In this document: piece after piece, positions 1-64,000 of the stretch
How positions within the stretch are numbered: position 1 is the stretch's first letter
How the letters are laid out: every line of letters begins with the position of its first letter
Source: an uncultured archaeon
Lineage (GTDB): Archaea; Asgardarchaeota; Lokiarchaeia; Sigyniarchaeales; SOKP01
Length of the DNA stretch: 64,000 bases
Assembly (NCBI GenBank): GCA_964486045.1
Contig: CAZALK010000016.1
Coordinates: forward strand, 67,853 to 131,852
Direction of reading: 5' to 3'
Translations under genes and position numbers: made by a program
The notes under the pieces: generated by a model
What the model was told of the DNA's origin: nothing
The model's input: the letters and a program-made list of their open reading frames with translations, nothing else
The model's database searches: none

Positions 1-764
1 TTCAGTTTTATTAATTCTGGAATAGCCTCAAATATAGAACCACAGGAATGATAGATTACTTTTAAGCCGTAACTTTTAGCTTGATCTACTATTTTTTTGG
101 CTCCAGGCATTGCAAATTTGTTTATAAGCTTGGGAGATAGCATTAAACGTTTTTGACCTCCAAAATCATTTCCAATAAGAATCGCATCAAGTTTCCCTTT
201 AGTCGCTTCATAAAATATTTTATTAGATTTTAGATAAAAATCCACAATTTTATTATGAACTTCTATAAAAATTTCTGGTCGTTTGAGCATATTAATAAAC
301 GCTTTTTCCATTCCAAAAGCAGAATAGACATCTTGGAAATGGGCTGACCAGAGTACACCCATTATCGCAAAATCTTCAGGCACTGCGTCTACAACCCTTC
401 TACATTCCTCGGGATCAATATGATCTGTAGGATCAGGCCAATCAAAGGCATCAATATCATTCTTTAAAGGATCTTTATAATCTTCGAAAAAACCGGGAGC
501 AGTTAAAGATCGATTTTCCATGGATTGTCCCCCTTTCGGGAAATTAAATGCCATTGCGATATGATTGTTTGGAGGATCATTATATGGTATATCGATTTCC
601 CAAATATCTGTATCTATTTTTAATTTCAACTCTTGTAGATTCTGAACATTAAAATATTTAAATAAGTTTTCTAATGCAGCTGCTACGGGCATCCCCAGCC
701 AACATGCGGGTCTATCTACCGGCTTGCGCTCGATTGTAGCTAAAAATCTTTCTTTATGATTCAA
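1..764 (-). CDS. Uroporphyrinogen decarboxylase/MtaA-CmuA (URO-D) family protein, partial (runs off window start)
   Basis: Not in the ORF track. Manual translation from TTG at 764: MNHKERFLATIERKPVDRPACWLG...FDWPDP...ILIGNDFGGQKRLMLSP...VIYHSCGSIFEAIPELI. The ERF..DR N-terminus, DF+SP motif and HSCG Zn motif are typical of the family. Confidence 0.85.
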   Translation of the reverse strand, partial: MNHKERFLATIERKPVDRPACWLGMPVAAALENLFKYFNVQNLQELKLKIDTDIWEIDIPYNDPPNNHIAMAFNFPKGGQSMENRSLTAPGFFEDYKDPLKNDIDAFDWPDPTDHIDPEECRRVVDAVPEDFAIMGVLWSAHFQDVYSAFGMEKAFINMLKRPEIFIEVHNKIVDFYLKSNKIFYEATKGKLDAILIGNDFGGQKRLMLSPKLINKFAMPGAKKIVDQAKSYGLKVIYHSCGSIFEAIPELIKL

Positions 765-775
765 CTAATTCTACC

Positions 776-2140
776 CTAGCTCAATATTATCTTAAATGAA
801 ATTGCAGGTGAATCTTCGATTTTTTCGGGGAGTTTAATAATTAAATTATTATCTTTCATCCTCCACTGTAGGTTTTCTTCAATTCCCAGTAGATTAACTT
901 CTGAAATTTCTTTTATATCAAGATCTTCTATAATTATTTCATCTTTTTCTGGTTTCCCCATTACAATCACATAGAGATTCTCTTTATTATTTGTAAATCT
1001 CACGGGGATTGCTTCAGTGGTAGTTCCTTCAGCATGGTTCCAAGGTCTAGTTCTAAAAATAGCCTCTCCATTCACATCTAACCATCTACCAAGCTCTAAT
1101 AGCCGTTGTTCTTGAATTTCAGGAATTTTACCATCTACCATTGGACCGACATTTAGTAGAAGATTTCCATTTTTACTTACAATATCAACAAGTAAAAAGA
1201 CTAAATCTTTAAGCGTTAAGTAATCATCTTCCGATTCAAATTGATTATATCCAAAAGAATTGCCGATTCCCCTGCAAACCTCCCATTTTTTCTTCTTTAT
1301 TTTCTTTTCTATCTTATATTCAGGTGTGGTATAATCATAATGAATTGATCGAAACCTCTTCTCTTTGGGAAGATATTGATTCCATCTATTATTCACAACA
1401 CCTTCGGTTATATTGTTATAATAGTAAGCAAAAATTTCATACAGATCAACCCCAGCAGGATATCCCATATCACTCCACAGAATTTCAGGTTGATATCTAT
1501 CAATTAGCTCGTACCAATGATTAGTTACCCATTTTGCGTATTTTATGCTTTGCTCATAATGTTTGGTAAAGCTTGGACCATCCATTATTGGGAAAAGATT
1601 AAAGGACCAATCCCAAGCACTTGAGTAATAAAAACCCATATTCATTCCTTCTTTTTTAACGGCACTCGTCAGTTCTCCAACTATATCTCTATTAGCAATA
1701 TAATTTTCTTTATTTGGATTAGGGTATTTACTTGGCCATAAAAGAAAACCCTCGCAATGTTTTGTTGTTAGAATAACATATTTTGCTCCAATTTTCTTAA
1801 ATAAACTAGCCCATTTTTTCGGATTCCATTTTTTAATTCCTTCATTGAAAAGAGGAACAAAATCATCATAAGAGAAATTCTCTCCATAATTTTTAAAATG
1901 ATATTCTTGAGTTGGGCTTCCATCAACTCTTAGAGAATTTAAATACCATTCAGCATAGGGATTATTTTTGAAATGTTCTTCTGCTCCTCTTTTCAAAGAA
2001 TCTACAAGGTCTATTCCTGTTACTGCAAAAGCCGGAACAGAAAAGAGTCCCCAATGGATAAAAATACCGAGTTTGGCATCATGAAACCACTCAGGGATTT
2101 TATGCTGCTTTATTGATTCAGAAGTTGGTAGAAATTTCAT
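776..2140 (-). CDS. Alpha-L-fucosidase, GH29
   Basis: WFHDAKLGIFIHWG, YAEWY, TTKHCEGF, LWSD nucleophile region, WE..RGIG.SFGY and DIVSKNGNLLLNVGP motifs. Confidence 0.95.
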   Translation of the reverse strand: MKFLPTSESIKQHKIPEWFHDAKLGIFIHWGLFSVPAFAVTGIDLVDSLKRGAEEHFKNNPYAEWYLNSLRVDGSPTQEYHFKNYGENFSYDDFVPLFNEGIKKWNPKKWASLFKKIGAKYVILTTKHCEGFLLWPSKYPNPNKENYIANRDIVGELTSAVKKEGMNMGFYYSSAWDWSFNLFPIMDGPSFTKHYEQSIKYAKWVTNHWYELIDRYQPEILWSDMGYPAGVDLYEIFAYYYNNITEGVVNNRWNQYLPKEKRFRSIHYDYTTPEYKIEKKIKKKKWEVCRGIGNSFGYNQFESEDDYLTLKDLVFLLVDIVSKNGNLLLNVGPMVDGKIPEIQEQRLLELGRWLDVNGEAIFRTRPWNHAEGTTTEAIPVRFTNNKENLYVIVMGKPEKDEIIIEDLDIKEISEVNLLGIEENLQWRMKDNNLIIKLPEKIEDSPAISFKIILS

Positions 2141-2222
2141 TTTTATTCTCTTCAGAAGTTTTTTAATCTTATAATAGGTTTTTTTGGCAAATCTAGCAAA
2201 ATATGATATTTAAAAAATAAGT

Positions 2223-3584
2223 TTAAAATATTTTTAGAACATAAGCAGCAGAGTCAGATATACTTTTTGGTAAAGACATCTCAATATTTTCACCTTTTTG
2301 TTTCCATGTTAGGCTTTTTTCATTACCTAATAATTGTATTTTTTTAGATTCTTCAATTTTAATTGATATTATCGTTAAATTTTTTTGTTGTGGTTTGTCT
2401 AACATATGTATATACAAAATTTCACCTTTCTGTGTAAATCTAAGGTCGATATCATCTGAAGTTTTTCCCTCTGCCCTCTCCCAAGGTCGAGTTCCATATA
2501 TTGCTTCCCCATTTATTTCAAGCCATTTACCAAGGCCTAGTATAGCTTTCTTTTGGAATTCTGGAATTGTACCATCTGCCATAGGTCCAACATTAAGTAA
2601 AAGATTTCCATTTTTACTTACAATATCAATAAACATAACTATTAACTCTTTGGGACTGAGATAATCTTGTTCAGTTTCCATTTGATTATACCCGAATGAA
2701 TGACCGACTCCACGGGTACTTTCCCACTTATAATCTGTAATTTCGGGCATTATCTTGTACTCTGGAGTTGCAAAGTCTCGATGTCTCACTTTAGGATGTT
2801 TAAAATTTGATTTCTGAATTTGGATCCATCTATCGTTTACTACTCCATCAGGATGCTTATTATAAAAGTAAGCAAAAATTTCATAGACGTTGGTGTTTGG
2901 TGGATATCCTATATCGTTCCATAATATAATAGGATCGTAATCATCAATTAATTCATACCAGTGATTATTGGCATAATTAGTATATTCTATCATGGTTGGA
3001 CCATTAGTGTTAAAACTCTTACCATCGCTTATTGGTATTGGATTCCATGACCAATCTAAAGCCCCGGAATAGTAAAATCCCATCTTTAATCCACTTCCTT
3101 TAACTGTCTTAGTAAGTTCTCCTACTATATCTCGACTTGCGTGATAATTATCTTTATTGGGATTTGGATATTTACTCGGCCATAGCGTGAATCCATCATG
3201 ATGTTTAGTTACTAAAACAACATACTTTGCTCCAGCTTTTTTAAATAATTCAACCATTTTATCCGGATTCCACTTTTGTATCTCATCATTAAAAATAGAT
3301 ACAAAATCGTCATATTCAGATTCCTCACCATAATTTTCTTTTTGATATTTTTGTGTTGGACTTCCATTAATTCGGAGTGAATTTAAATACCACTCAGCGT
3401 AAGGATTATTTTTAAAATGCTCTTCAATTCCCCTCTTCTGTGATTCACCGAGATCAATTTTCGATTGAGCAAAAGCAGGAACAGAGAAGAGCCCCCAATG
3501 AATAAAAATACCAAGTTTAGCGTTATTAAACCAATCAGGAACCTTATGTGATTTAATTGATTCCTTATCTGGTGTATAATTCAT
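2223..3584 (-). CDS. Alpha-L-fucosidase, GH29 (paralog)
   Basis: Same GH29 motifs (KHHDGF, LWND, DIVSKNGNLLLNVGP); clearly paralogous to 776..2140. Confidence 0.95.
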   Translation of the reverse strand: MNYTPDKESIKSHKVPDWFNNAKLGIFIHWGLFSVPAFAQSKIDLGESQKRGIEEHFKNNPYAEWYLNSLRINGSPTQKYQKENYGEESEYDDFVSIFNDEIQKWNPDKMVELFKKAGAKYVVLVTKHHDGFTLWPSKYPNPNKDNYHASRDIVGELTKTVKGSGLKMGFYYSGALDWSWNPIPISDGKSFNTNGPTMIEYTNYANNHWYELIDDYDPIILWNDIGYPPNTNVYEIFAYFYNKHPDGVVNDRWIQIQKSNFKHPKVRHRDFATPEYKIMPEITDYKWESTRGVGHSFGYNQMETEQDYLSPKELIVMFIDIVSKNGNLLLNVGPMADGTIPEFQKKAILGLGKWLEINGEAIYGTRPWERAEGKTSDDIDLRFTQKGEILYIHMLDKPQQKNLTIISIKIEESKKIQLLGNEKSLTWKQKGENIEMSLPKSISDSAAYVLKIF

Positions 3585-3637
3585 ATTTTACCTTTTCTTA
3601 TTTTTAGATGTATTATATTAATAAAATATTACCTTTA

Positions 3638-5446
3638 TTATTTATATAATGGTCCCAATGCCTTACATGCTCTAAAGTCTGCTCCTTCTAAGTCTTTCGT
3701 TCCATATGCACTCCATGTGCTTGGTCGAAAAATTAATTCTTCTGGAACATTATGCATACTTACGGGAATTCTTAATAAAGAAGTTAAAGTTAGCATTTTA
3801 GCCCCTATATGACCGTAGCATAAAGCACCATGATTTGCACCCCAGTTATTCATAACATTATAAACTGATTTAAAAGCACCCTCTCCGGTTAATTTTGGAA
3901 CGAACCACGTTGTAGGCCAAGTATTATTTGTACGATCATCTAGAATCTGGTGAATTTCTTCAGGAATATTGATTGCCCATCCTTCAGCCAATTGAAACAC
4001 TAAACCAAGATCTTTTATTATATTTACTCTTGACATAGTCATGGGCATAACCCCTTTTGTAAGGAAGTTGGAAGAAAAGCCACCACCTCGGAAATATTCA
4101 TTAACGACAGAATCCCACTTAGTTGACGCAAGACATCTTTCCATTTCTTCGACAGAAATTTTCCAAAAGGGTTTCATAACGGGTTGATTATTAGATTCTT
4201 GCTGACCAGTTCCATCCATTGAAGCTGAACCAGAATTGATTAAGTGTATCATTCCATTTTTTGCTTTTCCAGTTAATTCCATTCGAGTGACACGTTTTAC
4301 AGCTTCGGGACTCCAATAAGTTCTTACATCAGCAAAAACTTGAGATGTTTGGGTTAATAGGTGTCCAAAAAGCATAGCAATTCCATTCAATGCATCATTT
4401 TCAGTCGCCATTATATAAGGTTGCCTAATTCCATTCCAATCGAATGAGCTGTTCAATATTGTTTCCATAAAATCTCCATTTGGTAAGAAATCTGTCCATT
4501 GACGTTGTCCTTGGAAACCAGCTGCGATCGCATTATGTCCTAGTGATTCTTCCCCGAATCCAAAATCTTTAAGTCTTGGATTACCTACCATTAGATCTCG
4601 ACAAATCATAGTCATCTTAATAATTGTTTCCCATTCTTTATCTTTTTGCTCTCTTGTTTTTTGTACTTCAATAGGATTCGTATCTTTCCCTTCCTTACAT
4701 TTCTCTCTTACCCATTTTTTAGCTTTAATGTATTCTTCCTTGTCGTAGATTTCTTCACTAATTCTTCTAATAATTTCAGACATGTCTACGTATTCGTTTC
4801 TCATCCCTAGATAATCTTGAAAATAATTTTCTTGCACAATTGAACCAGCAATTCCCATAGAAACTCCACCAATAGATAAATATGACTTTCCTCTCATCCA
4901 TGCTACAGCAAGCCCTGCTTGGGTAAATCGCAGGAGTTTTTCTTTAACATCTTCAGGAATACTTGTGTCATCTTCATCTTGAACATCTTTTCCATAAATA
5001 CCAAAGGCAGGTAATCCTTTTTGATTGTGAGCTGCTAAAACTGCCGCAAGGTATACTGCACCAGGTCTTTCTGTCCCATTGAAACCCCATAAAGCTTTGG
5101 GTATATAGGGATCCATATCCATCGTTTCAGATCCATAACACCAACAGGGTGTAACAGTTATAGATAATCCTACGTTTTCTTTTTTGAATTTATCAGCACA
5201 TAAAGCAGCTTGGGCAACTCCACCTATTGTGGAATCTGCGATAACGGATTCAACGGGTAATCCATTTGGGTGTTTTAGGTTCTGAGATAATAAATCTGCT
5301 ACAGCGTTAGCCATACCCATTGTTTGGTCTTCTAAAGATTCCCTTACACCTTTTTCCCTACCGTCAATTGTAGGTCGGATACCTACTTTTGGAATTAATC
5401 CTCTTAATCTTCTTACTCCAACATGCCTTTCCAATTTTGACACCAT
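3638..5446 (-). CDS. fucI: L-fucose isomerase
   Basis: [54 protein letters not shown] and ADFRAC motifs; about 600 aa. Confidence 0.97.
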
Positions 5447-5494
5447 TATGAGATTTAAATTACTATATTTTAAATTTAAAATTATAAATGAGTA

Positions 5495-6106
5495 TTACCA
5501 TTCTGAGAAGTATTTTTCTTTTGAATAATCCCTTTTTAATGATTTCCCTGTCATCATTGTATAATATCTTATCATGGCTGATTGTTCTGCGCCAGTAACA
5601 TTTTGAAGGGCATCATATAATGTATTTCCTTTGGCAAAAACTCCATGAGCTCTTACTACAACAATCGGATAATTTTTAAGGACTTTTGGCACCTCTCTCG
5701 CAGCATCTATTGGCCCCGCGGGATTTTCTACTTCAATAACGGGTATTTTTCTATACCTATAGATACCTTCAGCATCAAGACAGGTGATTGCATCTTCTAA
5801 GAGTGATAATATTACACAGAAGGGATTGTGAGCATGAATTACAGCCATCGCATCTGTATTTAGATAGATTTGACGATGGACATCTGTTTCTGTGCTTGAC
5901 AACATAATACCAGAATCGGTCTTATAGAGATCTGTTTCAATAATATCCTCAAGCTCTAAATATCCTAACATGGCTCCCCTTCTCTTGATGAGGATTTTTC
6001 CCCCAGATCTCATACTAATGTTTCCCGAGTGGGAAGTGTTATACCGATGATCAGTTAAAATCTTCCCTGTAATATTAAACTGCTTGTAAGTTTCAGCGTC
6101 AATCAT
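5495..6106 (-). CDS. fucA: Class II aldolase (L-fuculose-1-phosphate aldolase-like)
   Basis: SGNIS, SSTE..H, VIHAH and HGV Zn-ligand motifs; adjacent to fucI. Confidence 0.8.
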   Translation of the reverse strand: MIDAETYKQFNITGKILTDHRYNTSHSGNISMRSGGKILIKRRGAMLGYLELEDIIETDLYKTDSGIMLSSTETDVHRQIYLNTDAMAVIHAHNPFCVILSLLEDAITCLDAEGIYRYRKIPVIEVENPAGPIDAAREVPKVLKNYPIVVVRAHGVFAKGNTLYDALQNVTGAEQSAMIRYYTMMTGKSLKRDYSKEKYFSEW

Positions 6107-6148
6107 TACATTTCTCGTTAAGATTTTATTTACTTTTAATTATAATTA

Positions 6149-7954
6149 TTAAACTAATCTTTTTATAGATAGCCTTTCAAGTAATTCTTCAGTAGGATTG
6201 CCATTTTCATCCCATTGCCTTACAGAGTAATAATCTTGTAAAAGACGTTTAAGCGGAACTACTTTTCCTTTTGAAGGTCCTTCCATTAGTGGAGTCTCCA
6301 AAAATCTACTTGGTAATGTATCATCCTTTTTTGAAAATCCCTCTCTAATGTTATATAAGCGCTCTAAATTGTATATTCTTTCTCCTATGGTGATAAGATT
6401 AGTAATGGAAATCTCTCTGTTTAAAATAGAACTTAAAAATCTAGCCTGGAATTCGAATCCAAGGGCGTATCCTACAAATTTGCATACAATTAGAGAATCT
6501 TCGACTGCGCTCTGATTTTGTTTTAAAAATAAGAGATCAGATTTACCATTAACTGAAAATCTATTAACAAGTTTTGGTACTCCTAGTATTTCTAAAGCAG
6601 CCAGAAAGCCTGTTAAATGACAAGCACCTCTGGAACTCACAGCATAATTTAAAGCATGACCAAAAGCACCTCTGGGATCGTAAGCTGGAATTTCCATTCC
6701 TTTTACTTGCATTGCATAATCCAAAGCATCATGACTTCTTGAAAACCTTAAAGAACCTTCTGCAAGCTCATCTCCGATTCCATTTCTTGATGCTATTTTT
6801 TCAATAATGTTGCAAAGTATCTCTTCTTTCCCAAATTTAAGGTTAGGATCGTTAAGAATATTATTTTTCTGAAGATCCATAGCACATGCTATTGTACCTC
6901 CCGTTGATATTGTATCTAAGCCATATTCATTACATAAATAATTTGCATGTGTAATTTCTTTTAGGTTAAATATTCCTGTTAATGGTCCTAAGGCCCATAG
7001 AGATTCGTATTCTGGACCTTTTCCGCTCATCTCCCCCGTGTTTGTCATTCTACCGCATTTAATTATACAATTATAACATCCTTCGTTATTTTCTAAATAC
7101 ATTTCTCGTAATTTTTCCCCACTTACCTTATCTATTAAATTTGTATCAGTAAAAGCTGATTGAAAATTTCTTACTGGAAACATTCCGAATAAATTTATAA
7201 CTTTCACTAAAGCAGCAGTTCCAAACATTGCTAACCCTTGAGAAGTTATTGGAACGACTCTAATCTTATCTAAGGCTATAACATTAAGTTTTCTCATATA
7301 TTCCTTGTTTTTTATCGGGAATTTTTTATTCCCATTTTTCACAACGATCGCTTTAAGGTTTTTTGAACCCATTACGGCTCCGACACCCCCACGACCAAAG
7401 GCTCGATGTGCTTGGTTTATTATAGAAGAAAATTTTACGAGGTTTTCCCCTGCTGGTCCAATACATAAAACTTGAGAGTTTTTCCCTTCTATTTCTTTAA
7501 TTTTTTTAACTAAATTGGAAGTTTTTAACCCCCATAATTCTAAGGCATCTTTTATCTCAACCTTATTATTCCCATCAATTACAATGTATCCTCTATCTTC
7601 ATCTTGTAATTTATTAGAAATTATTAGGCAATCATATCCACACTTCTTAAAATAAGGTCCCCAATAACCTCCAGAATTTGAATGAAAAATTGTATTTGTT
7701 AAAGGAGATTTGGTCACTAAGGAAAACCTACCACTTGTTGGGACAGTGCTACTAGTTACAGGACCAACTGAAAAAATTAGGAGATTTTCTTTTGATAGGG
7801 GATCAATACCTCTTGGTATAAGATCTGTAAATAGCTTTACACCTAATCCTCTACCCCCCAAATAGTTTAAAAGAGTTTGACTCTCGATTTCATCAACCAT
7901 CATCCTTTCAGTTGATAAATCAATATGTAAAATTTGATTATTCATTCCTTCCAT
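6149..7954 (-). CDS. aor: Tungsten-type aldehyde:ferredoxin oxidoreductase
   Basis: YLGGRGLG, KSPLT, CIGPAGENLV, GRGGVGAVMGSKNLKA, CxxCxxxC, GPEYE, GLDTIS and DPR..RGACH motifs. Confidence 0.93.
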   Translation of the reverse strand: MEGMNNQILHIDLSTERMMVDEIESQTLLNYLGGRGLGVKLFTDLIPRGIDPLSKENLLIFSVGPVTSSTVPTSGRFSLVTKSPLTNTIFHSNSGGYWGPYFKKCGYDCLIISNKLQDEDRGYIVIDGNNKVEIKDALELWGLKTSNLVKKIKEIEGKNSQVLCIGPAGENLVKFSSIINQAHRAFGRGGVGAVMGSKNLKAIVVKNGNKKFPIKNKEYMRKLNVIALDKIRVVPITSQGLAMFGTAALVKVINLFGMFPVRNFQSAFTDTNLIDKVSGEKLREMYLENNEGCYNCIIKCGRMTNTGEMSGKGPEYESLWALGPLTGIFNLKEITHANYLCNEYGLDTISTGGTIACAMDLQKNNILNDPNLKFGKEEILCNIIEKIASRNGIGDELAEGSLRFSRSHDALDYAMQVKGMEIPAYDPRGAFGHALNYAVSSRGACHLTGFLAALEILGVPKLVNRFSVNGKSDLLFLKQNQSAVEDSLIVCKFVGYALGFEFQARFLSSILNREISITNLITIGERIYNLERLYNIREGFSKKDDTLPSRFLETPLMEGPSKGKVVPLKRLLQDYYSVRQWDENGNPTEELLERLSIKRLV

Positions 7955-8058
7955 TATAAGAAAAAAGTAAAATAAAAAATTAAATTACTTAAATTATAAA
8001 TTTTAATACATTCTTTAATTTTCTTATCATTTGAAAGAGATACTACCATCTTATTACT

Positions 8059-8979
8059 ATGAAAATTGTTAATATTACATCTAATTTCCATGATATTCAA
8101 TTGGATCTTAAAGGAACCAATTTTACGAGTACTTTAAGTTCATGGGCATTTAAAGATGATAATTTGTGTTTTCTTGTAGATACTGGACCAACATCAGCTA
8201 TAGATTCATTGAAAATCGCATTGGACAAAATAGGTATTAAGAAAAACGATCTTAAGTATATTTTGATTACACACATCCACCAAGACCATGCGGGAGGAGT
8301 AGGAAAATTGATTAAATCATTTCCCCGAGCTCAAATCATCTGTCATCCAAAAGGGATCAAACACTTAATAAATCCTAAAAAGCTTTGGGAGGGAAGTTTA
8401 AAAGTCTTGGGGAAAGTAGCAGAATTATATGGAGAGATTATACCTGTGCCCGAAGAAAGAATTGGTTATCAAGAAGAGGTTGGAAATGGGAGTATAAGAG
8501 TTATTGAAACTTCAGGACATGCACCACATCATCAATCTTACCTCTTTAATAAATATTTATTGATTGGAGAAGCAGCCGGAGTGAATATCCCCCTACCTGG
8601 GAAAATCTATATTCGTCCAGCTACACCCCCTGTTTTCAATTACGATATTTCTAGAGCCACAATTCAAAAGTTATTAGATGAAGATTTGGGTGCGAAAAAA
8701 ATATGTTTTGCACATTATGGAATTAAAGATGATGTTGAATCAATGCTTATAATTGCCAAGGAACAACTTGCAATATGGGTACAAGTAATTAGTGAGTTAA
8801 TTGATTCAAAGAATAAATCAGACTATTTTGAGAAAGTGAGAAATGAATTAAAAAAAAATGATATTTATTTTGCGAATATAGATGTTATGGATGAAAACGC
8901 AAGAGAAAAAGAATTCTTCTTTGTTGAAAATTGTATTAGAGGTATCACAGACTATCTTGAGAAAAGGACGAAATTATAA
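8059..8979 (+). CDS. MBL-fold metallo-hydrolase
   Basis: VDTG, THIHQDHAGG, GHAPHH and AHYG motifs. Confidence 0.9.
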   Translation: MKIVNITSNFHDIQLDLKGTNFTSTLSSWAFKDDNLCFLVDTGPTSAIDSLKIALDKIGIKKNDLKYILITHIHQDHAGGVGKLIKSFPRAQIICHPKGIKHLINPKKLWEGSLKVLGKVAELYGEIIPVPEERIGYQEEVGNGSIRVIETSGHAPHHQSYLFNKYLLIGEAAGVNIPLPGKIYIRPATPPVFNYDISRATIQKLLDEDLGAKKICFAHYGIKDDVESMLIIAKEQLAIWVQVISELIDSKNKSDYFEKVRNELKKNDIYFANIDVMDENAREKEFFFVENCIRGITDYLEKRTKL

Positions 8980-9003
8980 AAAATAAATTGGTTTTTTCTT
9001 TTA

Positions 9004-9240
9004 TCAAATCGCATCGAATCCCAATTGAAGAGCGACTAAATTCGCTTCCAGTGCTTTATTTGGCACAGCATTAGAAATAACTCTTCTTATTTGATCTAAA
9101 CTTACAGGAAATCCTTTGAATTTGATCAAAGCCCCTAACAAAACGACATTAGAAGTAAGTGGGTTTCCTGCTTTATTTGCTTAATCCAAGGCATTTATGA
9201 TATGTATGATATATCTTATATTACTAATTTTGGCGATAGA
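9004..9240 (-). pseudogene. C-terminal fragment of an indolepyruvate/2-oxoacid:ferredoxin oxidoreductase beta/gamma-type subunit
   Basis: Manual translation IINALD*ANKAGNPLTSNVVLLGALIK...NKALEANLVALQLGFDAI*; in-frame TAA at 9183-9181; no N-terminal half or start. Confidence 0.7.
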
Positions 9241-9413
9241 TTCATTTTTTTTTTGCTCCCATAGAGAATGATGTTGATTTGTTATTGTTCTACTTTCTGA
9301 AATAAACAAAAAAAGAAAGATTTTCAAAAAATCTTACAAAATTATTTATATGAGAAGTAGAATCTAAAATTAAGAGATTTTATCACAAACAAAGTATTAA
9401 AAGTGGTAAACCA

Positions 9414-11039
9414 ATGAGAAAGGTTCTATTAAAAACTGCAATTTTAAGTGTAATTATATCATCCATAACTGCAGTATTAGGCTTAATTGGTTATATTCCT
9501 GGTCTTGGAGTTCTAGGCAGCATCCAAGATGAATTCATTCCAATGGCTCCAAGTACAGCTATTTCCTTCCTAATATTGAATTTGATCATTCTAATTCTTC
9601 CCCATGTAGATTGGAAGAGGCGTAATACATTAATTGGATGTTTTTTCGCAATTTTCGTTTCGCTTTTTGGAATATTGGAAACATTTGATGCTTTTTTAGG
9701 AACAGACCTAAACCTGGAGAATCTATTGATCCCAAGTGTCGGTACTCTTGGTTCCATACCTATAGCTCGTATGTCTCCATCAACGGGTTTTTTGTTCTTT
9801 ATCGCGGGATTGGCTACTTTTTCGCTGATATTTCTTAGATTTAAGAAGGAAAAAAGTCCCAAACTAATGCATTTAGCAGGTGTTTTAGGGGCATTGACTA
9901 TTTTAATTGCTCTGATCTTCTTTTTGGCTTACATATATGGAACTCCATTGTTGTATGGTCAAGGCTCTCTCGTTCCTATGGCATTAACAACAGCATTTGG
10001 ATTTTTAATGCTTGGAGTGGGTTTATTCGCTTCATCGGATAAGAAATCTTTTCCTTTAAGATTTATTGCTCAATCTAATACATATGCTCAACTACTTCGT
10101 ATATTCTTACCTTTAAGCATTATTGCGGTCTTATCGGGTAGTGTTGTTACAATCTTTATCCAACTCTTTTCTAATGTTAACGCAGCATTCATTTCCGCTA
10201 CAATTGTGGTTTTAGTTGCAGGAGTTACTGGTTTAGTTATTAATTGGGCCTCTAAAATCATAGGTGAATCTATCGATGAAGAACAAACCAAACGGAAGAA
10301 TATAGAAGTTTTGTTACAAGAAACACTATACCACACAGAATTATATAAAGACATTTTTGCTCATGATATAAATAACATCCTTCAAAATATTCTTTCAGCA
10401 AATCATGTTATTGGTACATCACTAGAAAAAGACACTCGACAAGGAAATAAAGAAATTATAGGGATGATGAATATAATTAAAGAGCAAGTTGATAGAGGGA
10501 GAAAATTGACATCAAACGTTAGGAGACTTACTCAAATTGAAGAACAAAAGCTTTCACTTAAATCCATAGATATTCTTAAAATTCTTAAAGATTCAATTCA
10601 ATTTTTACAAAATTCTAACCAAAACAAAAAAATAAATATTCTTATTGATTCATTTCAAGATACGCTATACCTCCAAGCTAATGAATTAATACAAGACTTG
10701 TTTGAAAATATTTTAATAAACGCAATCAAGCATAATAATGACGGTATCATTGAGATAAGTATTAAAATTTCAAAGGAAATACAAAATAAAGATAATTGTT
10801 GTAAGATAGAATTCAATGATAATGGTTTAGGAATAGAAGATGAAAGAAAGCTGACTATATTTGAGAGAGCTTCCTTTAATAAAACAACTAGAAACGGAAT
10901 GGGTCTAGGATTATCACTTGTAAAAAAAATAGTGGATAGTTTTAGAGGAAAAATCTGGGTTGAGGATAGAATTAAAGGAGAATACCCGAAAGGATCAAAA
11001 TTCATCATTTTACTTCCTATGAAAGGGATATCACGTTAA
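9414..11039 (+). CDS. Membrane sensor histidine kinase
   Basis: About 8 N-terminal TM segments; H-box FAHDINN, N-box ENILINAIKH, DNGLGI and GMGLGL G-boxes. Confidence 0.92.
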   Translation: MRKVLLKTAILSVIISSITAVLGLIGYIPGLGVLGSIQDEFIPMAPSTAISFLILNLIILILPHVDWKRRNTLIGCFFAIFVSLFGILETFDAFLGTDLNLENLLIPSVGTLGSIPIARMSPSTGFLFFIAGLATFSLIFLRFKKEKSPKLMHLAGVLGALTILIALIFFLAYIYGTPLLYGQGSLVPMALTTAFGFLMLGVGLFASSDKKSFPLRFIAQSNTYAQLLRIFLPLSIIAVLSGSVVTIFIQLFSNVNAAFISATIVVLVAGVTGLVINWASKIIGESIDEEQTKRKNIEVLLQETLYHTELYKDIFAHDINNILQNILSANHVIGTSLEKDTRQGNKEIIGMMNIIKEQVDRGRKLTSNVRRLTQIEEQKLSLKSIDILKILKDSIQFLQNSNQNKKINILIDSFQDTLYLQANELIQDLFENILINAIKHNNDGIIEISIKISKEIQNKDNCCKIEFNDNGLGIEDERKLTIFERASFNKTTRNGMGLGLSLVKKIVDSFRGKIWVEDRIKGEYPKGSKFIILLPMKGISR

Positions 11040-11069
11040 AATGAGGAAACATTAAATTTACTATTTATC

Positions 11070-11828
11070 ATGGTTAAAAAAAGAAGAAAACGTTTAAGAC
11101 GTGGTCATCCAGTAGCAATTCTTATTGGTTTACATGATAAAGACGCTGTATTTTGGAGAATATTCAGTGAGGCAATTAGATTTCACCTCAAAATAAATCG
11201 TGGAAGGAAGAGAAAAAATCAAAATAAAAAGCAATTATATCATTTCCATGAAGAAATCATTAATACATTAAGACCTATAATTAACGAAGGTATCAGAAGT
11301 GTAATACTTCTCTCCCCTCAAAAACAAGAATATTCAGATGAGTTTCTTAATCACGTTAATAAACATCATTTATGGCTATTAAAAAAAGGAGATAAACAGG
11401 TTGTTTTTTCTAAGATCATAGGTCATCAGGCAAAGAATCTAAGGGATGTGTATTACCTAAAAAGACAAGAATATTTTAAAGATATAATTGATGAAACCTC
11501 AAATCAAGAGGGATTGTTGATATTAGAGGAACTGAGAGAAATTATTAACAAAAATAAAGAATCCTCAAAGATTCTTTATGCATGGAGAGAAATTGATTAT
11601 GAGTTAAGACTTATTTTGAGAAATCCTAATTTAACTAAGCCAAATTATATTATTCTAACTGAAGAATATCTAAAAAATCCAAAAAATAGAAATAAAACAC
11701 ATCGAATTTTACAAATCGCAAAAAATCTTGAAATTAAAACCAAAATCGTTAGTCAAGAATCCGAGGCGGGTGTAATCGTAGACCAATTTGGAGGATTAGT
11801 ATGTTATTTTAAATCAAAGTTAAGTTAA
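11070..11828 (+). CDS. eRF1/Pelota-like protein comprising domains 2-3 only
   Basis: C-terminus ILQIAKNLEIKTKIVSQESEAGVIVDQFGGLVCY matches the eRF1/Pelota domain-3 pattern; the middle resembles domain 2; no GGQ or NIKS. Confidence 0.6.
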   Translation: MVKKRRKRLRRGHPVAILIGLHDKDAVFWRIFSEAIRFHLKINRGRKRKNQNKKQLYHFHEEIINTLRPIINEGIRSVILLSPQKQEYSDEFLNHVNKHHLWLLKKGDKQVVFSKIIGHQAKNLRDVYYLKRQEYFKDIIDETSNQEGLLILEELREIINKNKESSKILYAWREIDYELRLILRNPNLTKPNYIILTEEYLKNPKNRNKTHRILQIAKNLEIKTKIVSQESEAGVIVDQFGGLVCYFKSKLS

Positions 11829-11938
11829 TTTTTTACGTACCATTTTCGTTTATAAATTAGTATCCATAGAGTTAAAATAATCTAAAATTGTTTTAAATCA
11901 ATAATTTGTTAATTATATAATTAGTAGGTGTGTAAATA

Positions 11939-12232
11939 TTGGCCTCAACTGATGAACCTCAAAAGATAAAAATTGGTGGAGCAGGGATAGCTAGTCTTTT
12001 ATTAATCCCAACCATAGTTTTTATATTCTGCTTATCGATCACATATATATTTCCAAATGTAATACCACCCGGAAATTTGGTGTTTACACCCAAAATTGAC
12101 CCTGCGTCTGGTCAACCACTAAGTTTGGACCCATTAACATCTTTAATAGTGTCTTTGACTAATGGCGCTGTTTATGCTTCTACAGTAATATTGATAGAAG
12201 TTATATATGTAGTAAGGCGACGATCTAAATAG
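11939..12232 (+). CDS. Small two-TM membrane protein
   Basis: Two hydrophobic helices, basic C-tail, AGGTG upstream. Confidence 0.6.
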   Translation: MASTDEPQKIKIGGAGIASLLLIPTIVFIFCLSITYIFPNVIPPGNLVFTPKIDPASGQPLSLDPLTSLIVSLTNGAVYASTVILIEVIYVVRRRSK

Positions 12233-12235
12233 TGA

Positions 12236-13510
12236 TTACTGGAATCTTTCGTTTGTAAGTTTAGGACTTTTAACATTTCGGGATATATAGATCAAAAGTG
12301 TTAAGATAACGAGTCCAAAAATCCCAAGAAACAAGAAAATTGAATAAATATTTATTTCAGAAACAAATCCAGCAATTATAGGAGTAAACCCGAAACCAGC
12401 CCCTATTAAAATCTCATTTATTGTTGCGTACTTTGAAGTATCCTGGGCTGTTCCATATTCAAGCATTATTTTCATAGCCGTGCCATGAATAAGACCTAAG
12501 AAAAGTCCAACAAATGCAGTTAGTATTGAAATATATATAATATTTCTTAGGAATAGAATGAGTAAGGCAAAAACAACAATAAAAAATAAGCCTGAAAATG
12601 ATGCAAATTTTCTCTTGTACGTGTTCATCGAATTTATCCAGGTTAAACCAATCAGCTGCGTTGATTGTACCCCACATTGAACTAAATAGGTTAAATACGA
12701 GGGACTATCGAAGGCTTTTATAAAAAGAGGGTAACTAAAAGCAAAACTTGATTTTGAAATTGTTAAGATTAAAATCCCAAACCATGAGAACAAAATTGGG
12801 TAGACAACCATAGGTGTATTTCGATTTACAGTTAAATCTTCTTCTATATCTAAATGAGATAGAGGGTCTTCTGTCTGATAAATTACTTTATTTGTTGAAA
12901 TATGATTTTTAGAATCTTTGCTTATGAAAAAACTTGCAGGAATTAATAGAAATGACAAACTCCAAGAGATAACCATTGCATAGTAATCACTCCAAGAGAA
13001 TGCCAAAAAAAAGCCAACAATAAGACCAAAGATAAACCCAAAATTCCAAGATACATTAAATAAAGCAAAATTCTTTTTTGATTTCTCAATGCTACTTTTT
13101 TTTTGCCATTTACTTAATAAATTAAGACAATTTGGCCAAAAAAATCCCATTGTTAATCCTAACGAAACTCTACATAAAATTAAAAACCATGCTTGTGGAA
13201 AAAATATTTGAGCACCTGTTAGTAGGGGTGTTGTAACGGAAGAAAAAATAAGAGCTTTTCGAATTCCAAAAAATTTTTTGGTTATATATTGGCCTAAGAT
13301 CGGAGCAAAAATATAACTGATAGCCCCAGCTGATGAAATAAAGCCCAGAGTGCTCTTACGAATATCTATAATAAATAATAAATAATTAGATAGGGCTCTT
13401 TCAAAAATCGCAACATAAAATAACCTAATAAATGAAAGCAAGAAGACTGGCCAGGTTCGATAACTCAAGGAAGAAAAGTCTTTAGTCGCATTTGTTTTTG
13501 AGTTCAGCAC
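12236..13510 (-). CDS. MFS transporter
   Basis: About 12 TM segments in two halves with a central hydrophilic loop. Confidence 0.85.
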   Translation of the reverse strand: MLNSKTNATKDFSSLSYRTWPVFLLSFIRLFYVAIFERALSNYLLFIIDIRKSTLGFISSAGAISYIFAPILGQYITKKFFGIRKALIFSSVTTPLLTGAQIFFPQAWFLILCRVSLGLTMGFFWPNCLNLLSKWQKKSSIEKSKKNFALFNVSWNFGFIFGLIVGFFLAFSWSDYYAMVISWSLSFLLIPASFFISKDSKNHISTNKVIYQTEDPLSHLDIEEDLTVNRNTPMVVYPILFSWFGILILTISKSSFAFSYPLFIKAFDSPSYLTYLVQCGVQSTQLIGLTWINSMNTYKRKFASFSGLFFIVVFALLILFLRNIIYISILTAFVGLFLGLIHGTAMKIMLEYGTAQDTSKYATINEILIGAGFGFTPIIAGFVSEINIYSIFLFLGIFGLVILTLLIYISRNVKSPKLTNERFQ

Positions 13511-13615
13511 AATAATAAGCTAATAATGTATAAATTAAATTGGATAATAGTGTGTACTTCAAATACTTTCCTAAAATCGTTCTGCGACTAATATAACTTA
13601 ATTTTTACTATTTTA

Positions 13616-15856
13616 TCACGATCCTAATAGGTGATTTAATTCTTTTTCGATAGGTTTAGCGTTTTCAATGGAAGAACTTCCATTTACAAATAAAATATCT
13701 AATTCAACATCATCCAAATTTTCTTCAATAATCTTTTTATCGAGTTCTAAGTCAATAGCAATAACTGAACGCCATACAACTCCCACATGAACTTCATCAA
13801 TCGTTCCTGTAATAATAATGTAATCCCTTCCATTTTCTCGAATTTTATAAATCTTTTCAACAAATATTCCTAAAAGATAATTAAATGTCTCAATTAAATC
13901 CGCATTAATAACTTTTGATTTATTATTTTCTAGGATTTTAAATTTATATCGAAATGGGTTATCAATTTCAGCAAATTGAAGATTATCTTTATTAATCTGA
14001 ATATTAAACACCGCATTCTCTAAGGCATCCTCAAATTGTTCTAAATAATGATACTTGAAAAATCCTCTATTCTCAGTGTTAATTTTTTTTGAAATACCGG
14101 ATTTTTCTCCTTTTAATACGCTTTTCATCCTTGGCAAAATGAAATCTTCAAATTGAGAGCCACTTTCAACTCCAATCCATTTTCTGTTTAGTTTATGTGC
14201 TGTCGCGATAGTAGTTCCTGACCCTAAAAAAAAATCTAAAACAACATCTCTCTCTTTCGATCCACTTTCAATAACTCTTTGTAATAATTCTTCAGAGTTT
14301 TCGGTTGAAAATTTGTGAACTTGAGAATAACCGGGTATATCTAACCAGTCATTTCGGACTGGTTCTACATCATAAAATAATTCAGGTTTTTCATTTATGG
14401 TATTACCTAAACAATCTATATATTTTTTATCTTTATTTATTCTAACCTTTCCTTTTTGTTCGAACTGGTTGATCCTCTCTTGAGATAAACCCCATCTTCT
14501 ATTTTTAGGGGGATAATATTTTTTACCTAGAACAGTTCTGGGGTTTTCATTTGGTCTAGGAAAATCTAGGAGTTCATACCATTTAGGTTCCTTTCTTGGT
14601 AGTTCTACTTGATTGAAGTAATAATCGTTAGTAATAGAATAAAAAAAAAGACTCTCTGTTTGTTGAATAAATGGCTTTTTTCTTTGTTGTTTAGCTCTTG
14701 TTTTATTAATCACAATTTCATTTCGGAAATTAGATTTTCCAAACACCATATCCAAGAGGAATCTGGTAAAATGGTTCCCATGATTGTCGATTCTGACAAA
14801 AATAGCTCCATGTTTGTTAAGGATGTCTTTTGCTTTGATTAAACGATTAAACATCATAACTAACCAGGAAGATCCTAGATAATCGTTTTTATAGAGGGGC
14901 TCATCCTTCCCGGTGTTGAATGGTGGATCCAAGTAGATAAGATTTACCGTTTTGTCCCATTTTTTCATAACCAAGTTTAACGCTTGAAAATTATCGCTTT
15001 TAATGAGTACGCCATCTAAAATATCATCTAAATTATTGTTTTGTGATATTTCGCTAATTAAATCCCATTTAAACTCCTCATCAAAATATTTTGTATCAAT
15101 AGGAAGTGATCTTCCTGTTATTGTAGTTAAATTATTTAATTGAATGTTAAAAATCGTGTTCCATTCTTTCAATTGTTTCTTATTACTCAAAATTTGGTTT
15201 TCAATTTTTATTAAGAAATCTACTCCGGCATATTCCTCTATTTTGTCAAGTGAAATAACGTACTCTGTTTTTAAGATAAGAGGTTTTTTATTCCATATTT
15301 TTAATTGAAAAATCTCTATTTGATTCAATAGTTCAATAATCTGATTAGCATTTTGTTTTATTTTCTTAGCCCTTTTGAAGCGAGATTGAAGAACATTAAA
15401 TTCTAAACCATACATTTCAACAATATCGATGACTTCATTCCTAATAAAAAAATCTAATTCTTGTTCAAGAAATTCTTTTAGATCTTTATGAATATAATAA
15501 TCATAAACAATATTCTTACCGGTAGGGTGTAGAAGATCTAAAGATTTCACATAATACTGATCTTTATTGGCCCATTGTAATAAAATTTGTTCTCCATTAT
15601 AACGATTCATCCGTTTTTCGTATTCACAAAAAATTCCATTCTTATAATATTTCGAAAAGAATTCTAGAAGAAAATAAAAAATCTCATTTGCTTCTTCCTC
15701 GGGGAGAATTAACGGGATTAAACCTTGGATGAGATTTTGAATTTTTTGTTTCTTAAACACCAAAATTTTATAAATGCCAGATTTAAGACCCAGGTTTTCG
15801 AATTGAAATATTTCTAAGAATTTAATTTTAAAGGTTTCTTGAGTTAAATTGTGCAT
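13616..15856 (-). CDS. Site-specific DNA (N6-adenine) methyltransferase, type III Mod-like
   Basis: IYLDPPFNTG catalytic motif before VLDFFLGSGTT SAM motif (beta class); WANKDQYYVKS and DLIETFNYLLG segments typical of type III Mod proteins. Confidence 0.88.
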   Translation of the reverse strand: MHNLTQETFKIKFLEIFQFENLGLKSGIYKILVFKKQKIQNLIQGLIPLILPEEEANEIFYFLLEFFSKYYKNGIFCEYEKRMNRYNGEQILLQWANKDQYYVKSLDLLHPTGKNIVYDYYIHKDLKEFLEQELDFFIRNEVIDIVEMYGLEFNVLQSRFKRAKKIKQNANQIIELLNQIEIFQLKIWNKKPLILKTEYVISLDKIEEYAGVDFLIKIENQILSNKKQLKEWNTIFNIQLNNLTTITGRSLPIDTKYFDEEFKWDLISEISQNNNLDDILDGVLIKSDNFQALNLVMKKWDKTVNLIYLDPPFNTGKDEPLYKNDYLGSSWLVMMFNRLIKAKDILNKHGAIFVRIDNHGNHFTRFLLDMVFGKSNFRNEIVINKTRAKQQRKKPFIQQTESLFFYSITNDYYFNQVELPRKEPKWYELLDFPRPNENPRTVLGKKYYPPKNRRWGLSQERINQFEQKGKVRINKDKKYIDCLGNTINEKPELFYDVEPVRNDWLDIPGYSQVHKFSTENSEELLQRVIESGSKERDVVLDFFLGSGTTIATAHKLNRKWIGVESGSQFEDFILPRMKSVLKGEKSGISKKINTENRGFFKYHYLEQFEDALENAVFNIQINKDNLQFAEIDNPFRYKFKILENNKSKVINADLIETFNYLLGIFVEKIYKIRENGRDYIIITGTIDEVHVGVVWRSVIAIDLELDKKIIEENLDDVELDILFVNGSSSIENAKPIEKELNHLLGS

Positions 15857-15996
15857 TTATTCCCTACTCTTACAAACATTTATTTAGAAAATGATAGCTT
15901 ATTAATTTAGTTGAAGCAAATTTTTATCTTTTTCTTGAAAGACATGCTATTCTAAATTAAAACAAATTTCAATGTTCTGAGGAGTTTGAAAGTGTA

Positions 15997-16035
15997 TTTG
16001 GACTAGGATGAAAGCTAGATTCATCCTAGTCCAAA
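15997..16035. repeat. Perfect 16-bp inverted repeat, 7-nt loop (terminator or operator)
   Basis: TTTGGACTAGGATGAA (15997-16012) / TTCATCCTAGTCCAAA (16020-16035). Confidence 0.85.
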
Positions 16036-16211
16036 AAATGGATTTTGGAACAAGTAGTGAAAATATATTTAATAACGTAAAATTTACATTATTAATATAT
16101 TTATAGAAGGATTTGTATATAAATCTTAGTTTTTATGCAATTTTTGGAAATTGTGTGTTAATCCTTACTTTGAAAAATGATGCTGTTTTTTTAAAATTCG
16201 GAAAAACATGC

Positions 16212-16778
16212 TTATTTTCTGATTTTTTTATTCATTTCTAAAGCTAACTTGGTGAAGATATCATCAACACCAGTACCTAATTTAGCACTTGTCTCGTCAA
16301 ATGAACAAGCTCTAATATCTTGTTTAAGAGAATCGGATTCTTCAACAGAAATAATTTTATCATCAATTAGATCACATTTATTTCCAACTAAAACATTGGG
16401 AATATATCCGGATGTGGTTTCTACTTCTTGTTTCCAATTTTCAATATGATTAAAAGTTTCTTTTCGAGTTAAATCAAAAACATAGATGATACCTTGTGTA
16501 CCTTTGTAAAACGCACGCCTGACCCACTTGAAATGATCTTGACCGGCTAAATCCCATATTTGTAAAGAAATAAAATTATTGGTCTCAGGGATTTTCACAT
16601 TTTTCACAAAAAAATTAGCCCCTATAGTAGACTCTACGTTTGACAGGAATCGTTTCTCGAGATACTGAAAGAGTAATGTGCTTTTCCCTACTCCAAAATC
16701 TCCGACAATACATACTTTGTAATAGGGCGTCTTCAAGCTCATTTTTTTGTATAAAGTGAGAAATATATTTTGAATCAA
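16212..16778 (-). CDS. Rab-like small GTPase
   Basis: G1 GDFGVGKS, G2 TIG, G3 WDLAGQ, G4 NKCD, G5 TSAK; no C-terminal prenylation Cys. Confidence 0.93.
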   Translation of the reverse strand: MIQNIFLTLYKKMSLKTPYYKVCIVGDFGVGKSTLLFQYLEKRFLSNVESTIGANFFVKNVKIPETNNFISLQIWDLAGQDHFKWVRRAFYKGTQGIIYVFDLTRKETFNHIENWKQEVETTSGYIPNVLVGNKCDLIDDKIISVEESDSLKQDIRACSFDETSAKLGTGVDDIFTKLALEMNKKIRK

Positions 16779-17048
16779 ATTTGAAATTAAATTATAATAT
16801 GTTTAAATTCATCAATTGATATCAAGATAATGTATTATTAAATCATGTATATGGGTCATTTTTGGTTTCAGATGTGAATATCATTGTTATCATTACTTTT
16901 CAAATATAATATTGATTTCAAACTAACTCTGTTATTTATAGAAAACTATATTACGGTGGAATTCTTAAGAATCATGATTGGTTCATTTTTTTAGAATGCC
17001 CCAATTTTGTAATGAACAAACTTTTAGGAAAGTACCAAGGTTGTATCG

Positions 17049-17303
17049 ATGGTAAAAGGAACTGTAAAATGGTTTAATAGTAAGAAAGGCTATGGGTTTA
17101 TTACCCCAGATGATGGATCTCCAGATGTTTTCGTGCATTATAGTACAATTAAAGGGGAATCAGAAGAATTTAAGATAATTTATGAAGGAGACATTGTGGA
17201 ATACGAGATCACAGAAGGAAAAAAGGGCCCACAAGCCAGTGACGTCACGGTAACTCAGAAAGGACCTCGTATGAGTTCCGGTAGCCGAAAATCATTTTAT
17301 TAA
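17049..17303 (+). CDS. cspA: Cold-shock domain protein
   Basis: GTVKWFN, KGYGFI, DVFVH and KGPQA motifs. Confidence 0.95.
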
Positions 17304-17530
17304 ATAAATTTATTTATTAAATAAAAAGGTTAAGTAAAGTACTAAGAATAAGGAATTTTGCAAGATAAGAAATACATGATAAGGGTTAAGTAAGCTTCTT
17401 CTTTCGATTGTTTTACGTCTTACATATTCCATTTTTTTTTATTTCGTTTGAAGTTGAGGTTAAAATATAAAGATAATATTTTTAATTCAAGTTAGGAATA
17501 GAGAAAAAAAATAATTTCCGTATTAGATTT

Positions 17531-18679
17531 TTATTGCAACATTTGAGTGAATGTTTTGTTACCAATTAATTGCTTGTCTGGAGGTATATTGTCCCGTACT
17601 TTTTCCATTTTAAGTGCACCATCTGGGCAATTTGCAGCACAAACACCACAACCTATACAAATTTCTTCTCTTAAAACCATCTTTTCATCAGATGAATCAG
17701 GTTCAACTGGAAATTTATGATATATGGCTTTTTGAGGACATTTTTTCATACACGTCTCACATTTGTTACAAAGATCATAATCCCACTTAGGAGTATAATT
17801 TGATTGGTAAGCACCTCTTTCATGAAATAATCTTGGTGGATATATCACCCCACAATGACAACCACAACAATTACAGATAAACATTGAAGATTGCTCTCCT
17901 TTATCAAAAATTGCGTTATGAACCAAGCCTGCTTTCTCTGTTTCTTTAAGAAAATTAATCGCTTCTTCCTTATTTAACAATCTCGCGCCGCGTATTTTAC
18001 CATCAATGAGCATTTGGCTCGCAGGTCCTGCTATAAAACATCCCATCTCAGAAGGAGCTACTTTGCATGGTTCTCCTGACAGTTCGCCTATTAGACGACA
18101 TTGACAGGTTATTACTGCAAATTGTTCATGTTTATCAATTAGATTCTTTACTGTTTCATAGGGTAAGGTTTGGGATTCAACATCAAAATCCTCATTGATT
18201 TCGATTAATTTTTCATTAGCTTCTAACGGAAGCAATGGTCGAAAAAGACTCCATCCATTTCCCTTCCCCTTATCCGTTAAGTTACCTCGTTGAGGAACTA
18301 ATTCCTTAAAGAGATCCCAATATAAGTTAGCCGCTTTTTTTATGTTTTCCTCAGTATCTCTACTCCTTTGAAAATATTTTTCAAATATTCCAGGTAGAAG
18401 AGGTTCAAGGCAATATTTTGTCCCTTTTCTAGAAATTGTACCAGTTATAATAGGTCTTCTCAATAATTTTTTGATTTCATCCTTGGGTAAACCAGATCTC
18501 TCTGATAATTGTTTTAATGAATTATATTCGTCAGCAGGTCCAAAATGAGATATTAACTTTATTTCTTCCTCTTTCCAAAATATTTTAAGTAGTTTTTTTA
18601 TTTTTCTGTGTTTGGGTGTAGTCAAAGGACCCAATGTTAATTTTTGTCTTACTAATTCATAATCATCTATTTCTGACAT
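17531..18679 (-). CDS. 4Fe-4S dicluster protein with N-terminal HTH-like region
   Basis: CQCR, GLVH..ICNCCGCHC and two CxxCxxCxxxCP motifs. Confidence 0.85.
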   Translation of the reverse strand: MSEIDDYELVRQKLTLGPLTTPKHRKIKKLLKIFWKEEEIKLISHFGPADEYNSLKQLSERSGLPKDEIKKLLRRPIITGTISRKGTKYCLEPLLPGIFEKYFQRSRDTEENIKKAANLYWDLFKELVPQRGNLTDKGKGNGWSLFRPLLPLEANEKLIEINEDFDVESQTLPYETVKNLIDKHEQFAVITCQCRLIGELSGEPCKVAPSEMGCFIAGPASQMLIDGKIRGARLLNKEEAINFLKETEKAGLVHNAIFDKGEQSSMFICNCCGCHCGVIYPPRLFHERGAYQSNYTPKWDYDLCNKCETCMKKCPQKAIYHKFPVEPDSSDEKMVLREEICIGCGVCAANCPDGALKMEKVRDNIPPDKQLIGNKTFTQMLQ

Positions 18680-18821
18680 AGATCATAACAAGAGTGATAA
18701 TTATAAAAATATTATCTAAGGTAATTCTATAGAAAAAAGTTCTAATCTTTTATTACATTAATCTTTAATACCCTTTTTATAATCCTCTCGAAACTCTAAG
18801 TTTAAGTGAAATAAATTCATT

Positions 18822-19406
18822 TCATTTATTCTTATAATCTTTTCCTATACTAAATGCCTTCCCTAAATGTTCTCCAATTTTCCAATAGTTGTTATCAATT
18901 GAGAATATGAACGGTTTTACTTTTGTAATATCTGGTATTTCGTTTTTAAGATAATAATCGTCTGCGTAAGCGTTGATCACTTTTCCAATAAATATTTCGT
19001 GACCTTTTTCAGTATCGGTCAAATCCTTTGTAGCAATACATTTCAAAACTTTGCATTCCATATTTATAGGAGCACGGGTTATCATGGGGGCTGTCTTTAA
19101 ATCTCCGTAAAAAACTTCAAAGACTTCTGATTTATCTATTGCCTTTCCGGATTTTAATCCAACATAATCAGCTACTTCAACCATCCCTTCTGATGGAATA
19201 TTAATACTAAAAGTCCCGTTTTCTTTAATACCGATGTTAGTATAGTGAGTTTCATATGAAGAAATAGCAAATAAGGGAGGTTTGTATTCCACAACGTTAA
19301 CCCAGGCCAAAGCCATAAAGGTAGGTTTTCCATTTACGTTTGCGCCAATAATTGATACGGGCATAGGATACAAATAAACTCCAGGACGAATTTTATTTTT
19401 GGACAT
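18822..19406 (-). CDS. Flavin reductase-like (flavoredoxin) protein
   Basis: LYPMPV..IG, FSINIP, G.KSG..DK, AP....P...ECK and HEIFIG motifs. Confidence 0.9.
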   Translation of the reverse strand: MSKNKIRPGVYLYPMPVSIIGANVNGKPTFMALAWVNVVEYKPPLFAISSYETHYTNIGIKENGTFSINIPSEGMVEVADYVGLKSGKAIDKSEVFEVFYGDLKTAPMITRAPINMECKVLKCIATKDLTDTEKGHEIFIGKVINAYADDYYLKNEIPDITKVKPFIFSIDNNYWKIGEHLGKAFSIGKDYKNK

Positions 19407-19525
19407 TTTATATCGTAAAACTCACTTTTATAATTTTAATAATTAAATTACTTGAACTTAATATTTTCTATCTATTAAAGATTGGAAAATTTGGGTGGTG
19501 ATTTCTCGTTAAAAAAAATTTCTAA

Positions 19526-21052
19526 TTATAATTTGTAAGTATCACCATCTTTCATTAAGATTGCATTATCAATATTATCCTTGAACCATTCAGGATTGTC
19601 AGTGTGAACGGGAATGACAAAATCAGGATCAATTGTGTCGATTGCCCAAAGTAAATCTTTTCTTGAAGCATGTCCAGAAGCATGAAATCCCTTCATGAAC
19701 TTTGGCTTTTCCTTCCCTTCTTCTTCCACGATTTCAAATCCATAAATATCAAATCCGAAAAATTTAAGCCAGTTGTTCAATCGTACAAAATCAAATTCAG
19801 ATTCTTCTGTAAAAGCTTCACTTGAAGAATAAATATAGGATCCTTTATCCGGTTTAATATCTAATAAGTTTTTGATATCAAAAAGTGAAAAACATATCAT
19901 GAAATTATCAGGATTTTTTGAGATCTCCGCAGGATCCAAATAATTTAATTCTCTTTCTTCATTAATAAGGAAATTTTCCCACCCTTTAGAGGTTGATTTT
20001 AAACCACCGTATATCCCAATATTTTTTATCCTATCAATTGCATCAGCTTTTTCGAGTGCTTTTAGTAAGTATGCATCTTTTGGTGTGATAATAAGAGTTC
20101 TATCAATTTTTGTGGCAATAGAATCAAACATTTCCAGTCTTTCAAAATTTCGAGCCGTGAAATCTGCTATGATAAGTCCATCTGCTTCTTCAGCAGTAGT
20201 TAAACATTTTTCATAAACAGCCTGCTCAGATTCGTATATATCTTCTCTAGCAGCCCTAGTTCCTTCGATTATTAGGATAGAGGCCATTTTAGCTTTTTGA
20301 ATAAATTTTTCACTGCTTTTCCTCTTTTTACCATGGAGTCGAAAATCCCCTGAATAAGCGATAGTAAGATCACCAGAAACTATGTAAGCAGTGGCACCAT
20401 AAATGGAATGATCAACCTCAAAAGCTTTAATTTCAAAATTAGAGGAAAAATCATTAAGAGATGTTAGATTCCCTTCATTCAATTTAGTCCTACTTTTAGT
20501 ACTTAAGTGAAGGAACTCTTGGAATTTTTCAGAATAAGACTCTGTACAAACGAAATCTCGTCCATAATCTTTAAACTTTATTGACTTTAAAATTCGTTTA
20601 TCTTTATCTGGTACCTTTAATGAAAAATAAGCTATGTCTGAACCTAGCATTGCAGAAGAACAATCTAGCATTGATTTGAGTAACATGATAGTAGAAGGTG
20701 AGGCAATAATTGGGTAATCTGGTTTAAGTAATCCAATATTCCCACAGTGATCCATATGTGCGTGGCTAAGAAGTACAGCCTTCACATTTAAAGAAGGAAA
20801 TGAGGAAAAATCGATATCTACGGGGATTAAGTCTTTTCGATATACCTTAAGTTTAGGAATTAGATTTAGGTGAATTAGATCATGAATACCTCGTGGTTTT
20901 CTAGGAGATATAAATTCTTGGAAAAAATCTCCATATTTTTTAAAATTCATACCAAAATCAAGAAAAAGACCTTCCCCACTTTCTTCAATATAAATTTTGT
21001 TTCCTCCAATTGTATTATTACCATCATAAACAGTTACGTTCATTTTTCTCAA
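19526..21052 (-). CDS. Beta-CASP/RNase J-like MBL-fold nuclease
   Basis: TIGGNK, LDFG, SHAHMDH, VDHS, YSGDFR, HASGHA and PVHT motifs. Confidence 0.85.
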   Translation of the reverse strand: MRKMNVTVYDGNNTIGGNKIYIEESGEGLFLDFGMNFKKYGDFFQEFISPRKPRGIHDLIHLNLIPKLKVYRKDLIPVDIDFSSFPSLNVKAVLLSHAHMDHCGNIGLLKPDYPIIASPSTIMLLKSMLDCSSAMLGSDIAYFSLKVPDKDKRILKSIKFKDYGRDFVCTESYSEKFQEFLHLSTKSRTKLNEGNLTSLNDFSSNFEIKAFEVDHSIYGATAYIVSGDLTIAYSGDFRLHGKKRKSSEKFIQKAKMASILIIEGTRAAREDIYESEQAVYEKCLTTAEEADGLIIADFTARNFERLEMFDSIATKIDRTLIITPKDAYLLKALEKADAIDRIKNIGIYGGLKSTSKGWENFLINEERELNYLDPAEISKNPDNFMICFSLFDIKNLLDIKPDKGSYIYSSSEAFTEESEFDFVRLNNWLKFFGFDIYGFEIVEEEGKEKPKFMKGFHASGHASRKDLLWAIDTIDPDFVIPVHTDNPEWFKDNIDNAILMKDGDTYKL

Positions 21053-21282
21053 TTTAGCTTGATTTTACTTATTATCCTAGAAGAAGTTCTTCAATTTTAG
21101 AATACTATTTTCCCTTATTCTTAACAATTATATACACTTATATAAAAACATGGCTTATGTAAGTTTTTAATTTAATTTTCAGAATTTATTGTCGATTATT
21201 TTGCATTTAAATTTAAAATACTAAAAGAGTTTTTTATTGTTAAAAGATAATTATCTAAATAGACAAGAATAATAGCAGAATC

Positions 21283-22542
21283 ATGTCGATTTCTTCAAAC
21301 GAGAGTATAAACGAGGATCCGAGATCTAAAAATGAAAATCGACAATCGTCAAAATTTTTAGAATTCATTATATATGTTATTTTCTTATTTGGTCCTTTAA
21401 CGGGGAATATTGTTCTAGTTTTGTTCCATGTGCTATCCGCTGAATTTAGTGTATCCCCAAACGCGATACTTATTGCAATCCCTGCGTTTATGTTTCCATT
21501 TGCATTGACACAACTATTTTCTGGAGCAATTTCAGATCTAAAAGGAAGATTTCCAGTTTTAATCACAGGTTTAATTATATTTGGAGTTGCGATGCTTTTA
21601 GCAGCACTATCAATTTCATTAGAAATGTATATAATTGCGAACATACTAAGTGGAATTGGATTTGGTCTTGTTAACCCGGTATTGATTGCTTTAATAACAG
21701 ATATAACAACTCCATCGAATATCTCTAAAAAGATGGGATTTCTTGGAGCGAGTGCTAATCTTGGGGTTGGACTAGGACCATTAATAGCATCTCAGATGAT
21801 TTTAATTGGATGGCAGTCAATTTACATATTGTTTATAGGAATAACCATTTTTGGTTTAATTTATTTTATAATGTCGAATCGGCCTCCTCAGAAATTTCCA
21901 GAAGTATCAGGAATTAGTGTTTTATTTTCACAACTCTCTACAGAATTACGTCGTTCAGTTGTAATTTTATTGTTAGTCTCCGCGTTTTTAGTTTCACATA
22001 CTTATTTAGCTATAACCATCTGGACTTCGAGTTTCCTTTCTGGTATCATAGATGAGGGTTTAGTCGGGTTAATACTAGGTATCGCTGGTGTTGGGGCAGC
22101 AATAGCAGGTGTTTTAACTGGTTCTACAATCAAGAAAAAGGGTTTGGGCATTCCCTTAATTATTGGTTCAATTTTTCTATTCACAGCGTTAATAATATTA
22201 CTACTAATAGGAGATATTACCCAAACAGATAAAATTGTTTTCTTAGCAACAGGGTGGATAATTTCAGGTCTTGCGGGAGGGACTCTCTTTCCAGCTATAG
22301 CCTATTATAGTCAAGTCATCTCACCAAAGAGACGAGGTGTTTTAGCAGGGTTACTTACTGCGTGTTACTTCATAGGAATTGCTTTAGTTCCTACAACATT
22401 AGCACCGATATCAGAATTGTTTGGGATAACTGGTATATATCTTTGCATTTTGGGAGTATCTGTGCTTTTTGTAATAAATACATTTTTATTATATAAAATT
22501 GCTAAACGTAAAATTTTAAATCTTGAATCTGCGCTCCATTAA
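21283..22542 (+). CDS. MFS transporter (DHA-like)
   Basis: GAISDLKGR motif A; about 12 TM segments. Confidence 0.9.
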   Translation: MSISSNESINEDPRSKNENRQSSKFLEFIIYVIFLFGPLTGNIVLVLFHVLSAEFSVSPNAILIAIPAFMFPFALTQLFSGAISDLKGRFPVLITGLIIFGVAMLLAALSISLEMYIIANILSGIGFGLVNPVLIALITDITTPSNISKKMGFLGASANLGVGLGPLIASQMILIGWQSIYILFIGITIFGLIYFIMSNRPPQKFPEVSGISVLFSQLSTELRRSVVILLLVSAFLVSHTYLAITIWTSSFLSGIIDEGLVGLILGIAGVGAAIAGVLTGSTIKKKGLGIPLIIGSIFLFTALIILLLIGDITQTDKIVFLATGWIISGLAGGTLFPAIAYYSQVISPKRRGVLAGLLTACYFIGIALVPTTLAPISELFGITGIYLCILGVSVLFVINTFLLYKIAKRKILNLESALH

Positions 22543-22579
22543 AACTATTCCAGACCTGGGATTAAAAAATAATTCTAAA

Positions 22580-22738
22580 CTAAAACTTGAATTTCTTTTT
22601 CACTCTTTTTTCTTTCACTTCTAGGGATTTTTTCTCTTTTCTTATAATTTTGAAAACCTTTCTTTTAGCATCACTAGATTTAAACGCTTTATCAAGTTCT
22701 TCTTCCAATTCTTCATCAGAGGTATCTTTCTGATTCAT
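22580..22738 (-). CDS. Small hypothetical protein (52 aa, acidic N-half, basic C-half)
   Basis: Manual ORF MNQKDTSDEELEEELDKAFKSSDAKRKVFKIIRKEKK...KFKF* filling an intergenic gap. Confidence 0.4.
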   Translation of the reverse strand: MNQKDTSDEELEEELDKAFKSSDAKRKVFKIIRKEKKSLEVKEKRVKKKFKF

Positions 22739-22820
22739 CAATTTTACTGAGTAAAAAGAAAATAAAAATATATGTAATTTTGTTTAATGATTATAATAAT
22801 TTTACCTAAAGCATGAATCC

Positions 22821-23147
22821 TTAAGCTTTAACCATTATTAACATCATTTTAAACTTTTTCAGAGCTTTTAACGCATGAGGCTCATTAGCAGGCATCATAA
22901 TCATCTGACCTTTTGTAAGAATATGGTTGTTTTGTGATATCGTAATTTCGGCTTCCCCATCAAAAACATATGCAATAGCATCAAACGGTGCGGTATGTTC
23001 ACTCAACCCTTCACCTTGATCAAAAGAAAATAATGTTACTGTGCCAACATCCTTATTAATTAAAGCCCTACTCACAATTGAGCCTTCTTGGTAATCCAAC
23101 ATTTTTACTAAATCTGTAGCTTGTGCTAATTCATTTCGTTCGCTCAT
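22821..23147 (-). CDS. Cupin domain protein
   Basis: LFSFDQGEGLSEHTAP and MPANEPHAL motifs. Confidence 0.92.
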   Translation of the reverse strand: MSERNELAQATDLVKMLDYQEGSIVSRALINKDVGTVTLFSFDQGEGLSEHTAPFDAIAYVFDGEAEITISQNNHILTKGQMIMMPANEPHALKALKKFKMMLIMVKA

Positions 23148-23284
23148 AATTAACTCAATTTATTATGGGTAACTAATTCTATCTTAAATAAAGATGAATT
23201 ATATTTAAACATAAATTCGAACATGTTGCATGCAATAGAACGCGCTTGGTTATTAGCATCTAGTGGATAAATAAGCTAATTTTG

Positions 23285-23815
23285 TTATTCCAGAACCACT
23301 GGAACTCTCCACTCCTGCCCGCATTTTCCACACTTATATTTTTTCCCATATATTCGTGGATAATCCATTATCATATTTGTTTTGTCAGTTTCTTCATATA
23401 TGAATTTATGGTCGGTATTATCACAACTAGGGCACATCCGTCTTGAATCACCGTCAATGATTATTTTATACTTTGAACTAAAAGGAGAATTTGGAGTTTC
23501 AAACTCAGATGAAACCTCTATATCCCTTCTCTTTGAAACTTTAGATCCTTTTGGTTTTTTTGAGGAATCTGGTACTTCTGCCTTCTTTTGTTTTTTGAAT
23601 AACTTAAGGGATGTCTTTTCTTCCTTCGGAACACTAGGTTTCTTTTCTTCCCTCGGAACACTGGGTTTCTTTTCTTTAGCAGATAATTTTTCCTTTAATA
23701 GAGAGTTCTCTTTTTGTAATTTCTTTATTCGTCCTCTTAAATCTGTATTCTCATTCTTTAATTTTTCTAATGTTTTTTCATTATCCCCTTGAGGTGGTTC
23801 TTTTATTTCTGTCAT
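23285..23815 (-). CDS. Coiled-coil protein with C-terminal zinc ribbon
   Basis: N-terminal heptads, duplicated EKKPSVP(R/K)E, C-terminal CPSC...CGKC. Confidence 0.75.
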   Translation of the reverse strand: MTEIKEPPQGDNEKTLEKLKNENTDLRGRIKKLQKENSLLKEKLSAKEKKPSVPREEKKPSVPKEEKTSLKLFKKQKKAEVPDSSKKPKGSKVSKRRDIEVSSEFETPNSPFSSKYKIIIDGDSRRMCPSCDNTDHKFIYEETDKTNMIMDYPRIYGKKYKCGKCGQEWRVPVVLE

Positions 23816-24007
23816 TTCTTTTAACTCCCAAATCAGTTAATTTAATTATACTATATTTTAAAAAAATCAGAACGTTTTTCTTAACAAGATAATAAACTAC
23901 TTATTAAAAAACTTAAGGAAATCGATACTGGAAAACTAAAACTTCTTATTGCAAAAAAAGATTTTTAAACTTGGAATTAATTTATTTTTATATTATAGTT
24001 TATCCAT

Positions 24008-24880
24008 TTGAGAAAGTGTGCTAAGATGCAATTATTTAAAATTAGTGATAAAGGAGATTTAGAACCACTTAACAGGTTAAACTTCGAGGAAAATGATGTC
24101 TATCTTGTTGATGATAATCAAAATAATACAATCTATGTTTGGGTGGGAATTCAGGTTAGTCAGGTTAAAAAAGATATCACAGCAGAGCTTGCAAGAAACT
24201 TGGATAAAAGACGTGGTGGATCTACAAAAATCCTCATTATGAAACAAAAAAGAGAATACGGGTCTTTTTTAGCCATGATGCATGATTTGGAAAAAGGTCG
24301 AATCCCAGGCGAGACAACAGAAAGAAGACCAGAGTTTGTCTTTAATGTACCTACTGAAAGCATAGAATCTGTAAAGCTTGATGGAATTCCAGAAGAACGG
24401 GAGGATGCACTTGAAACAAGAACAAGAGCTTGGTTAGCGCAATTAAATGAGCATAGACCATCTAAAGTAGACTCAAAACCTAGTGAGGCCACCAAAGCTG
24501 TCAAATTCATAAGACTTGAGAGGGAGACTGGGAAAATCGAACCAACTGATAAGTCAAATGTTGAAAGAATTACAGTTACAGAACAATTTATAGAAGAAGT
24601 TGAGGAACCTGACCTTAAAACCCATGTAAGAGAGGCGGCATATTATCTTTCGTTAAAAAAATATACGTACGATCAACTCTGTTGGCTTCTGAGCGAGCAG
24701 ATTCAAAAAATAAACCTAGACCTTCCTTCGATTGAGGATATTAAGAAAAAGGCCGAGGAGATCTTCCGATCAGGTTGTACTTATGATGAACTCTGCTGGC
24801 TTAATTCTGAGATGGATTTTCTAATCAAAAAGAGCTTTTTGGAAAAAAATGTTAATAAATTTCGTTACTTAACGAAATAG
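24008..24880 (+). CDS. Gelsolin-domain protein with helical C-terminal domain (1DGelX-like)
   Basis: DVYLVD..IYVWVG..S..KK..A..L..RGG..I.IMKQ..E..SFL gelsolin pattern; C-terminal duplicated A....(Y/C)TYD(Q/E)LCWL.SE helices. Likely start at ATG about 24026. Confidence 0.8.
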   Translation: MRKCAKMQLFKISDKGDLEPLNRLNFEENDVYLVDDNQNNTIYVWVGIQVSQVKKDITAELARNLDKRRGGSTKILIMKQKREYGSFLAMMHDLEKGRIPGETTERRPEFVFNVPTESIESVKLDGIPEEREDALETRTRAWLAQLNEHRPSKVDSKPSEATKAVKFIRLERETGKIEPTDKSNVERITVTEQFIEEVEEPDLKTHVREAAYYLSLKKYTYDQLCWLLSEQIQKINLDLPSIEDIKKKAEEIFRSGCTYDELCWLNSEMDFLIKKSFLEKNVNKFRYLTK

Positions 24881-25518
24881 GTTATTATAGTAATACACCC
24901 TATACTGATAAAGATTGTAGTGGAAATTATGGTTATATATAATTTAGGGACTTTTTTAGCTATTAGAGCTCCCAAGAATACACCCATCCATGCTAAAGTT
25001 ATAAGCGCTAAAAATGATCCGATCCACACTTCTATAGGAGAAGAATAAACGGATGTAAGGGTAACGGTTAGTATTTGAGTTTTATCCCCTAATTCCATAA
25101 TAAAAATAAATAAACATCCCGAGAGATATGGATTACTCTTTAACTTGGTAAGTTTAGATGTAATTATTTTCTTAGAACTAGTTTTCTCTGAATCGTCTTC
25201 AATTATTGTATTTCCAATAGTTTTATTTTGTCGTTCGTGGTAGAGTTTCTTGATTTTGGGTAGTTCTAACAAACCCATAACTAAAAAAAGAATACCGGAG
25301 AATAGAGTAATAATTGAAAGATCTACAATTTGACCAATAAACATTCCAATAATTACCCCAAGAGAGACAATAAGGGCAAAGCCTAGCGTTGCTCCTATAC
25401 CAACCTTATATGATTTATCATATTCCAAAGTTAAATTAAATACAATTAGTTGGGTTTTATCACCAAGCTCCCCAAGAAATAATATCCCATATGTAATAAA
25501 AACAATAATCCAATCCAT
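24865..25518 (-). CDS. TMEM165/GDT1 (UPF0016) Ca2+/Mn2+ transporter
   Basis: Two ELGDKTQ motifs, 6 TM segments. Confidence 0.95.
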   Translation of the reverse strand: MDWIIVFITYGILFLGELGDKTQLIVFNLTLEYDKSYKVGIGATLGFALIVSLGVIIGMFIGQIVDLSIITLFSGILFLVMGLLELPKIKKLYHERQNKTIGNTIIEDDSEKTSSKKIITSKLTKLKSNPYLSGCLFIFIMELGDKTQILTVTLTSVYSSPIEVWIGSFLALITLAWMGVFLGALIAKKVPKLYITIISTTIFISIGCITIITYFVK

Positions 25519-25657
25519 GTTTAATTAAATTTAATTTAAAATAAAAAGTGTCTGTTTAACTTACAAAAAATTTAGTTTGAATGAATTATAATGTCTAAAA
25601 TTAGCAAATTGTAATTAAAATGATAAAAAAAGTAGTACGAAAAAAGATCTAGTTATT

Positions 25658-25963
25658 TCAACCACAACAACTATCGCTCTGTGGGTTTTTTGCTCGAGAA
25701 CGGGCATCATATAAACAACCGCAACCTTGACGTTCTTGTAAGAGTATTGCCATTGCGGGACAGTTTCTTTTACAAGCGCTACATTCAGTACATCTTTCTG
25801 GTTCAAGGACTTCGAATTTTCCATTATTAGTTGGTTGGGGGATCCCAAAGGGACAAATCTCGAAACAGATTCCACAACCCGTGCATAAATCTTGATCAAT
25901 CGAAATTTTTGGAAGTACAATATTTATATTTATCGAAGTGGTTTTTAGGGTTATTTTTTTCAC
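25658..25963 (-). CDS. HgcB-like 2x[4Fe-4S] ferredoxin
   Basis: CTGCGICFEICP and CTECSACKRNCP, then GCGC and C-terminal CCG; directly downstream of the hgcA-like gene. Confidence 0.75.
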   Translation of the reverse strand: MKKITLKTTSININIVLPKISIDQDLCTGCGICFEICPFGIPQPTNNGKFEVLEPERCTECSACKRNCPAMAILLQERQGCGCLYDARSRAKNPQSDSCCG

Positions 25964-26021
25964 ACCTTTTTTTCTTTCTAACTATATTAAGGGCTTAATC
26001 ATATTTATGTTATTTCATAAT

Positions 26022-27680
26022 TTAAAATAAAACAATTCCACTTATTGTCAATGCTACTCCAATGATTAACAAAAGAATATGGATCTTCCTAAATGTGGGA
26101 TACTCTTTCTGAATCTCACCCGGACTAGTAGCCATTGAGTATCCACTCAAACTCATAGTTGAGAAGAAGGCAACCCAGAAATAAAAGATAACATTCCAGA
26201 GAATTAGAAAAAAATTCGAATGTAATACCCATGTTAGGCCCCCCAATAGAAAGACATTAAGAATCCCAAAGAAAATACCTTTAATTATGAACTTCCGAGT
26301 GAATTCTGATAAAGGAAACAAAACGGTAATTAGAGCATTAGTTACAATGATCCAGAGCCAAATCTCACCTATCCTCCAAAATTTACTGATCCAAAATGGT
26401 GGATGAATAAAGCTCAACCCAACGAGAAGGAGTAGCAAGACGATTGAAGGTAGAAAAAATATTTTTCGTAGTAAAAAAGTCGTATGGGTAATAAATGCTC
26501 TTAGTCGGTGAGAACTTGTAAATTTAGCGAGTTTCCATTTATCGGGTTTTTTAGCAGGACGATCTTTTAAAAACTGCGGTAAGTATTTTGCCCAGACAGG
26601 TCCGAACAGAAGATTAAAGGGGAAGCTTGGTGATTCACTAGATATCAAGGGGGCAGCTACCCCTCCTGCTGAAAGTTGGGGAAGTATTAAGGTTTTTCTA
26701 GTAGTAACATTTTCAATCCCTGAGGCTTCAACAGCCTCAATGAGTTGTTTGTTACCAAAATTATTTCCTCGTGCTGCACACCATACATTTATACCATCAG
26801 AATCTACACACAACACCCAAGAATCTATTCCCTTAAGGGCACGCATAACTCTAATAAAAGTATAAAGATAATTCGCAGTTGCTATAACCGGTGATTTTTC
26901 ATCTGGGTGTCCTGATTGATAAATTCCCGGTTCAATTGGGATATGATCTGCTTGACCTGTAAAAATACATTTATAAATTTGCATCTGGGATCGAAATCCT
27001 TTGAATTTCCGAGCTGGTGGTCTATAATATCCAGGTTCACTATCATCTCCTTTAGTAGTTTTTTGTAATTCCAATGCTCTAATAGAACCATGCTTCCAAT
27101 TCTCTTCAGCCACTATCTTAAATCCTATAGGTTCAAGATAATTAATAAACCATTTTACTCGAGATGTACTTGGAAGTCGAAGTCTTCTCAGTTTTTTCTT
27201 ATACCACCATCGTTTTAAGTTAAACACTATTTTCCAAAACCCAGAGGGAACAAATTCAGCACCGATAATTAATTTTCCATTTTGGCTTAGTTTTTTCCAT
27301 GCATTTCTTAGAAAAATCTGTTGTTCAAATGGTCTCAGTTCAGAAATCATAAAAGTACTTACTATAACATCTATATAACTCTCTTCAGTGGGTATTTCTG
27401 TGATAGTTCCTATTTGATATGTTAATTTCACTTCTTTATCTGTAGGATAATTTTTCATAGCAGTATTAATCATTTGAAAATTTTTGTCTATTGCTATTAC
27501 TTCATTCCCTTTTAACGCTATATTAGCAGCAAGGACACCTGTACCACATCCTACTTCCAGTACTGAATGAGAGGTTCCAATTTGATTTAGGATCCAATCT
27601 TTAACTTTGATATTAACCCCTTTGGTTAAAGCTGTAAATTTCTCTTCATACGTATCTGGTTCTTCTTCTAGCTTTCGCAT
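26022..27680 (-). CDS. Fusion of class I SAM methyltransferase and HgcA-like corrinoid-binding membrane protein
   Basis: N-terminal VLEVGCGTG/AID motifs; middle PGIY..G.PD..SPV..TANY, DSDGINVWCAARG, LILPQLSAGGVAA, FGPV; 4-5 C-terminal TM helices with MSLSGYS..TS....KE. Confidence 0.88.
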   Translation of the reverse strand: MRKLEEEPDTYEEKFTALTKGVNIKVKDWILNQIGTSHSVLEVGCGTGVLAANIALKGNEVIAIDKNFQMINTAMKNYPTDKEVKLTYQIGTITEIPTEESYIDVIVSTFMISELRPFEQQIFLRNAWKKLSQNGKLIIGAEFVPSGFWKIVFNLKRWWYKKKLRRLRLPSTSRVKWFINYLEPIGFKIVAEENWKHGSIRALELQKTTKGDDSEPGYYRPPARKFKGFRSQMQIYKCIFTGQADHIPIEPGIYQSGHPDEKSPVIATANYLYTFIRVMRALKGIDSWVLCVDSDGINVWCAARGNNFGNKQLIEAVEASGIENVTTRKTLILPQLSAGGVAAPLISSESPSFPFNLLFGPVWAKYLPQFLKDRPAKKPDKWKLAKFTSSHRLRAFITHTTFLLRKIFFLPSIVLLLLLVGLSFIHPPFWISKFWRIGEIWLWIIVTNALITVLFPLSEFTRKFIIKGIFFGILNVFLLGGLTWVLHSNFFLILWNVIFYFWVAFFSTMSLSGYSMATSPGEIQKEYPTFRKIHILLLIIGVALTISGIVLF

Positions 27681-28030
27681 AAAAGTAACAGCGATGATAA
27701 TCCCTCCTTTAACATGCTAATCATTATGATTGATAATTAAATTATGGATATTGAAAAAAAAAATTTAATGAAAAATTAAAGTTTTTATTTTTATAAATAT
27801 TCTACGTTATTTAAAAATTGTAATTAAGACTAATTAATGTCTGAATAATTTATCCTAATTAGCATTCTGACAAAAAATCGGTCAATAGTGGCGGAAATAA
27901 TTATTAATTTAGATACAAAACGTTTATATAGAACCTTTAATCCTTATATAAATACTATTCTTTAATTTAATTTTAAAATAAAAATAAACAAAAATAGAAA
28001 TAAAAAAAAAGTATTCAAAAGGTAATTTTA

Positions 28031-28639
28031 ATGAGCAATGAGGAATTAAGTGAAGAGAAATTTTGGGGTAAGAAACTAAAAGAACATTGGAAAGCTTTAG
28101 CCATTGGTATAACAGGAGCAATTGTTGCTTTTATTGGGGTATTACTAGTTTTGATTTGGTTTATAACAGTATCTCCTATTGGAAGATTTGGATTGGCATC
28201 CATTGCTGAGTGGAATCTAGATTGGGTCGTCGGAGCTATGATTTTGATAACTGTTTGGGTTTTACTATTTGTAGGGGTACCATCAGCATTATTTTTCGGG
28301 TTAGGCGGATATTTGTTTTGGCGTAGTTTACCAGCGGAAGAAAAGAAAGAGTTTAAAGATCGAGATAAAAAAGAGAAAGCGCGTAGGAAAGAAAAGTACG
28401 GTGGTGGTGGTGGTGGTAGTTTCGGTATATTTATTGCGTACTGTCTTTACCATTTCATAATAGCCCCCCAAACATATTTTACTCCTTTTGGGGATCTTCC
28501 ATATACTTACTGGTTATCTACTTGGTTTTTAACCGTGATGTGGATTTTTATTGTACTTGGAATTCCAGCACTAATAATTCTTACAATAGTATATTTTACA
28601 TATTGGAGAAAAAAGTCAGAAAAAAAAATTAAAAATTAA
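28031..28639 (+). CDS. Hypothetical membrane protein with Gly-rich loop
   Basis: 4 TM segments, YGGGGGGSF. Confidence 0.7.
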   Translation: MSNEELSEEKFWGKKLKEHWKALAIGITGAIVAFIGVLLVLIWFITVSPIGRFGLASIAEWNLDWVVGAMILITVWVLLFVGVPSALFFGLGGYLFWRSLPAEEKKEFKDRDKKEKARRKEKYGGGGGGSFGIFIAYCLYHFIIAPQTYFTPFGDLPYTYWLSTWFLTVMWIFIVLGIPALIILTIVYFTYWRKKSEKKIKN

Positions 28640-28807
28640 TAACAATTTCTTTTACTTTTTTTATATTTTAGGTTGGAAATATCTTCTTTTCAATCAAATT
28701 GAGTATCATTTCTGAAATAGATTTATTCTAAATATCTCAAAAACACATATGTATTTTTGACTATGAAATGAAAAAAGATTTTACTAATGACTAGATAATT
28801 TGAAAGA

Positions 28808-29389
28808 TTAAGCAGCAAGTTTTTTAAGCACGTGAGCAAAATTAATACCTAAATTCTTGAGTGTCTGAATTCCCTCTTTATCATCTAAAACTTCACCTGG
28901 TTTTCTCCCTATCGCTAGATTCCAATAGGTAGAACCAACTACAATCATTTCTTTGATTAGAAAGAAATAGTTTATACTTGAAAAGACATGATTCGCCCCA
29001 GCACGTCTAACTGCAACTACAGCAGCTCCCAATTTATTTTTTAATAGCCTTCTAGTGGCATATCCTGCTCGTTCTATTAACGCTTTTGTACTTGCGGTTA
29101 AATCTGAGAAGTAGGTTGGAGAGCCAATAATTATCCCGTCGGATTCAAGCATTATCCTAATATACTCATTCATATTATCTCCTTGAATGGTGCATTTTTG
29201 ATCATTGTTAACAATGCACTCATTGCAAGCAATACACCCTTGTAACTTCTCTCTCCCAAACCAAATGTATTCACACTCAATTCCAGCAGATTTTAATTCG
29301 TCCATTACTAAATTTAAACAATGGTATGTATTCCCCTTTTTTCGAGGGCTTCCATTAAATAGTGCAACCTTCATAAAAACCATCCCCAA
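28808..29389 (-). CDS. Iron-sulfur flavoprotein (flavodoxin-like)
   Basis: GSPRKKGNT, CIACNEC....KC, GSPTYF and RRAGA motifs. Confidence 0.92.
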   Translation of the reverse strand: MGMVFMKVALFNGSPRKKGNTYHCLNLVMDELKSAGIECEYIWFGREKLQGCIACNECIVNNDQKCTIQGDNMNEYIRIMLESDGIIIGSPTYFSDLTASTKALIERAGYATRRLLKNKLGAAVVAVRRAGANHVFSSINYFFLIKEMIVVGSTYWNLAIGRKPGEVLDDKEGIQTLKNLGINFAHVLKKLAA

Positions 29390-29556
29390 ATAATGTTATT
29401 TGATAATTATTTTTCAGTAATAATGAGTTTATTATTAATCTTTTCCATTCTTCTACTCATTTATATCTAAGTTTTTTATTACATTCATTTTCAAAATAAA
29501 TTTAAAATAAAAAATCATTTTTCTCCATGTACAAAATTATTATTAAATGATTTTCC

Positions 29557-30804
29557 ATGCATTCTCGTCCAGAACTACTAGCTCCAGCTCAAGACTGGAA
29601 TTCATTAAAATTTGTAAAAGGTTTTGCGGATGCAATATATTTCGGTGTACAAAATTATAACATGAGAATCAAGGCTAAAAATTTTGACCGAAAAGATTTA
29701 AAAAAAATTGTAGATTTCTGTCATAGTCAAGATCCTCTTATAAGATCCTATTTAACAACAAATATCTTAATTTATGACGCTGAATTACCAGAATTAGAAA
29801 ATTTAATATCTGAAGCTAAGGAATCTGGGATAGATGCGATAATTGCTCATGATCTAGCCGCAATTAGAATCGCTAAAAAATATAATATGGAATTTCATAT
29901 TTCAACTCAAGCAAATGTTTCTAATATTGAAGCTGCAAAATTTTTTGAAGAATTAGGTGCTGAAAGAATAATATTGGCCAGAGAATTATCGCTTAAACAA
30001 ATCACATTGATAAAAAATTTATTGACTAAGACTAAAATTGAGTGTTTTGTTCATGGTTCTATGTGTACTTCTATTTCAGGGAGATGTTATTTTTCTGCAA
30101 CACTCAGTAATTCTGAAAAGGATTCCGCAAATCGAGGAAATTGTACTCAACCTTGCAGAAGAGAATGGAGAGTAATAGACGATGAGAGTAATGAATTCAT
30201 ATACGATGGTCAAACGTTTATGAACACTAAGGATTTAAATATGATTGAATATATCCCTGAGCTTATTGATGCCCACGTCGATGCATTCAAAATTGAGGGA
30301 AGGATGAAAGATCCTCTTTATGTAAAAACAGTAAGTGAGTGTTATAAAGAAGCTTTAGATGCATATTTCGATAAGACATACAATGAGGAAAAAGTACAGA
30401 ATTGGTTAGAAAGACTTTCAAATGTTTATAATCGTGGCTTTCATACAGGTTTTTACTTTCAACGTCCTACTATAGAAGATATTGAACTACACAAACGGGG
30501 GAATATTTCACCTTATAAGAAGTACTATTTAGGAAAAATTCTTTCCTATGACAAAATTAGTAAATCTGCTAATGTTTTACTTGAGAGCCTAGGTATCCCA
30601 TTAAAATTAGGAGATGAGATAGTTATTACTGGTTCAACAACTTACATGATTGAAACCGTAAAAAAAATGATTTACAAGGGAGAGAAAATAAAAAACATAG
30701 TAAGAAAGAAACACAGTTATCCTATCAAAATTAATTTACCATTGAATGTAGAAGTTAAACTGAACGATAAAATTTATATAATTTCAAAAACAACCCTTTG
30801 TTGA
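29557..30804 (+). CDS. U32 family protein (TrhP/RlhA-like Fe-S hydroxylase)
   Basis: [42 protein letters not shown] and KIEGR motifs. Confidence 0.92.
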
Positions 30805-31508
30805 AAGTATTCTCATTAATCAATAGAATTGCAATGAACTTTGAAAATAAGAGAAAAAGGCTAGTTGGAAGGCTTAGCAAGAAGGAGATTTTAAACAAAC
30901 AAGAAGTGATTAACGCAATGTCAACAGTCCCCAGACATCTTTTTATCCCAAAGGCTGCAGAATCTTCAGCATATATGGACACTCCCTTATCTATAGGATG
31001 TAACCAAACAATTAGTGCTCCTCATATGAATGCTATGATGTGTGAATACTTAGAATTAAAAGAAGGAAATAAGATACTTGAAATTGGAACAGGTTCGGGG
31101 TATCATGCTGCTCTATGTGCAGAATTAGTTGCTCCGAAAGGAACGGATAATCCTGGACATGTGTATACGATTGAGCGTCATGAGGAACTAGTTGAAAATG
31201 CGAGAAATAGTCTTAAACAAACAGGATATGCTAGTAGAGTCACAGTAATTCATGGTGATGGCACTATGGGATACTCTAAAGAAGCACCTTATGATAAGAT
31301 TTTAGTGACAGCTGCGTCTCCCAAAAAAGTTCCTCCACCTTTACGAGAACAATTAAATAATGGTGGAATTCTCTGTATTCCAACGGGTTCTAAAGGTTAT
31401 GCCCAAGATTTATATGTTATCAGAAAACATGGTGATAACTATGAATCGAAAAGAATAACGGGAGTTCGATTTGTACCGCTTATCGGGAAGTATGGGTTTG
31501 AACCGTAG
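30798..31508 (+). CDS. pcm: Protein-L-isoaspartate O-methyltransferase
   Basis: [32 protein letters not shown] and VRFVPL motifs; true start may be about 30834. Confidence 0.95.
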
Positions 31509-31529
31509 ATCTAAGTGTGTTTAATCTAT

Positions 31530-31670
31530 TTATGTCTCATTTTTAAGCTTTTTCTTATTTAACCGTTGCCGAATTCGGATTACATGCTCAGATCTTTCAA
31601 TACAGGATTTTAATTGCTTATCACAACAATTCCAACTCGAACAATCTTTAGTAGTTTTATGTCTTGCCAT
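31530..31670 (-). CDS. Possible small Cys-containing basic protein (46 aa)
   Basis: Manual ORF MARHKTTKDCSSWNCCDKQLKSCIERSEHVIRIRQRLNKKKLKNET*; no family recognised. Confidence 0.3.
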   Translation of the reverse strand: MARHKTTKDCSSWNCCDKQLKSCIERSEHVIRIRQRLNKKKLKNET

Positions 31671-32125
31671 GATTCATCATCTTAATTCTCAATTAAAATA
31701 ATAATAGATTTAATAATAAAATGAAAAATAAACTATTAGAAAGTTCGATTTATTGACTAACAGATAATTAGATGGAATAAATACAATAAATAACTCTTTA
31801 AATATCTAAAGTTATATTTTCTAAATTACCTAAAATAATACAAAAATAAGATTATTCCTCAAAACGTTTTTTTAATTTTAGTTTCATCAATTTTTTGCGG
31901 ATGTTTTTGATATGCATATTGTTTTCAATATTATTCTTTAAAGAATTGTTATTATATCTCCAGCCATTTCGTTTTCCGTTATGATTAGAATCCATTGTCG
32001 CAAAAACCTTAAAATTTTTATTTATATTTATTTGTAATTAGACCCTTAACATATTTAAAACGATCGTTACGACAAAAAGTCTTACTACGATCTATAAATA
32101 AGAAATTTTTAGGAAAGTATAAATA

Positions 32126-34303
32126 TTAGAAAGTCTTTATTTTGAAGTGGAATTCAAGGCTCTTATCAATTTTGAAGAGAAAAGTAACATTTAATCCTTG
32201 ATAGATCTCTTTAAAACCTTCATCTGTAAATGCATTAGCGATTATCGGGAATTTAAAAATTTTTTTTGGATCTTTATCACTTATAATATCAATTTCTATA
32301 CGTAAGTCATAAGATTCATCAAATGCTTTAAATTGTGTACCTTTATATTCAAATGGTTCTAGAAGATCTTTTTCTAAATCACCTTTTAATTCTATTTGGT
32401 CACATTCCCATTGGAACTTATTTGTGTCCCCGTTAAAGAAAATAGGAAAATCTATTGCTACATTTAGATTTTTGATTATTCTCTTTAGGATTTCTTCCTT
32501 CCCGGGGATTTCCTCAAAATTTATTCGAATTCGAACCTCAATCTCGTTATCTTCCACATAAATATCTTTAGTAACGCGAACAGGGTTTCTATCATTAGTT
32601 TCAGTGTCTTTAATGGTACCGATTTTTTCCATTTCTAATATAGCAATTTTTCCTTCTTTCTCACTGCTGGTTACACGAAAATCACCATCGACAAAATCTC
32701 CAAATTCGAAATACCTATCGGACTGGAGTTTATCAAGGGATACATCATCATGCAAAAATCTAAGACGTAGCATGCTCCTTCTAAATCTGTCGACTAACAC
32801 ATATTTAGCTTCTAACTTTTTACTGTCATGGTAAGCCTCTGGCCACCGTGTTAATGTATTTAAAATATTATATGATTTTGGCTTATAATCAAGCTCAAAA
32901 ATAGTGCCCCCGTCACTAGGATTTATATACAGATTATAAATATCGGATTCAATAATATATTCTGTTTTACTGTCTTTATTGAAATCAACAGGAGTTACGT
33001 AAATGTATGACGTAAGATTTGGATTAATAAGTGCATTTATAGTATCCATAATCTTCTCAGCATTTATTAAGTGTGTATAGACAGAAAATCTTAAGAATTG
33101 TAAATAAACTCCTCCAAATAAACCATGCCAATAACAATCATTACATTGAGCTTTATATATTTCATCCCATGCTTCATTAATTTTCTTTAAAATTATTGAA
33201 ATTACGCTATCTTTCTCCACTTTTAGAAGGCTTTCTTCGGTGTAAATAAGTTTATTCCTAACATATAACATTTTCTTATGCATATTATTGGATTCTGGAT
33301 ATTTTACAAGGAAATATCTCCAAAATCCTCCCTTTAAAAATTGATATATTTCACTTTCGGTTTCATCATCTAGTAGAGTCTTTCTAATTTTTTTAAATTT
33401 CTTGCGAATTTGAGTGGGTAAAACCCATTCTTCCATTCTATCGTAGCTTGCGGTCGGAAGGTAAATTAAACTCTTAGCCGGGAACTTTTCCATATATTCT
33501 GTTAGTGTAATAGATTTAATCCAAGAATTACTTCTAACTTGTTCAAATAAAGCGGGAATAAAAGGTCTCCCATTATCACCTTCTTGATGTCCTTTTCCTT
33601 CCACATAACATATTTCATGAGTTGTCCCCCATCCACCCATCTTTTCAGCGTCAGAGATTAATAAAGCAATTCTATCTCCTTTTTCATCTGCTGCTTTGCG
33701 CAAGTAATCAACTGACATATAAGTAGGTTTCCAAGGTGTTAAATACCTTAATGTCTCATTGATTGGAAAGACTCTTAAGGTTTTTCCTTCATCTTCAGTA
33801 ACATAGGAATAAAGTGTATTCTCCTCAGTAATTCCTGTTGATCTAAAATGATTATCATCAACAATTACATACTTAAGACCAACATCATTAAGAAAAGAGG
33901 GATAGGCGGGTTCCCACACTCGCTCTGATAACCATGCTCCTTTTACTTCAATGTTAAATTCATTATTTATCAAATTCGATAATTTTTTTATTTGAGCGAT
34001 TCTATCTCGATAGGGTATAATAGCAAATATAGGCTCGTAGTATCCTCCACCTATTATCTCTATTTGCCTTCTTTTTGCCATGATTTTTAATTTATCGATA
34101 AATTCCGGTTTATTTTCCAAAAACCATTCTAGTAAATTACCTGAAAAATGAAGAGTAAATTTAACCTCTGGAAATTGAAAAATATTATCAATTAATGGTT
34201 TATATGATTTTTCATATACATCTTCGAAAATGAAATCGATCTGTCCAATAGGTTGATGAAAATGAAACACTATTGGAAGGTTTATGCTTACTTCCTCATT
34301 CAA
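32126..34303 (-). CDS. GH57 alpha-amylase/4-alpha-glucanotransferase
   Basis: HFHQP, GGGYYEPI, WLSERVWEP, DAEK, ASY..MEEW and AQCND.YWHG.FGG motifs. Confidence 0.93.
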   Translation of the reverse strand: MNEEVSINLPIVFHFHQPIGQIDFIFEDVYEKSYKPLIDNIFQFPEVKFTLHFSGNLLEWFLENKPEFIDKLKIMAKRRQIEIIGGGYYEPIFAIIPYRDRIAQIKKLSNLINNEFNIEVKGAWLSERVWEPAYPSFLNDVGLKYVIVDDNHFRSTGITEENTLYSYVTEDEGKTLRVFPINETLRYLTPWKPTYMSVDYLRKAADEKGDRIALLISDAEKMGGWGTTHEICYVEGKGHQEGDNGRPFIPALFEQVRSNSWIKSITLTEYMEKFPAKSLIYLPTASYDRMEEWVLPTQIRKKFKKIRKTLLDDETESEIYQFLKGGFWRYFLVKYPESNNMHKKMLYVRNKLIYTEESLLKVEKDSVISIILKKINEAWDEIYKAQCNDCYWHGLFGGVYLQFLRFSVYTHLINAEKIMDTINALINPNLTSYIYVTPVDFNKDSKTEYIIESDIYNLYINPSDGGTIFELDYKPKSYNILNTLTRWPEAYHDSKKLEAKYVLVDRFRRSMLRLRFLHDDVSLDKLQSDRYFEFGDFVDGDFRVTSSEKEGKIAILEMEKIGTIKDTETNDRNPVRVTKDIYVEDNEIEVRIRINFEEIPGKEEILKRIIKNLNVAIDFPIFFNGDTNKFQWECDQIELKGDLEKDLLEPFEYKGTQFKAFDESYDLRIEIDIISDKDPKKIFKFPIIANAFTDEGFKEIYQGLNVTFLFKIDKSLEFHFKIKTF

Positions 34304-34418
34304 TTAATTCTCATCTCTTCAATAATATAGGATTTAAAGGTTTTGAGCAATTCATGAGACTATCAAGTTATATTGAATACTAAATTTAATATAATTTGAA
34401 ATTTAAAAATATAAAGAA

Positions 34419-36830
34419 TCATAAATTTAAAAAATGATCTAAATCAAGTTGTTTTTCTTCAAATTCTTTTCTATTTATTTCTTTAAAAGTAAAAAATTCA
34501 TTGAAATTTTCTTTAATTAAACCTTTTTGCTTCAAATCCTCCTTTAGTTCTTTAGTATTATGAGTGTTAATGGAGGATAAATCATAGCTATAGAGAGCTT
34601 TCAGTAAATCCAAATCATGATCGTAATTAAATTCAATTATTTTATCATAGAGAGCTTTATCTTTACCTTCTAAACCAATGAGATCTGCTCCTAAATTATG
34701 ACTAATAACTCTCACATTCTCAGGATACTTAATCCTATTGTCTATTGGTAAGTGTTTAACTTCGCCATGCAAAAACCACCTAGTTCCAACAATAAATAAG
34801 AAAGTGTCTACTGATTGATATTTCTCAATCTTATCGATAAGGTTTTCATAACTAATATCACTAGTAAAATCAAATTGAGTACTTTTTATATGATCTAAAT
34901 TCTTAGAGTTTAATTCTAGACATTCTCTTAAGTTCTCCCCGGTTTGAGTGTTTAATAACCTTTGATGTATAAATTGATTATCTTCAAGTATTAATCCATC
35001 AGGTCTTCTTTTATCAGGATATATATTTGGTTCTGCAAAATACTTCTGATTTGGAAGTTTATTAATTGTTCTTGTTATAAGAGAGTTTATATTTAAATGT
35101 ACAAATGACCCCATTTCAAGATTTTTGTCAATAGGAAACCGTTCTCTATGAAGTTCAATATTATTCTGAAAAACGTCTCTTTGAGAAATATTTGAAACAG
35201 AAGTTGAACTTACACCATTCTTTTCTGCAATTTCTTTTATATTTAACTTTGGATTCGCAATGTCATTGATAATATTATTCTGCGTGGTCTTAGTAATTGA
35301 TTCATAAGCTTTCCATGTGTTTTCATATTCATGCTTAGATATCTTTTTTTTAGCCAACTTGCAAATATAATCTGTAGATACTTTAAATTGTCTCCCAATT
35401 TCGTTTAAAGACCGAGGATTTAGTTTGTTAATTTCGTTTTCTATGGTTTTTGTTATTTTCAAGGCAAGTTCGTTTGGTATTTCATTCGTTAGTGGAGCCC
35501 ATATTTTATCATGAAGGTCTTTAGGGATAATGTGTTTAGCAAGTCTTTTAATTGTATCTGGTCCTACATCAGGGAAATCTTTATGAATGTCTCTTAGTGT
35601 TCTGGGATGTTCTTTTACACTTTCATCCTTAATAGTTTTCAATATATCATTTTTAATTTCATCAGGTATTTTTTTTATTGCTGGCCATAATTCTTTATGT
35701 TTAGCAGGATAGAGTTCTCTCGCTAATTCCATAACATATGTGTGAGACACACCGGGAAAGTCATTTGAAATGCTCCTTAAAGAATTAGGATTTTCTTTTT
35801 GGACTTCTAAATCCAAACACTTCTCTATTTCTTTTTTTACTTCGCTAGATACAGTACCACTTGTCGACGGCCACATACTTTTATAAACATCTTGAGATAT
35901 TTCACCCTTGGCTATATTATCAATCATTGTTTTTGATACATTTGGAAAATCTTTCGCAATCTTATAAAGAGAATTATGTTGACTTCCTTTATTATAATTC
36001 TCTACTTCTTCCCTTAAGCGTTTCATGACATTTTCTTTAGTTTCAGTATCTAATGTGAGAGCAAATCTCTGTTGATGCTTGTCTTTGTTATGATTATAAA
36101 CTTCATTTAAGGATATATTTCCAACAGTTTTTCGACTGATGGATAAACCCATTTCTTTTAGTCTAATTGAAATTTGTGTTTGAGAGAAATCTGAATTTTC
36201 GATTCTATCTTTTATGAAGTTGGAAATTCCTTGATTCTTATTAATATCTTCAATCTTTCTGATAATTTCTGGATTTTTTCTATTTCTTCCAACCCAATCA
36301 ATGAAGTCCTTTCTAAGGTTCTTTCCGTAATTCGCATATTTTCCAGTTTCATTATGGTAGGAGATAAATATGTTTGTAATTTTTCCCTCAAGTAAATTTC
36401 TGTATTCACTATCATTACTTTCTTTTATAATTTCCTTTGGGTAATCTTCTATTTTTTCTTTTTCAGATTTCCTATTATCTATAATGGTATCATTTTTCTT
36501 CTCAGAACTGTCTTTTTTCCAATCAATTTCATCCCATTTATTTATAGTTTTCTTCTCGGAAATATCTTTATTCCAATCAATCTCACCCCATTTGCTCACA
36601 CTTTTCTTCCCGGAATTATCTTTATTCCAATTAATCTTATCCCATTTATTTTCATTTTTTTGTTTATTATGCTCCTTTGTACCATTATTGGGTTTAATAT
36701 CATTTTTTGACTCATTTTCATTTACACTTTTAGATACATCCTTAGATACTTCTTTATCTTTATCAATTTTCACGATTTCCTTATTATCTTTAACCGATTC
36801 CTTAGCCTTATTTTTTATATTACTTCCCAT
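34419..36830 (-). CDS. Tandem-HTH-repeat protein with putative C-terminal PD-(D/E)XK nuclease
   Basis: About six ~60-aa repeats (SL..I..DFP.VS...I..LAK......W) followed by G..H...E......RPDGLI...FDFT; charged, repetitive N-terminus. Confidence 0.6.
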   Translation of the reverse strand: MGSNIKNKAKESVKDNKEIVKIDKDKEVSKDVSKSVNENESKNDIKPNNGTKEHNKQKNENKWDKINWNKDNSGKKSVSKWGEIDWNKDISEKKTINKWDEIDWKKDSSEKKNDTIIDNRKSEKEKIEDYPKEIIKESNDSEYRNLLEGKITNIFISYHNETGKYANYGKNLRKDFIDWVGRNRKNPEIIRKIEDINKNQGISNFIKDRIENSDFSQTQISIRLKEMGLSISRKTVGNISLNEVYNHNKDKHQQRFALTLDTETKENVMKRLREEVENYNKGSQHNSLYKIAKDFPNVSKTMIDNIAKGEISQDVYKSMWPSTSGTVSSEVKKEIEKCLDLEVQKENPNSLRSISNDFPGVSHTYVMELARELYPAKHKELWPAIKKIPDEIKNDILKTIKDESVKEHPRTLRDIHKDFPDVGPDTIKRLAKHIIPKDLHDKIWAPLTNEIPNELALKITKTIENEINKLNPRSLNEIGRQFKVSTDYICKLAKKKISKHEYENTWKAYESITKTTQNNIINDIANPKLNIKEIAEKNGVSSTSVSNISQRDVFQNNIELHRERFPIDKNLEMGSFVHLNINSLITRTINKLPNQKYFAEPNIYPDKRRPDGLILEDNQFIHQRLLNTQTGENLRECLELNSKNLDHIKSTQFDFTSDISYENLIDKIEKYQSVDTFLFIVGTRWFLHGEVKHLPIDNRIKYPENVRVISHNLGADLIGLEGKDKALYDKIIEFNYDHDLDLLKALYSYDLSSINTHNTKELKEDLKQKGLIKENFNEFFTFKEINRKEFEEKQLDLDHFLNL
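36497..36650 (-). repeat. Three 54-bp (18-aa) coding tandem repeats
   Basis: KWDKINWNKDNSGKKSVS / KWGEIDWNKDISEKKTIN / KWDEIDWKKDSSEKK. Confidence 0.85.
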
Positions 36831-36866
36831 TTTTAAACCTCAATTTCTTTTAAGGAAATTTAATAT

Positions 36867-38831
36867 TTATTCAAATTTTTGTTCTAATTCTTTCTCATCG
36901 TCAGTTCTACTTAAATATCGTTCACTATTGGTTCCGTTTATAATTAAAGCATATCTAGGAGAGAGATTGAGTAGCATTTCCCTCTCTTTTACATTTCCTG
37001 TGAATAATTCATTACTTGGGTATCCTAAACTAAAGAGTATTTTAATTGCTGCAGAATCTATTGCACTATCAAGGAGTAGGTAAGGTTTTTGTTCTGCAAT
37101 TAATAATCCTAGACCTTTAGATCGACATTCTTCAATAGTTTTAGAAAATATCGCATTGATTCTGTTTTTCATGATAAATTCAGCAGATTCGGGATCATGA
37201 TCCCTCGATTTTCCTATTACTCTGTGAGCTTCGTCTATTGTAATAAGATGTCTCAATTTATTAGAATGATCAAAAGGAGTCAACGTTTCTATCATTTGAA
37301 ATATTAACATAGTGAGTAAGTGCTGTTCTTTATCATCACAATCTGTTAAATCAATCAATATTTTGTCTCCCTTTCTCCATCTTAAAAACCACTCTGGTAT
37401 TTCCCATTGAAATCTGAGAGTCTTTTCGAGCTCAAGGTTAGTAAATAATTCATCTATTCGACGCCTGAAAGCAGTTAAAATTGTTTTTTGAGTATCTGGA
37501 TCATATGGTTTTGCTCTTATGTTATTCTCAACGCAATTAAAAAACTCTGTGATCTGTGAAGGAAAGGCTCCAAAATCAGAATAGCATCTTTGAAGTGTTT
37601 CAGAAATTATGACGGGTCCTACATATTTTAATCCTAAACAAGCTGCTAAAACACTACTATTACCAGAAATCGACTTTTTTATTCTATTACCCGTTATTAT
37701 ATAAGGAACTTTAAATCTCTCAGAGGGGAACTTATATGTATCGACCATGGGAAGATCTGCTCCTAAATCTGGTTTTACAAGATTTATAATTAATATTCCC
37801 ACATCTGGTCTTTTGATATTCAATTCTTTTATTATTATTTTGATTAATGTTGATTTTCCTGTACCACTTTTTCCAAAAATATTCAAATGAGTATTCAAAC
37901 AATCAATTTCTATTGTAGCTTTTTCATAACTAAGAATACCATCTATCAGTTTGCTTCCAAGAATTATATAGTGTGAGTCATTCTTAAGTATAGGAGAATT
38001 AATCAGATTTCTATTCACAAGGATAGGTGGTTTTGGTAAAGGGAGATCAATTGGGATAGTAAAATCAATCTTTTCCGGTGTAATATAATTAGGTAAAAAT
38101 TCTCGAGGAACTGATTGGTATGAATCAATCTTAAAGTTAGATCTTGTGGGAAATACATCACAAATTAAAATATCTTTCCAATTATATGGTGATAATAATT
38201 CAAAATCTACTTTTATATGTGGAGGGATAGACATATCTGAAATTAGATATTTCAACACTGCTCTATATAGTGGTTTTAGGTTCTCGATTTCCACGGAATA
38301 ACCTTTACGGGGCTTTAAGCTAACAAAAATTTTTAACATATACCGATCAATTTTTACTGGTTTAAGCAAATCATCTCTTTTCCATAAAATAAACATGTTT
38401 AAATCCAGTTTTCTTCGTGGAGTTCTATAGTAATTAAGTAATTTCCTAAGAAAATGTAATTTTAGGGGAGGATTAGACGGAATTTTAATTTCATAAAGTG
38501 GTACTTTTATCTCTAAGTATTTTAAATAAAGAGGAAATGTCCTAACCAATCCATCTAATCCTTTGAATTTTTCTTGTAGAGACAATAGTAGAGCATACCC
38601 TAGTTCTTTAGCCTCTAAATCAGTCTTAGCAAATAAGAAAAAATCCCATGAAAAGCACTCATTTATTTTAAATTCCACTCCGTATGTAGTGCCATCCCCG
38701 AATAGATCACATAACCAAGAGGAATTCAGTAATTGATTAAACTTTGCTTTAGGATCAACAATTAATTCATTCTTTACGCATGGTAATGTCTGTGTAATGC
38801 TTATCCTTGACTGATATCCCATAATTTTCAT
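36867..38831 (-). CDS. HerA/VirB4/FtsK-superfamily (DUF87-like) ATPase
   Basis: HLNIFGKSGTGKST Walker A, ITIDEAH Walker B, ECRSKGLGLLIAEQKP arginine-finger/Q motif. Confidence 0.88.
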   Translation of the reverse strand: MKIMGYQSRISITQTLPCVKNELIVDPKAKFNQLLNSSWLCDLFGDGTTYGVEFKINECFSWDFFLFAKTDLEAKELGYALLLSLQEKFKGLDGLVRTFPLYLKYLEIKVPLYEIKIPSNPPLKLHFLRKLLNYYRTPRRKLDLNMFILWKRDDLLKPVKIDRYMLKIFVSLKPRKGYSVEIENLKPLYRAVLKYLISDMSIPPHIKVDFELLSPYNWKDILICDVFPTRSNFKIDSYQSVPREFLPNYITPEKIDFTIPIDLPLPKPPILVNRNLINSPILKNDSHYIILGSKLIDGILSYEKATIEIDCLNTHLNIFGKSGTGKSTLIKIIIKELNIKRPDVGILIINLVKPDLGADLPMVDTYKFPSERFKVPYIITGNRIKKSISGNSSVLAACLGLKYVGPVIISETLQRCYSDFGAFPSQITEFFNCVENNIRAKPYDPDTQKTILTAFRRRIDELFTNLELEKTLRFQWEIPEWFLRWRKGDKILIDLTDCDDKEQHLLTMLIFQMIETLTPFDHSNKLRHLITIDEAHRVIGKSRDHDPESAEFIMKNRINAIFSKTIEECRSKGLGLLIAEQKPYLLLDSAIDSAAIKILFSLGYPSNELFTGNVKEREMLLNLSPRYALIINGTNSERYLSRTDDEKELEQKFE

Positions 38832-38939
38832 TCACCATTTCACATTGTTTTCTTCTATTTTACTTTAGAAGAATATGATAAAAGTATTTAAAGAAAAATA
38901 TAAGGGAGATATATGAAAAGATCTTGACTATTGAAGATG

Positions 38940-39366
38940 TCAAACTACAGCCACTAACAGGGGGACTTTTTTTAAATTAACATTTATTTAAGGACATATA
39001 AAAACACAAAACTTTATTATTTCTATATGTTTTAATAGATCTCTCATCTATATGAATATAAGTGGGAGAGATTTCTAAATAACTTATTTCAACTACATGA
39101 CTATTACTACATGAACCATAAAAATAATAGTCATGATGAGGATTGAATATTCGATGAAATTTTCCGAGTTTTATGGATACTACATTTTGTTCGGAGTTAT
39201 CTGATTCTTTGGGAATAACTTGAACATCGAGTCTTTCAATTTCTATCAGTCCCACTTTTTCCATAAATCTATTTAGTAATCCAGAGGTTCGATCTAAAAC
39301 TACAAATCCAGGAAGTCTAAATCTTTCAAAGAACCTTTTTTTCACTTGGGACTGAATCGTGCTCAT
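38940..39366 (-). pseudogene. Degenerate duplicate of the 3' third of the adjacent TFB-like gene
   Basis: MSTIQSQVKKRFFERFRLPGFV vs MSTIQFQVKKRIFERFRLPGFV; reads MSLNKC*FKKSPPV across TAA, aligning with MTLGEFFPRKGPPL. Confidence 0.85.
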
Positions 39367-39430
39367 CCGTATATTACAGATTTTTTTTTCACCTAAATAA
39401 AAAAAGACTATATCCTTAATACTTAAGTTG

Positions 39431-40675
39431 TCAAGTTATATTTACCAGCGGAGGTCCTTTCCGTGGAAAAAACTCACCTAAAGTCATGTCTTCCCACACG
39501 TCCATATTACTCCTAACCTTTTTGGTAGATCTCCTGCTCCTTTGATTATGATTAAGAACTTCTAAATAGCATAGCGTAATAGTTTCATTATCACCAACAC
39601 ATCCAGTGAGATAATGCTCATTATGGGGATTAAATACCTGCTGAGCGTTCCTTAATTTAACTGATACTATATTTGTACCTGAATCATCATCAGGCTCTTC
39701 TTGAACTATTTCTACTTCAAGCTGTTTAACTTCTAAAACCCCTACTTTCTCCATAAAGCCTTTCAATAGATCAGAGGATCGTACCAAACTTACAAATCCA
39801 GGAAGTCTAAACCTTTCAAAAATCCGTTTTTTTACTTGGAACTGAATCGTACTCATCTTTATATTCAACAAGTCGCAAATTGAGCTCACACTAATCACAT
39901 CTTTATAACTGCATAGTGCTGTTATCGATGTACACAGCCCAGCAATCACATCATCAGTAGTATTTTTAATATTATCCCATAATTTTGACAATATTTTACG
40001 TGAAAGAAAGTAAAATGACATATCAAGCCCAAAATGCTCCGTAATTTCCAATATTTTCTGAGCTACATAGTCTTGCCTGTTCCTCTTTGTATATTCCGGC
40101 AAATATTGCCGAACTTGAAGAATAAAGTTATTAAATTCTTCTTTGGAGAGCAATGAGATATTTATAATATCTTTCCTCTTAATTGCGATATTCTTAAGCT
40201 TCAAAACCATATAAATAATTATTGTTGAGAGCTTCTCAGGATTCCTATACCTTGAACCTACCTGTAATTGCGGAAATATTTCCCGAAACTTCTCTCTTAT
40301 ATGACCTTCACAGGTCCGTGGTAAGGTTAAACAATCGAATATCCTAGATATTTCCTTTATAGCACGAACTTCCGCAGATTCTTTATTTGAGAGCTGGGAA
40401 TTGTACCTACTTATCCTCTTAAGTTGGTATGATTGAGGGTGCAAACTTCTTTCCCTAACCGTGCCGATCTGAGTAGCGCCGAACTGAACTGAATACTGCA
40501 CTACTTCAGTATTATAGGGTTGATCATATTGTAGCTTCTGAAACGGGAGTACCACCCCACATCTTCGGCATACATACCCTTGAACTTCATCGGCAATATC
40601 ATCAGAACCACAAAGATCACATTTCAATCCAGACTGATCCAATGGTTTACTGCTATAGACTTTATTTACGGTCAT
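39431..40675 (-). CDS. Divergent transcription initiation factor IIB (TFB) paralog with C-terminal extension
   Basis: N-terminal CDLC..CRRCG zinc ribbon, two cyclin-fold-like helical repeats, terminal SICDLLNIKMSTI HTH. Confidence 0.75.
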   Translation of the reverse strand: MTVNKVYSSKPLDQSGLKCDLCGSDDIADEVQGYVCRRCGVVLPFQKLQYDQPYNTEVVQYSVQFGATQIGTVRERSLHPQSYQLKRISRYNSQLSNKESAEVRAIKEISRIFDCLTLPRTCEGHIREKFREIFPQLQVGSRYRNPEKLSTIIIYMVLKLKNIAIKRKDIINISLLSKEEFNNFILQVRQYLPEYTKRNRQDYVAQKILEITEHFGLDMSFYFLSRKILSKLWDNIKNTTDDVIAGLCTSITALCSYKDVISVSSICDLLNIKMSTIQFQVKKRIFERFRLPGFVSLVRSSDLLKGFMEKVGVLEVKQLEVEIVQEEPDDDSGTNIVSVKLRNAQQVFNPHNEHYLTGCVGDNETITLCYLEVLNHNQRSRRSTKKVRSNMDVWEDMTLGEFFPRKGPPLVNIT

Positions 40676-40697
40676 TTTTTTCGATCACTATTTTTTA

Positions 40698-40729
40698 ATT
40701 TCACTAAAAAAACTTATTTCACTAAAAAA
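40698..40729. promoter_or_regulatory. Two 14-bp direct repeats upstream of the TFB-like gene
   Basis: ATTTCACTAAAAAA at 40698-40711 and 40716-40729. Confidence 0.4.
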
Positions 40730-40782
40730 TATAAGTGACGGAGTATGCCTTTTAAACCTATCTATCACGATCAAATTCTATG

Positions 40783-40927
40783 AGTAGAGCGGTTGTACTC
40801 CCCAAATTGAGTTTTGACAAAAAGGTAGAATCCCACTTTTTTTCATCCTATTTTCATGAGGTGCCTTTGTGGGTATCTTTACCTCACTCAACAAGACTAT
40901 TCCAATGAAAATTAGAGCCCGTCTACT
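40783..40927 (-). ncRNA. Candidate structured RNA (nested long stem-loop) upstream of TFB paralog
   Basis: Nested complementary pairs AGTAGAGCGG/CCGTCTACT, TTGAG/CTCAA and AGGTAGAATCCCAC/GTGGGTATCTTTACCT; GC elevated over flanks. Confidence 0.4.
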
Positions 40928-41095
40928 TACTGGTCAGATTTCTTTACTGTTTTCTAAAAGTAGGAGATAGATATTATTTCAAATATGTTACTTGACTTCA
41001 GAAACCTAAACATCGACTTTTTTTTTGAAATTTTATTTGTCCTCCAGCACTTTTGATGAGATTAGATTTTCCACCATAATTACTTTTTTTTAATA

Positions 41096-41872
41096 TTAAT
41101 CTCGAAATTTCTTCAGTTTTTTAAATTGAGGTTTTCTCCTTCGACGAGTTAAATCTTTATAATGTCTTTTTCTGAACCGAGAAACACCCATTTTGTTTGA
41201 GCGGATGTTAAGCATAATGTAGTATATGCCTTTAAATCCATATTTGAAGATATTATAAGCGATGTATATCAAAATATATAAGAAAACTTCATGGAAGAAG
41301 GCCAAATTAAAATTGTGTATTATTCCCGAAACTAAAATTATCGATATTATTACAAGAAAAATCTGGTATAATGAGTATCTTACATCATTATAAAAAGATT
41401 TTGGGATCAAGTATAAATCCGCGAATGAGGGTGCTGCTGAGAAGATAATTGAAATCATAACAAATAGATAGAAAAGAAAAAACCAGAAATCTATATGGGG
41501 ATTAGAGATTTGACCCCATAAAAAGAAAAATAACCAAAAAGAAAGGTATAGAGGGGCAAAACCTATCAGAAATCCCTGTAAAAAGGATATTCTTTCATCT
41601 CTGACGTTAACTTGACCCCCATAACCAAAATATTTATCGGGCTTATCCAGCTTAACTCTATGTACTAGAGAAATACTTTCAATATGAGTATTTGTGATAA
41701 GACACATTATGATATGGCATAGTTCATGGACTACAATCCCAATAATACTTACACCTTGAAATATTTTAATGAGAGGATCAGGTGTGTAAGTCAATAGAAC
41801 ATAAGAGATCACAACTGAAAAGAGCATAAAACCGAGGATATAAGGAAGTTCTTCAAACATATTTTTAATCAA
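41096..41872 (-). CDS. Membrane zinc metalloprotease (M50B-like)
   Basis: VHELCH HExxH motif, IGFAP, PSFADL; multiple TM segments. Confidence 0.75.
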   Translation of the reverse strand: MIKNMFEELPYILGFMLFSVVISYVLLTYTPDPLIKIFQGVSIIGIVVHELCHIIMCLITNTHIESISLVHRVKLDKPDKYFGYGGQVNVRDERISFLQGFLIGFAPLYLSFWLFFFLWGQISNPHIDFWFFLFYLFVMISIIFSAAPSFADLYLIPKSFYNDVRYSLYQIFLVIISIILVSGIIHNFNLAFFHEVFLYILIYIAYNIFKYGFKGIYYIMLNIRSNKMGVSRFRKRHYKDLTRRRRKPQFKKLKKFRD

Positions 41873-41982
41873 ATTAAACCTATTTAAATAAAAAAAAAGT
41901 CAGCAAATCCATTTTTTTCTTTAAATATTCTTAAAAGAATTTTAAATTAATATTAAAACCATCTACTAAACTGTTAAAAACA

Positions 41983-43017
41983 ATGTTAAAGAAAAAGATT
42001 TATTTATTATTTATAGTCTTGGGACTCACGTTAAACCTTCTCCTTTGTTTTAAAACTCCATATTTATTGCGAGATGATAAAGGGAATGAAAAAAATAGTA
42101 AAAAGATTAATACTAGTCAAACCGATCTCCCAGATAAAGTATATACTTTTTTAACGCCCACTGACATAAAATTATTTGAAAACTTAGAATTACAGGCTCA
42201 ATTTATATATTTCATTTATATTGAATTAGTAATGCCTAGAGATGTGTCGACTATGAGAATTCGACTCTGGGATCCTGATAACAAGCAATATGATATATTC
42301 GAGAGTGAGATGTTCTTTAACCCTTCATACGGTAGATACTTTGAAATTCCTTTTGGTACGGCAATAGGTGGAAATTATTCTATAGAATTTTATGTTGAAG
42401 CTGTGAAGAATGTAAACATTCATATTATGATGGAAAAAGGGCCAAAATGTCTGTTTGATAAACTAGATTTGCAAGATCCACCTAAAATGATTTTCTATCA
42501 AGTCAAAAGTTATCATAGTGGAATGAGTATTGAACATAATATAACCCTCGAAACGGATATAATGTATAGATTTTATATAGGAAGAGTTTCAGCCATTTCG
42601 ATTAATGAAAGTAATATTGTTTTAATGGATTATAAAATCACAAATCCAAATGAAATAGAATTTGACATGTACAATAATGCTACTATGCAATCCATTGACG
42701 GGATCAATGGATTTAATTTCGGAACCGCAACGAGTGGGATATTTAATATCAGAATTAACATTTACTGCATTGTACCTTATGTAAATATCGCCTACACAAT
42801 AATTAAAGACTATCAAATAAGTGATATCATTGAACCGAATCAAACTAATAATGATCCACCTCCAGTTAACAATACAATTTCGAGGATATTCATATTCCCT
42901 ATGGAGTGGACAATAGGGATAATAATATTTGGAGGTGGTTTATTCTTAGGGTGCTCAATTTTGATCCATTACCAAAAAAGGCAGAACTCGGGTAAGTTTA
43001 AACCTAAGCTTAAATAA
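41983..43017 (+). CDS. Membrane-anchored extracellular protein with two repeated beta domains
   Basis: Signal-like N-terminus, internal repeat (FGTAIGGNYSI / FGTATSGIFNI), C-terminal TM and basic tail. Confidence 0.7.
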   Translation: MLKKKIYLLFIVLGLTLNLLLCFKTPYLLRDDKGNEKNSKKINTSQTDLPDKVYTFLTPTDIKLFENLELQAQFIYFIYIELVMPRDVSTMRIRLWDPDNKQYDIFESEMFFNPSYGRYFEIPFGTAIGGNYSIEFYVEAVKNVNIHIMMEKGPKCLFDKLDLQDPPKMIFYQVKSYHSGMSIEHNITLETDIMYRFYIGRVSAISINESNIVLMDYKITNPNEIEFDMYNNATMQSIDGINGFNFGTATSGIFNIRINIYCIVPYVNIAYTIIKDYQISDIIEPNQTNNDPPPVNNTISRIFIFPMEWTIGIIIFGGGLFLGCSILIHYQKRQNSGKFKPKLK

Positions 43018-43124
43018 TTTATTGAAATTTATATTTTTTCTATAAATTTTTCCAAATTTTTTATTTATATACTCGGAATGATAAAACTTACTAACCTAAA
43101 TTAAATATATAAGAGGTACAAAAG

Positions 43125-43787
43125 ATGCAATTATTAAAAAATAATGAGCTTATGAAGTACAAGCTTAAAATCAAAAATTTTAAACTCAAATTGAATCAAA
43201 ATAATTTAACTATTGTTGCTCAAAGAATGGGATGGGAAGGACAAGGTACAAAGAAGAATCCGATCATAGTAAATCCCAGAAGAAACTTACCTTTAAAATT
43301 AACGTTGATGAATATTCACCTGCATTTAAACTTGAAAAATCTTACTTTAACATCCCTTAACTTATTTCGCTGCAAACATCTTTCAATTGAAGATTGTAAA
43401 ATAAATAATTTAAATTTAAACAGATGCCAAGAGAATACCATTAGGAACAATTCTATTATCAGAATTGAATCTTTCCTGAGTAGATCTAATAATTTTGAGA
43501 ATAATGAAATCTTTAATGTGTTGAACCATAGATTTGAGAGATTAGGTTTTAGACTATTCTTAGTTTTTACTCTAATATTTAGCAGCTTAATGATTTATTC
43601 AGGAATTAGAGGAATAGCAAATAGAGAGACAAATTGGGTCACATTTTACTTATTGATTTTGGGGATCACTGTAACAAGTGCAATTTCTTACTTCTTGATC
43701 CTGCATTTCAAAATGAGGAAGTTACAACCGAATCTTTTTAAAGAGAATTTCTCAATGACGCGTTTAAATCAATTATTCTCAAATTAA
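43125..43787 (+). CDS. Short parallel beta-helix (NosD-like) membrane protein
   Basis: GQGTKKNPIIV motif (cf. GTGSSSDPYVI in 49336), Asn-ladder repeats, 2 TM segments. Confidence 0.55.
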   Translation: MQLLKNNELMKYKLKIKNFKLKLNQNNLTIVAQRMGWEGQGTKKNPIIVNPRRNLPLKLTLMNIHLHLNLKNLTLTSLNLFRCKHLSIEDCKINNLNLNRCQENTIRNNSIIRIESFLSRSNNFENNEIFNVLNHRFERLGFRLFLVFTLIFSSLMIYSGIRGIANRETNWVTFYLLILGITVTSAISYFLILHFKMRKLQPNLFKENFSMTRLNQLFSN

Positions 43788-43800
43788 GGGAAATGATAAA

Positions 43801-44157
43801 ATGAGTCGACGAGATTATTACAGCTTTCAAAGAGGGAGGAGAGGATCGAAAGTTTTTTGGATTTTTTTTGGGATAGTGGCTTTTGCGGCTATTTATTTCC
43901 CATTTTTTGGGGGAAATTTAAAATATCAAATTGGAAATGCTGTATCTGGCATCTTCGACCAAATAGGTAGGTTTCTTTTTTTTGGGGGATTAATACTCTT
44001 GGGAATCGGATTTCTCCGGATGTTTACCGGAAGTTTTAAAGGTATCAAATTGGCACTTTTAGGAGTTATACTTTTGTGGGTTGCTATTAACTTTTTTGAT
44101 CCTGGTTTATGGGGAATTTTGACTCATGGTAAAGGAGTTTCGCAGGGATATCACTAG
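43801..44157 (+). CDS. Small 3-TM membrane protein (VirB2/pilin-like size and pattern)
   Basis: Gly-rich hydrophobic hairpin with a short basic loop (RMFTGSFKGIK). Confidence 0.55.
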   Translation: MSRRDYYSFQRGRRGSKVFWIFFGIVAFAAIYFPFFGGNLKYQIGNAVSGIFDQIGRFLFFGGLILLGIGFLRMFTGSFKGIKLALLGVILLWVAINFFDPGLWGILTHGKGVSQGYH

Positions 44158-44190
44158 AAATCAATTTAAGAAAAAAAAAATAAAAAAAAA

Positions 44191-44421
44191 TTAGATTATT
44201 ATTCCTATGCGGAAGTATTTTATCCCCGTGTACATTCCCGTTATCCCTACAATAACTAAACTAATGATGATAACTTTAAAGGCCGATCCCCTATTGAATC
44301 TCCCTCCAAGGAATAGTATTCCAAATCCTGCGATAATTCCTATAAATCCTAACAAAGAGAAAAATGCAATGAGGAATTCAAATCCATCCGCTACACTTGA
44401 TAAATATGTATCAGCATCCAT
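44191..44421 (-). CDS. Small 2-TM membrane protein (VirB2/CedA1-like pattern)
   Basis: Amphipathic N-helix, TM, basic loop GGRFNRG, second TM; GGAG not obvious but codon use is coding-like. Confidence 0.55.
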   Translation of the reverse strand: MDADTYLSSVADGFEFLIAFFSLLGFIGIIAGFGILFLGGRFNRGSAFKVIIISLVIVGITGMYTGIKYFRIGIII

Positions 44422-44610
44422 ATTTTTTCACTATTTGGAGTTTAAAAATTAGATCCGTCAGTCTTTTATAAAAGAAAAAAAAGTCTAAAAATGTCTTAAA
44501 CATAGGCATTTTAAATAATATCATTTCATTGTAAATCAATTCTAATTCTTTTTTTACCTATACTCCTCAGATAAATAATAACGATTAATCATAGAGGAAA
44601 TACCCTTATA

Positions 44611-45515
44611 TCACTTTCTCCATCTCAACTGCAAGTCATAACACTGCTTAATTAACTTTAAAATGTCATCTACTTGGGTAATGTTTTTTATGTTTGTAAA
44701 AAGATTTACTCTTCCCCATCGCATGGATTTTGCTAATGGTTCTAATTCGATTTTACTAACTGAGGAAGTGTCAGGTTTAACTTCCCCGAACTTAAGAAAT
44801 ATTCTAATTTGTTTATTATAAGGTTTGACCTTTAATGTACAAAATTCAGTATCTCTCTTATAAGTAACACTATTAATTTTTTTGTATAATACTTCAAATA
44901 TATCATCTCCTAAGTCTAATATTCCGTTATGTAACGATAGTATTATCTTTTCAAAAGTAGGTAATTTTTCTATTAAGAAATTAGTATTCTCATTTACACG
45001 ATTAGAGGTTTTTTCTTCATTAGCTTCAATTGGGTAAGACACATCTATCTCGTGCGATTTTAAGACACTTAAATCGTTTCCGATTTTAATTATTGTTTCT
45101 TCTAAATGTTGTTTATCAAATTCTTCTCCTATTTGACCTGTGATCAATTTTATAAAACTATCGTTAGGGTTTAAAAGTAAATAATCAATTGCCTCTCTTA
45201 CTTTTTGTTTAATGGTTAGATATTTGTATAATTTCGTTAATTTTCCTAATTTTACACTATCTTTAGAAATATAATTTAAAATTTAGCCTCAACATATATT
45301 TTATTTTCATCCGTCTTTAGTTCATAATCTACTTTACCGCCACTGGAAGTCGTTCTTTCCCTTTTTACTTCTTCTATATTATAAAGGTCCCAACCTAAAC
45401 TCTGTAAGATCGGATCTATAATACTCCCTCTAGTATTTGATTCGTCTTTTAGCTTACCTTTTACATTTTCTATCCTCTCGATAAAAATTTCTAAACTCTC
45501 TTTATCTAACACCAT
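44611..45515 (-). pseudogene. Disrupted HsdR-N-like PD-(D/E)XK nuclease with DUF5655-like C-terminal domain
   Basis: ESNTR..IIDPILQSLGWD...VDYEL....VEAK stops immediately; another frame resumes LNYISKDSVKLGKL and continues into ORF 44611..45147. Consistent with internal deletion and frameshift. Confidence 0.7.
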
Positions 45516-45680
45516 AAAAAAGGAATAAAATGCATTAATTTAAGGTTTTTTTTTTAAATCTTCGTATCCATCTGCTTCATTTTGAATAAACTGCTAAAAA
45601 GTATCTTATTATTAAAAAAACAAGGAATTAAATAGTTTAGGCAAATAATGTGCATAGGCAAAGATTTATCAATCAAATAT

Positions 45681-45798
45681 GGATTTCACTACCCGCCCCT
45701 GGATTTTTGTCTTTTGGTAGTGTAACTTGTTACACTTAAAAATTTTCTCGCCCTTATACTGGTTTGTCTCTTATTGAAACTCTGGGTAGTGAACATCC
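45681..45798. other. About 118-bp element with terminal inverted repeats and an internal palindrome (sRNA or MITE-like)
   Basis: GGATTTCACTACCC (45681-45694) / GGGTAGTGAACATCC (45784-45798); internal AGTGTAAC-TT-GTTACACT (45719-45736). Confidence 0.5.
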
Positions 45799-46015
45799 TC
45801 CTTATTATATATGTGTTATGGTGCTAAAGAAAATGTCTTAAAGCAAATTTTAAGTAGTTATTTTTCAAAAACATCGAATTAAATTGTTGAAACTTTATTA
45901 ATATATTAGACAAAGATTTACTATTAAATTAATAGCTCAAGTGAAAAAACATAAAAAACCTTGATTCTTAAGCACTCTCTCACTTTAAATTGAAGGAGCT
46001 GGGTTAAGAAGATTA

Positions 46016-46252
46016 ATGAGTAGTGCTGAACTCGCAAGAAAAAGTCTCATTGAACATGCGTTAAATGAGATTCGCAATATACCACTTTACAGTAATTTCA
46101 AGCGTAGTACATATTATGTTATCGCCAAATTGGGGCTACAACGTAAAGCGAATGTAGAGGAACTTTTCGAGACTGCAGATTGGAATAATATAAAATGTAG
46201 AGACGATATATTTGAAAGGTTAAAGCATGTTTTATTTAAAAATATTAAGTAA
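46016..46252 (+). CDS. Small hypothetical protein
   Basis: 78-aa ORF with AAGGAG upstream. Confidence 0.6.
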   Translation: MSSAELARKSLIEHALNEIRNIPLYSNFKRSTYYVIAKLGLQRKANVEELFETADWNNIKCRDDIFERLKHVLFKNIK

Positions 46253-46266
46253 CTTTTAAATAATTT

Positions 46267-46542
46267 TTATGTAAGAGCTCTCTTCTCAAATTTCTCTCCA
46301 CAATATTTGCAATTCAGAATCTCTTGACCTTTACCCATATTATCAACTGATCCCCCACATTCAGGACAATGCAATGACGCAAATTCATAACCAAAGGTTT
46401 CCCCGAACCGTGTATTAACGAGTTCCCAAACATGAGTAAGGACACCATTAACACTTGAATTCTTTTCAGCACCAATGTTTAGTATTGCTATATTCTTTTT
46501 CGCGTCTACTCGGATTTTTATGGATTCTATAAATTCTAAAGC
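46267..46542 (-). pseudogene. Start-less C-terminal fragment with zinc ribbon
   Basis: Manual translation ...IRVDAKKNIAILNIGAE...LHCPECGG...LNCKYCGEKFEKRALT*; upstream in-frame stop, no canonical start. Confidence 0.6.
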
Positions 46543-46655
46543 TTACTAGATTATTTAATCTGAATGTTTCTTCTTAGATTTATTTAAATTCCTTTTTCTC
46601 ATGTGAAAAAGTGACAGAAGTGTCAAATATATATTAATGTATTTTTTCTTGTTAT

Positions 46656-47225
46656 TTGGGTATAAGAGGTTTCAAAATAGAATGTAAAGGTTATATTGAA
46701 AAAATGAGTATATCTGATTACATGTTCAAATTATTAGTCATTGGCGATGCTCCTGGCAGCAAACAAGCTTTTGTAAAACGCTATTGTTTCGATATTTTCA
46801 AACCACATAACAAATTAACTATTGGTGTAGATTTCTGTTCAAAAACAACAACCTTCAATGGTAAAAGAGTAAAATTACAAATATGGGATTTTGGTGGAGA
46901 AATAAAATTACAATTTTTATTTACCGAATATTGTAAAAGTGCTCATGGGGCTTTTTTTTTGTATGATATAACTACTCAACTCTCATTAGACCACCTTCTA
47001 GAATGGATTCAAGTAGTCAGAAAAAACTCAGGAGACATTCCTATAATACTAATTGGATCTAAGTTAGATTTGCATGAAGATAGAGCAGTTTCATATGAGG
47101 ATGGATTATTAACAGCAAAAAAATATAATCTTGCTTCTTTTTTAGAAATCTCTTCCAAAACAGGAGAGAATGTAGATAAAGCATTTGAAATTATGATCAA
47201 GATGTTAATAGAGGTAATTATATAG
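46656..47225 (+). CDS. Rab-like small GTPase with degenerate P-loop
   Basis: GDAPGSKQA in G1, TIGVDF, KLQIWDFGG, GSKLD, EISSK; probable start ATG about 46704. Confidence 0.85.
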   Translation: MGIRGFKIECKGYIEKMSISDYMFKLLVIGDAPGSKQAFVKRYCFDIFKPHNKLTIGVDFCSKTTTFNGKRVKLQIWDFGGEIKLQFLFTEYCKSAHGAFFLYDITTQLSLDHLLEWIQVVRKNSGDIPIILIGSKLDLHEDRAVSYEDGLLTAKKYNLASFLEISSKTGENVDKAFEIMIKMLIEVII

Positions 47226-47480
47226 GGTTGAGGTATTTTAATGAAAGTTAGTCTTAATTATCATGGAATTGTGGAAGAAAATTTAGTAGTCGCAATGAAA
47301 TACCTAACATATTTTTTATAAAATTTAAGACCTAAAATTGAAGATTAACTTCATTTAAAAGCAAAAGAATTCTTATTATGGAATGACGAAATTGGATGAT
47401 GTCTAAATAATGTTTAAAATAAAAACTAGTATCAAAAATTATACTTACTATCCCAAATTCAAGAAAAGGTAGGAAAAGAA

Positions 47481-47894
47481 ATGAAATTAACTCCCGGAAA
47501 AAAAGAGGAAGCCCCAAATAAACTTTATGATGCCCCATTTAAAGTAATTATTTTTAGTGAGTTTGGAAGGCACAAAACTGCTTTTACTGAAAGATATTTA
47601 ATCAATATGTCTGATTCTGAAATGTCCATTGGAGTAAAATTTTGGATTAAAAACCTTGTAGTCGGTAGATATAAAATTACGTTGAATATCTTTGATTTAA
47701 GTAGTGAAGCAAGATTCAGATTCTTAATTCCTACATATGTTCATGGTGCAAATGGCGTTCTTTTTTTGTACGACGTTAATAGAGAATCTACTCTTTTGAA
47801 TATTAATGAGTGGCTTCAAATCATCGGAAAAATATCTCCCGTAGTTGTTGTTGGTGTAATATTTGGACCAGAAAGGAATTTTCTTCTATATTAA
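47481..47894 (+). pseudogene. Degenerate, C-terminally truncated Rab-like GTPase
   Basis: SIGVKF, IFDLSSEARFRFL..Y..GA.G.LFLYDV recognisable; G1 and G3 degenerate; ends before G4/G5. Confidence 0.7.
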
Positions 47895-48134
47895 GTTCTT
47901 TTAGTTTTTTCTTTTTTCCCATTTTTTATCATCTCTAAATTACAAATACAACATTTTAATCCATAATAATAAAAAAACCGATAAGTGAGATAGTCAATAT
48001 GATAATACTAATTATACACGCTGGTAATTTATATTTTACATCTTCTCCTCCCAATTGTTTTAAAAAACCCCACTTGAATTCCCTTTGCAATTATCTTAGC
48101 TCCTTATATAATTTTTCCTGACTATTTCTTCCAA

Positions 48135-48380
48135 ATGATTACTAATTGGGGACATAGTGATGATAAAATACAGGGGTTATTAGTAATTGAATCGATTATT
48201 TGGAAAGCGTTACAACCTTCCCATCTAATGTTTATTGGATTATTGTTACTAATATTTATGGAAAATATTAGAAATGAGGAGAGAAAGAATTTATATCGGA
48301 TAATTTTAGTATCAATTATAACAGTTTATTATATATATCTAACCACTATTGTCTTTATAATACCTATAGTTTTAGCTTAA
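48135..48380 (+). CDS. Small membrane protein or fragment
   Basis: 81-aa hydrophobic ORF. Confidence 0.35.
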   Translation: MITNWGHSDDKIQGLLVIESIIWKALQPSHLMFIGLLLLIFMENIRNEERKNLYRIILVSIITVYYIYLTTIVFIIPIVLA

Positions 48381-48538
48381 CTATAATTTTCAATTTTCTT
48401 TTTAAGATCATTTAATTAACTTTTTGATTCCAGGGAACGTGGCTATGAGCAGATACTAAGCCACAGAGGCATGAAATGGTATACCAAGACTTGATATAGT
48501 TGAAGAACTACCTTTTGTTATAGTCTTGTCTATTTAAA

Positions 48539-49063
48539 TTAAGGTAATATAAATAACCGTATATATACCATATCAAAATAACTTTCTTTATCAGGAGAAA
48601 TAATTTCCCATATTTCGGCGATAATTATCTGATTTGCTCCCGGTTGATAAAATGAAACATTTAACATTTCAGATATCCAAAATTGGTTATGAGATAATGT
48701 GATTTTTGTCGTATTAAAGTAAGATGTCGCATTAATAGAACCAGAAGTTGTTAAATTGGTATTATTATCGCCTCTTAAAATCTCAGCTCGAAATGAAAAT
48801 TCTCGTTTCATCTGATTTTCAACCGTAATATAAAAAGAAATATTCTGACCTACAGTTGCATTAGTAGGATAGTTTTCAGCCTTTTTTTCTGAATTAAGAA
48901 TTCCAAGAGTAACATAACCAGGTTCAGGCGTAATTATGTAATATAAAATAAATCCGGAAACAATTATGATTCCAATAATTAGACAAATTTTAAGTAAGGA
49001 ATCAAATTGCTTGTTACTCTTTCTTTCACTCTCGCCCCCATCTACATTGGTTTTCTCAATCAT
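48539..49063 (-). CDS. DUF1616-like membrane-anchored protein
   Basis: One TM then LGILNSEKKAENYPTN....G......V.N motif. Confidence 0.7.
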   Translation of the reverse strand: MIEKTNVDGGESERKSNKQFDSLLKICLIIGIIIVSGFILYYIITPEPGYVTLGILNSEKKAENYPTNATVGQNISFYITVENQMKREFSFRAEILRGDNNTNLTTSGSINATSYFNTTKITLSHNQFWISEMLNVSFYQPGANQIIIAEIWEIISPDKESYFDMVYIRLFILP

Positions 49064-49335
49064 TAACTTTTTATATCCTACTTGACAGAAGTCTTTTTTG
49101 ATTTTACTATTGACAGGTGGTTTCGTAAAAATAATCTGTATTCATAACATTTTTTTCTCTTCAGCTCTCTTTACCTTTAAAATTGGAAGTAAAATAAACA
49201 ATACAAGCATAAAAATGGTAAATATTTAATTTTGAGTATGATATTTTTGTTACTTTTTCTTTTTGATAATAAATAGCACTACTATTAGTGATCAAAATTA
49301 TTACTTTTGATTTTAAATTTGTTTTCATTTTACTT

Positions 49336-50499
49336 TCACCTCGATTTCTTCAGTTTGCTGCTTAGAATGATTGCTACAACGAATAGAATACCAAGCAGGA
49401 AGAATGGATTATATCCTGGAATTGAGCCCAACCCAGGGAATACTACCCTTGTAAGGAATGGAAGTGAACATTTCATCATTGGATAATTATCTTGACTTCC
49501 CGCAGAACCTGAAATATCATACGGAACATCGCCAATTCCGTCGCTATCTACGTCGGAGCCTAAATAATCACTCCAGAAATTTCCCTTAATTCCATTATCC
49601 CAATCATTATTCGAACCATCATCATAAGCATTGTGAGTGTTATTAAAACAATTTAAATATACTTTATTTTCTGTACTAGTCTCATTTATATATATCCCAT
49701 ACTCACCACTATTATTTACCGCATTTTGTGTAATTTCATTATAATTACTATCCCACACTAAATTTATTCCACTCTCCTTATTCTGAGATACCGTATTGAA
49801 AATAATAAGATTCCTATTACTCTCATTTAATGTTATCCCATCGCGGCTATTGTTATATGCAGTATTATATGAAACAATACTAGAATTGCTGTACCATAAA
49901 AAAATCCCACTACCAAAATTGTTATAACTTGCAGTATTTTCAGAAATATTTGTATAATTACTAAATGCTATGATTATCCCAATAGAATTATTACTTGCGT
50001 CATTTCTAGAGATCGAATTACTGTTACTAAACTTTATACCAATTCCAGCGTTATTGTTGCTTACATTATTATCAACTAATTCTCCATTGCTAACATTTCT
50101 TAATGTTATTCCCGCTTCAAAAGAACTTGACTCGTTACCCGAATTATAGAGAGTGCAGTTTTCAACTTTAAAGTACACATTGGAATTTTCAATCAAGATA
50201 CCGCTTCCCGAACCTCCAGCATCTATTACTAAATCTTCTATAACATAAGGGTCGGAAGATGAGCCCGTTCCAGTAACTATACCCGCAGCCTTTGCAGCAG
50301 TCCAATTATTATCAATATGGATTTTTCCCGATACTGCTGAGATTTTTAGATTTTTATTATCTAAATTACTATCATCGTTATTTCCCCCATTAAAATTGAG
50401 ATTATTGTTTATTATAGGTGATAAAGCGAAAAGGATTCCTAAAGTGATTAAAATTATTAATTTTGATTTTGGATTTGATTTCATTGTTCTTGTTGCCAT
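49336..50499 (-). CDS. NosD-like parallel beta-helix surface protein with Loki-CTERM-type tail
   Basis: GI.L..S..N.I..N repeats, GNFWSDY.G.D.DGIGD.PY, C-terminal IPGYN-TM-KLKK. Confidence 0.88.
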   Translation of the reverse strand: MATRTMKSNPKSKLIILITLGILFALSPIINNNLNFNGGNNDDSNLDNKNLKISAVSGKIHIDNNWTAAKAAGIVTGTGSSSDPYVIEDLVIDAGGSGSGILIENSNVYFKVENCTLYNSGNESSSFEAGITLRNVSNGELVDNNVSNNNAGIGIKFSNSNSISRNDASNNSIGIIIAFSNYTNISENTASYNNFGSGIFLWYSNSSIVSYNTAYNNSRDGITLNESNRNLIIFNTVSQNKESGINLVWDSNYNEITQNAVNNSGEYGIYINETSTENKVYLNCFNNTHNAYDDGSNNDWDNGIKGNFWSDYLGSDVDSDGIGDVPYDISGSAGSQDNYPMMKCSLPFLTRVVFPGLGSIPGYNPFFLLGILFVVAIILSSKLKKSR

Positions 50500-50571
50500 A
50501 ATAATATATGAGTTTTAAGTATTTAATAATTAGGTTAATTTCCTTTATATCCATTTTAATCTATTTGAGCA

Positions 50572-50600
50572 TTTGTTTTGTTTTGTTTTGTTTTGTTTTA
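50572..50600 (+). repeat. (TTTTG)n microsatellite
   Basis: tttg ttttg ttttg ttttg ttttg tttta. Confidence 0.85.
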
Positions 50601-50673
50601 GTTTATTTTATGATTGTGAAGAGAGAATTTGTAATACATCTCTTTTGAATGAGCATTAGTATATTATAAGTAA

Positions 50674-50874
50674 ATGAATGTTCTAAAAATTCTCTCCTCT
50701 CGCCTAAAGTCATGCACTCCTCAAGAGGCACAAAATATTGTAGGTGAATTAAAAAAGCGGGGATTGATCTCTATAATTAAAAAATGCCCTAAATGTGGCA
50801 TGGCTTTCAAATCTCTACCCAAAGCGTGCGTAGATTGCGGAAAAACTGAATCTTTAGCGCATTCTCTAGCATAG
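50674..50874 (+). CDS. Small zinc-ribbon protein
   Basis: CPKCG...CVDCG. Confidence 0.6.
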   Translation: MNVLKILSSRLKSCTPQEAQNIVGELKKRGLISIIKKCPKCGMAFKSLPKACVDCGKTESLAHSLA

Positions 50875-51034
50875 GATAAAATATTTGAATAATTGCTATT
50901 ATTTATTAAAATTACCGATATCAAAGGTAATACTGAAGTGTTCGGAATCTGAAGCGTAAATGGAGTTTAATATATCTGCCAATCCTGGAAACTCCGAGGT
51001 GATTAAGAAGTAATTTAAGCTAAAATTGGTATTA

Positions 51035-51787
51035 CTAGACATTTGAATGTGTTTTTTTTCCAATAATTAGAATTCCGATAATAGTTGAGAGATATATTAT
51101 TAAGAGAGAATAAGATGGAATAGCCATAAATCTACGCCCTATACCTGGAACCATAATTAACTTAGGTCCAGACGGAGAAATAACTGATTTTCTCGTTAAC
51201 AGCCCAGTCGTGATGTCCCATTCATATCTTACATCGAGAGTGTTATTAAATTTAAAATTAAGAGTTGCAATATCGTTAACTATACTTGAATTTATATAAA
51301 TAGAATGAGTAAGATTCTGCAGTAGTTCTGTTTGTTCAAATAAAAGTTCGAAAAAATTCGTTCCATTGACGTTAATTGGTAAAATTAGGAGATGATAATC
51401 ACTGTTAAATTTGCTGACTTCAATTGCCACGTCCACCTCAAGGGCAATATAAAAATCTAGCCTATCTCCGTCAAAAAAGCTGAAGTTATTACTAGGATTT
51501 GAATACACTTGTATTTGAATATCCCCTCCCTGACTATTAATCCCGCCAACTAACCCCCCATCAGTATATAAACCAGTGCCTGAAAATTGGTTTAAAGTAG
51601 ATTTCCAATGGAAAGTTGGGGTGGAGATTGAAGCACTCCATTCAGTAGAACCTTCAACAAGCATTATCGACTGAGAAATTAAAATTCCAAATATCACTAT
51701 AACGATATAATGAGTTTTCTTCATAAGGAATCCTTTAATAATACTATAGTCATGATTAATTAAAATAATAACTAAATTAAACACCAA
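51035..51787 (-). CDS. Secreted/membrane-anchored protein with IPSY-TM-KK tail
   Basis: Signal-like segment from MKKTHY, YEWDITTGLL motif, C-terminal sorting-like tail. Confidence 0.65.
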   Translation of the reverse strand: MVFNLVIILINHDYSIIKGFLMKKTHYIVIVIFGILISQSIMLVEGSTEWSASISTPTFHWKSTLNQFSGTGLYTDGGLVGGINSQGGDIQIQVYSNPSNNFSFFDGDRLDFYIALEVDVAIEVSKFNSDYHLLILPINVNGTNFFELLFEQTELLQNLTHSIYINSSIVNDIATLNFKFNNTLDVRYEWDITTGLLTRKSVISPSGPKLIMVPGIGRRFMAIPSYSLLIIYLSTIIGILIIGKKTHSNV

Positions 51788-51965
51788 CTAAGCATTTCAG
51801 ATTGAAATTTTCCTATGTAATATTCTTTTATGATTAATTGAAAAAATTTAACCCGTCCTCTTTTTATAAAGAAGAATTAGAAATGATATAAGAATTGAAA
51901 CAAAAAGAAATTAAAATATGGAAACAATAATAAATATTTAGCAAATAGATATTGGTCTTTAGTAA

Positions 51966-52748
51966 ATGAATGATATCATAATTCAAGAGATTATCGGAAA
52001 AAAATTAGAAGTAATATTTATAAATGAGCAGGTTTCACTTCCGCTAAATATTCAAAAACAAATTGATAAATATTGGTTTAAATTACTAAAAGACAGGAAA
52101 ACTCTGAGAAGGGGAGATGTCTTTACAATATCTACAATAGAAAAAGGAAAGAGTAGGTTTAAAATAAGAGTTAAATTAACTGATTACGCGCATTATATGG
52201 CTACTATCAATAATAAAATAGATAAAAAATATGGTTGTAGAGTTATTCATACTTCTGCTTTAGTAGAAACATTAGATAATAAAATAATAATTGGTGAAAT
52301 GGCGTCAAATACGTCTACACCTGGTAGGTTACAATTTCCTGGAGGTGGAATTGATAAAACTGATCTAGAAAACAACAGTATAAATTTAAATAAAAATATT
52401 TCAAAAGAAATAAAAGAAGAATTAGGGATTGAAGTAAGCCGTAAGGAGCATATTAGCTATTTTAAACCTCGGTTTTTAAAAACTGGTGGAATTCATGATT
52501 TCTATGCAATTATATTTAAAGTAGAATTAAATCTTGACCAAAATAAATTTATTAAAGTTTATAATGAGTATATCGAAACTTTAAAATTAAAAAATACTAT
52601 TCCTGAATTTAACTCATTATTGTTTTTAAATAATAATCCGGAAGAAATTGTTAACTTTTTACGTTTCAATAATAAATCAAAAGTTGATTATTTGCATAGT
52701 CTACTTCATATCATAAAAATAGATAGCAAATATAGGAATAGATTATGA
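51966..52748 (+). CDS. NUDIX-fold protein (NUDT22-like)
   Basis: FPGGGID....KEIKEELGI Nudix box. Confidence 0.8.
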   Translation: MNDIIIQEIIGKKLEVIFINEQVSLPLNIQKQIDKYWFKLLKDRKTLRRGDVFTISTIEKGKSRFKIRVKLTDYAHYMATINNKIDKKYGCRVIHTSALVETLDNKIIIGEMASNTSTPGRLQFPGGGIDKTDLENNSINLNKNISKEIKEELGIEVSRKEHISYFKPRFLKTGGIHDFYAIIFKVELNLDQNKFIKVYNEYIETLKLKNTIPEFNSLLFLNNNPEEIVNFLRFNNKSKVDYLHSLLHIIKIDSKYRNRL

Positions 52749-52753
52749 AATTC

Positions 52754-53383
52754 TTAATTAAATATCCTAATTTTTTTTGCACTTGAGTACTTAGATGGTA
52801 TTATTGGGTTGTTTAAATCAATTTTATTTAATGAGGTGAATGATTCTAAAAAATGGTTCAATCGTTGCGCATAATCAACTGTAAATGGAGAGTCTCTTAA
52901 GTATGAAAGATATTTTGGTTTTTGAGAAATAAATTCAAGGGCTAAAAAATTATATTCTCCTGTTAAAAAATTAATTCCTCCCGTGTAAGGAATATTACGG
53001 GTGAAAACATTAAACCTTTTGATATCATGCAATTTAAATGATCTCTGGTTGATACGTAAATTAGTCCAAAATCTCTCATAAATTAAAATATTGTTGGCGT
53101 TATCAATCTTGAAAATCAATTCTATATTTTTACATAATAAACCAATAACAAAAGATATGGTTCCCAGTGTTCCCATAAATATATAATACCATAACTCATA
53201 TCGTAAAAAAAAGGGGGGAAACACCAAAAGGATCATTGGTATTAAAGACAATAGTAATACTAAATACCAATGTGTTTTAAGATGTATTTTTATTATTGGA
53301 ATATCTACTTCTGATGAATCCATATTGAAACCATTTCTGTCAATATTAATTTCTTTCCTTAGATAAGTTTGCATTTCTGACAT
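52754..53383 (-). CDS. Hypothetical 2-TM membrane protein
   Basis: Two TM segments followed by a soluble beta-rich domain. Confidence 0.55.
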   Translation of the reverse strand: MSEMQTYLRKEINIDRNGFNMDSSEVDIPIIKIHLKTHWYLVLLLSLIPMILLVFPPFFLRYELWYYIFMGTLGTISFVIGLLCKNIELIFKIDNANNILIYERFWTNLRINQRSFKLHDIKRFNVFTRNIPYTGGINFLTGEYNFLALEFISQKPKYLSYLRDSPFTVDYAQRLNHFLESFTSLNKIDLNNPIIPSKYSSAKKIRIFN

Positions 53384-53559
53384 TTAATTTTTTCTATATA
53401 TGGCTAATTTAAAACTTATCTCAAATTCATGGATAACTTTTAAATACTAACTTTGAAGATGAGATGGAATTTCTAAGAAAAATAGAATAAATTTAAGCAT
53501 TTTATATAATTATTAAAGAGGATAATAATTCTTATCAAAGTGAAATGGATTAGAAGATT

Positions 53560-54582
53560 ATGAGCGAGACCGTTTTAAAATTAGAAAATTTAAGCAAGAA
53601 GTACGGTAATTTTATAGCCCTAGATACTGTAAGCTTATCAGTTCGAAAAGGTGAAATTATCGGATTAGTGGGCCCAAATGGTGCAGGAAAGACTACATTG
53701 CTTAAGCTAATAGCTCGCTTGATTAGACCAAATTCCGGAAGCGTTTTTATTAAAAACATTGATTGTGAATTACAAAATATCCATAAAAATTCAAAAAAAT
53801 TAATCGAAATGGGATTTTTAATCGATATTCCTCACTTTTATAACACAACCCCATATTATTTATTAAAATATATTGCGAATATTAGGAATTATCCAAGGAA
53901 TAAAATAAAACTTAGAATTGATAAGCTTTTAAAAACCTTGGATTTATATGAATGGAAATTTAAGAAGTTAAAAACTTTTTCAAAAGGAATGATACAGAAA
54001 TTGGGTTTTATGATTGCGATAATTCACGACCCAGAGCTAATTATTCTTGATGAGCCTCAAACGGGTTTAGATACAAATGCTCGTATTAAAATAAGAGAAT
54101 ATCTTAAATTGCTTCAAAATGAAGGGAAAACTATTCTTTTATCGTCTCATTTATTAACTGAGTTAAGAGAAGTATGTGATAAAATAGCCCTAATAAATCA
54201 AGGTGTTTTGATTGGCTTTGATACAATTGATAATTTGGAGCGGGTTTTCAAAACCAAGGAGTTAATTTGTGAAATTATTGGCCCCATTCCTGTAGAAAAA
54301 GTAAAAAATTTAATATTCAAATTAATTCATCAATTAGAACCATTTTTGGTAGCAAAAGGGGATCACACAAATTTTGAAGGTTCGATCACTTATAATTACC
54401 AGAAAAATTTCTTTACAATTTGTTATGATGGTAAACAAACTTCAAGAAGCGAAATTTTAAATATTTTATCTACAGAATTCGAGTCCGATCTTACTATTAG
54501 TTCTTTTTACGAGCCAAGGATCTCTCAATTAGAAAGCCTATATTATCAGATGATAGAAGAAGATACTAAAAAACCAAAATAA
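53560..54582 (+). CDS. ABC exporter ATP-binding subunit
   Basis: GPNGAGKTT, FSKGM signature, ILDEP, SSH. Confidence 0.95.
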   Translation: MSETVLKLENLSKKYGNFIALDTVSLSVRKGEIIGLVGPNGAGKTTLLKLIARLIRPNSGSVFIKNIDCELQNIHKNSKKLIEMGFLIDIPHFYNTTPYYLLKYIANIRNYPRNKIKLRIDKLLKTLDLYEWKFKKLKTFSKGMIQKLGFMIAIIHDPELIILDEPQTGLDTNARIKIREYLKLLQNEGKTILLSSHLLTELREVCDKIALINQGVLIGFDTIDNLERVFKTKELICEIIGPIPVEKVKNLIFKLIHQLEPFLVAKGDHTNFEGSITYNYQKNFFTICYDGKQTSRSEILNILSTEFESDLTISSFYEPRISQLESLYYQMIEEDTKKPK

Positions 54583-54603
54583 GATTAAATGAGGTTATAA
54601 TAA

Positions 54604-55431
54604 ATGAAAAAATTAGATATAATTAGTTTAAATCTTAAAGTGGTTTCACACACGATATTTTTTGAAATAAAGCTCCAAAAAAAGAAATTTATTATATTTT
54701 CAATTATTACTTTTGTTTTTTTCTTGTTAACTAGTATAATTCCTTATGTTTTTATCTCATTTATGACCTTACCAGGTCATTCCCAATTTGATTTATATCA
54801 AGATGGAATTTTCTTTTTTATGACACTTCTATTCTTAACTACGGGATTCTTTTTTTCAGGCATTATTTGTACTGAATATAAAAAAAAAACAGGTTTAACG
54901 TTGCTTCCTTTAATTGATAAGCATAATTTAATTATTGGGAAATATATTGCAAATTACATATTAGTTATAGGAATTTCGGCTATTCAATATTTCCTAATGG
55001 CGCTTTTATGTTTTTATTTTTATGCTGAGCCCATACCTCCTTCCTTATTCCTTAGTTTTGGATACCTAGCTCTATACATTCTAGCATTAGCTAGCGTTAC
55101 AACATTTCTAAGCTCTTTTATGCCTTCAGCAGGTACAGTTATTACCATTATTATTGGCCTCATCTTAATTGGTTTTTCAACAATCGATTTATTTGTTGCA
55201 CCTTCAGGTATAGAGCCACTTTACTCGTTAACTTACCTTTTTAATATTATCAGTAAGGTAATTTATCCTGAGTTTTCAACAATGGAAAGATTTTTTGATT
55301 ATACGGATAATAATATTACTCATCGAAATTGGTTATTCCCATCTGCGGAAGGAGCATTAATAGTTATAACATTATATGCGATTGTTTTTTTCCTATTAGG
55401 ATATTTATTATTTAAAAGAAGGCAATTATAA
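54604..55431 (+). CDS. ABC-2 type permease
   Basis: 6 TM segments, EY..KTG..LLP......GK, C-terminal FKRRQL; follows the ATPase. Confidence 0.9.
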   Translation: MKKLDIISLNLKVVSHTIFFEIKLQKKKFIIFSIITFVFFLLTSIIPYVFISFMTLPGHSQFDLYQDGIFFFMTLLFLTTGFFFSGIICTEYKKKTGLTLLPLIDKHNLIIGKYIANYILVIGISAIQYFLMALLCFYFYAEPIPPSLFLSFGYLALYILALASVTTFLSSFMPSAGTVITIIIGLILIGFSTIDLFVAPSGIEPLYSLTYLFNIISKVIYPEFSTMERFFDYTDNNITHRNWLFPSAEGALIVITLYAIVFFLLGYLLFKRRQL

Positions 55432-55481
55432 GAAAAAGTCAATAAGAATTAGAGAAATATTAAGAAAAAAAAAATAAAGTT

Positions 55482-56471
55482 TTGAAAATGGTAAATAGTA
55501 AAAACAAAAAAAGATTAAAACTTACAACACTCGTGTTTTTAGGCATTTTTATAATTAATTACGAGTCTATTCCTTTGGTTTCATCAAATTCTCATTACAC
55601 TTTTTCTTTTGAAAAGGGGTCTCAGATTTTTGAAGTGATTTATTACGATGAAGAAGCATGGAAACTTAATATTAATGTATCTTCAAATCCTATAGATTGG
55701 TTTGGTGGTGATTCAGATACAATTGGAGCTAAAAGTAAAACTACTATATTAGGGTTAGGCAGTGGTGATAGTGGCACTCTGGGTATGTTCAATTGGCTTT
55801 TTTATAGTTGGTTCGATGTAAATAGCTCGATTCTTAGGGAAAATGGATACGGTCAATCCTATATCGATTATAATTATCCAAATAGCTATGATTTATGGTC
55901 TCCTGTTTTAACTTTCTGGCCTTTTGGAACCGAACCATTTGATAATTACTCAAATTCTATAATTCCCTCTCGTCCACCTTTTCTTTTTCAGGAGACCTTG
56001 GATTTTCAAAGTAGTTTATACAATTACAACGATTTTGCTGCTGTGGTTAATAATGATACCGCTTTGCAAGCAATAAATTTTTCCATGCCAATCTTTAGTG
56101 GAGATGATTTTTTGTGGCACTATATTTTGCACAGATATGTGATGGTTAGTCCAATTAATAATTATCTAACTGGAGTTATTGACGCTCTTGAATGCGAAAA
56201 TGTTAGCGTTCAGGAAAATAAAGTCACATTTATGAGATATGGAGAAAAAGCCTATATTATGGATTTTACTTATAATTCCCGGGGATTCTTGGATACCGTT
56301 GTTGTTAAAGATAATAACAATAACTTAATCTATAAAATTACTAGTAGCAATCTGAAATTTGTGGTATATATCATCATTGGAATTAGCTTAAGTGCGATTT
56401 TAGGATTAATTGGTTTCAGTTTCTATAGAAAAAGAAGGTTAAAAATCGATAGCATTAACTATAAGAAGTAA
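55482..56471 (+). CDS. Membrane-anchored extracellular protein
   Basis: Signal-like N-terminus, N-glycosylation sequons, C-terminal TM and RKRR. Confidence 0.7.
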   Translation: MKMVNSKNKKRLKLTTLVFLGIFIINYESIPLVSSNSHYTFSFEKGSQIFEVIYYDEEAWKLNINVSSNPIDWFGGDSDTIGAKSKTTILGLGSGDSGTLGMFNWLFYSWFDVNSSILRENGYGQSYIDYNYPNSYDLWSPVLTFWPFGTEPFDNYSNSIIPSRPPFLFQETLDFQSSLYNYNDFAAVVNNDTALQAINFSMPIFSGDDFLWHYILHRYVMVSPINNYLTGVIDALECENVSVQENKVTFMRYGEKAYIMDFTYNSRGFLDTVVVKDNNNNLIYKITSSNLKFVVYIIIGISLSAILGLIGFSFYRKRRLKIDSINYKK

Positions 56472-56578
56472 TTTTTTCAGTTTACTTTGCCTTTTCATTA
56501 TTTTTCCTACATTCTGTTGCATTTTTTCAAAGTAATTTTCATTGAAATCATAATTTTTAACTACTCAAGGGATACCAC

Positions 56579-57283
56579 CTATTGTACTGCTTTACTTTCT
56601 AAGGGAAGAAACACAAACAATATTTGGAAATCAGTATTAAAAACTAAGTATTGCTCAATTGTGAGATACGAAGCACCCCAAAAACTAGCAACCCAATCAT
56701 ATTTTAAATTCATTTTCACTAGAAAAATATTACTTAACATAATAGTAGATGATTCATTAAGAGCATAAGGGATATGTGTAAAATTTAAATACCAATTCCC
56801 CATCCAAAAGGGTGGATTATTTCCCCATTGCCCTATCCCCGCCGTAAATATCTCTGTATGGTCTGTATACTCTGCTTTAATAATTGTATTATTGTTATAC
56901 GTCAGATATATCAAAGATTCATTAGAGACATCTAATGAAGAAATAAAATTAAGCTGATGGAAGGGAAAGAAGTGAAATTTCTTTTTATCCCCGTCAATTT
57001 GTAACTTTAAGGATTCTAAGAAAATTCGGTCTATATAAAGAGAACGATCAGATTTGCTTAAGTTTTGGACTACTCCCTTATAGTCGCGTAATTTACAGTA
57101 CTTTTCATATTCAAATAATTCACTTTTATCTATTATATCATCAAAATTTTGAATGTTCATCGGATAAGTTATTCTATAAAATATGCTTGCGTATATCATG
57201 AAATTATTAACGATTAATACCAATGATGTGATTATTCCCGCTAGGAATTTTTTTTTTAGTTTATTTACCCGTTTTCTTTCCAT
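56579..57283 (-). CDS. Hypothetical N-anchored protein (paralog of 58046..58699)
   Basis: Shares YLTYNNN, WYLNFT..P, LSN, I.Q..V.NT with 58046..58699. Confidence 0.7.
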   Translation of the reverse strand: MERKRVNKLKKKFLAGIITSLVLIVNNFMIYASIFYRITYPMNIQNFDDIIDKSELFEYEKYCKLRDYKGVVQNLSKSDRSLYIDRIFLESLKLQIDGDKKKFHFFPFHQLNFISSLDVSNESLIYLTYNNNTIIKAEYTDHTEIFTAGIGQWGNNPPFWMGNWYLNFTHIPYALNESSTIMLSNIFLVKMNLKYDWVASFWGASYLTIEQYLVFNTDFQILFVFLPLESKAVQ

Positions 57284-57341
57284 ATTCTTTATTTCTTTTA
57301 CAATTTATTTAATTATTTTATGATTTTTTTATTTTTTTTTA

Positions 57342-57893
57342 TTATTCAAGAAAAAGTGCTTTATATTTTTCGTATAATTCCTCACTAATAACCTTAAAGA
57401 TCTTAATAATACCACTTCCAGATATGGCAGAGGTTATACAATAACCTCCAAAATTATTCTTATCAACCAAATTTTTAATTCTCAATTCATCTACTTTATT
57501 CTCATCCACTAAATCAACTTTATTTGCAATAAGATATATAAGGATAACCTTACGATTTTTTCTTACTTCCCTGTTCCATTCAGTAATATGATTGAAACTT
57601 GCTTTACCTAGTTTATTATCTTCAAGACTAAATACTATTATTGCTGCACGGACTTCTTTAAAAAATTGAGGACGAACAAAAGGATAATTATCACGACCAG
57701 CGATATCCCAAAACAATAATTTAATCATATTTCCTTCAATTTCACTATCAAGCATTGAAATTTTAACACCAAATGTTTTGCCATAATCAATATTAAAGGT
57801 ACTGATTGTAAACTTCTCCATTAAAGACGTTTTGCCTACCTGACTATCACCAATAACTGCAATCTTGAAACTGAATTTTTGCTTTTCCTTCAT
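57342..57893 (-). CDS. Rab-like small GTPase
   Basis: GDSQVGKTS, TFG, WDIAG, NKVD and TSA motifs. Confidence 0.92.
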   Translation of the reverse strand: MKEKQKFSFKIAVIGDSQVGKTSLMEKFTISTFNIDYGKTFGVKISMLDSEIEGNMIKLLFWDIAGRDNYPFVRPQFFKEVRAAIIVFSLEDNKLGKASFNHITEWNREVRKNRKVILIYLIANKVDLVDENKVDELRIKNLVDKNNFGGYCITSAISGSGIIKIFKVISEELYEKYKALFLE

Positions 57894-58045
57894 TGAATTT
57901 GCCTTACAATATCAAATTTATCAATGTTTTTATAAAAATCTTATTATTTCATCTAAAATATATATATTAATGCCTCACCTAATTAGGAGGGAGCACCACG
58001 GGGATGGGGGAGAATAGTTCTCCAGTAAACTACTATATTAATAAC

Positions 58046-58699
58046 TTAAGCGACTGACATATGAGGATAGGGAATAAAAATCATAAGGACATCTAAGCTA
58101 GTGTTTAATACAATAAATTGATCAATAGAGTAATTTAATGCACATACATTGCCACAGTAATAATTATAATCTAAATGTATTTCAATAAAAATAGCATTGC
58201 TCAATAACATTGTAAAATTATCACCGTAAACATCCGGTAATTGCGTGAAATTCAGATACCATGCAGGCTCATTCCAATAAAAGCTTTTTAACAAAAAAAG
58301 CGAGTTATTATTTTGATCCTTTACGCTAAATATCGAATTGTTATTATAAGTTAAATACAATTCAGAATGATTCTCTGCGATAAAAGAATATCTTAAAGAA
58401 TGTCTATAAAAAATTTCCCAGTGGATCTTAATATCTTTCTCAATTCGGCTTTTCAATTCTGCTACAAAATCTCTATCAACAAAACTTTTGAAGTCATAAT
58501 AATCATCACGAAAATTATTCAAATATACTGTATAATTTAACATTTCGATTTTATTTATGATTTCTTCTCTGTTCGATCCTTTTACGTCATAATCAATAGT
58601 GTAATAGATTGTTGAGCGTATTACAATCAATTCATTTAATATTGGAAAAACAATAATTCCCACTATAAGAAGACCGATTAATTTTAACCTGTTTTTCAT
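58046..58699 (-). CDS. Hypothetical N-anchored protein (paralog of 56579..57283)
   Basis: Shared motifs as above; carries CGNVC. Confidence 0.7.
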   Translation of the reverse strand: MKNRLKLIGLLIVGIIVFPILNELIVIRSTIYYTIDYDVKGSNREEIINKIEMLNYTVYLNNFRDDYYDFKSFVDRDFVAELKSRIEKDIKIHWEIFYRHSLRYSFIAENHSELYLTYNNNSIFSVKDQNNNSLFLLKSFYWNEPAWYLNFTQLPDVYGDNFTMLLSNAIFIEIHLDYNYYCGNVCALNYSIDQFIVLNTSLDVLMIFIPYPHMSVA

Positions 58700-58746
58700 T
58701 ATTTCATTTACATTTTTTTTAATTATAGTCTAGTTTTCTCGTTATT

Positions 58747-59442
58747 TCATGGATTTTTCTCTTTACTATAATAAATTTTCGAGAGTTTACTACTGATTTT
58801 ATTACTATAAAAGACACACACGAAAAATGTTAAGATAATAACTGGAAAGATTGTATACATTAGATAATGCCAGGATTTAGGTATATAAAACAAATTTATT
58901 GAATTAAGAAGGGGAATTACAAGCATTATGCACAGAAAATAAACTAGTGGGGTTAATAAAATTGTTCCAAGAGATACATGGTAATAATATTGGGAGCAAT
59001 CTTCACAAAAATATCCTTCTACGTTTAATATCTTAATGAATTTTATCCTTGTTTTAAAATATTTTTGTTTAAGGTAATCACTAGACCTTTCAATTCCACA
59101 TTTATAACATATAATATCATCTACGTCATTTTTTTCAGCTAAGGTTAAAGTAGTTATTGATTTTTTACTTAAATTATAAGAGATATAATACCAAATAGTA
59201 GTATTAATGAAGAAAAATGCAAGTAATAAGATTGTCATCCAGAATATTTCAATTATAATTAATATTTGAGGAGTGGGGGTCAAAAAACTAAGAGAGTAAG
59301 CTTTTATTAACTCTTGGGAAAAAGCTGTAAGTATTATGATTCCGATGAAGCATGAGATAACTCCCAGAATTGAAACTAATATAAATAATAGTGTCCTCTT
59401 TTTTACTTTCTCAAATTCACTATGTGGAATAAGTATAAGATC
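58747..59442 (-). pseudogene. Membrane protein with zinc ribbon, 5' end disrupted
   Basis: ORF 58747..59283 stays open and TM-like upstream to TGA at 59445-59443, with a further in-frame TAA beyond; CYKC...CEDC. Confidence 0.5.
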
Positions 59443-59702
59443 TCAAAGTTTGATTTGGTGTGATATTAAGTCTTTAATTAAAATATGGATTGGGCTTATT
59501 TTTAAAGTTTTTGCCTTAGTAAATTATCTGTTTTCTTAGATCGTCTTTTTATTTTTCTATGACATTCAAGTAAAAACATTTAAATACAAATCCGGACTAG
59601 AACTTATTTATAATCCAGTTCTATGCAAAAAACAGTATTAAACTTTTAGACAGAAATATTATAATATTAGGTCTAAGAGTATCATATATAAAGTGGGCGA
59701 GT

Positions 59703-60113
59703 ATGGGACAAGAGAAGGTAGAGAATAAGGAAAACCACATATTTGCTACGGTTTTTCTTCGTTCTAGAGTAGATAATATCCCCTTGGGGTTGATTGGAAA
59801 AATAAAGAGAGATGCAAATGACATAAGACCTCCCCCTGATGCTTTTAACAAAGTAAGAAAAGAGCTCAAAAAGATAGGATTTAATATAATCTCACAAGGT
59901 GAAAATAGCTTTTCGATTCATTCCTCCAGACATCACTTTGAGGAAGTGTTGGGAATAAAATTACGGCAAAAAAAGACTCCAATTTTTGAGGGAAAAGACC
60001 AACCAACCATAAAATTATATACTACAGAAGATATCATCAAAGTTCCCGATAATTTGAAAGATTTAGTTGAACGAATAACTTTACCTAAATTTCCGATATC
60101 TTTTCCTACTTGA
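59703..60113 (+). CDS. Stand-alone S53/S8 protease prodomain-like protein
   Basis: P......V...L...GF.I.....SFSI......FE..LG..L...VP..L..LV..I pattern resembling the pro-kumamolisin activation domain. Confidence 0.5.
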   Translation: MGQEKVENKENHIFATVFLRSRVDNIPLGLIGKIKRDANDIRPPPDAFNKVRKELKKIGFNIISQGENSFSIHSSRHHFEEVLGIKLRQKKTPIFEGKDQPTIKLYTTEDIIKVPDNLKDLVERITLPKFPISFPT

Positions 60114-60194
60114 TTAAAATTCTCAAATTTTAACGCAATTAGATTCTCTCTTACACATTATTAGTAATATTTTATAATTTAAGATAGATTTTCT

Positions 60195-60412
60195 GAGTAT
60201 AACTAGTGTGAATATAATAAAGGTTTTTAAAAGTCGATTGGTTGTTTTTTTAATTCAACTATCAATCTTAATTCTTACTGTTTATTTATTTGATTATAGG
60301 GATTAATTTAAATCTTTTACTTATTCCACAACCTTCCAATACTACTGAAGAACAAATAATTATAATTAAAGTCTTAGCTAATTACATAATGTATGAAGAT
60401 AGGAATGATTTA
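60195..60412 (+). pseudogene. Copy 1 of ~218-bp direct repeat; frameshifted 5' end of a membrane protein gene
   Basis: MNIIKVFKSRLVVFLIQLSILILTVYLFDYR, then +1 shift to NLNLLLIPQPSNTTEEQIIIIKVLANYIMYED. Confidence 0.75.
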
Positions 60413-60563
60413 TTTTTAATATATTTTTAACTTGAATAACTATCTGGTTTTGGGTAGAAATATATCAAAAAAAATAAGAAGGTTTTATTTGGGAATATAA
60501 AATATGGATAAAATATTTGATGATCCATTTTAACCAGAAATATATTACTTGAGATGACTAAAA

Positions 60564-61052
60564 ATGCCAATGACTCAAGAATTGAAACGACAACTAATTT
60601 TATACTTCATTTTCGCAGCATTTATGATTGCGTTAAATTATGGAATACAGAAGTTAAATCAAATTGTACTTGCTCCTGTAGTTTGTACTTTATTGGGGGG
60701 TAACGAGCTCATTTATGTTCTATACTGCTCAATATCACCTTATGACATGCCTACTTTAATCGGATCAATTGCTGCGATCGGTATCACTTACATCATCAAA
60801 TTTTTCTTAGATAAATTGATTGTTTTTAAAAGTAAGGATCTTCCAATTAAAAAGGCTTCTATGGAATTCTCGAAATACCTCATATTTGCGATCTTAACCT
60901 CTATCGAAAACGTTGGAATTCAATTCCTTTTGAGAAATCTCTTGAATTCCTCTTTAGAAATAAGTTCTATCGTGGCTCTTTCAATAGGATATTGTACTAA
61001 ATTCTTTTTAGATCGCAAATATGTATTCAGAAATACATCGCAAAATTCATAG
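60564..61052 (+). CDS. GtrA-like membrane protein
   Basis: Duplicated Y..KFFLD(K/R)..VF motif; 4 TM segments. Confidence 0.8.
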   Translation: MPMTQELKRQLILYFIFAAFMIALNYGIQKLNQIVLAPVVCTLLGGNELIYVLYCSISPYDMPTLIGSIAAIGITYIIKFFLDKLIVFKSKDLPIKKASMEFSKYLIFAILTSIENVGIQFLLRNLLNSSLEISSIVALSIGYCTKFFLDRKYVFRNTSQNS

Positions 61053-61370
61053 ATTTTGAAAACTTACTGAAATTGATCGAAAATGATTCCAAAGGGTCTT
61101 AATAGAGAAAAAAAGAAAAAGAGGAGCAATTTACACCGCTCCTGAGGGGTGAACATTTAACTGACAGATGGTGTTACCTATAGAATAAAGCTTAGTGAAA
61201 TAATGATCAATGAAAAATTATCTATATAAATCATAATGTCTAAGGTTGAAATCTCTATTCTAACTTGACAAAAACAAACTAAAGCATTAAGAAAACTTAA
61301 AAGGTTTTAATAATGTCATCTATAGAGTATTAAGTCCTTATACTATAATCAAATGAGTTGAGCCAGTAGT

Positions 61371-61862
61371 TTGAAGATATTGCAATACAAACAAAGTTAT
61401 GAAACTCAATTAATAACCCTTATTGCTAAAAATCGAATCGCCCTAGCTGAATTAAAGAAAAGAGAAAAACAGCTCGATCTGGATGCTGCAAGAGAAGAGT
61501 TGAATTATTATATCAATAAGAATTTCCCCATTTTTATAGCAATCAATGAAAATCAGGACTTAATTGGGTTTACCGTATGTAGAGTGGATGAGAATATTGT
61601 TTGGGATGAATTATTATTTGTCATACCTGAAGAGAGACGAAAAGGAATCGGATCTGCATTATTTAAAAGAGCTGAAGAATTTGCTATAGAAATGGGAGGA
61701 TATACATTATATAACTGGGTTCTTCCAAATAATTATAGGAGTATTCCCTTTTTAAAAAAGCATGGATATGGGGTTTTGAATCTTATAGAAGTTCGCAAAA
61801 GGTTACCTAATGAGTCCTTAACTCAAAAAATCAAAATAGGTAAATTTGAATATGATTATTAA
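61371..61862 (+). CDS. GNAT acetyltransferase
   Basis: LFVIPEERRKGIGSAL acetyl-CoA motif A; N..S..FLKKHGY. Confidence 0.92.
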   Translation: MKILQYKQSYETQLITLIAKNRIALAELKKREKQLDLDAAREELNYYINKNFPIFIAINENQDLIGFTVCRVDENIVWDELLFVIPEERRKGIGSALFKRAEEFAIEMGGYTLYNWVLPNNYRSIPFLKKHGYGVLNLIEVRKRLPNESLTQKIKIGKFEYDY

Positions 61863-61952
61863 CTATTTTTCAATTAAAATATAGAAGGAATATAAAAGTT
61901 AGTAAGGATACTTGATTTTTAGCTTTTTTCATTCGATTGTCTAGTTTAATTT

Positions 61953-62552
61953 TCATTCTGTGACTAAATGTAGTTTTTCTACCATAAGTAAAGCTTCATT
62001 AGTCGTCAGAGTAGGACAGGTTATCATGTATCTCATTCCTTCTATATATGCGGTTAATAAGAGGAAAAAATTCCCCCATTTCTTCCTTGTCTCCATTTCT
62101 CCTCCAGTAAAGGCCTTTTCATTTACTAGAACTGGCCAACTATTGATTTCTACAGCTGTTGTAAAAAACATGCCTGCAGCTATAGATTCCAGTTCGTTAT
62201 ATTTGGGAGGAGAGCTCATTGGAGTTATTTGAATTACTAATTCAGCTGTTTTGTAATCAATATTCCCTTCTGCACTATAGACCACAATTGCTATAAACGG
62301 GCCATCCTTGAGATATATAGCTGTACATTCAAAATTATTTGGTAATTCAGATGGTAAATATATTGATAAATTATATTGTTTCGCCACAATAATTGTCTCA
62401 TTTAAAGAAATATCTCTTGAAGTCCCATAGAAATCTGCTGGTACCCCACCGCTAGAGATTACTAGCTGTGGGCCTAATGTAGAGAACATTATCAATATAA
62501 ATGAGGACAAAGTTACCAATGCTACGATTATGGATTTAACAGCTCTTCTCAT
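61953..62552 (-). CDS. Hypothetical N-anchored extracellular protein
   Basis: Signal/TM, IYLPSELP.. motif, GAGGT upstream. Confidence 0.65.
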   Translation of the reverse strand: MRRAVKSIIVALVTLSSFILIMFSTLGPQLVISSGGVPADFYGTSRDISLNETIIVAKQYNLSIYLPSELPNNFECTAIYLKDGPFIAIVVYSAEGNIDYKTAELVIQITPMSSPPKYNELESIAAGMFFTTAVEINSWPVLVNEKAFTGGEMETRKKWGNFFLLLTAYIEGMRYMITCPTLTTNEALLMVEKLHLVTE

Positions 62553-63063
62553 AACCTCTAACCTTGAAATTTTCCAACAATTTGTAAATCAAAATGTCTA
62601 ATTAATCAAATTATTTAGATTAGAATTATAAATTTACTTTCTTTTTTGTCAGTATATCATTTACAAAGCTAGTATTTAAAAGTTACGCTTGAATTTGAGA
62701 CACAATAGGATATATAAGAGCGCAATAGGACATATAATGAAAATTTTACTTTTCTATTATAGGCAAAAAGAAATGTTTTTCTATAATTGTACTCTCTATC
62801 ATTCGGGTGACGAGTCAAGATATATATGAAGTAACTGGGGCAGATAAAGTTTATATTCATACTTTGCAAACTTCCCCAAGTCATGTAAATATAAAATTAA
62901 ACTTCGACTTACTGAGCATCCTCAGACAATTTCAGATATTGATCAGGTACGATTATATGGAAGATTAGAAAATGGTCAATGGATATCTTTGCATATTAAA
63001 TAGATATTAATAGTAGAATAGTCTAATATTTCTTTAGAAGTGAAATTTAATTCTAGATAATAC

Positions 63064-63343
63064 GAGTATAACTAGATTGAATATACAAAAGGTTTTTAAA
63101 AGTCGGTTGGTTATTTTTTCGATATAACTATTAATTTTAATTCTTACTGTTTATTTATTTGATTTTAGTTATGATTTAAATCTTCTACTTATCCCACAAC
63201 CCTCCAATACTACTGAAGAACAAATAGTTATAATTAAATGGTTAGCAAATTACATAATGTATGAAGATTGGAATGATTTACTTTTTATGTTCACAATTTG
63301 GCTTTTAATTTCAATAATACCTGTTCTTATTTATATTTTATAA
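63064..63343 (+). pseudogene. Copy 2 of the direct repeat; nonsense-mutated 5' end of the same membrane protein family
   Basis: MNIQKVFKSRLVIFSI*LLILILTVYLFDFSYDLNLLLIPQPSNTTEEQIVIIKWLANYIMYEDWNDLLFMFTIWLL...; TAA replaces the CAA seen in copy 1. Confidence 0.75.
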
Positions 63344-63608
63344 TAATTGAATTTAATAATAATTGAAAAAAATAATCGCGAAATAAAGTTATATGTAAAC
63401 CAAAAAGCTTTTTATAAATTAAAAGGGGAATAATTTTCCTTTAATGAACAATTAATGAATTTCAAATTAGTATGTTTGTATTTGAGCTTTGATACTCATT
63501 GGTAGTGGTGGATCTTTTATAACCTCCTTAGAAATAACTATCTTAAGGCAGATTATGGTATTATTGGTCCTGAAGAGATAATTTTAGACTAAGGTTAATT
63601 AATTCTAT

Positions 63609-63824
63609 CTAAGTTTTACGTAATGCCCTCCACAAGTAAATAAAGCTTATCCCTAATAAAAGGTATATAATCCCATTTACAGTAAATTGGATCATATCGG
63701 TTAATACTACATTTAAACCGAAATCATAATAAAAGGTAAACAAGCTTAAGGCAATAAAACCAACACCTAAGAATAATAAAACGTTTCCAATTGATTTTTT
63801 CATATTATTAAAATTATTCGACAA
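63609..63824 (-). CDS. Small 2-TM membrane protein
   Basis: 71-aa ORF, two TM segments, GAGG upstream. Confidence 0.55.
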   Translation of the reverse strand: MSNNFNNMKKSIGNVLLFLGVGFIALSLFTFYYDFGLNVVLTDMIQFTVNGIIYLLLGISFIYLWRALRKT

Positions 63825-64000
63825 TAAAACGCCCTCGTTAAATTTTATTAATTGAGTACATTATATATCCCGAATCAATCCTTTCATATAAATTTGATTA
63901 TATGTCTCAAAGGGGTAAATTTGTCTTAAAAGGTAAATTCAGAGTTGTTTTATTTTTATTATTTTTATTATTATTATTTTTTTTATTTATTATTTTTTTT

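Follow-up and report, generated by a model that had tools for sequence, protein, structure and literature searches.

A putative SAM-cobamide-ferredoxin methyl relay encoded by a methyltransferase/HgcA-like fusion gene and an HgcB-like ferredoxin gene in an Asgard archaeon

Results and Discussion

Gene organization of the locus

The window, which is the whole 64,000-nucleotide stretch of archaeal DNA that was analysed, carries on its minus strand a gene for a protein of 552 amino acids (26022..27680). Its open reading frame, Pfam and NCBIfam matches and AF2 model indicate a CpaM-like SAM methyltransferase joined to an HgcA-like corrinoid domain and a five-helix membrane domain. A spacer of 58 bp (25964..26021, minus strand) separates this fusion gene from a gene with a GTG start on the same strand (25658..25963), which encodes an HgcB-like 2x[4Fe-4S] ferredoxin of 101 amino acids, as identified by Fer4 families and the HgcB profile. 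Both reading frames are present as described in the first-pass annotation of this DNA, but the right end given there, 27707, lies 27 nt beyond the ATG of the fusion gene. The frame is also open 5' of this ATG (564 codons).

The stop codon of the ferredoxin gene is followed by a T-rich tract read from the sequence (25611..25657, minus strand), with runs of six and seven T residues. This tract is likely an archaeal terminator, and the fusion and ferredoxin genes would thus form a bicistronic unit. A scan for bacterial-type terminators found none at this locus, whose host is archaeal, and a scan for bacterial-type promoters, which is uninformative for an archaeal locus, returned 19 promoter-like sites versus 16.7 expected. 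The AT-rich intergenic region upstream of the fusion gene (27681..28030, minus strand) is the presumed promoter region. It contains no regulator gene, whereas sister loci have a Cys-rich MarR gene at this place; the only homolog of this MarR in the genome is located beside ArsM on contig 4.

Neighbors of the fusion locus include genes for a GDT1 transporter, a gelsolin, a membrane protein and an FMN reductase. The neighbor at 28808-29389 is a member of FMN_red, a Pfam family to which ArsH also belongs, but it gave only weak WrbA matches in NCBIfam and was therefore not called ArsH. No ars gene, metal transporter or regulator adjoins the fusion gene in the window locus. Since the ACR3, ArsM and regulator genes of this genome are found on other contigs (its canonical ArsM scored 325 bits), the window copy stands alone, and the cassette is detached from ars genes and appears to have its own promoter.

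Domain organization of the fusion protein

The assignment of methyltransferase, HgcA-type corrinoid and transmembrane parts to the fusion protein in the first-pass annotation was correct according to Pfam, NCBIfam and the AF2 model (pLDDT 87.8, pTM 0.85), and all of the motifs quoted with it (VLEVGCGTG, GINVWCAARG, CTECSAC, GCGC and a terminal CC) were located in the two proteins. The methyltransferase domain comprises residues 1-207 (27060..27680, minus strand) and has a Rossmann fold. Its SAM motif I, VLEVGCGTG, occupies residues 40-48 (27537-27563, minus strand) and an acidic residue, D65, is found at the end of strand 2; this residue and, within the motif, G44, C45, G46 and G48 do not vary among 56 sequences. 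Matches to Methyltransf_11/25 had E values of about 1e-13, and residues 1-205 matched positions 5-214 of the 216 positions of the CpaM profile NF043040 (E 4e-37, 127.6 bits). This was by far the best NCBIfam methyltransferase match and covered nearly the whole profile, in agreement with the earlier remark that the domain resembles CpaM. When the genome was searched for CpaM, the fusion gene was the best match with 135.1 bits, followed by a methyltransferase with 68.8 bits. Structural matches of the domain are generic class I methyltransferases, the best of which include phospholipid and quinone enzymes.

The linker between the domains, delimited by the conservation profile of alignment A1 (residues 208-245; 26946..27059, minus strand), consists of a variable hinge and, after it, the motif EPGYYRP..KF.KG and C238, which are conserved in the 56 aligned members, and no indel or frame problem was seen at the fusion junction in this alignment. 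The corrinoid-binding domain (residues 246-385; 26526..26945, minus strand) was recognized by the HgcA and HgcAB-like profiles and by CdhD PF03599 (E 6e-14, residues 233-338), and is the most conserved segment of the protein, with a mean column identity of 0.80. It includes the cap helix GINVWCAARG (residues 296-305; 26766..26795, minus strand), which was delineated by conservation, a motif census and the predicted ferredoxin interface. The codon at 26778-26780 (minus strand) specifies Cys301, the presumed cobalt thiolate ligand, and the string N298-V-W-C301-A-A-R304-G305 is invariant in the 56 sequences. Only C45, C238, C291 and C301 are conserved among the cysteines of the fusion protein.

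The membrane domain (residues 386-552; 26025..26525, minus strand) consists of five long helices according to DSSP analysis of the model (389-425, 434-458, 464-487, 490-514 and 520-551), with a conserved loop, STMSLSGYSMATSPGEIQKEY, at residues 507-527. The best match of the whole model in the PDB library was the HgcAB integrative model 9a0b_A (E 4.6e-13, 332 columns aligned), and a sequence search of the PDB with the fusion protein found no solved HgcA.

Ferredoxin partner and complex model

The ferredoxin has two CxxCxxCxxxCP motifs, whose cluster cysteines are C27/30/33/37 and C58/61/64/68, CTECSAC being residues 58-64. It also has the other HgcB-type features, namely a cysteine equivalent to C73 of HgcB and a C-terminal cysteine pair. 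The sequence GCGC (residues 80-83, with C81 and C83) is encoded at 25715-25726 and the terminal CC (C99 and C100, followed by G101) at 25664-25669, both on the minus strand. In 23 partner ferredoxins the eight cluster cysteines and the string G80-C81-G82-C83-L84 are invariant, and C100 is found in at least 90%. C83 aligns with the cysteine of GVGC in a bona fide HgcB; C73 of HgcB is essential (PMC11588087), and in GVGU variants selenocysteine replaces this cysteine (PMC13188914). The Cys-rich tail, GCGC...CC, is kept in every clade that has a free ferredoxin, and the tight pairing of fusion and ferredoxin genes is kept in nearly all loci of relatives.

A model of the fusion protein in complex with the ferredoxin gave an ipSAE of 0.70, compared to 0.00 for the best control; 58 of 80 solved complexes, and 2 of 110 mismatched pairs, scored this high. 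Contacts agreed at 92% or more between runs and the partner pLDDT was at least 75. The modeled interface comprises the cap helix (residues 300-306) and residues 509-531 of the fusion protein and residues 78-88 and 99-100 of the ferredoxin, which makes no contact with the methyltransferase domain. Although part of the score may be owed to the deposited HgcAB model, the complex model and its controls support binding of the ferredoxin at the cap helix.

Distribution and conservation of the fusion

The fusion architecture was found in at least 120 full-length relatives with 62-91% identity from independent assemblies, and in 31 of the 41 sampled genomes of the family to which the window belongs. 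These relatives, together with the conserved linker motif, rule out a misassembly at the junction; the SAM methyltransferase/HgcA-like fusion is a real and widely conserved gene. Across Asgard lineages the methyltransferase (MT), corrinoid (A) and ferredoxin (Fd) parts were found as MT-A + Fd, MT-A-Fd, MT + A-Fd and MT + A + Fd.

The methyltransferase tree gave the same clades as the corrinoid tree, with eight label changes, the minimum possible, indicating from the aligned sequences that the two parts diversify together. In the first-pass annotation the fusion was seen as hard-wiring a SAM-to-cobalamin loader. This view is sound as far as it draws on gene fusion and this co-diversification, but it was overstated with regard to methyl transfer, which is deduced from these two features.

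Relationship to HgcA, CdhE and mercury methylation

Scores of the window pair were below the NCBIfam cut-offs for HgcA (275 bits), HgcAB-like (285), CpaM (180) and HgcB (99). The fusion protein scored 166.7 bits with HgcA NF040863 (E 7e-49) and 171.3 bits with HgcAB-like NF043039 (E 4e-50), the match to the latter ending at position 272 of 350, the ferredoxin being a separate gene. The ferredoxin scored 54.5 bits with HgcB NF040864 (E 8e-15). For comparison, a true HgcA (P0196) scored 367 bits, a control HgcB (at locus L081) 119.6 bits, a split Asgard CpaM 265 bits, and bona fide HgcAB-like members 385-441 bits. ArsM NF008823, with a cut-off of 263 bits, matched only the Rossmann core of the fusion protein (34.3 bits); the class I SAM methyltransferase fold is common to both, but the As(III)-binding cysteine triad of ArsM is absent from the window methyltransferase domain, where the sole conserved cysteine is C45 in motif I.

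Assignment of the fusion to CdhE/AcsC was rejected. The corrinoid-binding domain is homologous (PF03599; PDB 9fzy_F, 2h9a_A and 4c1n_A, E about 1e-7), but it is the only part that matches, the TIM-barrel and the [4Fe-4S] N-terminal part being absent from the fusion. CdhE also lacks the Cys cap, and in the corrinoid tree CdhE sequences are the outgroup (support 100).

In the corrinoid tree the fusion forms a separate clade outside the true-HgcA clade (support 98). In the motif census its NVWCAARG was distinct from NVWCAAGKGT of HgcA and NVWCAAxGGH of HgcAB-like proteins: [VI]WC[AS][AG]GK was read in 110 of 147 superfamily representatives, and RG replaces GK in all 56 fusion members. The distinct clade with altered motifs proposed in the first-pass annotation was thus recovered both in the tree and in the census. 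A quick tree placed the fusion clade with other methyltransferase-fused clades, with weak support (86-87), and a sister relation of the fusion clade to true HgcA was not rejected by the AU test (p-AU 0.646).

That sister relation would suit an Asgard mercury methylase whose native acceptor is Hg(II) and whose SAM binding has moved to the fused domain. Like HgcA, the fusion protein has a CFeSP-homologous corrinoid domain, a cap-helix cysteine and tryptophan, and five transmembrane helices, and like HgcB its ferredoxin has the C73-equivalent Cys83 and a terminal cysteine pair; furthermore, canonical hgcAB is often flanked by ars genes, and an association with ArsR has been reported as well (PMC7438021; 10.1101/2022.10.17.512643). 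However, besides its position outside true HgcA and its low HgcA and HgcB scores, the fusion differs from canonical HgcA in having an N-terminal methyltransferase domain and in the motif N(V/I)WCA(A/G)GK, of which NVWC and AA are kept and GK is changed to RG across the clade. In the ferredoxin ECGAC of HgcB is changed to ECSAC and there is an extra cysteine, C81. P. furiosus and M. methylutens, the only carriers of CpaM-type relatives tested in culture, made no methylmercury (PMC5893877), and near-universal presence of the gene in a sediment-archaeal family, with 52-91% identity, is more in keeping with a housekeeping or detoxification function than with a co-metabolic one. Mercury is therefore a very unlikely native acceptor. 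The doubt over mercury voiced in the first-pass annotation was reasonable, given also that canonical HgcA was found in one of 201 sampled Asgard genomes.

Comparison with the catalogued CpaM/HgcAB-like system

The locus had been put forward as a candidate for an undescribed system, but this kind of system is already catalogued in NCBIfam as CpaM, the corrinoid protein-associated methyltransferase (NF043040), and the HgcAB-like fusion protein (NF043039), known from P. furiosus and M. methylutens as 'fused HgcAB'. By sequence comparison, the window system is a divergent form of it, with a putative function. Both have as their three modules a SAM methyltransferase of the CpaM type, a corrinoid membrane protein with a Cys cap and a 2x[4Fe-4S] ferredoxin. 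The catalogued arrangement is reversed in the window, where the methyltransferase is fused in frame with the HgcA-like protein and the ferredoxin has its own gene. The cap motif differs too, as described above, and the GCGC...CC tail of the free ferredoxin is missing from the aligned fused examples. Bona fide members of the catalogued system, above both cut-offs and either split or triple-fused, occur in other Asgard genomes. Because some genomes of the family have both the window-type fusion and a CpaM/HgcAB-like system, the two are paralogs.

Arsenic and metal context in relatives

Operons of relatives contain ACR3 and ArsM genes together with genes for regulators, either ArsR of the CVC type or Cys-rich MarR. 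One arrangement, DUF166-ACR3-fusion-Fd-c5-c6, has gaps of 3-42 nt and a divergent ArsR gene; within the 21 loci of that clade, ACR3 was adjacent in 10 and ArsR in 14. In another genome (G129) the genes MarR-ArsM-DUF166-fusion-Fd are on one strand, the ArsM scoring 364 bits, and the gene immediately upstream of the distant f7 fusions, and likewise of P0189, is ArsR. Every ArsR at these loci has the alpha-3 CVC site, and vicinal cysteines are abundant in the MarR proteins and in c5. In an atlas look-up the leads for c5 were below 0.9 (Thioredoxin_3 and TsoX at 0.89) and c6 gave no lead. A 96-amino-acid reading frame between ACR3 and c6 on contig 25 was considered as a c5 homolog and rejected (E 4.6).

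The ACR3 linkage goes back in essence to a single ancestral arrangement within one sublineage, and the associations with metal genes therefore represent few independent events, about five. Several other relatives are found in unrelated gene contexts without a metal gene nearby. A complementary distribution of ArsM across the family was not seen: ArsM was found in 10 of the 31 genomes that have the fusion and in 4 of the 10 that lack it. Nothing in the surroundings of the window copy hints at the acceptor; only relatives have an arsenic context.

Alternatively, the acceptor might be organic or membrane-associated, such as a lipid, a quinone or a natural-product intermediate, or the module might carry out other Co(I) chemistry such as halomethane dehalogenation. 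Such a role could be accommodated by the metal-free contexts of the window and of many relatives, by the embedding of the fusion protein in the membrane, by the phospholipid and quinone enzymes among the best structural matches of the methyltransferase domain, and by a preprint on dechlorination of CCl4 by HgcAB (10.64898/2026.04.26.720869). It is nevertheless quite unlikely: the structural matches are generic, dehalogenation would not need a SAM domain, the conserved Cys-rich ferredoxin tail is difficult to explain with an organic acceptor, and genes for CVC-type ArsR, Cys-rich MarR, ACR3 and ArsM are linked to the module repeatedly and in more than one configuration.

Proposed mechanism

The two genes probably encode a SAM-cobamide-ferredoxin relay. 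Going further, the reading slightly favored here is a three-module methyl relay of the CpaM/HgcAB-like type with a thiophilic metal or metalloid as acceptor. In step 1, by analogy with HgcAB biochemistry, the HgcB-like ferredoxin would dock on the cap-helix face and reduce the cobamide to Co(I). In step 2, as suggested by the fusion and co-diversification of the two parts, the fused CpaM-like domain would bind SAM and methylate Co(I), giving methyl-Co(III) ligated by Cys301. In step 3 the methyl group may pass to a thiophilic metal or metalloid held by the ferredoxin tail (C81, C83, C99 and C100). This transfer would take place at the membrane surface, with the five-helix domain serving as an anchor and possibly gating entry or exit.

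As the first-pass annotation stated, SAM is known from the literature as the methyl donor of HgcAB: the purified proteins form methylcob(III)alamin with Cys ligation from SAM (PMC11588087). Since canonical HgcAB does not need a separate methyltransferase in this reaction, the role of CpaM is not self-evident.

It is conceivable that the methyltransferase domain and the ferredoxin serve only in repair, by reductive re-methylation of cobalamin oxidized to Co(II), and that the routine donor is a different one, for instance a methylated pterin or small molecule, delivered by a protein encoded elsewhere. In methionine synthase (MetH), the AdoMet domain and flavodoxin reactivate oxidized cobalamin, and a reductant, a SAM domain and a corrinoid protein are formally the same trio. 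The genome encodes a CdhE-like Wood-Ljungdahl-type corrinoid protein on another contig, which would fit a repair role, as would the function of canonical HgcA without CpaM (PMC11588087). However, a second methyltransferase of the MeTr, MtaB or MtaA type was conserved beside the module in none of about 45 loci, the invariant partners being only the methyltransferase, the corrinoid protein and the ferredoxin, and SAM is the catalytic donor of HgcAB (PMC11588087). A role restricted to repair is thus unlikely.

For the relay itself, a metal or metalloid is, on balance, the acceptor to which the evidence leans. The presence of relatives within ars operons makes arsenic, as As(III) or methylarsenite, the foremost candidate, and it is named here only tentatively, at clearly less than even confidence. 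Mercury may be a side substrate.

Conclusion

Why microbes carry HgcA-type proteins is a long-standing question, as mercury methylation looks co-metabolic. The fusion family provides genomic evidence, independent of the 2024 enzymology, for SAM feeding the corrinoid protein of this superfamily, and the repeated incorporation of relatives into ars operons points to a concrete candidate for the native substrate. Because canonical HgcA was so rare among the sampled Asgard genomes, surveys of putative Asgard mercury methylators may count these paralogs; strict motif filters demanding GK would miss the proteins of the fusion clade. The two-gene, strongly conserved system should lend itself to heterologous expression of the kind demonstrated for HgcAB. 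It is possible, though rather doubtful, that the clade gives anaerobes a second way to methylate arsenic or another metalloid, which depends on a cobamide and is separate from ArsM. If so, methylation of metalloids, not of mercury, would be the ancestral job of the HgcA superfamily, with canonical HgcAB as a derived branch from which CpaM has been lost.

The two genes and the predicted fold

ORF reading of the window placed a 552-aa reading frame, the fusion gene, at 26022–27680 on the minus strand and, 58 bp downstream on the same strand, a 101-aa ferredoxin frame with a GTG start at 25658–25963. The motifs listed in the first-pass annotation were all recovered, namely VLEVGCGTG (residues 40–48) and GINVWCAARG (296–305) in the fusion protein, and CTECSAC (58–64), GCGC (80–83) and a terminal CC (99–100) in the small protein. 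Pfam assigned residues 40–139 of the fusion protein to class I methyltransferase families and residues 233–338 to CdhD (PF03599). The NCBIfam models scored below their curated cut-offs: CpaM (NF043040) covered residues 1–205 with 127.6 bits (cut-off 180), HgcAB-like (NF043039; 171 bits, cut-off 285) and HgcA (NF040863; 167 bits, cut-off 275) matched within residues 246–547, and HgcB (NF040864) matched the ferredoxin with 54.5 bits (cut-off 99).

An AlphaFold2 model of the fusion protein built on 56 relatives was confident (pLDDT 87.8, pTM 0.85) and predicted a Rossmann domain, a corrinoid domain in which residues 299–305 form a short helix, and five long C-terminal helices. Its top match in the PDB library was the deposited integrative HgcAB model (9a0b_A, E 4.6e-13, 332 columns), while the N-terminal part resembled generic SAM methyltransferases; a sequence search for a solved HgcA structure found none.

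The fusion reading frame is open for 12 codons 5' of the ATG (27681–27716, minus strand), and the upstream peptide ..IIIAVTF-MRKLE resembles (V/M)..IAVVY-MRKLE, which is conserved in orthologs using an upstream GTG or ATG start. The true start may be a non-canonical ATT or ATC lying a few codons further 5', just past GGAGG.

Conservation and spread of the fusion

The fusion is genuine, as the same architecture was found in independent Asgard assemblies with a conserved motif past the junction hinge. Searching 5.8 billion proteins for homologs gave 671 matches. Nearly all of the best 120 were 546–578 aa long with the same methyltransferase and CdhD domains and 62–91% identity; these 120 came from Asgard lineages, from assemblies held at NCBI, JGI, ENA and Logan, and carried only the name "methyltransferase domain-containing protein". 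Orthologs with 52–68% identity were present in 31 of 41 sampled genomes of the window's family, four of the 31 copies being truncated by contig ends. The window's genome has a single fusion copy, and a CdhE-like corrinoid protein is encoded on a different contig.

In an alignment of 56 members (mean column identity 67%), the SAM-binding residues G44, C45, G46, G48 and D65 and the cap-helix residues N298-V-W-C301-A-A-R304-G305 were invariant, and the domain junction consisted of a short variable hinge followed by the conserved motif EPGYYRP..KF.KG. A second, distant full-length match to the fusion protein (27–29% identity), in frames of about 592 aa with one to three in-frame stops (TAA, TAG or TGA), occurs at G083:C53, G008:C11, G171:C10, G174:C23 and G117:C681; judged from their sequences, these copies could be pseudogenes, split genes or, where the stop is TGA, selenocysteine-containing proteins.

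A distinct clade in the HgcA superfamily

The corrinoid and membrane part served as query in an exhaustive HMMER search. This yielded 931 representatives at 50% clustering, and about 15 of them span a steep drop in score from about 400 to 150 bits. The family could be sorted by cap-helix motif: NVWCAAGKGT in true HgcA (for example P0196, 367 bits, above cut-off), NVWCAA(G/C/S/A)GGH in ferredoxin-fused HgcAB-like proteins (for example P0238, 401 bits), and NVWCAARG(G/N)x in the window's clade. In a corrinoid-domain tree rooted on CdhE, true HgcA formed one clade (support 98), the window's clade was separate (support 99, 13 rows), and other methyltransferase-associated forms fell outside HgcA. 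The suggestion that the altered motifs mark a distinct clade was thus borne out by both tree and cap motif. The AU test did not reject a tree in which the window's clade was constrained to group with true HgcA (p-AU 0.646), so that the corrinoid domain by itself gives no grounds for calling the clade closer to HgcAB-like proteins than to HgcA.

Canonical HgcA above cut-off was found in only one of the 201 sampled genomes of the phylum. This copy (G025:C110:1082-3701) lies on a short contig, with an ArsM-like gene (153 bits) about 1 kb away, in a genome with 9% contamination.

Arrangement and co-diversification of the modules

The methyltransferase, corrinoid protein and ferredoxin occur in four arrangements across Asgard genomes: 1) a methyltransferase-corrinoid fusion with a free ferredoxin, as in the window, with distant versions (30–34%) in two further families; 2) one chain with all three modules (loci L059 and L060), scoring above cut-off for both CpaM (261 bits) and HgcAB-like (385 bits); 3) a free CpaM (265 bits) with an HgcAB-like protein (441 bits); or 4) all three separate. 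The single-chain proteins (L059:5682-7472 and L060:7760-9565) are 596–601 aa long. The methyltransferase-domain tree recovered exactly the same clades as the corrinoid tree, with eight label changes, the minimum possible, and therefore the two parts diversified together. These analyses establish the identity of the modules, the conservation of their residues, and their coupling by fusion and co-diversification. One rival reading would confine the SAM domain so coupled to a repair role; the reading preferred here is that it supplies the methyl group.

Some genomes of the window's family encode both the window-type fusion and the classical CpaM plus HgcAB-like pair. The two are co-existing paralogs and are probably not isofunctional; the classical pair was not found in the window's genome. 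In L087–L090 (genomes G113, G177, G104 and G071) the pair comprises a CpaM of 219–228 aa and an HgcAB-like protein of 363–366 aa with the cap NVWCGACGDD, and the next gene encodes a conserved protein of about 190 aa. Six of seven split loci and one fused locus (L061–L064, L066, L058) have an AmmeMemoRadiSam-type radical SAM gene (TIGR04337, 235 bits) within a few genes of the CpaM plus HgcAB-like pair.

This kind of system is already known, though uncharacterised, as NCBIfam names both CpaM and the HgcAB-like fusion. A literature search found no paper pairing "CpaM" with HgcA or using the phrase "corrinoid protein-associated methyltransferase". Asgard sequences were assigned to the fused-HgcAB subtree by Lin et al., who dropped the first 327 alignment columns, judged poorly aligned (PMC10083202); these columns may have contained the methyltransferase domain. 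What is new here is how the modules are arranged in the window's type, which has a cap motif of its own, scores below the cut-offs and a free ferredoxin with a Cys tail, whereas in catalogued HgcAB-like proteins the ferredoxin is fused to the corrinoid protein.

The ferredoxin partner

In nearly all loci a ferredoxin gene comes 3' of the fusion gene. Among 23 partner ferredoxins, the eight cluster cysteines and G80-C81-G82-C83-L84 were invariant and C100 was kept in at least 90%. GCGC of the window's ferredoxin aligns with GVGC of a bona fide HgcB (119.6 bits), whose Cys is essential (C73, with C94 and C95; PMC11588087) and is replaced by selenocysteine in GVGU variants (PMC13188914). This resemblance to HgcB bears on the rival reading that mercury methylation is the native activity; the proposal made here is a thiophilic metal(loid) acceptor.

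Complex prediction for the fusion protein and ferredoxin gave a score of 0.70 (best control 0.00). Of 80 solved complexes, 58 attained this mark, as did 2 of 110 mismatched pairs. With an HgcAB model already deposited, part of the score may stem from resemblance to it and not count as independent evidence. Contact agreement between runs was at least 92% and partner pLDDT at least 75. The predicted interface involves the cap helix (300–306), the invariant PQLSAGG loop (335–345) and a conserved membrane-domain loop (509–531) of the fusion protein, and the cluster regions, GCGC (78–88) and CC (99–100) of the ferredoxin. The model supports binding of the ferredoxin at the cap-helix face.

Arsenic-related gene context

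Neighbour genes were clustered for 41 loci. Of 21 loci from the window's clade, 14 have an ArsR/SmtB regulator (69.9 bits, cut-off 55) next to the cassette, and in 10 the gene immediately upstream, read in the same direction, encodes a full-length ACR3-family arsenite permease (267 bits, cut-off 283). Locus L029 carries the string DUF166-ACR3-fusion-ferredoxin-c5-c6 (c5 and c6, neighbour-protein clusters) with gaps of 3–42 nt, genome G129 carries MarR-ArsM(364 bits)-DUF166-fusion-ferredoxin on one strand, and ArsR is directly upstream of the distant fusions of another family (f7) and of P0189 too. All 18 ArsR proteins have the alpha-3 CVC site and most an N-terminal CxCxxC; the MarR-type regulators have three to four vicinal Cys pairs, and c5 proteins have CxC and Cys-rich tails. 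An association with acr3, arsC, arsM and arsR is likewise reported for canonical hgcAB (PMC7438021), and in P. mercurii hgcAB is under an ArsR-like regulator that responds to arsenic (10.1101/2022.10.17.512643).

Some other relatives' cassettes lie in unrelated gene contexts, and ArsM showed no complementarity with the fusion in the window's family (10 of 31 genomes with the fusion, 4 of 10 without). The link to arsenic, which rests on about five independent arrangements of genes, is therefore suggestive and not proven. The same contexts bear on a rival reading in which the acceptor is not a metal; a metal(loid) acceptor is retained in the proposal below.

The window's own locus and a proposed mechanism

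In the window's genome (G000) the cassette, on contig 16, is detached from ars genes. On one side its neighbours are a membrane protein and a flavoprotein of the FMN_red family that contains CxxCxxC (28808–29389, minus strand) and that adjoins the cassette in two sister genomes too; on the other side lie a GDT1-family cation transporter (24865–25518, minus strand) and a gelsolin. T-runs follow the ferredoxin stop, and the two genes therefore probably form a bicistronic unit with its own promoter. Contig 25 carries an island, ArsR-ACR3-(96-aa ORF)-c6-YdjM, preceded by c2 and c3 (L086:12734-16339), without the cassette; the same ArsR-ACR3 island contains the cassette in genus g4, and therefore the two genes have entered or left it together. 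On contig 4 a string headed by a Cys-rich MarR (L085:3352-5972) includes a methyltransferase of 271 aa and a bona fide ArsM, which at 325 bits exceeds its cut-off. In sister genomes a MarR of this type is found next to the fusion gene, and in G129 next to ArsM and the fusion gene.

Combining the results on the window's family with HgcAB enzymology (PMC11588087), we infer every chemical step and the identity of the acceptor, with support for the ferredoxin interface from the modelled complex. The ferredoxin would bring the cobamide to Co(I), the fused CpaM-like domain would hand over the methyl group of SAM to give methyl-Co(III) under Cys301, and the methyl group would then pass to a thiophilic metal(loid) presented at the membrane face by the four tail cysteines of the ferredoxin. 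CobS (TIGR00317) was not found in the 99%-complete genome, though at least two corrinoid proteins are encoded, and by its gene content the organism probably relies on imported cobamides.

Follow-up and report, generated by a model that had tools for sequence, protein, structure and literature searches.

A Lokiarchaeial protein with six HTH units and a predicted restriction-endonuclease-like domain, encoded beside a HerA-type ATPase

In the window, a stretch of 64,000 nucleotides, the gene P0001 (34419..36830 (-), from the ORF list and its translation) codes for a protein of 803 amino acids, exactly where a first-pass annotation of this DNA had placed it. The ORF starts with ATG, and a GAGGT motif is located 8 nt 5' of the start. 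The protein has 27 identified homologs with a top identity of 72%, all of them from Asgard/Promethearchaeota, and the ORF is a genuine conserved gene. From the N-terminus to the C-terminus, the protein is composed of a probably disordered part with W-rich short repeats, a conserved N-domain, six tri-helical HTH units and a C-terminal domain of about 240 aa. It appears to be an accessory protein of a Lokiarchaeia-type Asgard archaeon, in which, according to the predicted models, six HTH units are combined with an uncatalogued restriction-endonuclease-like domain. Literature searches revealed no description of the C-terminal-domain family.

The first 135 residues (36426..36830 (-)) are rich in Lys, Glu and Asn and are probably disordered, and orthologs differ in this part in both length and repeat type. 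Short W-rich repeats of the form KWDxI(D/N)WxKD are present at aa ~60-112 (DNA 36495-36653). This W-rich region gives the top self-diagonal score of the protein (75, at an offset of 36 aa), and a 54-nt tandem repeat of the DNA, D2, at 36491-36659 overlaps its coding part. Residues 1-135 share 37% identity over 81 aa with the N-terminal part of the HerA partner at locus L058. The conserved N-domain (aa 140-200) and the first HTH unit, U0 (aa 201-257), follow at 36060..36413 (-) and were delimited by the model and by the invariant residues Y158, N167, F176, I196, I202, N212 and R255. Both were modelled as helices plus a beta-hairpin with a pLDDT of 81-93, and in long paralogs this module is present two to five times.

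The first-pass annotation had described an array of about six tandem HTH modules, and aa 140-565, as modelled by AlphaFold (pLDDT 83.7), indeed comprise six units with about four helices each: U0 (aa 201-257), U1 (262-320), U2 (324-382), U3 (386-444), U4 (448-506) and U5 (510-565). U1-U4 are tandem repeats of about 62 aa (aa 262-506; 35313..36047 (-)), identified by repeat scores, the model and fold matches; they terminate in an invariant Trp (W320, W382, W506) and have pairwise identities of 29-39%. U0 and U5 represent a second unit type flanking U1-U4, with a U0/U5 alignment score of 40, and U5 (35136..35303 (-)) was assigned by weak profile and fold matches. The internal repeats were not detected by self-BLAST of the 803-aa protein; they were detected by a diagonal scan, in which ungapped 30-aa scores of 57-68 were obtained at offsets of 61, 63, 124 and 309 aa, compared to a shuffle maximum of 53 (n=20). 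All five peptide strings quoted in the first-pass annotation were found, in U1-U5.

With VIA-align, single units were matched to the GcrA DBD, Tc3 transposase, Myb, resolvase HTH, LexA and BrxR at Z 5-6.2, with an rmsd of 2-3 A over 43-60 residues. The fold matches of U1-U4 include HTH, Myb and winged-helix DNA-binding domains, and those of U5 the GcrA DBD, Tc3 and resolvase HTH (Z 5.6-6.2). Weak profile matches were obtained in the U5 region to Sigma70_r4 (aa 526-549, E 0.006) and to YlxM (aa 503-548, E 3.6e-4). In Pfam, the HTH matches of the protein itself are sub-threshold (16.6 vs 24.1 bits); its paralog L012 exceeds the HTH_23 gathering score (37.7 vs 24.6), and precomputed matches to Sigma70_r4, HTH_11 or HTH_6 exist for several orthologs. 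The earlier reading of the repeats as HTH agrees with the VIA-align scores and with the paralog that passes HTH_23, and the modelling supports a fold of the repeats into small tri-helical units, of the HTH, Myb or homeodomain-like type, with a predicted role in DNA binding.

For the C-terminal domain (aa 566-803; 34422..35135 (-)), a restriction-endonuclease-like PD-(D/E)XK fold was assigned by the model and by fold matches. The model (pLDDT 86, pTM 0.82) has the element order alpha-beta-beta-beta-alpha-beta, with DSSP elements H15-36, a short strand 44-45, E58-61, E96-102, H107-117 and E122-128. Of the 50 proteins closest to it in structure, about 49 are PD-(D/E)XK nucleases, and the core fold is found on the predicted model with neighbours at Z 5.0-5.7, including the R2 RLE (5.7), McrC and Can2 (both 5.5), LmuA (5.3), Bax1 (5.2-5.3) and type II restriction enzymes. 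All Z values of this domain are below 6, and values below 8 can, according to the search tool, reflect a common arrangement. The restriction fold that had been proposed earlier for the C-terminus thus reappears in the model, with almost exclusively PD-(D/E)XK nucleases as neighbours at its top scores of Z 5.5-5.7. In the structural check suggested for the repeats and the C-terminus, HTH and PD-(D/E)XK fold matches were obtained, but Foldseek searches of PDB and BFVD returned no match with E <= 0.001 for either the repeat array or the C-terminal domain, for which Foldseek E values were 0.012 or worse. Leads from the ESM Atlas all stayed below threshold (0.81-0.83); some of them pointed to PD-(D/E)XK families. 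At the sequence level, the C-terminal domain gave nothing above threshold when the 803-aa protein was compared with Pfam, NCBIfam and PADLOC models and 17 domain-only relatives with Pfam, and PDB sequences were not matched by phmmer or by profile search; in none of these four resources was a named family recognised, in line with the first-pass annotation, in which no named family had been recognised from the sequence. Taken together, a restriction-endonuclease-like fold is supported by the model, at modest scores.

The fold matches also contain proteins which are not nucleases of this kind. The C-terminal model matched the FAST/RAP module of FASTKD4 (Z 4.5) and a mitoribosomal protein of Toxoplasma gondii (9g6k_Li, Z 4.2), which may be RAP-like. 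The best Foldseek matches of the repeat array, which are not significant, include winged-helix arrays of SelB, a binder of SECIS RNA. This could point to an RNA-binding protein akin to helical-repeat and RAP-domain (FASTK-like) proteins, in which the nuclease-like domain processes or holds RNA. However, FASTKD4 and 9g6k_Li score no higher than dozens of DNA nucleases, the units are best matched by DNA-binding HTH, Myb and recombinase domains, and the partners HerA and TFB are DNA-related, so that we regard an RNA-directed function as very improbable.

The motifs G..H, E, RPDG and FDFT noticed in the first-pass annotation correspond to G574..H578, E600, RRPDG (D611) and FDFT (D654, T656), and the residues G574, H578, E600, D611, D654 and T656 lie in motifs that are invariant or near-invariant across 24 homologs. 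The candidate active-site codons, all on the (-) strand, are H578 at 35097-35099, E600 at 35031-35033, D611 at 34998-35000, D654 at 34869-34871, T656 at 34863-34865, K667 at 34830-34832 and K670 at 34821-34823. In the model, D611 opens beta2 (strand 58-61) and provides the acidic residue of the 'PD' motif, and D654-x-T656 is located on beta3. Here, the sequence is D654-F-T656 and not (D/E)-x-K; the catalytic Lys had already been suspected to be substituted, which is confirmed by about 107 diverse members of the family, 96% of which have Thr or Ser at position 656. Variant motifs are known within the PD-(D/E)XK superfamily, for example, from BglII, BamHI and Cfr10I.

A residue comparison, which also took in a standalone paralog from the same genome, revealed 25 sequences, from about 22 loci, in which none of H578, E600, D611, D654, K667 and K670 has changed, and 11 sequences of an inactivated paralog clade in which all six are replaced jointly. 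This clade of LamG-type giant proteins, encoded next to Ras-like GTPases, retains the fold residues Q672 and N705 and mostly also T656 and G612. Such joint conservation or loss speaks for a functional active site, to which the next helix contributes the Lys. Judged from the sequence comparison, the active site is unusual yet apparently intact, and K667/K670 on the following helix, which co-vary with the acidic residues, may substitute for the missing Lys.

The same residues bear on a different reading, according to which the protein is a non-catalytic DNA-binding regulator or a chromatin or transcription factor, with the nuclease-like domain serving in oligomerisation, in binding of a partner like HerA or TFB or in the recognition of DNA structure. 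Thr in place of the canonical Lys is consistent with such a role, as is the match to the non-nuclease TIP26 (Z 5.0), a TBP-interacting protein with a restriction-endonuclease-like fold; in addition, the acidic residues are gone in about a quarter of the wider domain family, so that the fold can persist without catalysis. However, the six candidate residues are strictly kept in the subgroup of the window protein and lost elsewhere only as a set, which is hard to square with the lack of a joint function, and the 24 full-length homologs show no exception at E600 and D611 and only Asp or Glu at position 654. A regulator, in favour of which the TFB-like genes described below also count, is held to be rather unlikely.

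Neither the genomic context, a module of HerA, TFB-like and membrane proteins, nor the wider family with its inactivated clade was part of the first-pass annotation. A HerA/FtsK-type P-loop ATPase of 654 aa (36867..38831 (-); Pfam DUF87, 30.7 bits, above the cut-off) is encoded upstream of the nuclease gene, separated from it by a gap of 36 nt, and the two genes are probably co-transcribed. Then follow a 129-aa duplicate (38977-39366 (-)) of the C-terminal part of a TFB-like paralog, 45% identical to aa 274-401 of the latter, the 414-aa TFB-like paralog itself (39431-40675 (-); weak TFIIB zinc ribbon and TFIIB subfamily matches) and a 258-aa, M50B-like HExxH protein with six TM segments (41096-41872 (-); hydropathy scan and a weak Peptidase_M50B match). 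These genes form a co-oriented string, beginning with the M50-like protease, continuing with the TFB paralog, the TFB fragment and the HerA ATPase, and with the nuclease gene last. On the opposite strand, hydropathy scans identified a 344-aa signal/anchor protein (41983-43017 (+)), a 220-aa protein with two TM segments (43125-43787 (+)) and a Gly-rich 118-aa protein with three to four TM segments (43801-44157 (+)).

HerA homologs are located directly upstream of C-terminal-domain proteins also at L058, L053 (=L013) and L054, and nearby at L047. With the window, this amounts to four independent loci with an immediately adjoining HerA-like ATPase and a fifth with one close by, and these ATPases are only 24-54% identical to one another. 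Homologs of the 258-, 220- and 118-aa proteins adjoin the HerA homologs at L058 and L047. A TFB-like homolog is present inside the L058 module, and at L054 a TFIIB repeat is fused to the C-terminal-domain protein; this tie to TFB-like genes is in favour of a regulatory role. HerA adjacency was found at about 5 of 34 loci, with the other ~29 loci lacking it, and most orthologs (L003-L006) have no adjoining HerA and carry their own upstream region, so that, for the orthogroup of the 803-aa protein, the evidence for a HerA link comes from the window and from the related protein at L047. A PADLOC 'mad8' match of the HerA neighbour was discarded as evidence for defence because plain ABC transporters match the same model.

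The C-terminal domain was detected in only one family of the phylum, where it is distributed patchily with one to eight copies per genome and falls into about 120 clusters at 50% identity. A full-length ortholog is present in only about 4 of the 41 genomes of the genus, at a fixed insertion spot in the spacer between a GH57 gene and a conserved 576-aa gene. This spacer is empty in G255, G228 and G195 and occupied at L003-L006, and the occupied alleles are scattered patchily on the GH57 tree; in G207, the spot carries an ABC exporter and MarR instead. Since this alternative cargo is of that kind, an interpretation of the GH57 hotspot as a defence island was rejected.

The polymorphism of this spot, its patchy occupancy, the few genomes with an ortholog, the multi-copy domain family and the separate upstream region of the orthologs remote from HerA would be compatible with a stand-alone selfish or restriction-like endonuclease, which reads a long site by its HTH units, cuts alone and spreads or defends without HerA. 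However, when empty and occupied junctions were compared, neither a target-site duplication nor inverted repeats nor a conserved junction came to light as a signature of mobility, and viral contigs, scanned for the family of the protein and for its HerA neighbour, contained no relatives. Weak matches of family f24 (E ~1e-4, with internal stops) were discounted as noise. The divergence of the gene (63-70%) is about in step with that of the flanking GH57 gene (75-78%), and vertical descent with losses fits the empty and occupied alleles equally well as mobility. Further arguments against a stand-alone element are the ordinary cargo in G207, the HTH units, which are stable across orthologs and not diversifying, and the lack of a methyltransferase partner. 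No DNA methyltransferase, such as the cognate enzyme of a type II/IIS R-M system, is encoded within about 8 kb of the gene; the neighbours are GH57, a gene for about 236 aa at 30798-31508 (+) that, judged from its sequence, codes for a putative PIMT-type protein methyltransferase, HerA, TFB-like and membrane proteins. The search of 34000-45500 for DNA repeats as candidate binding sites yielded coding repeats only, and no DNA target or repeat array was found nearby. A stand-alone endonuclease is thus considered unlikely.

We give an even chance to the reading that the protein is a site-directed DNA endonuclease working with the HerA translocase, for which DNA binding and cleavage are predicted. 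The six-HTH array would read an extended DNA site and place the divergent PD-(D/E)XK domain on the DNA. There, E600, D611 and D654 would build the metal site, with a general-base or electrostatic Lys (K667/K670) provided by the following helix rather than from the canonical beta3 position (Thr656), and with H578 assisting. Together with the hexameric HerA-type translocase, the nuclease would most likely form an ATPase-nuclease pair, the role of which may be a defence-like or DNA-transfer-like processing of DNA. The TFIIB-repeat fusion at L054 and the HerA-DUF4297 precedent count in favour of this reading; the modest fold scores, the missing canonical Lys, the few loci with an adjoining HerA and the lack of a nearby DNA target, methyltransferase or repeat array count against it. 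A more far-reaching proposal, tentative and on balance improbable, sees the nuclease as the DNA-recognising and cutting subunit of a new Lokiarchaeial membrane machine, for DNA movement across the envelope (Ced- or conjugation-like) or for the destruction of invaders; its other parts would be the HerA-type translocase, the TFB paralog, the M50-like protease and the small multi-TM proteins.

The analysis defines a domain family which is not matched by sequence in Pfam, NCBIfam, PADLOC or PDB and for which a clear active site can be predicted, that of a PD-(D/E)XK nuclease with the Lys relocated to the next helix; the inactivated paralogs represent a natural control set. Should the protein indeed cleave DNA at a long site recognised by its six HTH units, it would represent a novel type of natural long-site nuclease, and a cooperation with HerA, TFB and membrane proteins, if true, would imply an unstudied apparatus for DNA processing or DNA transfer in Lokiarchaeia. 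To our knowledge, next to nothing beyond catalogues is available on how Lokiarchaeia transfer genes or defend themselves.

Compared to known systems, the analogy to TALEN or homing endonucleases drawn in the first-pass annotation is restricted to the architecture. TALE repeats are near-identical, 33-35 aa long and read 1 bp each by hypervariable di-residues, whereas the units here are HTH units of about 62 aa with the low mutual identity given above, each of which is conserved (53-65% identity) with its counterpart among orthologs. In FokI, several HTH-derived subdomains make up the N-terminal recognition region, and cleavage is carried out by a separate PD-(D/E)XK domain at the C-terminus. 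The order of an HTH reader followed by a PD-(D/E)XK domain is thus shared with the type IIS enzyme; however, FokI has three subdomains instead of six HTH units, and here no methyltransferase is encoded nearby, the Lys is off the (D/E)xK position and the family of the 803-aa protein was found in only one Asgard family. No sequence similarity to FokI was detected, and FokI is absent from the listed fold matches. The best structural neighbour is the R2 RLE (9nl3_A; 129 residues, 19% identity). In R2 proteins, N-terminal Myb and zinc-finger DNA readers are combined with a C-terminal RLE, but the protein described here contains neither a reverse transcriptase nor a CCHC motif, and the Z score is tied with many PD-(D/E)XK nucleases.

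The archaeal, XPB-associated Bax1 (19-20% identity in the fold match) and McrC are PD-(D/E)XK nucleases paired with an ATP-driven DNA translocase. Their partners are XPB and McrB, instead of HerA, their N-terminal architecture is unlike that of the present protein, and no kinship exists at the sequence level. The crenarchaeal Ced system for DNA import (CedA/A1/A2/B/D) has been associated with TFB3 control (bioRxiv 10.1101/2024.09.27.615246). A HerA/VirB4-class ATPase and small multi-TM proteins are common to Ced and to the module, which also holds a TFB paralog. However, no HTH-nuclease component is known in Ced, and the only match obtained, to the CedD model, is at the Walker-A level (E 1e-4, 21 bits vs a cut-off of 600 bits), with no homology to CedA or to pilins. 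In HerA-DUF4297, an anti-phage ATPase-nuclease system, a PD-(D/E)XK-type nuclease is activated by assembly on HerA (PMC11291478). A gene pair of a HerA-type hexameric ATPase and a predicted PD-(D/E)XK-type nuclease likewise exists in the window and at L058, L053 and L054, with HerA nearby at L047. The nuclease here is not of the DUF4297/Cap4 type, with no Pfam or PADLOC match and a Z score to Cap4 of only 4.0-4.4; it carries instead a six-HTH array, and its module additionally comprises a TFB paralog and membrane proteins.

The 803-aa ORF at 34419-36830 (−) begins with an ATG that is preceded by GAGGT and lies 36 nt past the stop codon of the upstream gene. It is a real gene. At E < 1e-50, 27 homologs were identified, of which 23 span at least 82% of the protein with identities of 46-99%; the sources are Asgard throughout (Promethearchaeota, 'Hodarchaeales', marine sediment). 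Relatives are encoded at 18 genomic loci, every one from Promethearchaeota/Promethearchaeia. A 199-aa ORF at 36484-37083 (+), antisense to the low-complexity N-terminus and to the 3' part of HerA, has the look of a shadow ORF in repetitive DNA and not of a gene.

The N-terminal region (aa 1-135) is rich in Lys, Glu and Asn, is probably disordered and contains KWDxI(D/N)WxKD repeats, which form a 54-nt tandem repeat at the DNA level. In an ungapped BLOSUM62 diagonal scan with 20 shuffles as control, this W-rich short repeat scored 75 at an offset of 36 aa. Length and repeat type of the region vary between orthologs, and from sequence comparison it appears to be evolving rapidly. Differing short tandem repeats of the KWDxIDW, PRNKIE and EDPFEEYNNF types were seen in the disordered N-termini of the orthologs (A1 alignment; P0008, P0011, P0012, P0015, P0016, P0020-22).

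The N-domain (aa 140-200) is conserved, with numerous invariant residues, and precedes six HTH units, U0 to U5 (aa 201-565). The first-pass annotation had quoted five peptides from about six tandem HTH modules, and all five were found in the protein. The tandem repeats were recovered by the diagonal scan at offsets of 61, 63, 124 and 309 aa, where the scores were 57-68 versus at most 53 in the 20 shuffles; self-BLAST of the protein did not detect internal repeats. U1-U4 (aa 262-506) are true repeats of about 62 aa with a mutual identity of 29-39%, and U0 and U5 represent a second unit type. For every unit, identity to the ortholog counterpart is 53-65%, so that the array is old and every unit individually constrained. 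The AlphaFold model of the array (pLDDT 83.7) has about four helices per unit, and the inter-unit arrangement is uncertain because the pTM is only 0.36. In this model, individual units match small DNA-binding domains of the HTH, Myb, homeodomain and recombinase-HTH types (GcrA, Tc3, c-Myb, resolvase, LexA, BrxR and TopoVI-A; Z 5-6.2, rmsd 2-3 Å over 43-63 residues), which supports the predicted HTH nature of the repeats. Matches of the protein to Sigma70_r4, HTH_6 and YlxM were sub-threshold only; several orthologs have precomputed Sigma70_r4 or HTH_11 matches, and the paralog at locus L012 exceeds the HTH_23 cut-off (37.7 vs 24.6 bits).

The C-terminal domain (aa 566-803) was modelled confidently (pLDDT 86, pTM 0.82) and was unmatched in any sequence library searched, in agreement with the first-pass annotation, in which no named family had been recognised. 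The elements of the model follow the order helix, short strand, strand, strand, helix, strand, with D611 (RRPDG) where the second strand begins and D654-F-T656 on the third. Foldseek gave nothing significant with this model, the top match being MspJI at E 0.012. Exhaustive structural alignment and re-ranking produced a list consisting almost wholly of PD-(D/E)XK nucleases: R2 RLE (Z 5.7), McrC and Can2 (both 5.5), AF1548 (5.4), Bax1 and LmuA (both 5.3), followed by NucC, BsaWI, Bse634I, EcoRII, Cfr10I, BglII, PA endonuclease and Cap4. These Z scores are modest, and according to the aligner's own warning a Z below 8 may represent a common arrangement. Because the match list is uniform and the motifs are well placed, the restriction-endonuclease fold proposed at first is likely, not certain, and the modelled domain quite probably has the PD-(D/E)XK fold.

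When 1.84 billion representatives were searched with phmmer, the domain had 123 relatives, including 97 at E < 1e-10; they are 58 to 3037 aa long and mostly carry the domain at the C-terminus. Over about 100 diverse members, position E600 is Glu in 68% (Glu or Asp in 73%, Asn in 19%), D611 is conserved in 77%, D/E654 in 69%, K670 in 80%, Q672 in 79% and N705 in 90%. Position 656, where the (D/E)xK motif has its Lys, is Thr or Ser in 96%, so that the catalytic Lys is indeed substituted, as had been suspected. When 36 genomic copies were sorted by context, they split cleanly in two on six residues. H578, E600, D611, D654, K667 and K670 are all retained in the orthologs at the GH57 locus, in all HerA-adjacent proteins, in HTH-rich paralogs and in small standalone proteins, including a paralog on contig C5 of the same genome. 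In a second set of eleven members they are jointly replaced: 578 by Tyr, Asn, Ile or Thr, 600 mostly by Asn or Asp, 611 by His or Asn and 654 by hydrophobic residues, with 667 and 670 mostly without Lys. This set retains Q672 and N705 and mostly T656 and G612. Residues which are all retained or all lost as a group are the usual mark of a functional site. Since the six residues are all-or-none, T656 is taken to be a genuine replacement for the canonical Lys, for which K667/K670 on the following helix likely stand in. The C5 copy (26532-27143, −) encodes a standalone protein of 249 aa in which the six residues are complete, and a further copy in this genome is a weak match (E 5e-8) within a 926-aa ORF (C15:37520-37978, −).

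Nine of the eleven inactivated members adjoin a Ras-family GTPase, and several of these are fused to or located beside giant LamG/DUF2341 proteins; L048 and L051 have the same losses. This second recurrent context (about 8-10 loci) consists of a convergent protein of about 515 aa (Pfam Ras, 143 bits; L020:10641-12188, L041:13883-15430, L043, L045, L052, L044, L042, L014) beside the inactivated copy; at L041 and L020, degenerate copies are fused to, or follow, the LamG/DUF2341 giants. The GTPase and the degenerate copy may form a signalling pair. The window also encodes a 188-aa Ras-family small GTPase (16212-16778, −; Pfam Ras, 159 bits), 32-37% identical to the GTPase domain of these neighbours.

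Of 68 genomes sampled from one family, 30 were matched by the domain profile, 1-8 times each; the 28 other families of the phylum gave no match, save fragments with stops in one of them (f24) at E~1e-4. In the window's own genus, 11 of 22 genomes have a domain match, and a full-length ortholog is present in only about 4 of 41. The HTH-nuclease gene is clearly accessory. Upstream of the GH57 gene, the spacer to the conserved 576-aa gene (window 34303-34419 and orthologous spots) is variable. It is empty in three genomes (G255, G228, G195), where GH57 lies about 90 bp from the divergent 576-aa gene; at L003-L005 the HTH-nuclease gene with its own upstream region of about 330 bp sits between the two, at L006 it likewise adjoins GH57, and in G207 an ABC exporter pair and MarR occupy the spot instead. 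In the window, upstream synteny differs, and the genome has its 576-aa gene on a separate contig (C22:1116-2837). On the GH57 tree, the gene is present in 4/5 of one well-supported clade and 1/5 of the other; this distribution therefore requires a minimum of two events of gain or loss. Neither duplication nor inverted repeats were found at the junctions of this spot, and no relatives in the IMG/VR contigs searched.

Directly upstream of the HTH-nuclease gene, the window encodes a 654-aa HerA/FtsK-type ATPase (DUF87). Upstream of HerA follow a 129-aa ORF (38977-39366, −), a 414-aa TFB-like paralog (39431-40675, −) and a 6-TM HExxH protein; three more genes for membrane proteins run in the divergent direction. 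The 129-aa ORF duplicates in tandem the C-terminal third of the adjacent TFB-like paralog (45% identity to its aa 274-401), and the DNA shows this as a 177-nt direct repeat. This neighbourhood is not due to chance, because its genes recur at L058, L047, L053 (=L013) and L054. At L058, the 118-, 220- and 258-aa proteins have homologs, accompanied by a TFB-like gene and by a HerA that shares 54% identity with that of the window; directly after these comes a 1358-aa protein with the domain at its end and the W-rich N-terminus in common. At L047, the same membrane genes and a HerA are present, with a 755-aa HTH-array/domain protein 4.8 kb away. The HerAs of L053 (=L013) and L054 are only 28% identical to that of the window, and the genes directly after them encode domain proteins of 1599 and 1673 aa, respectively. 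The 1673-aa protein (L054:3636-8657; G008:C76) carries the domain centrally (aa 707-946), followed by a significant TFIIB cyclin repeat match of 69.7 bits (aa 1021-1098) and by an HTH, a fusion which, at the sequence level, ties the domain to a TFB-like component. HerA adjacency was found at about 5 of 34 distinct loci.

All function is inferred, from how the genes are ordered, how the domains are predicted to fold and which residues are conserved. The HTH array would bind an extended DNA site, and the C-terminal domain would cleave DNA by a metal site of E600, D611 and D654 together with a Lys from the next helix. HerA-NurA is an established ATPase-nuclease precedent for a link to HerA. By analogy with HerA-NurA and bacterial HerA-DUF4297, the protein may work with a HerA hexamer in the window's genome. 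For the HerA-DUF4297 complex, assembly on HerA activates the nuclease (PMC11291478). The module might serve in defence, in Ced-like DNA transfer or in something else.

At the sequence level, the protein belongs to none of the named families, and the TALE analogy drawn in the first-pass annotation was given up, since the repeat type does not fit. A similar architecture, with HTH or Myb readers and a restriction-like nuclease, is present in FokI-type enzymes and R2 proteins, and HerA-DUF4297 is a similar gene pair. The nuclease domain is, on the predicted structure, a new PD-(D/E)XK family in which the Lys has probably moved, combined with an unusually long HTH array and an Asgard-specific HerA, TFB and membrane-protein context.
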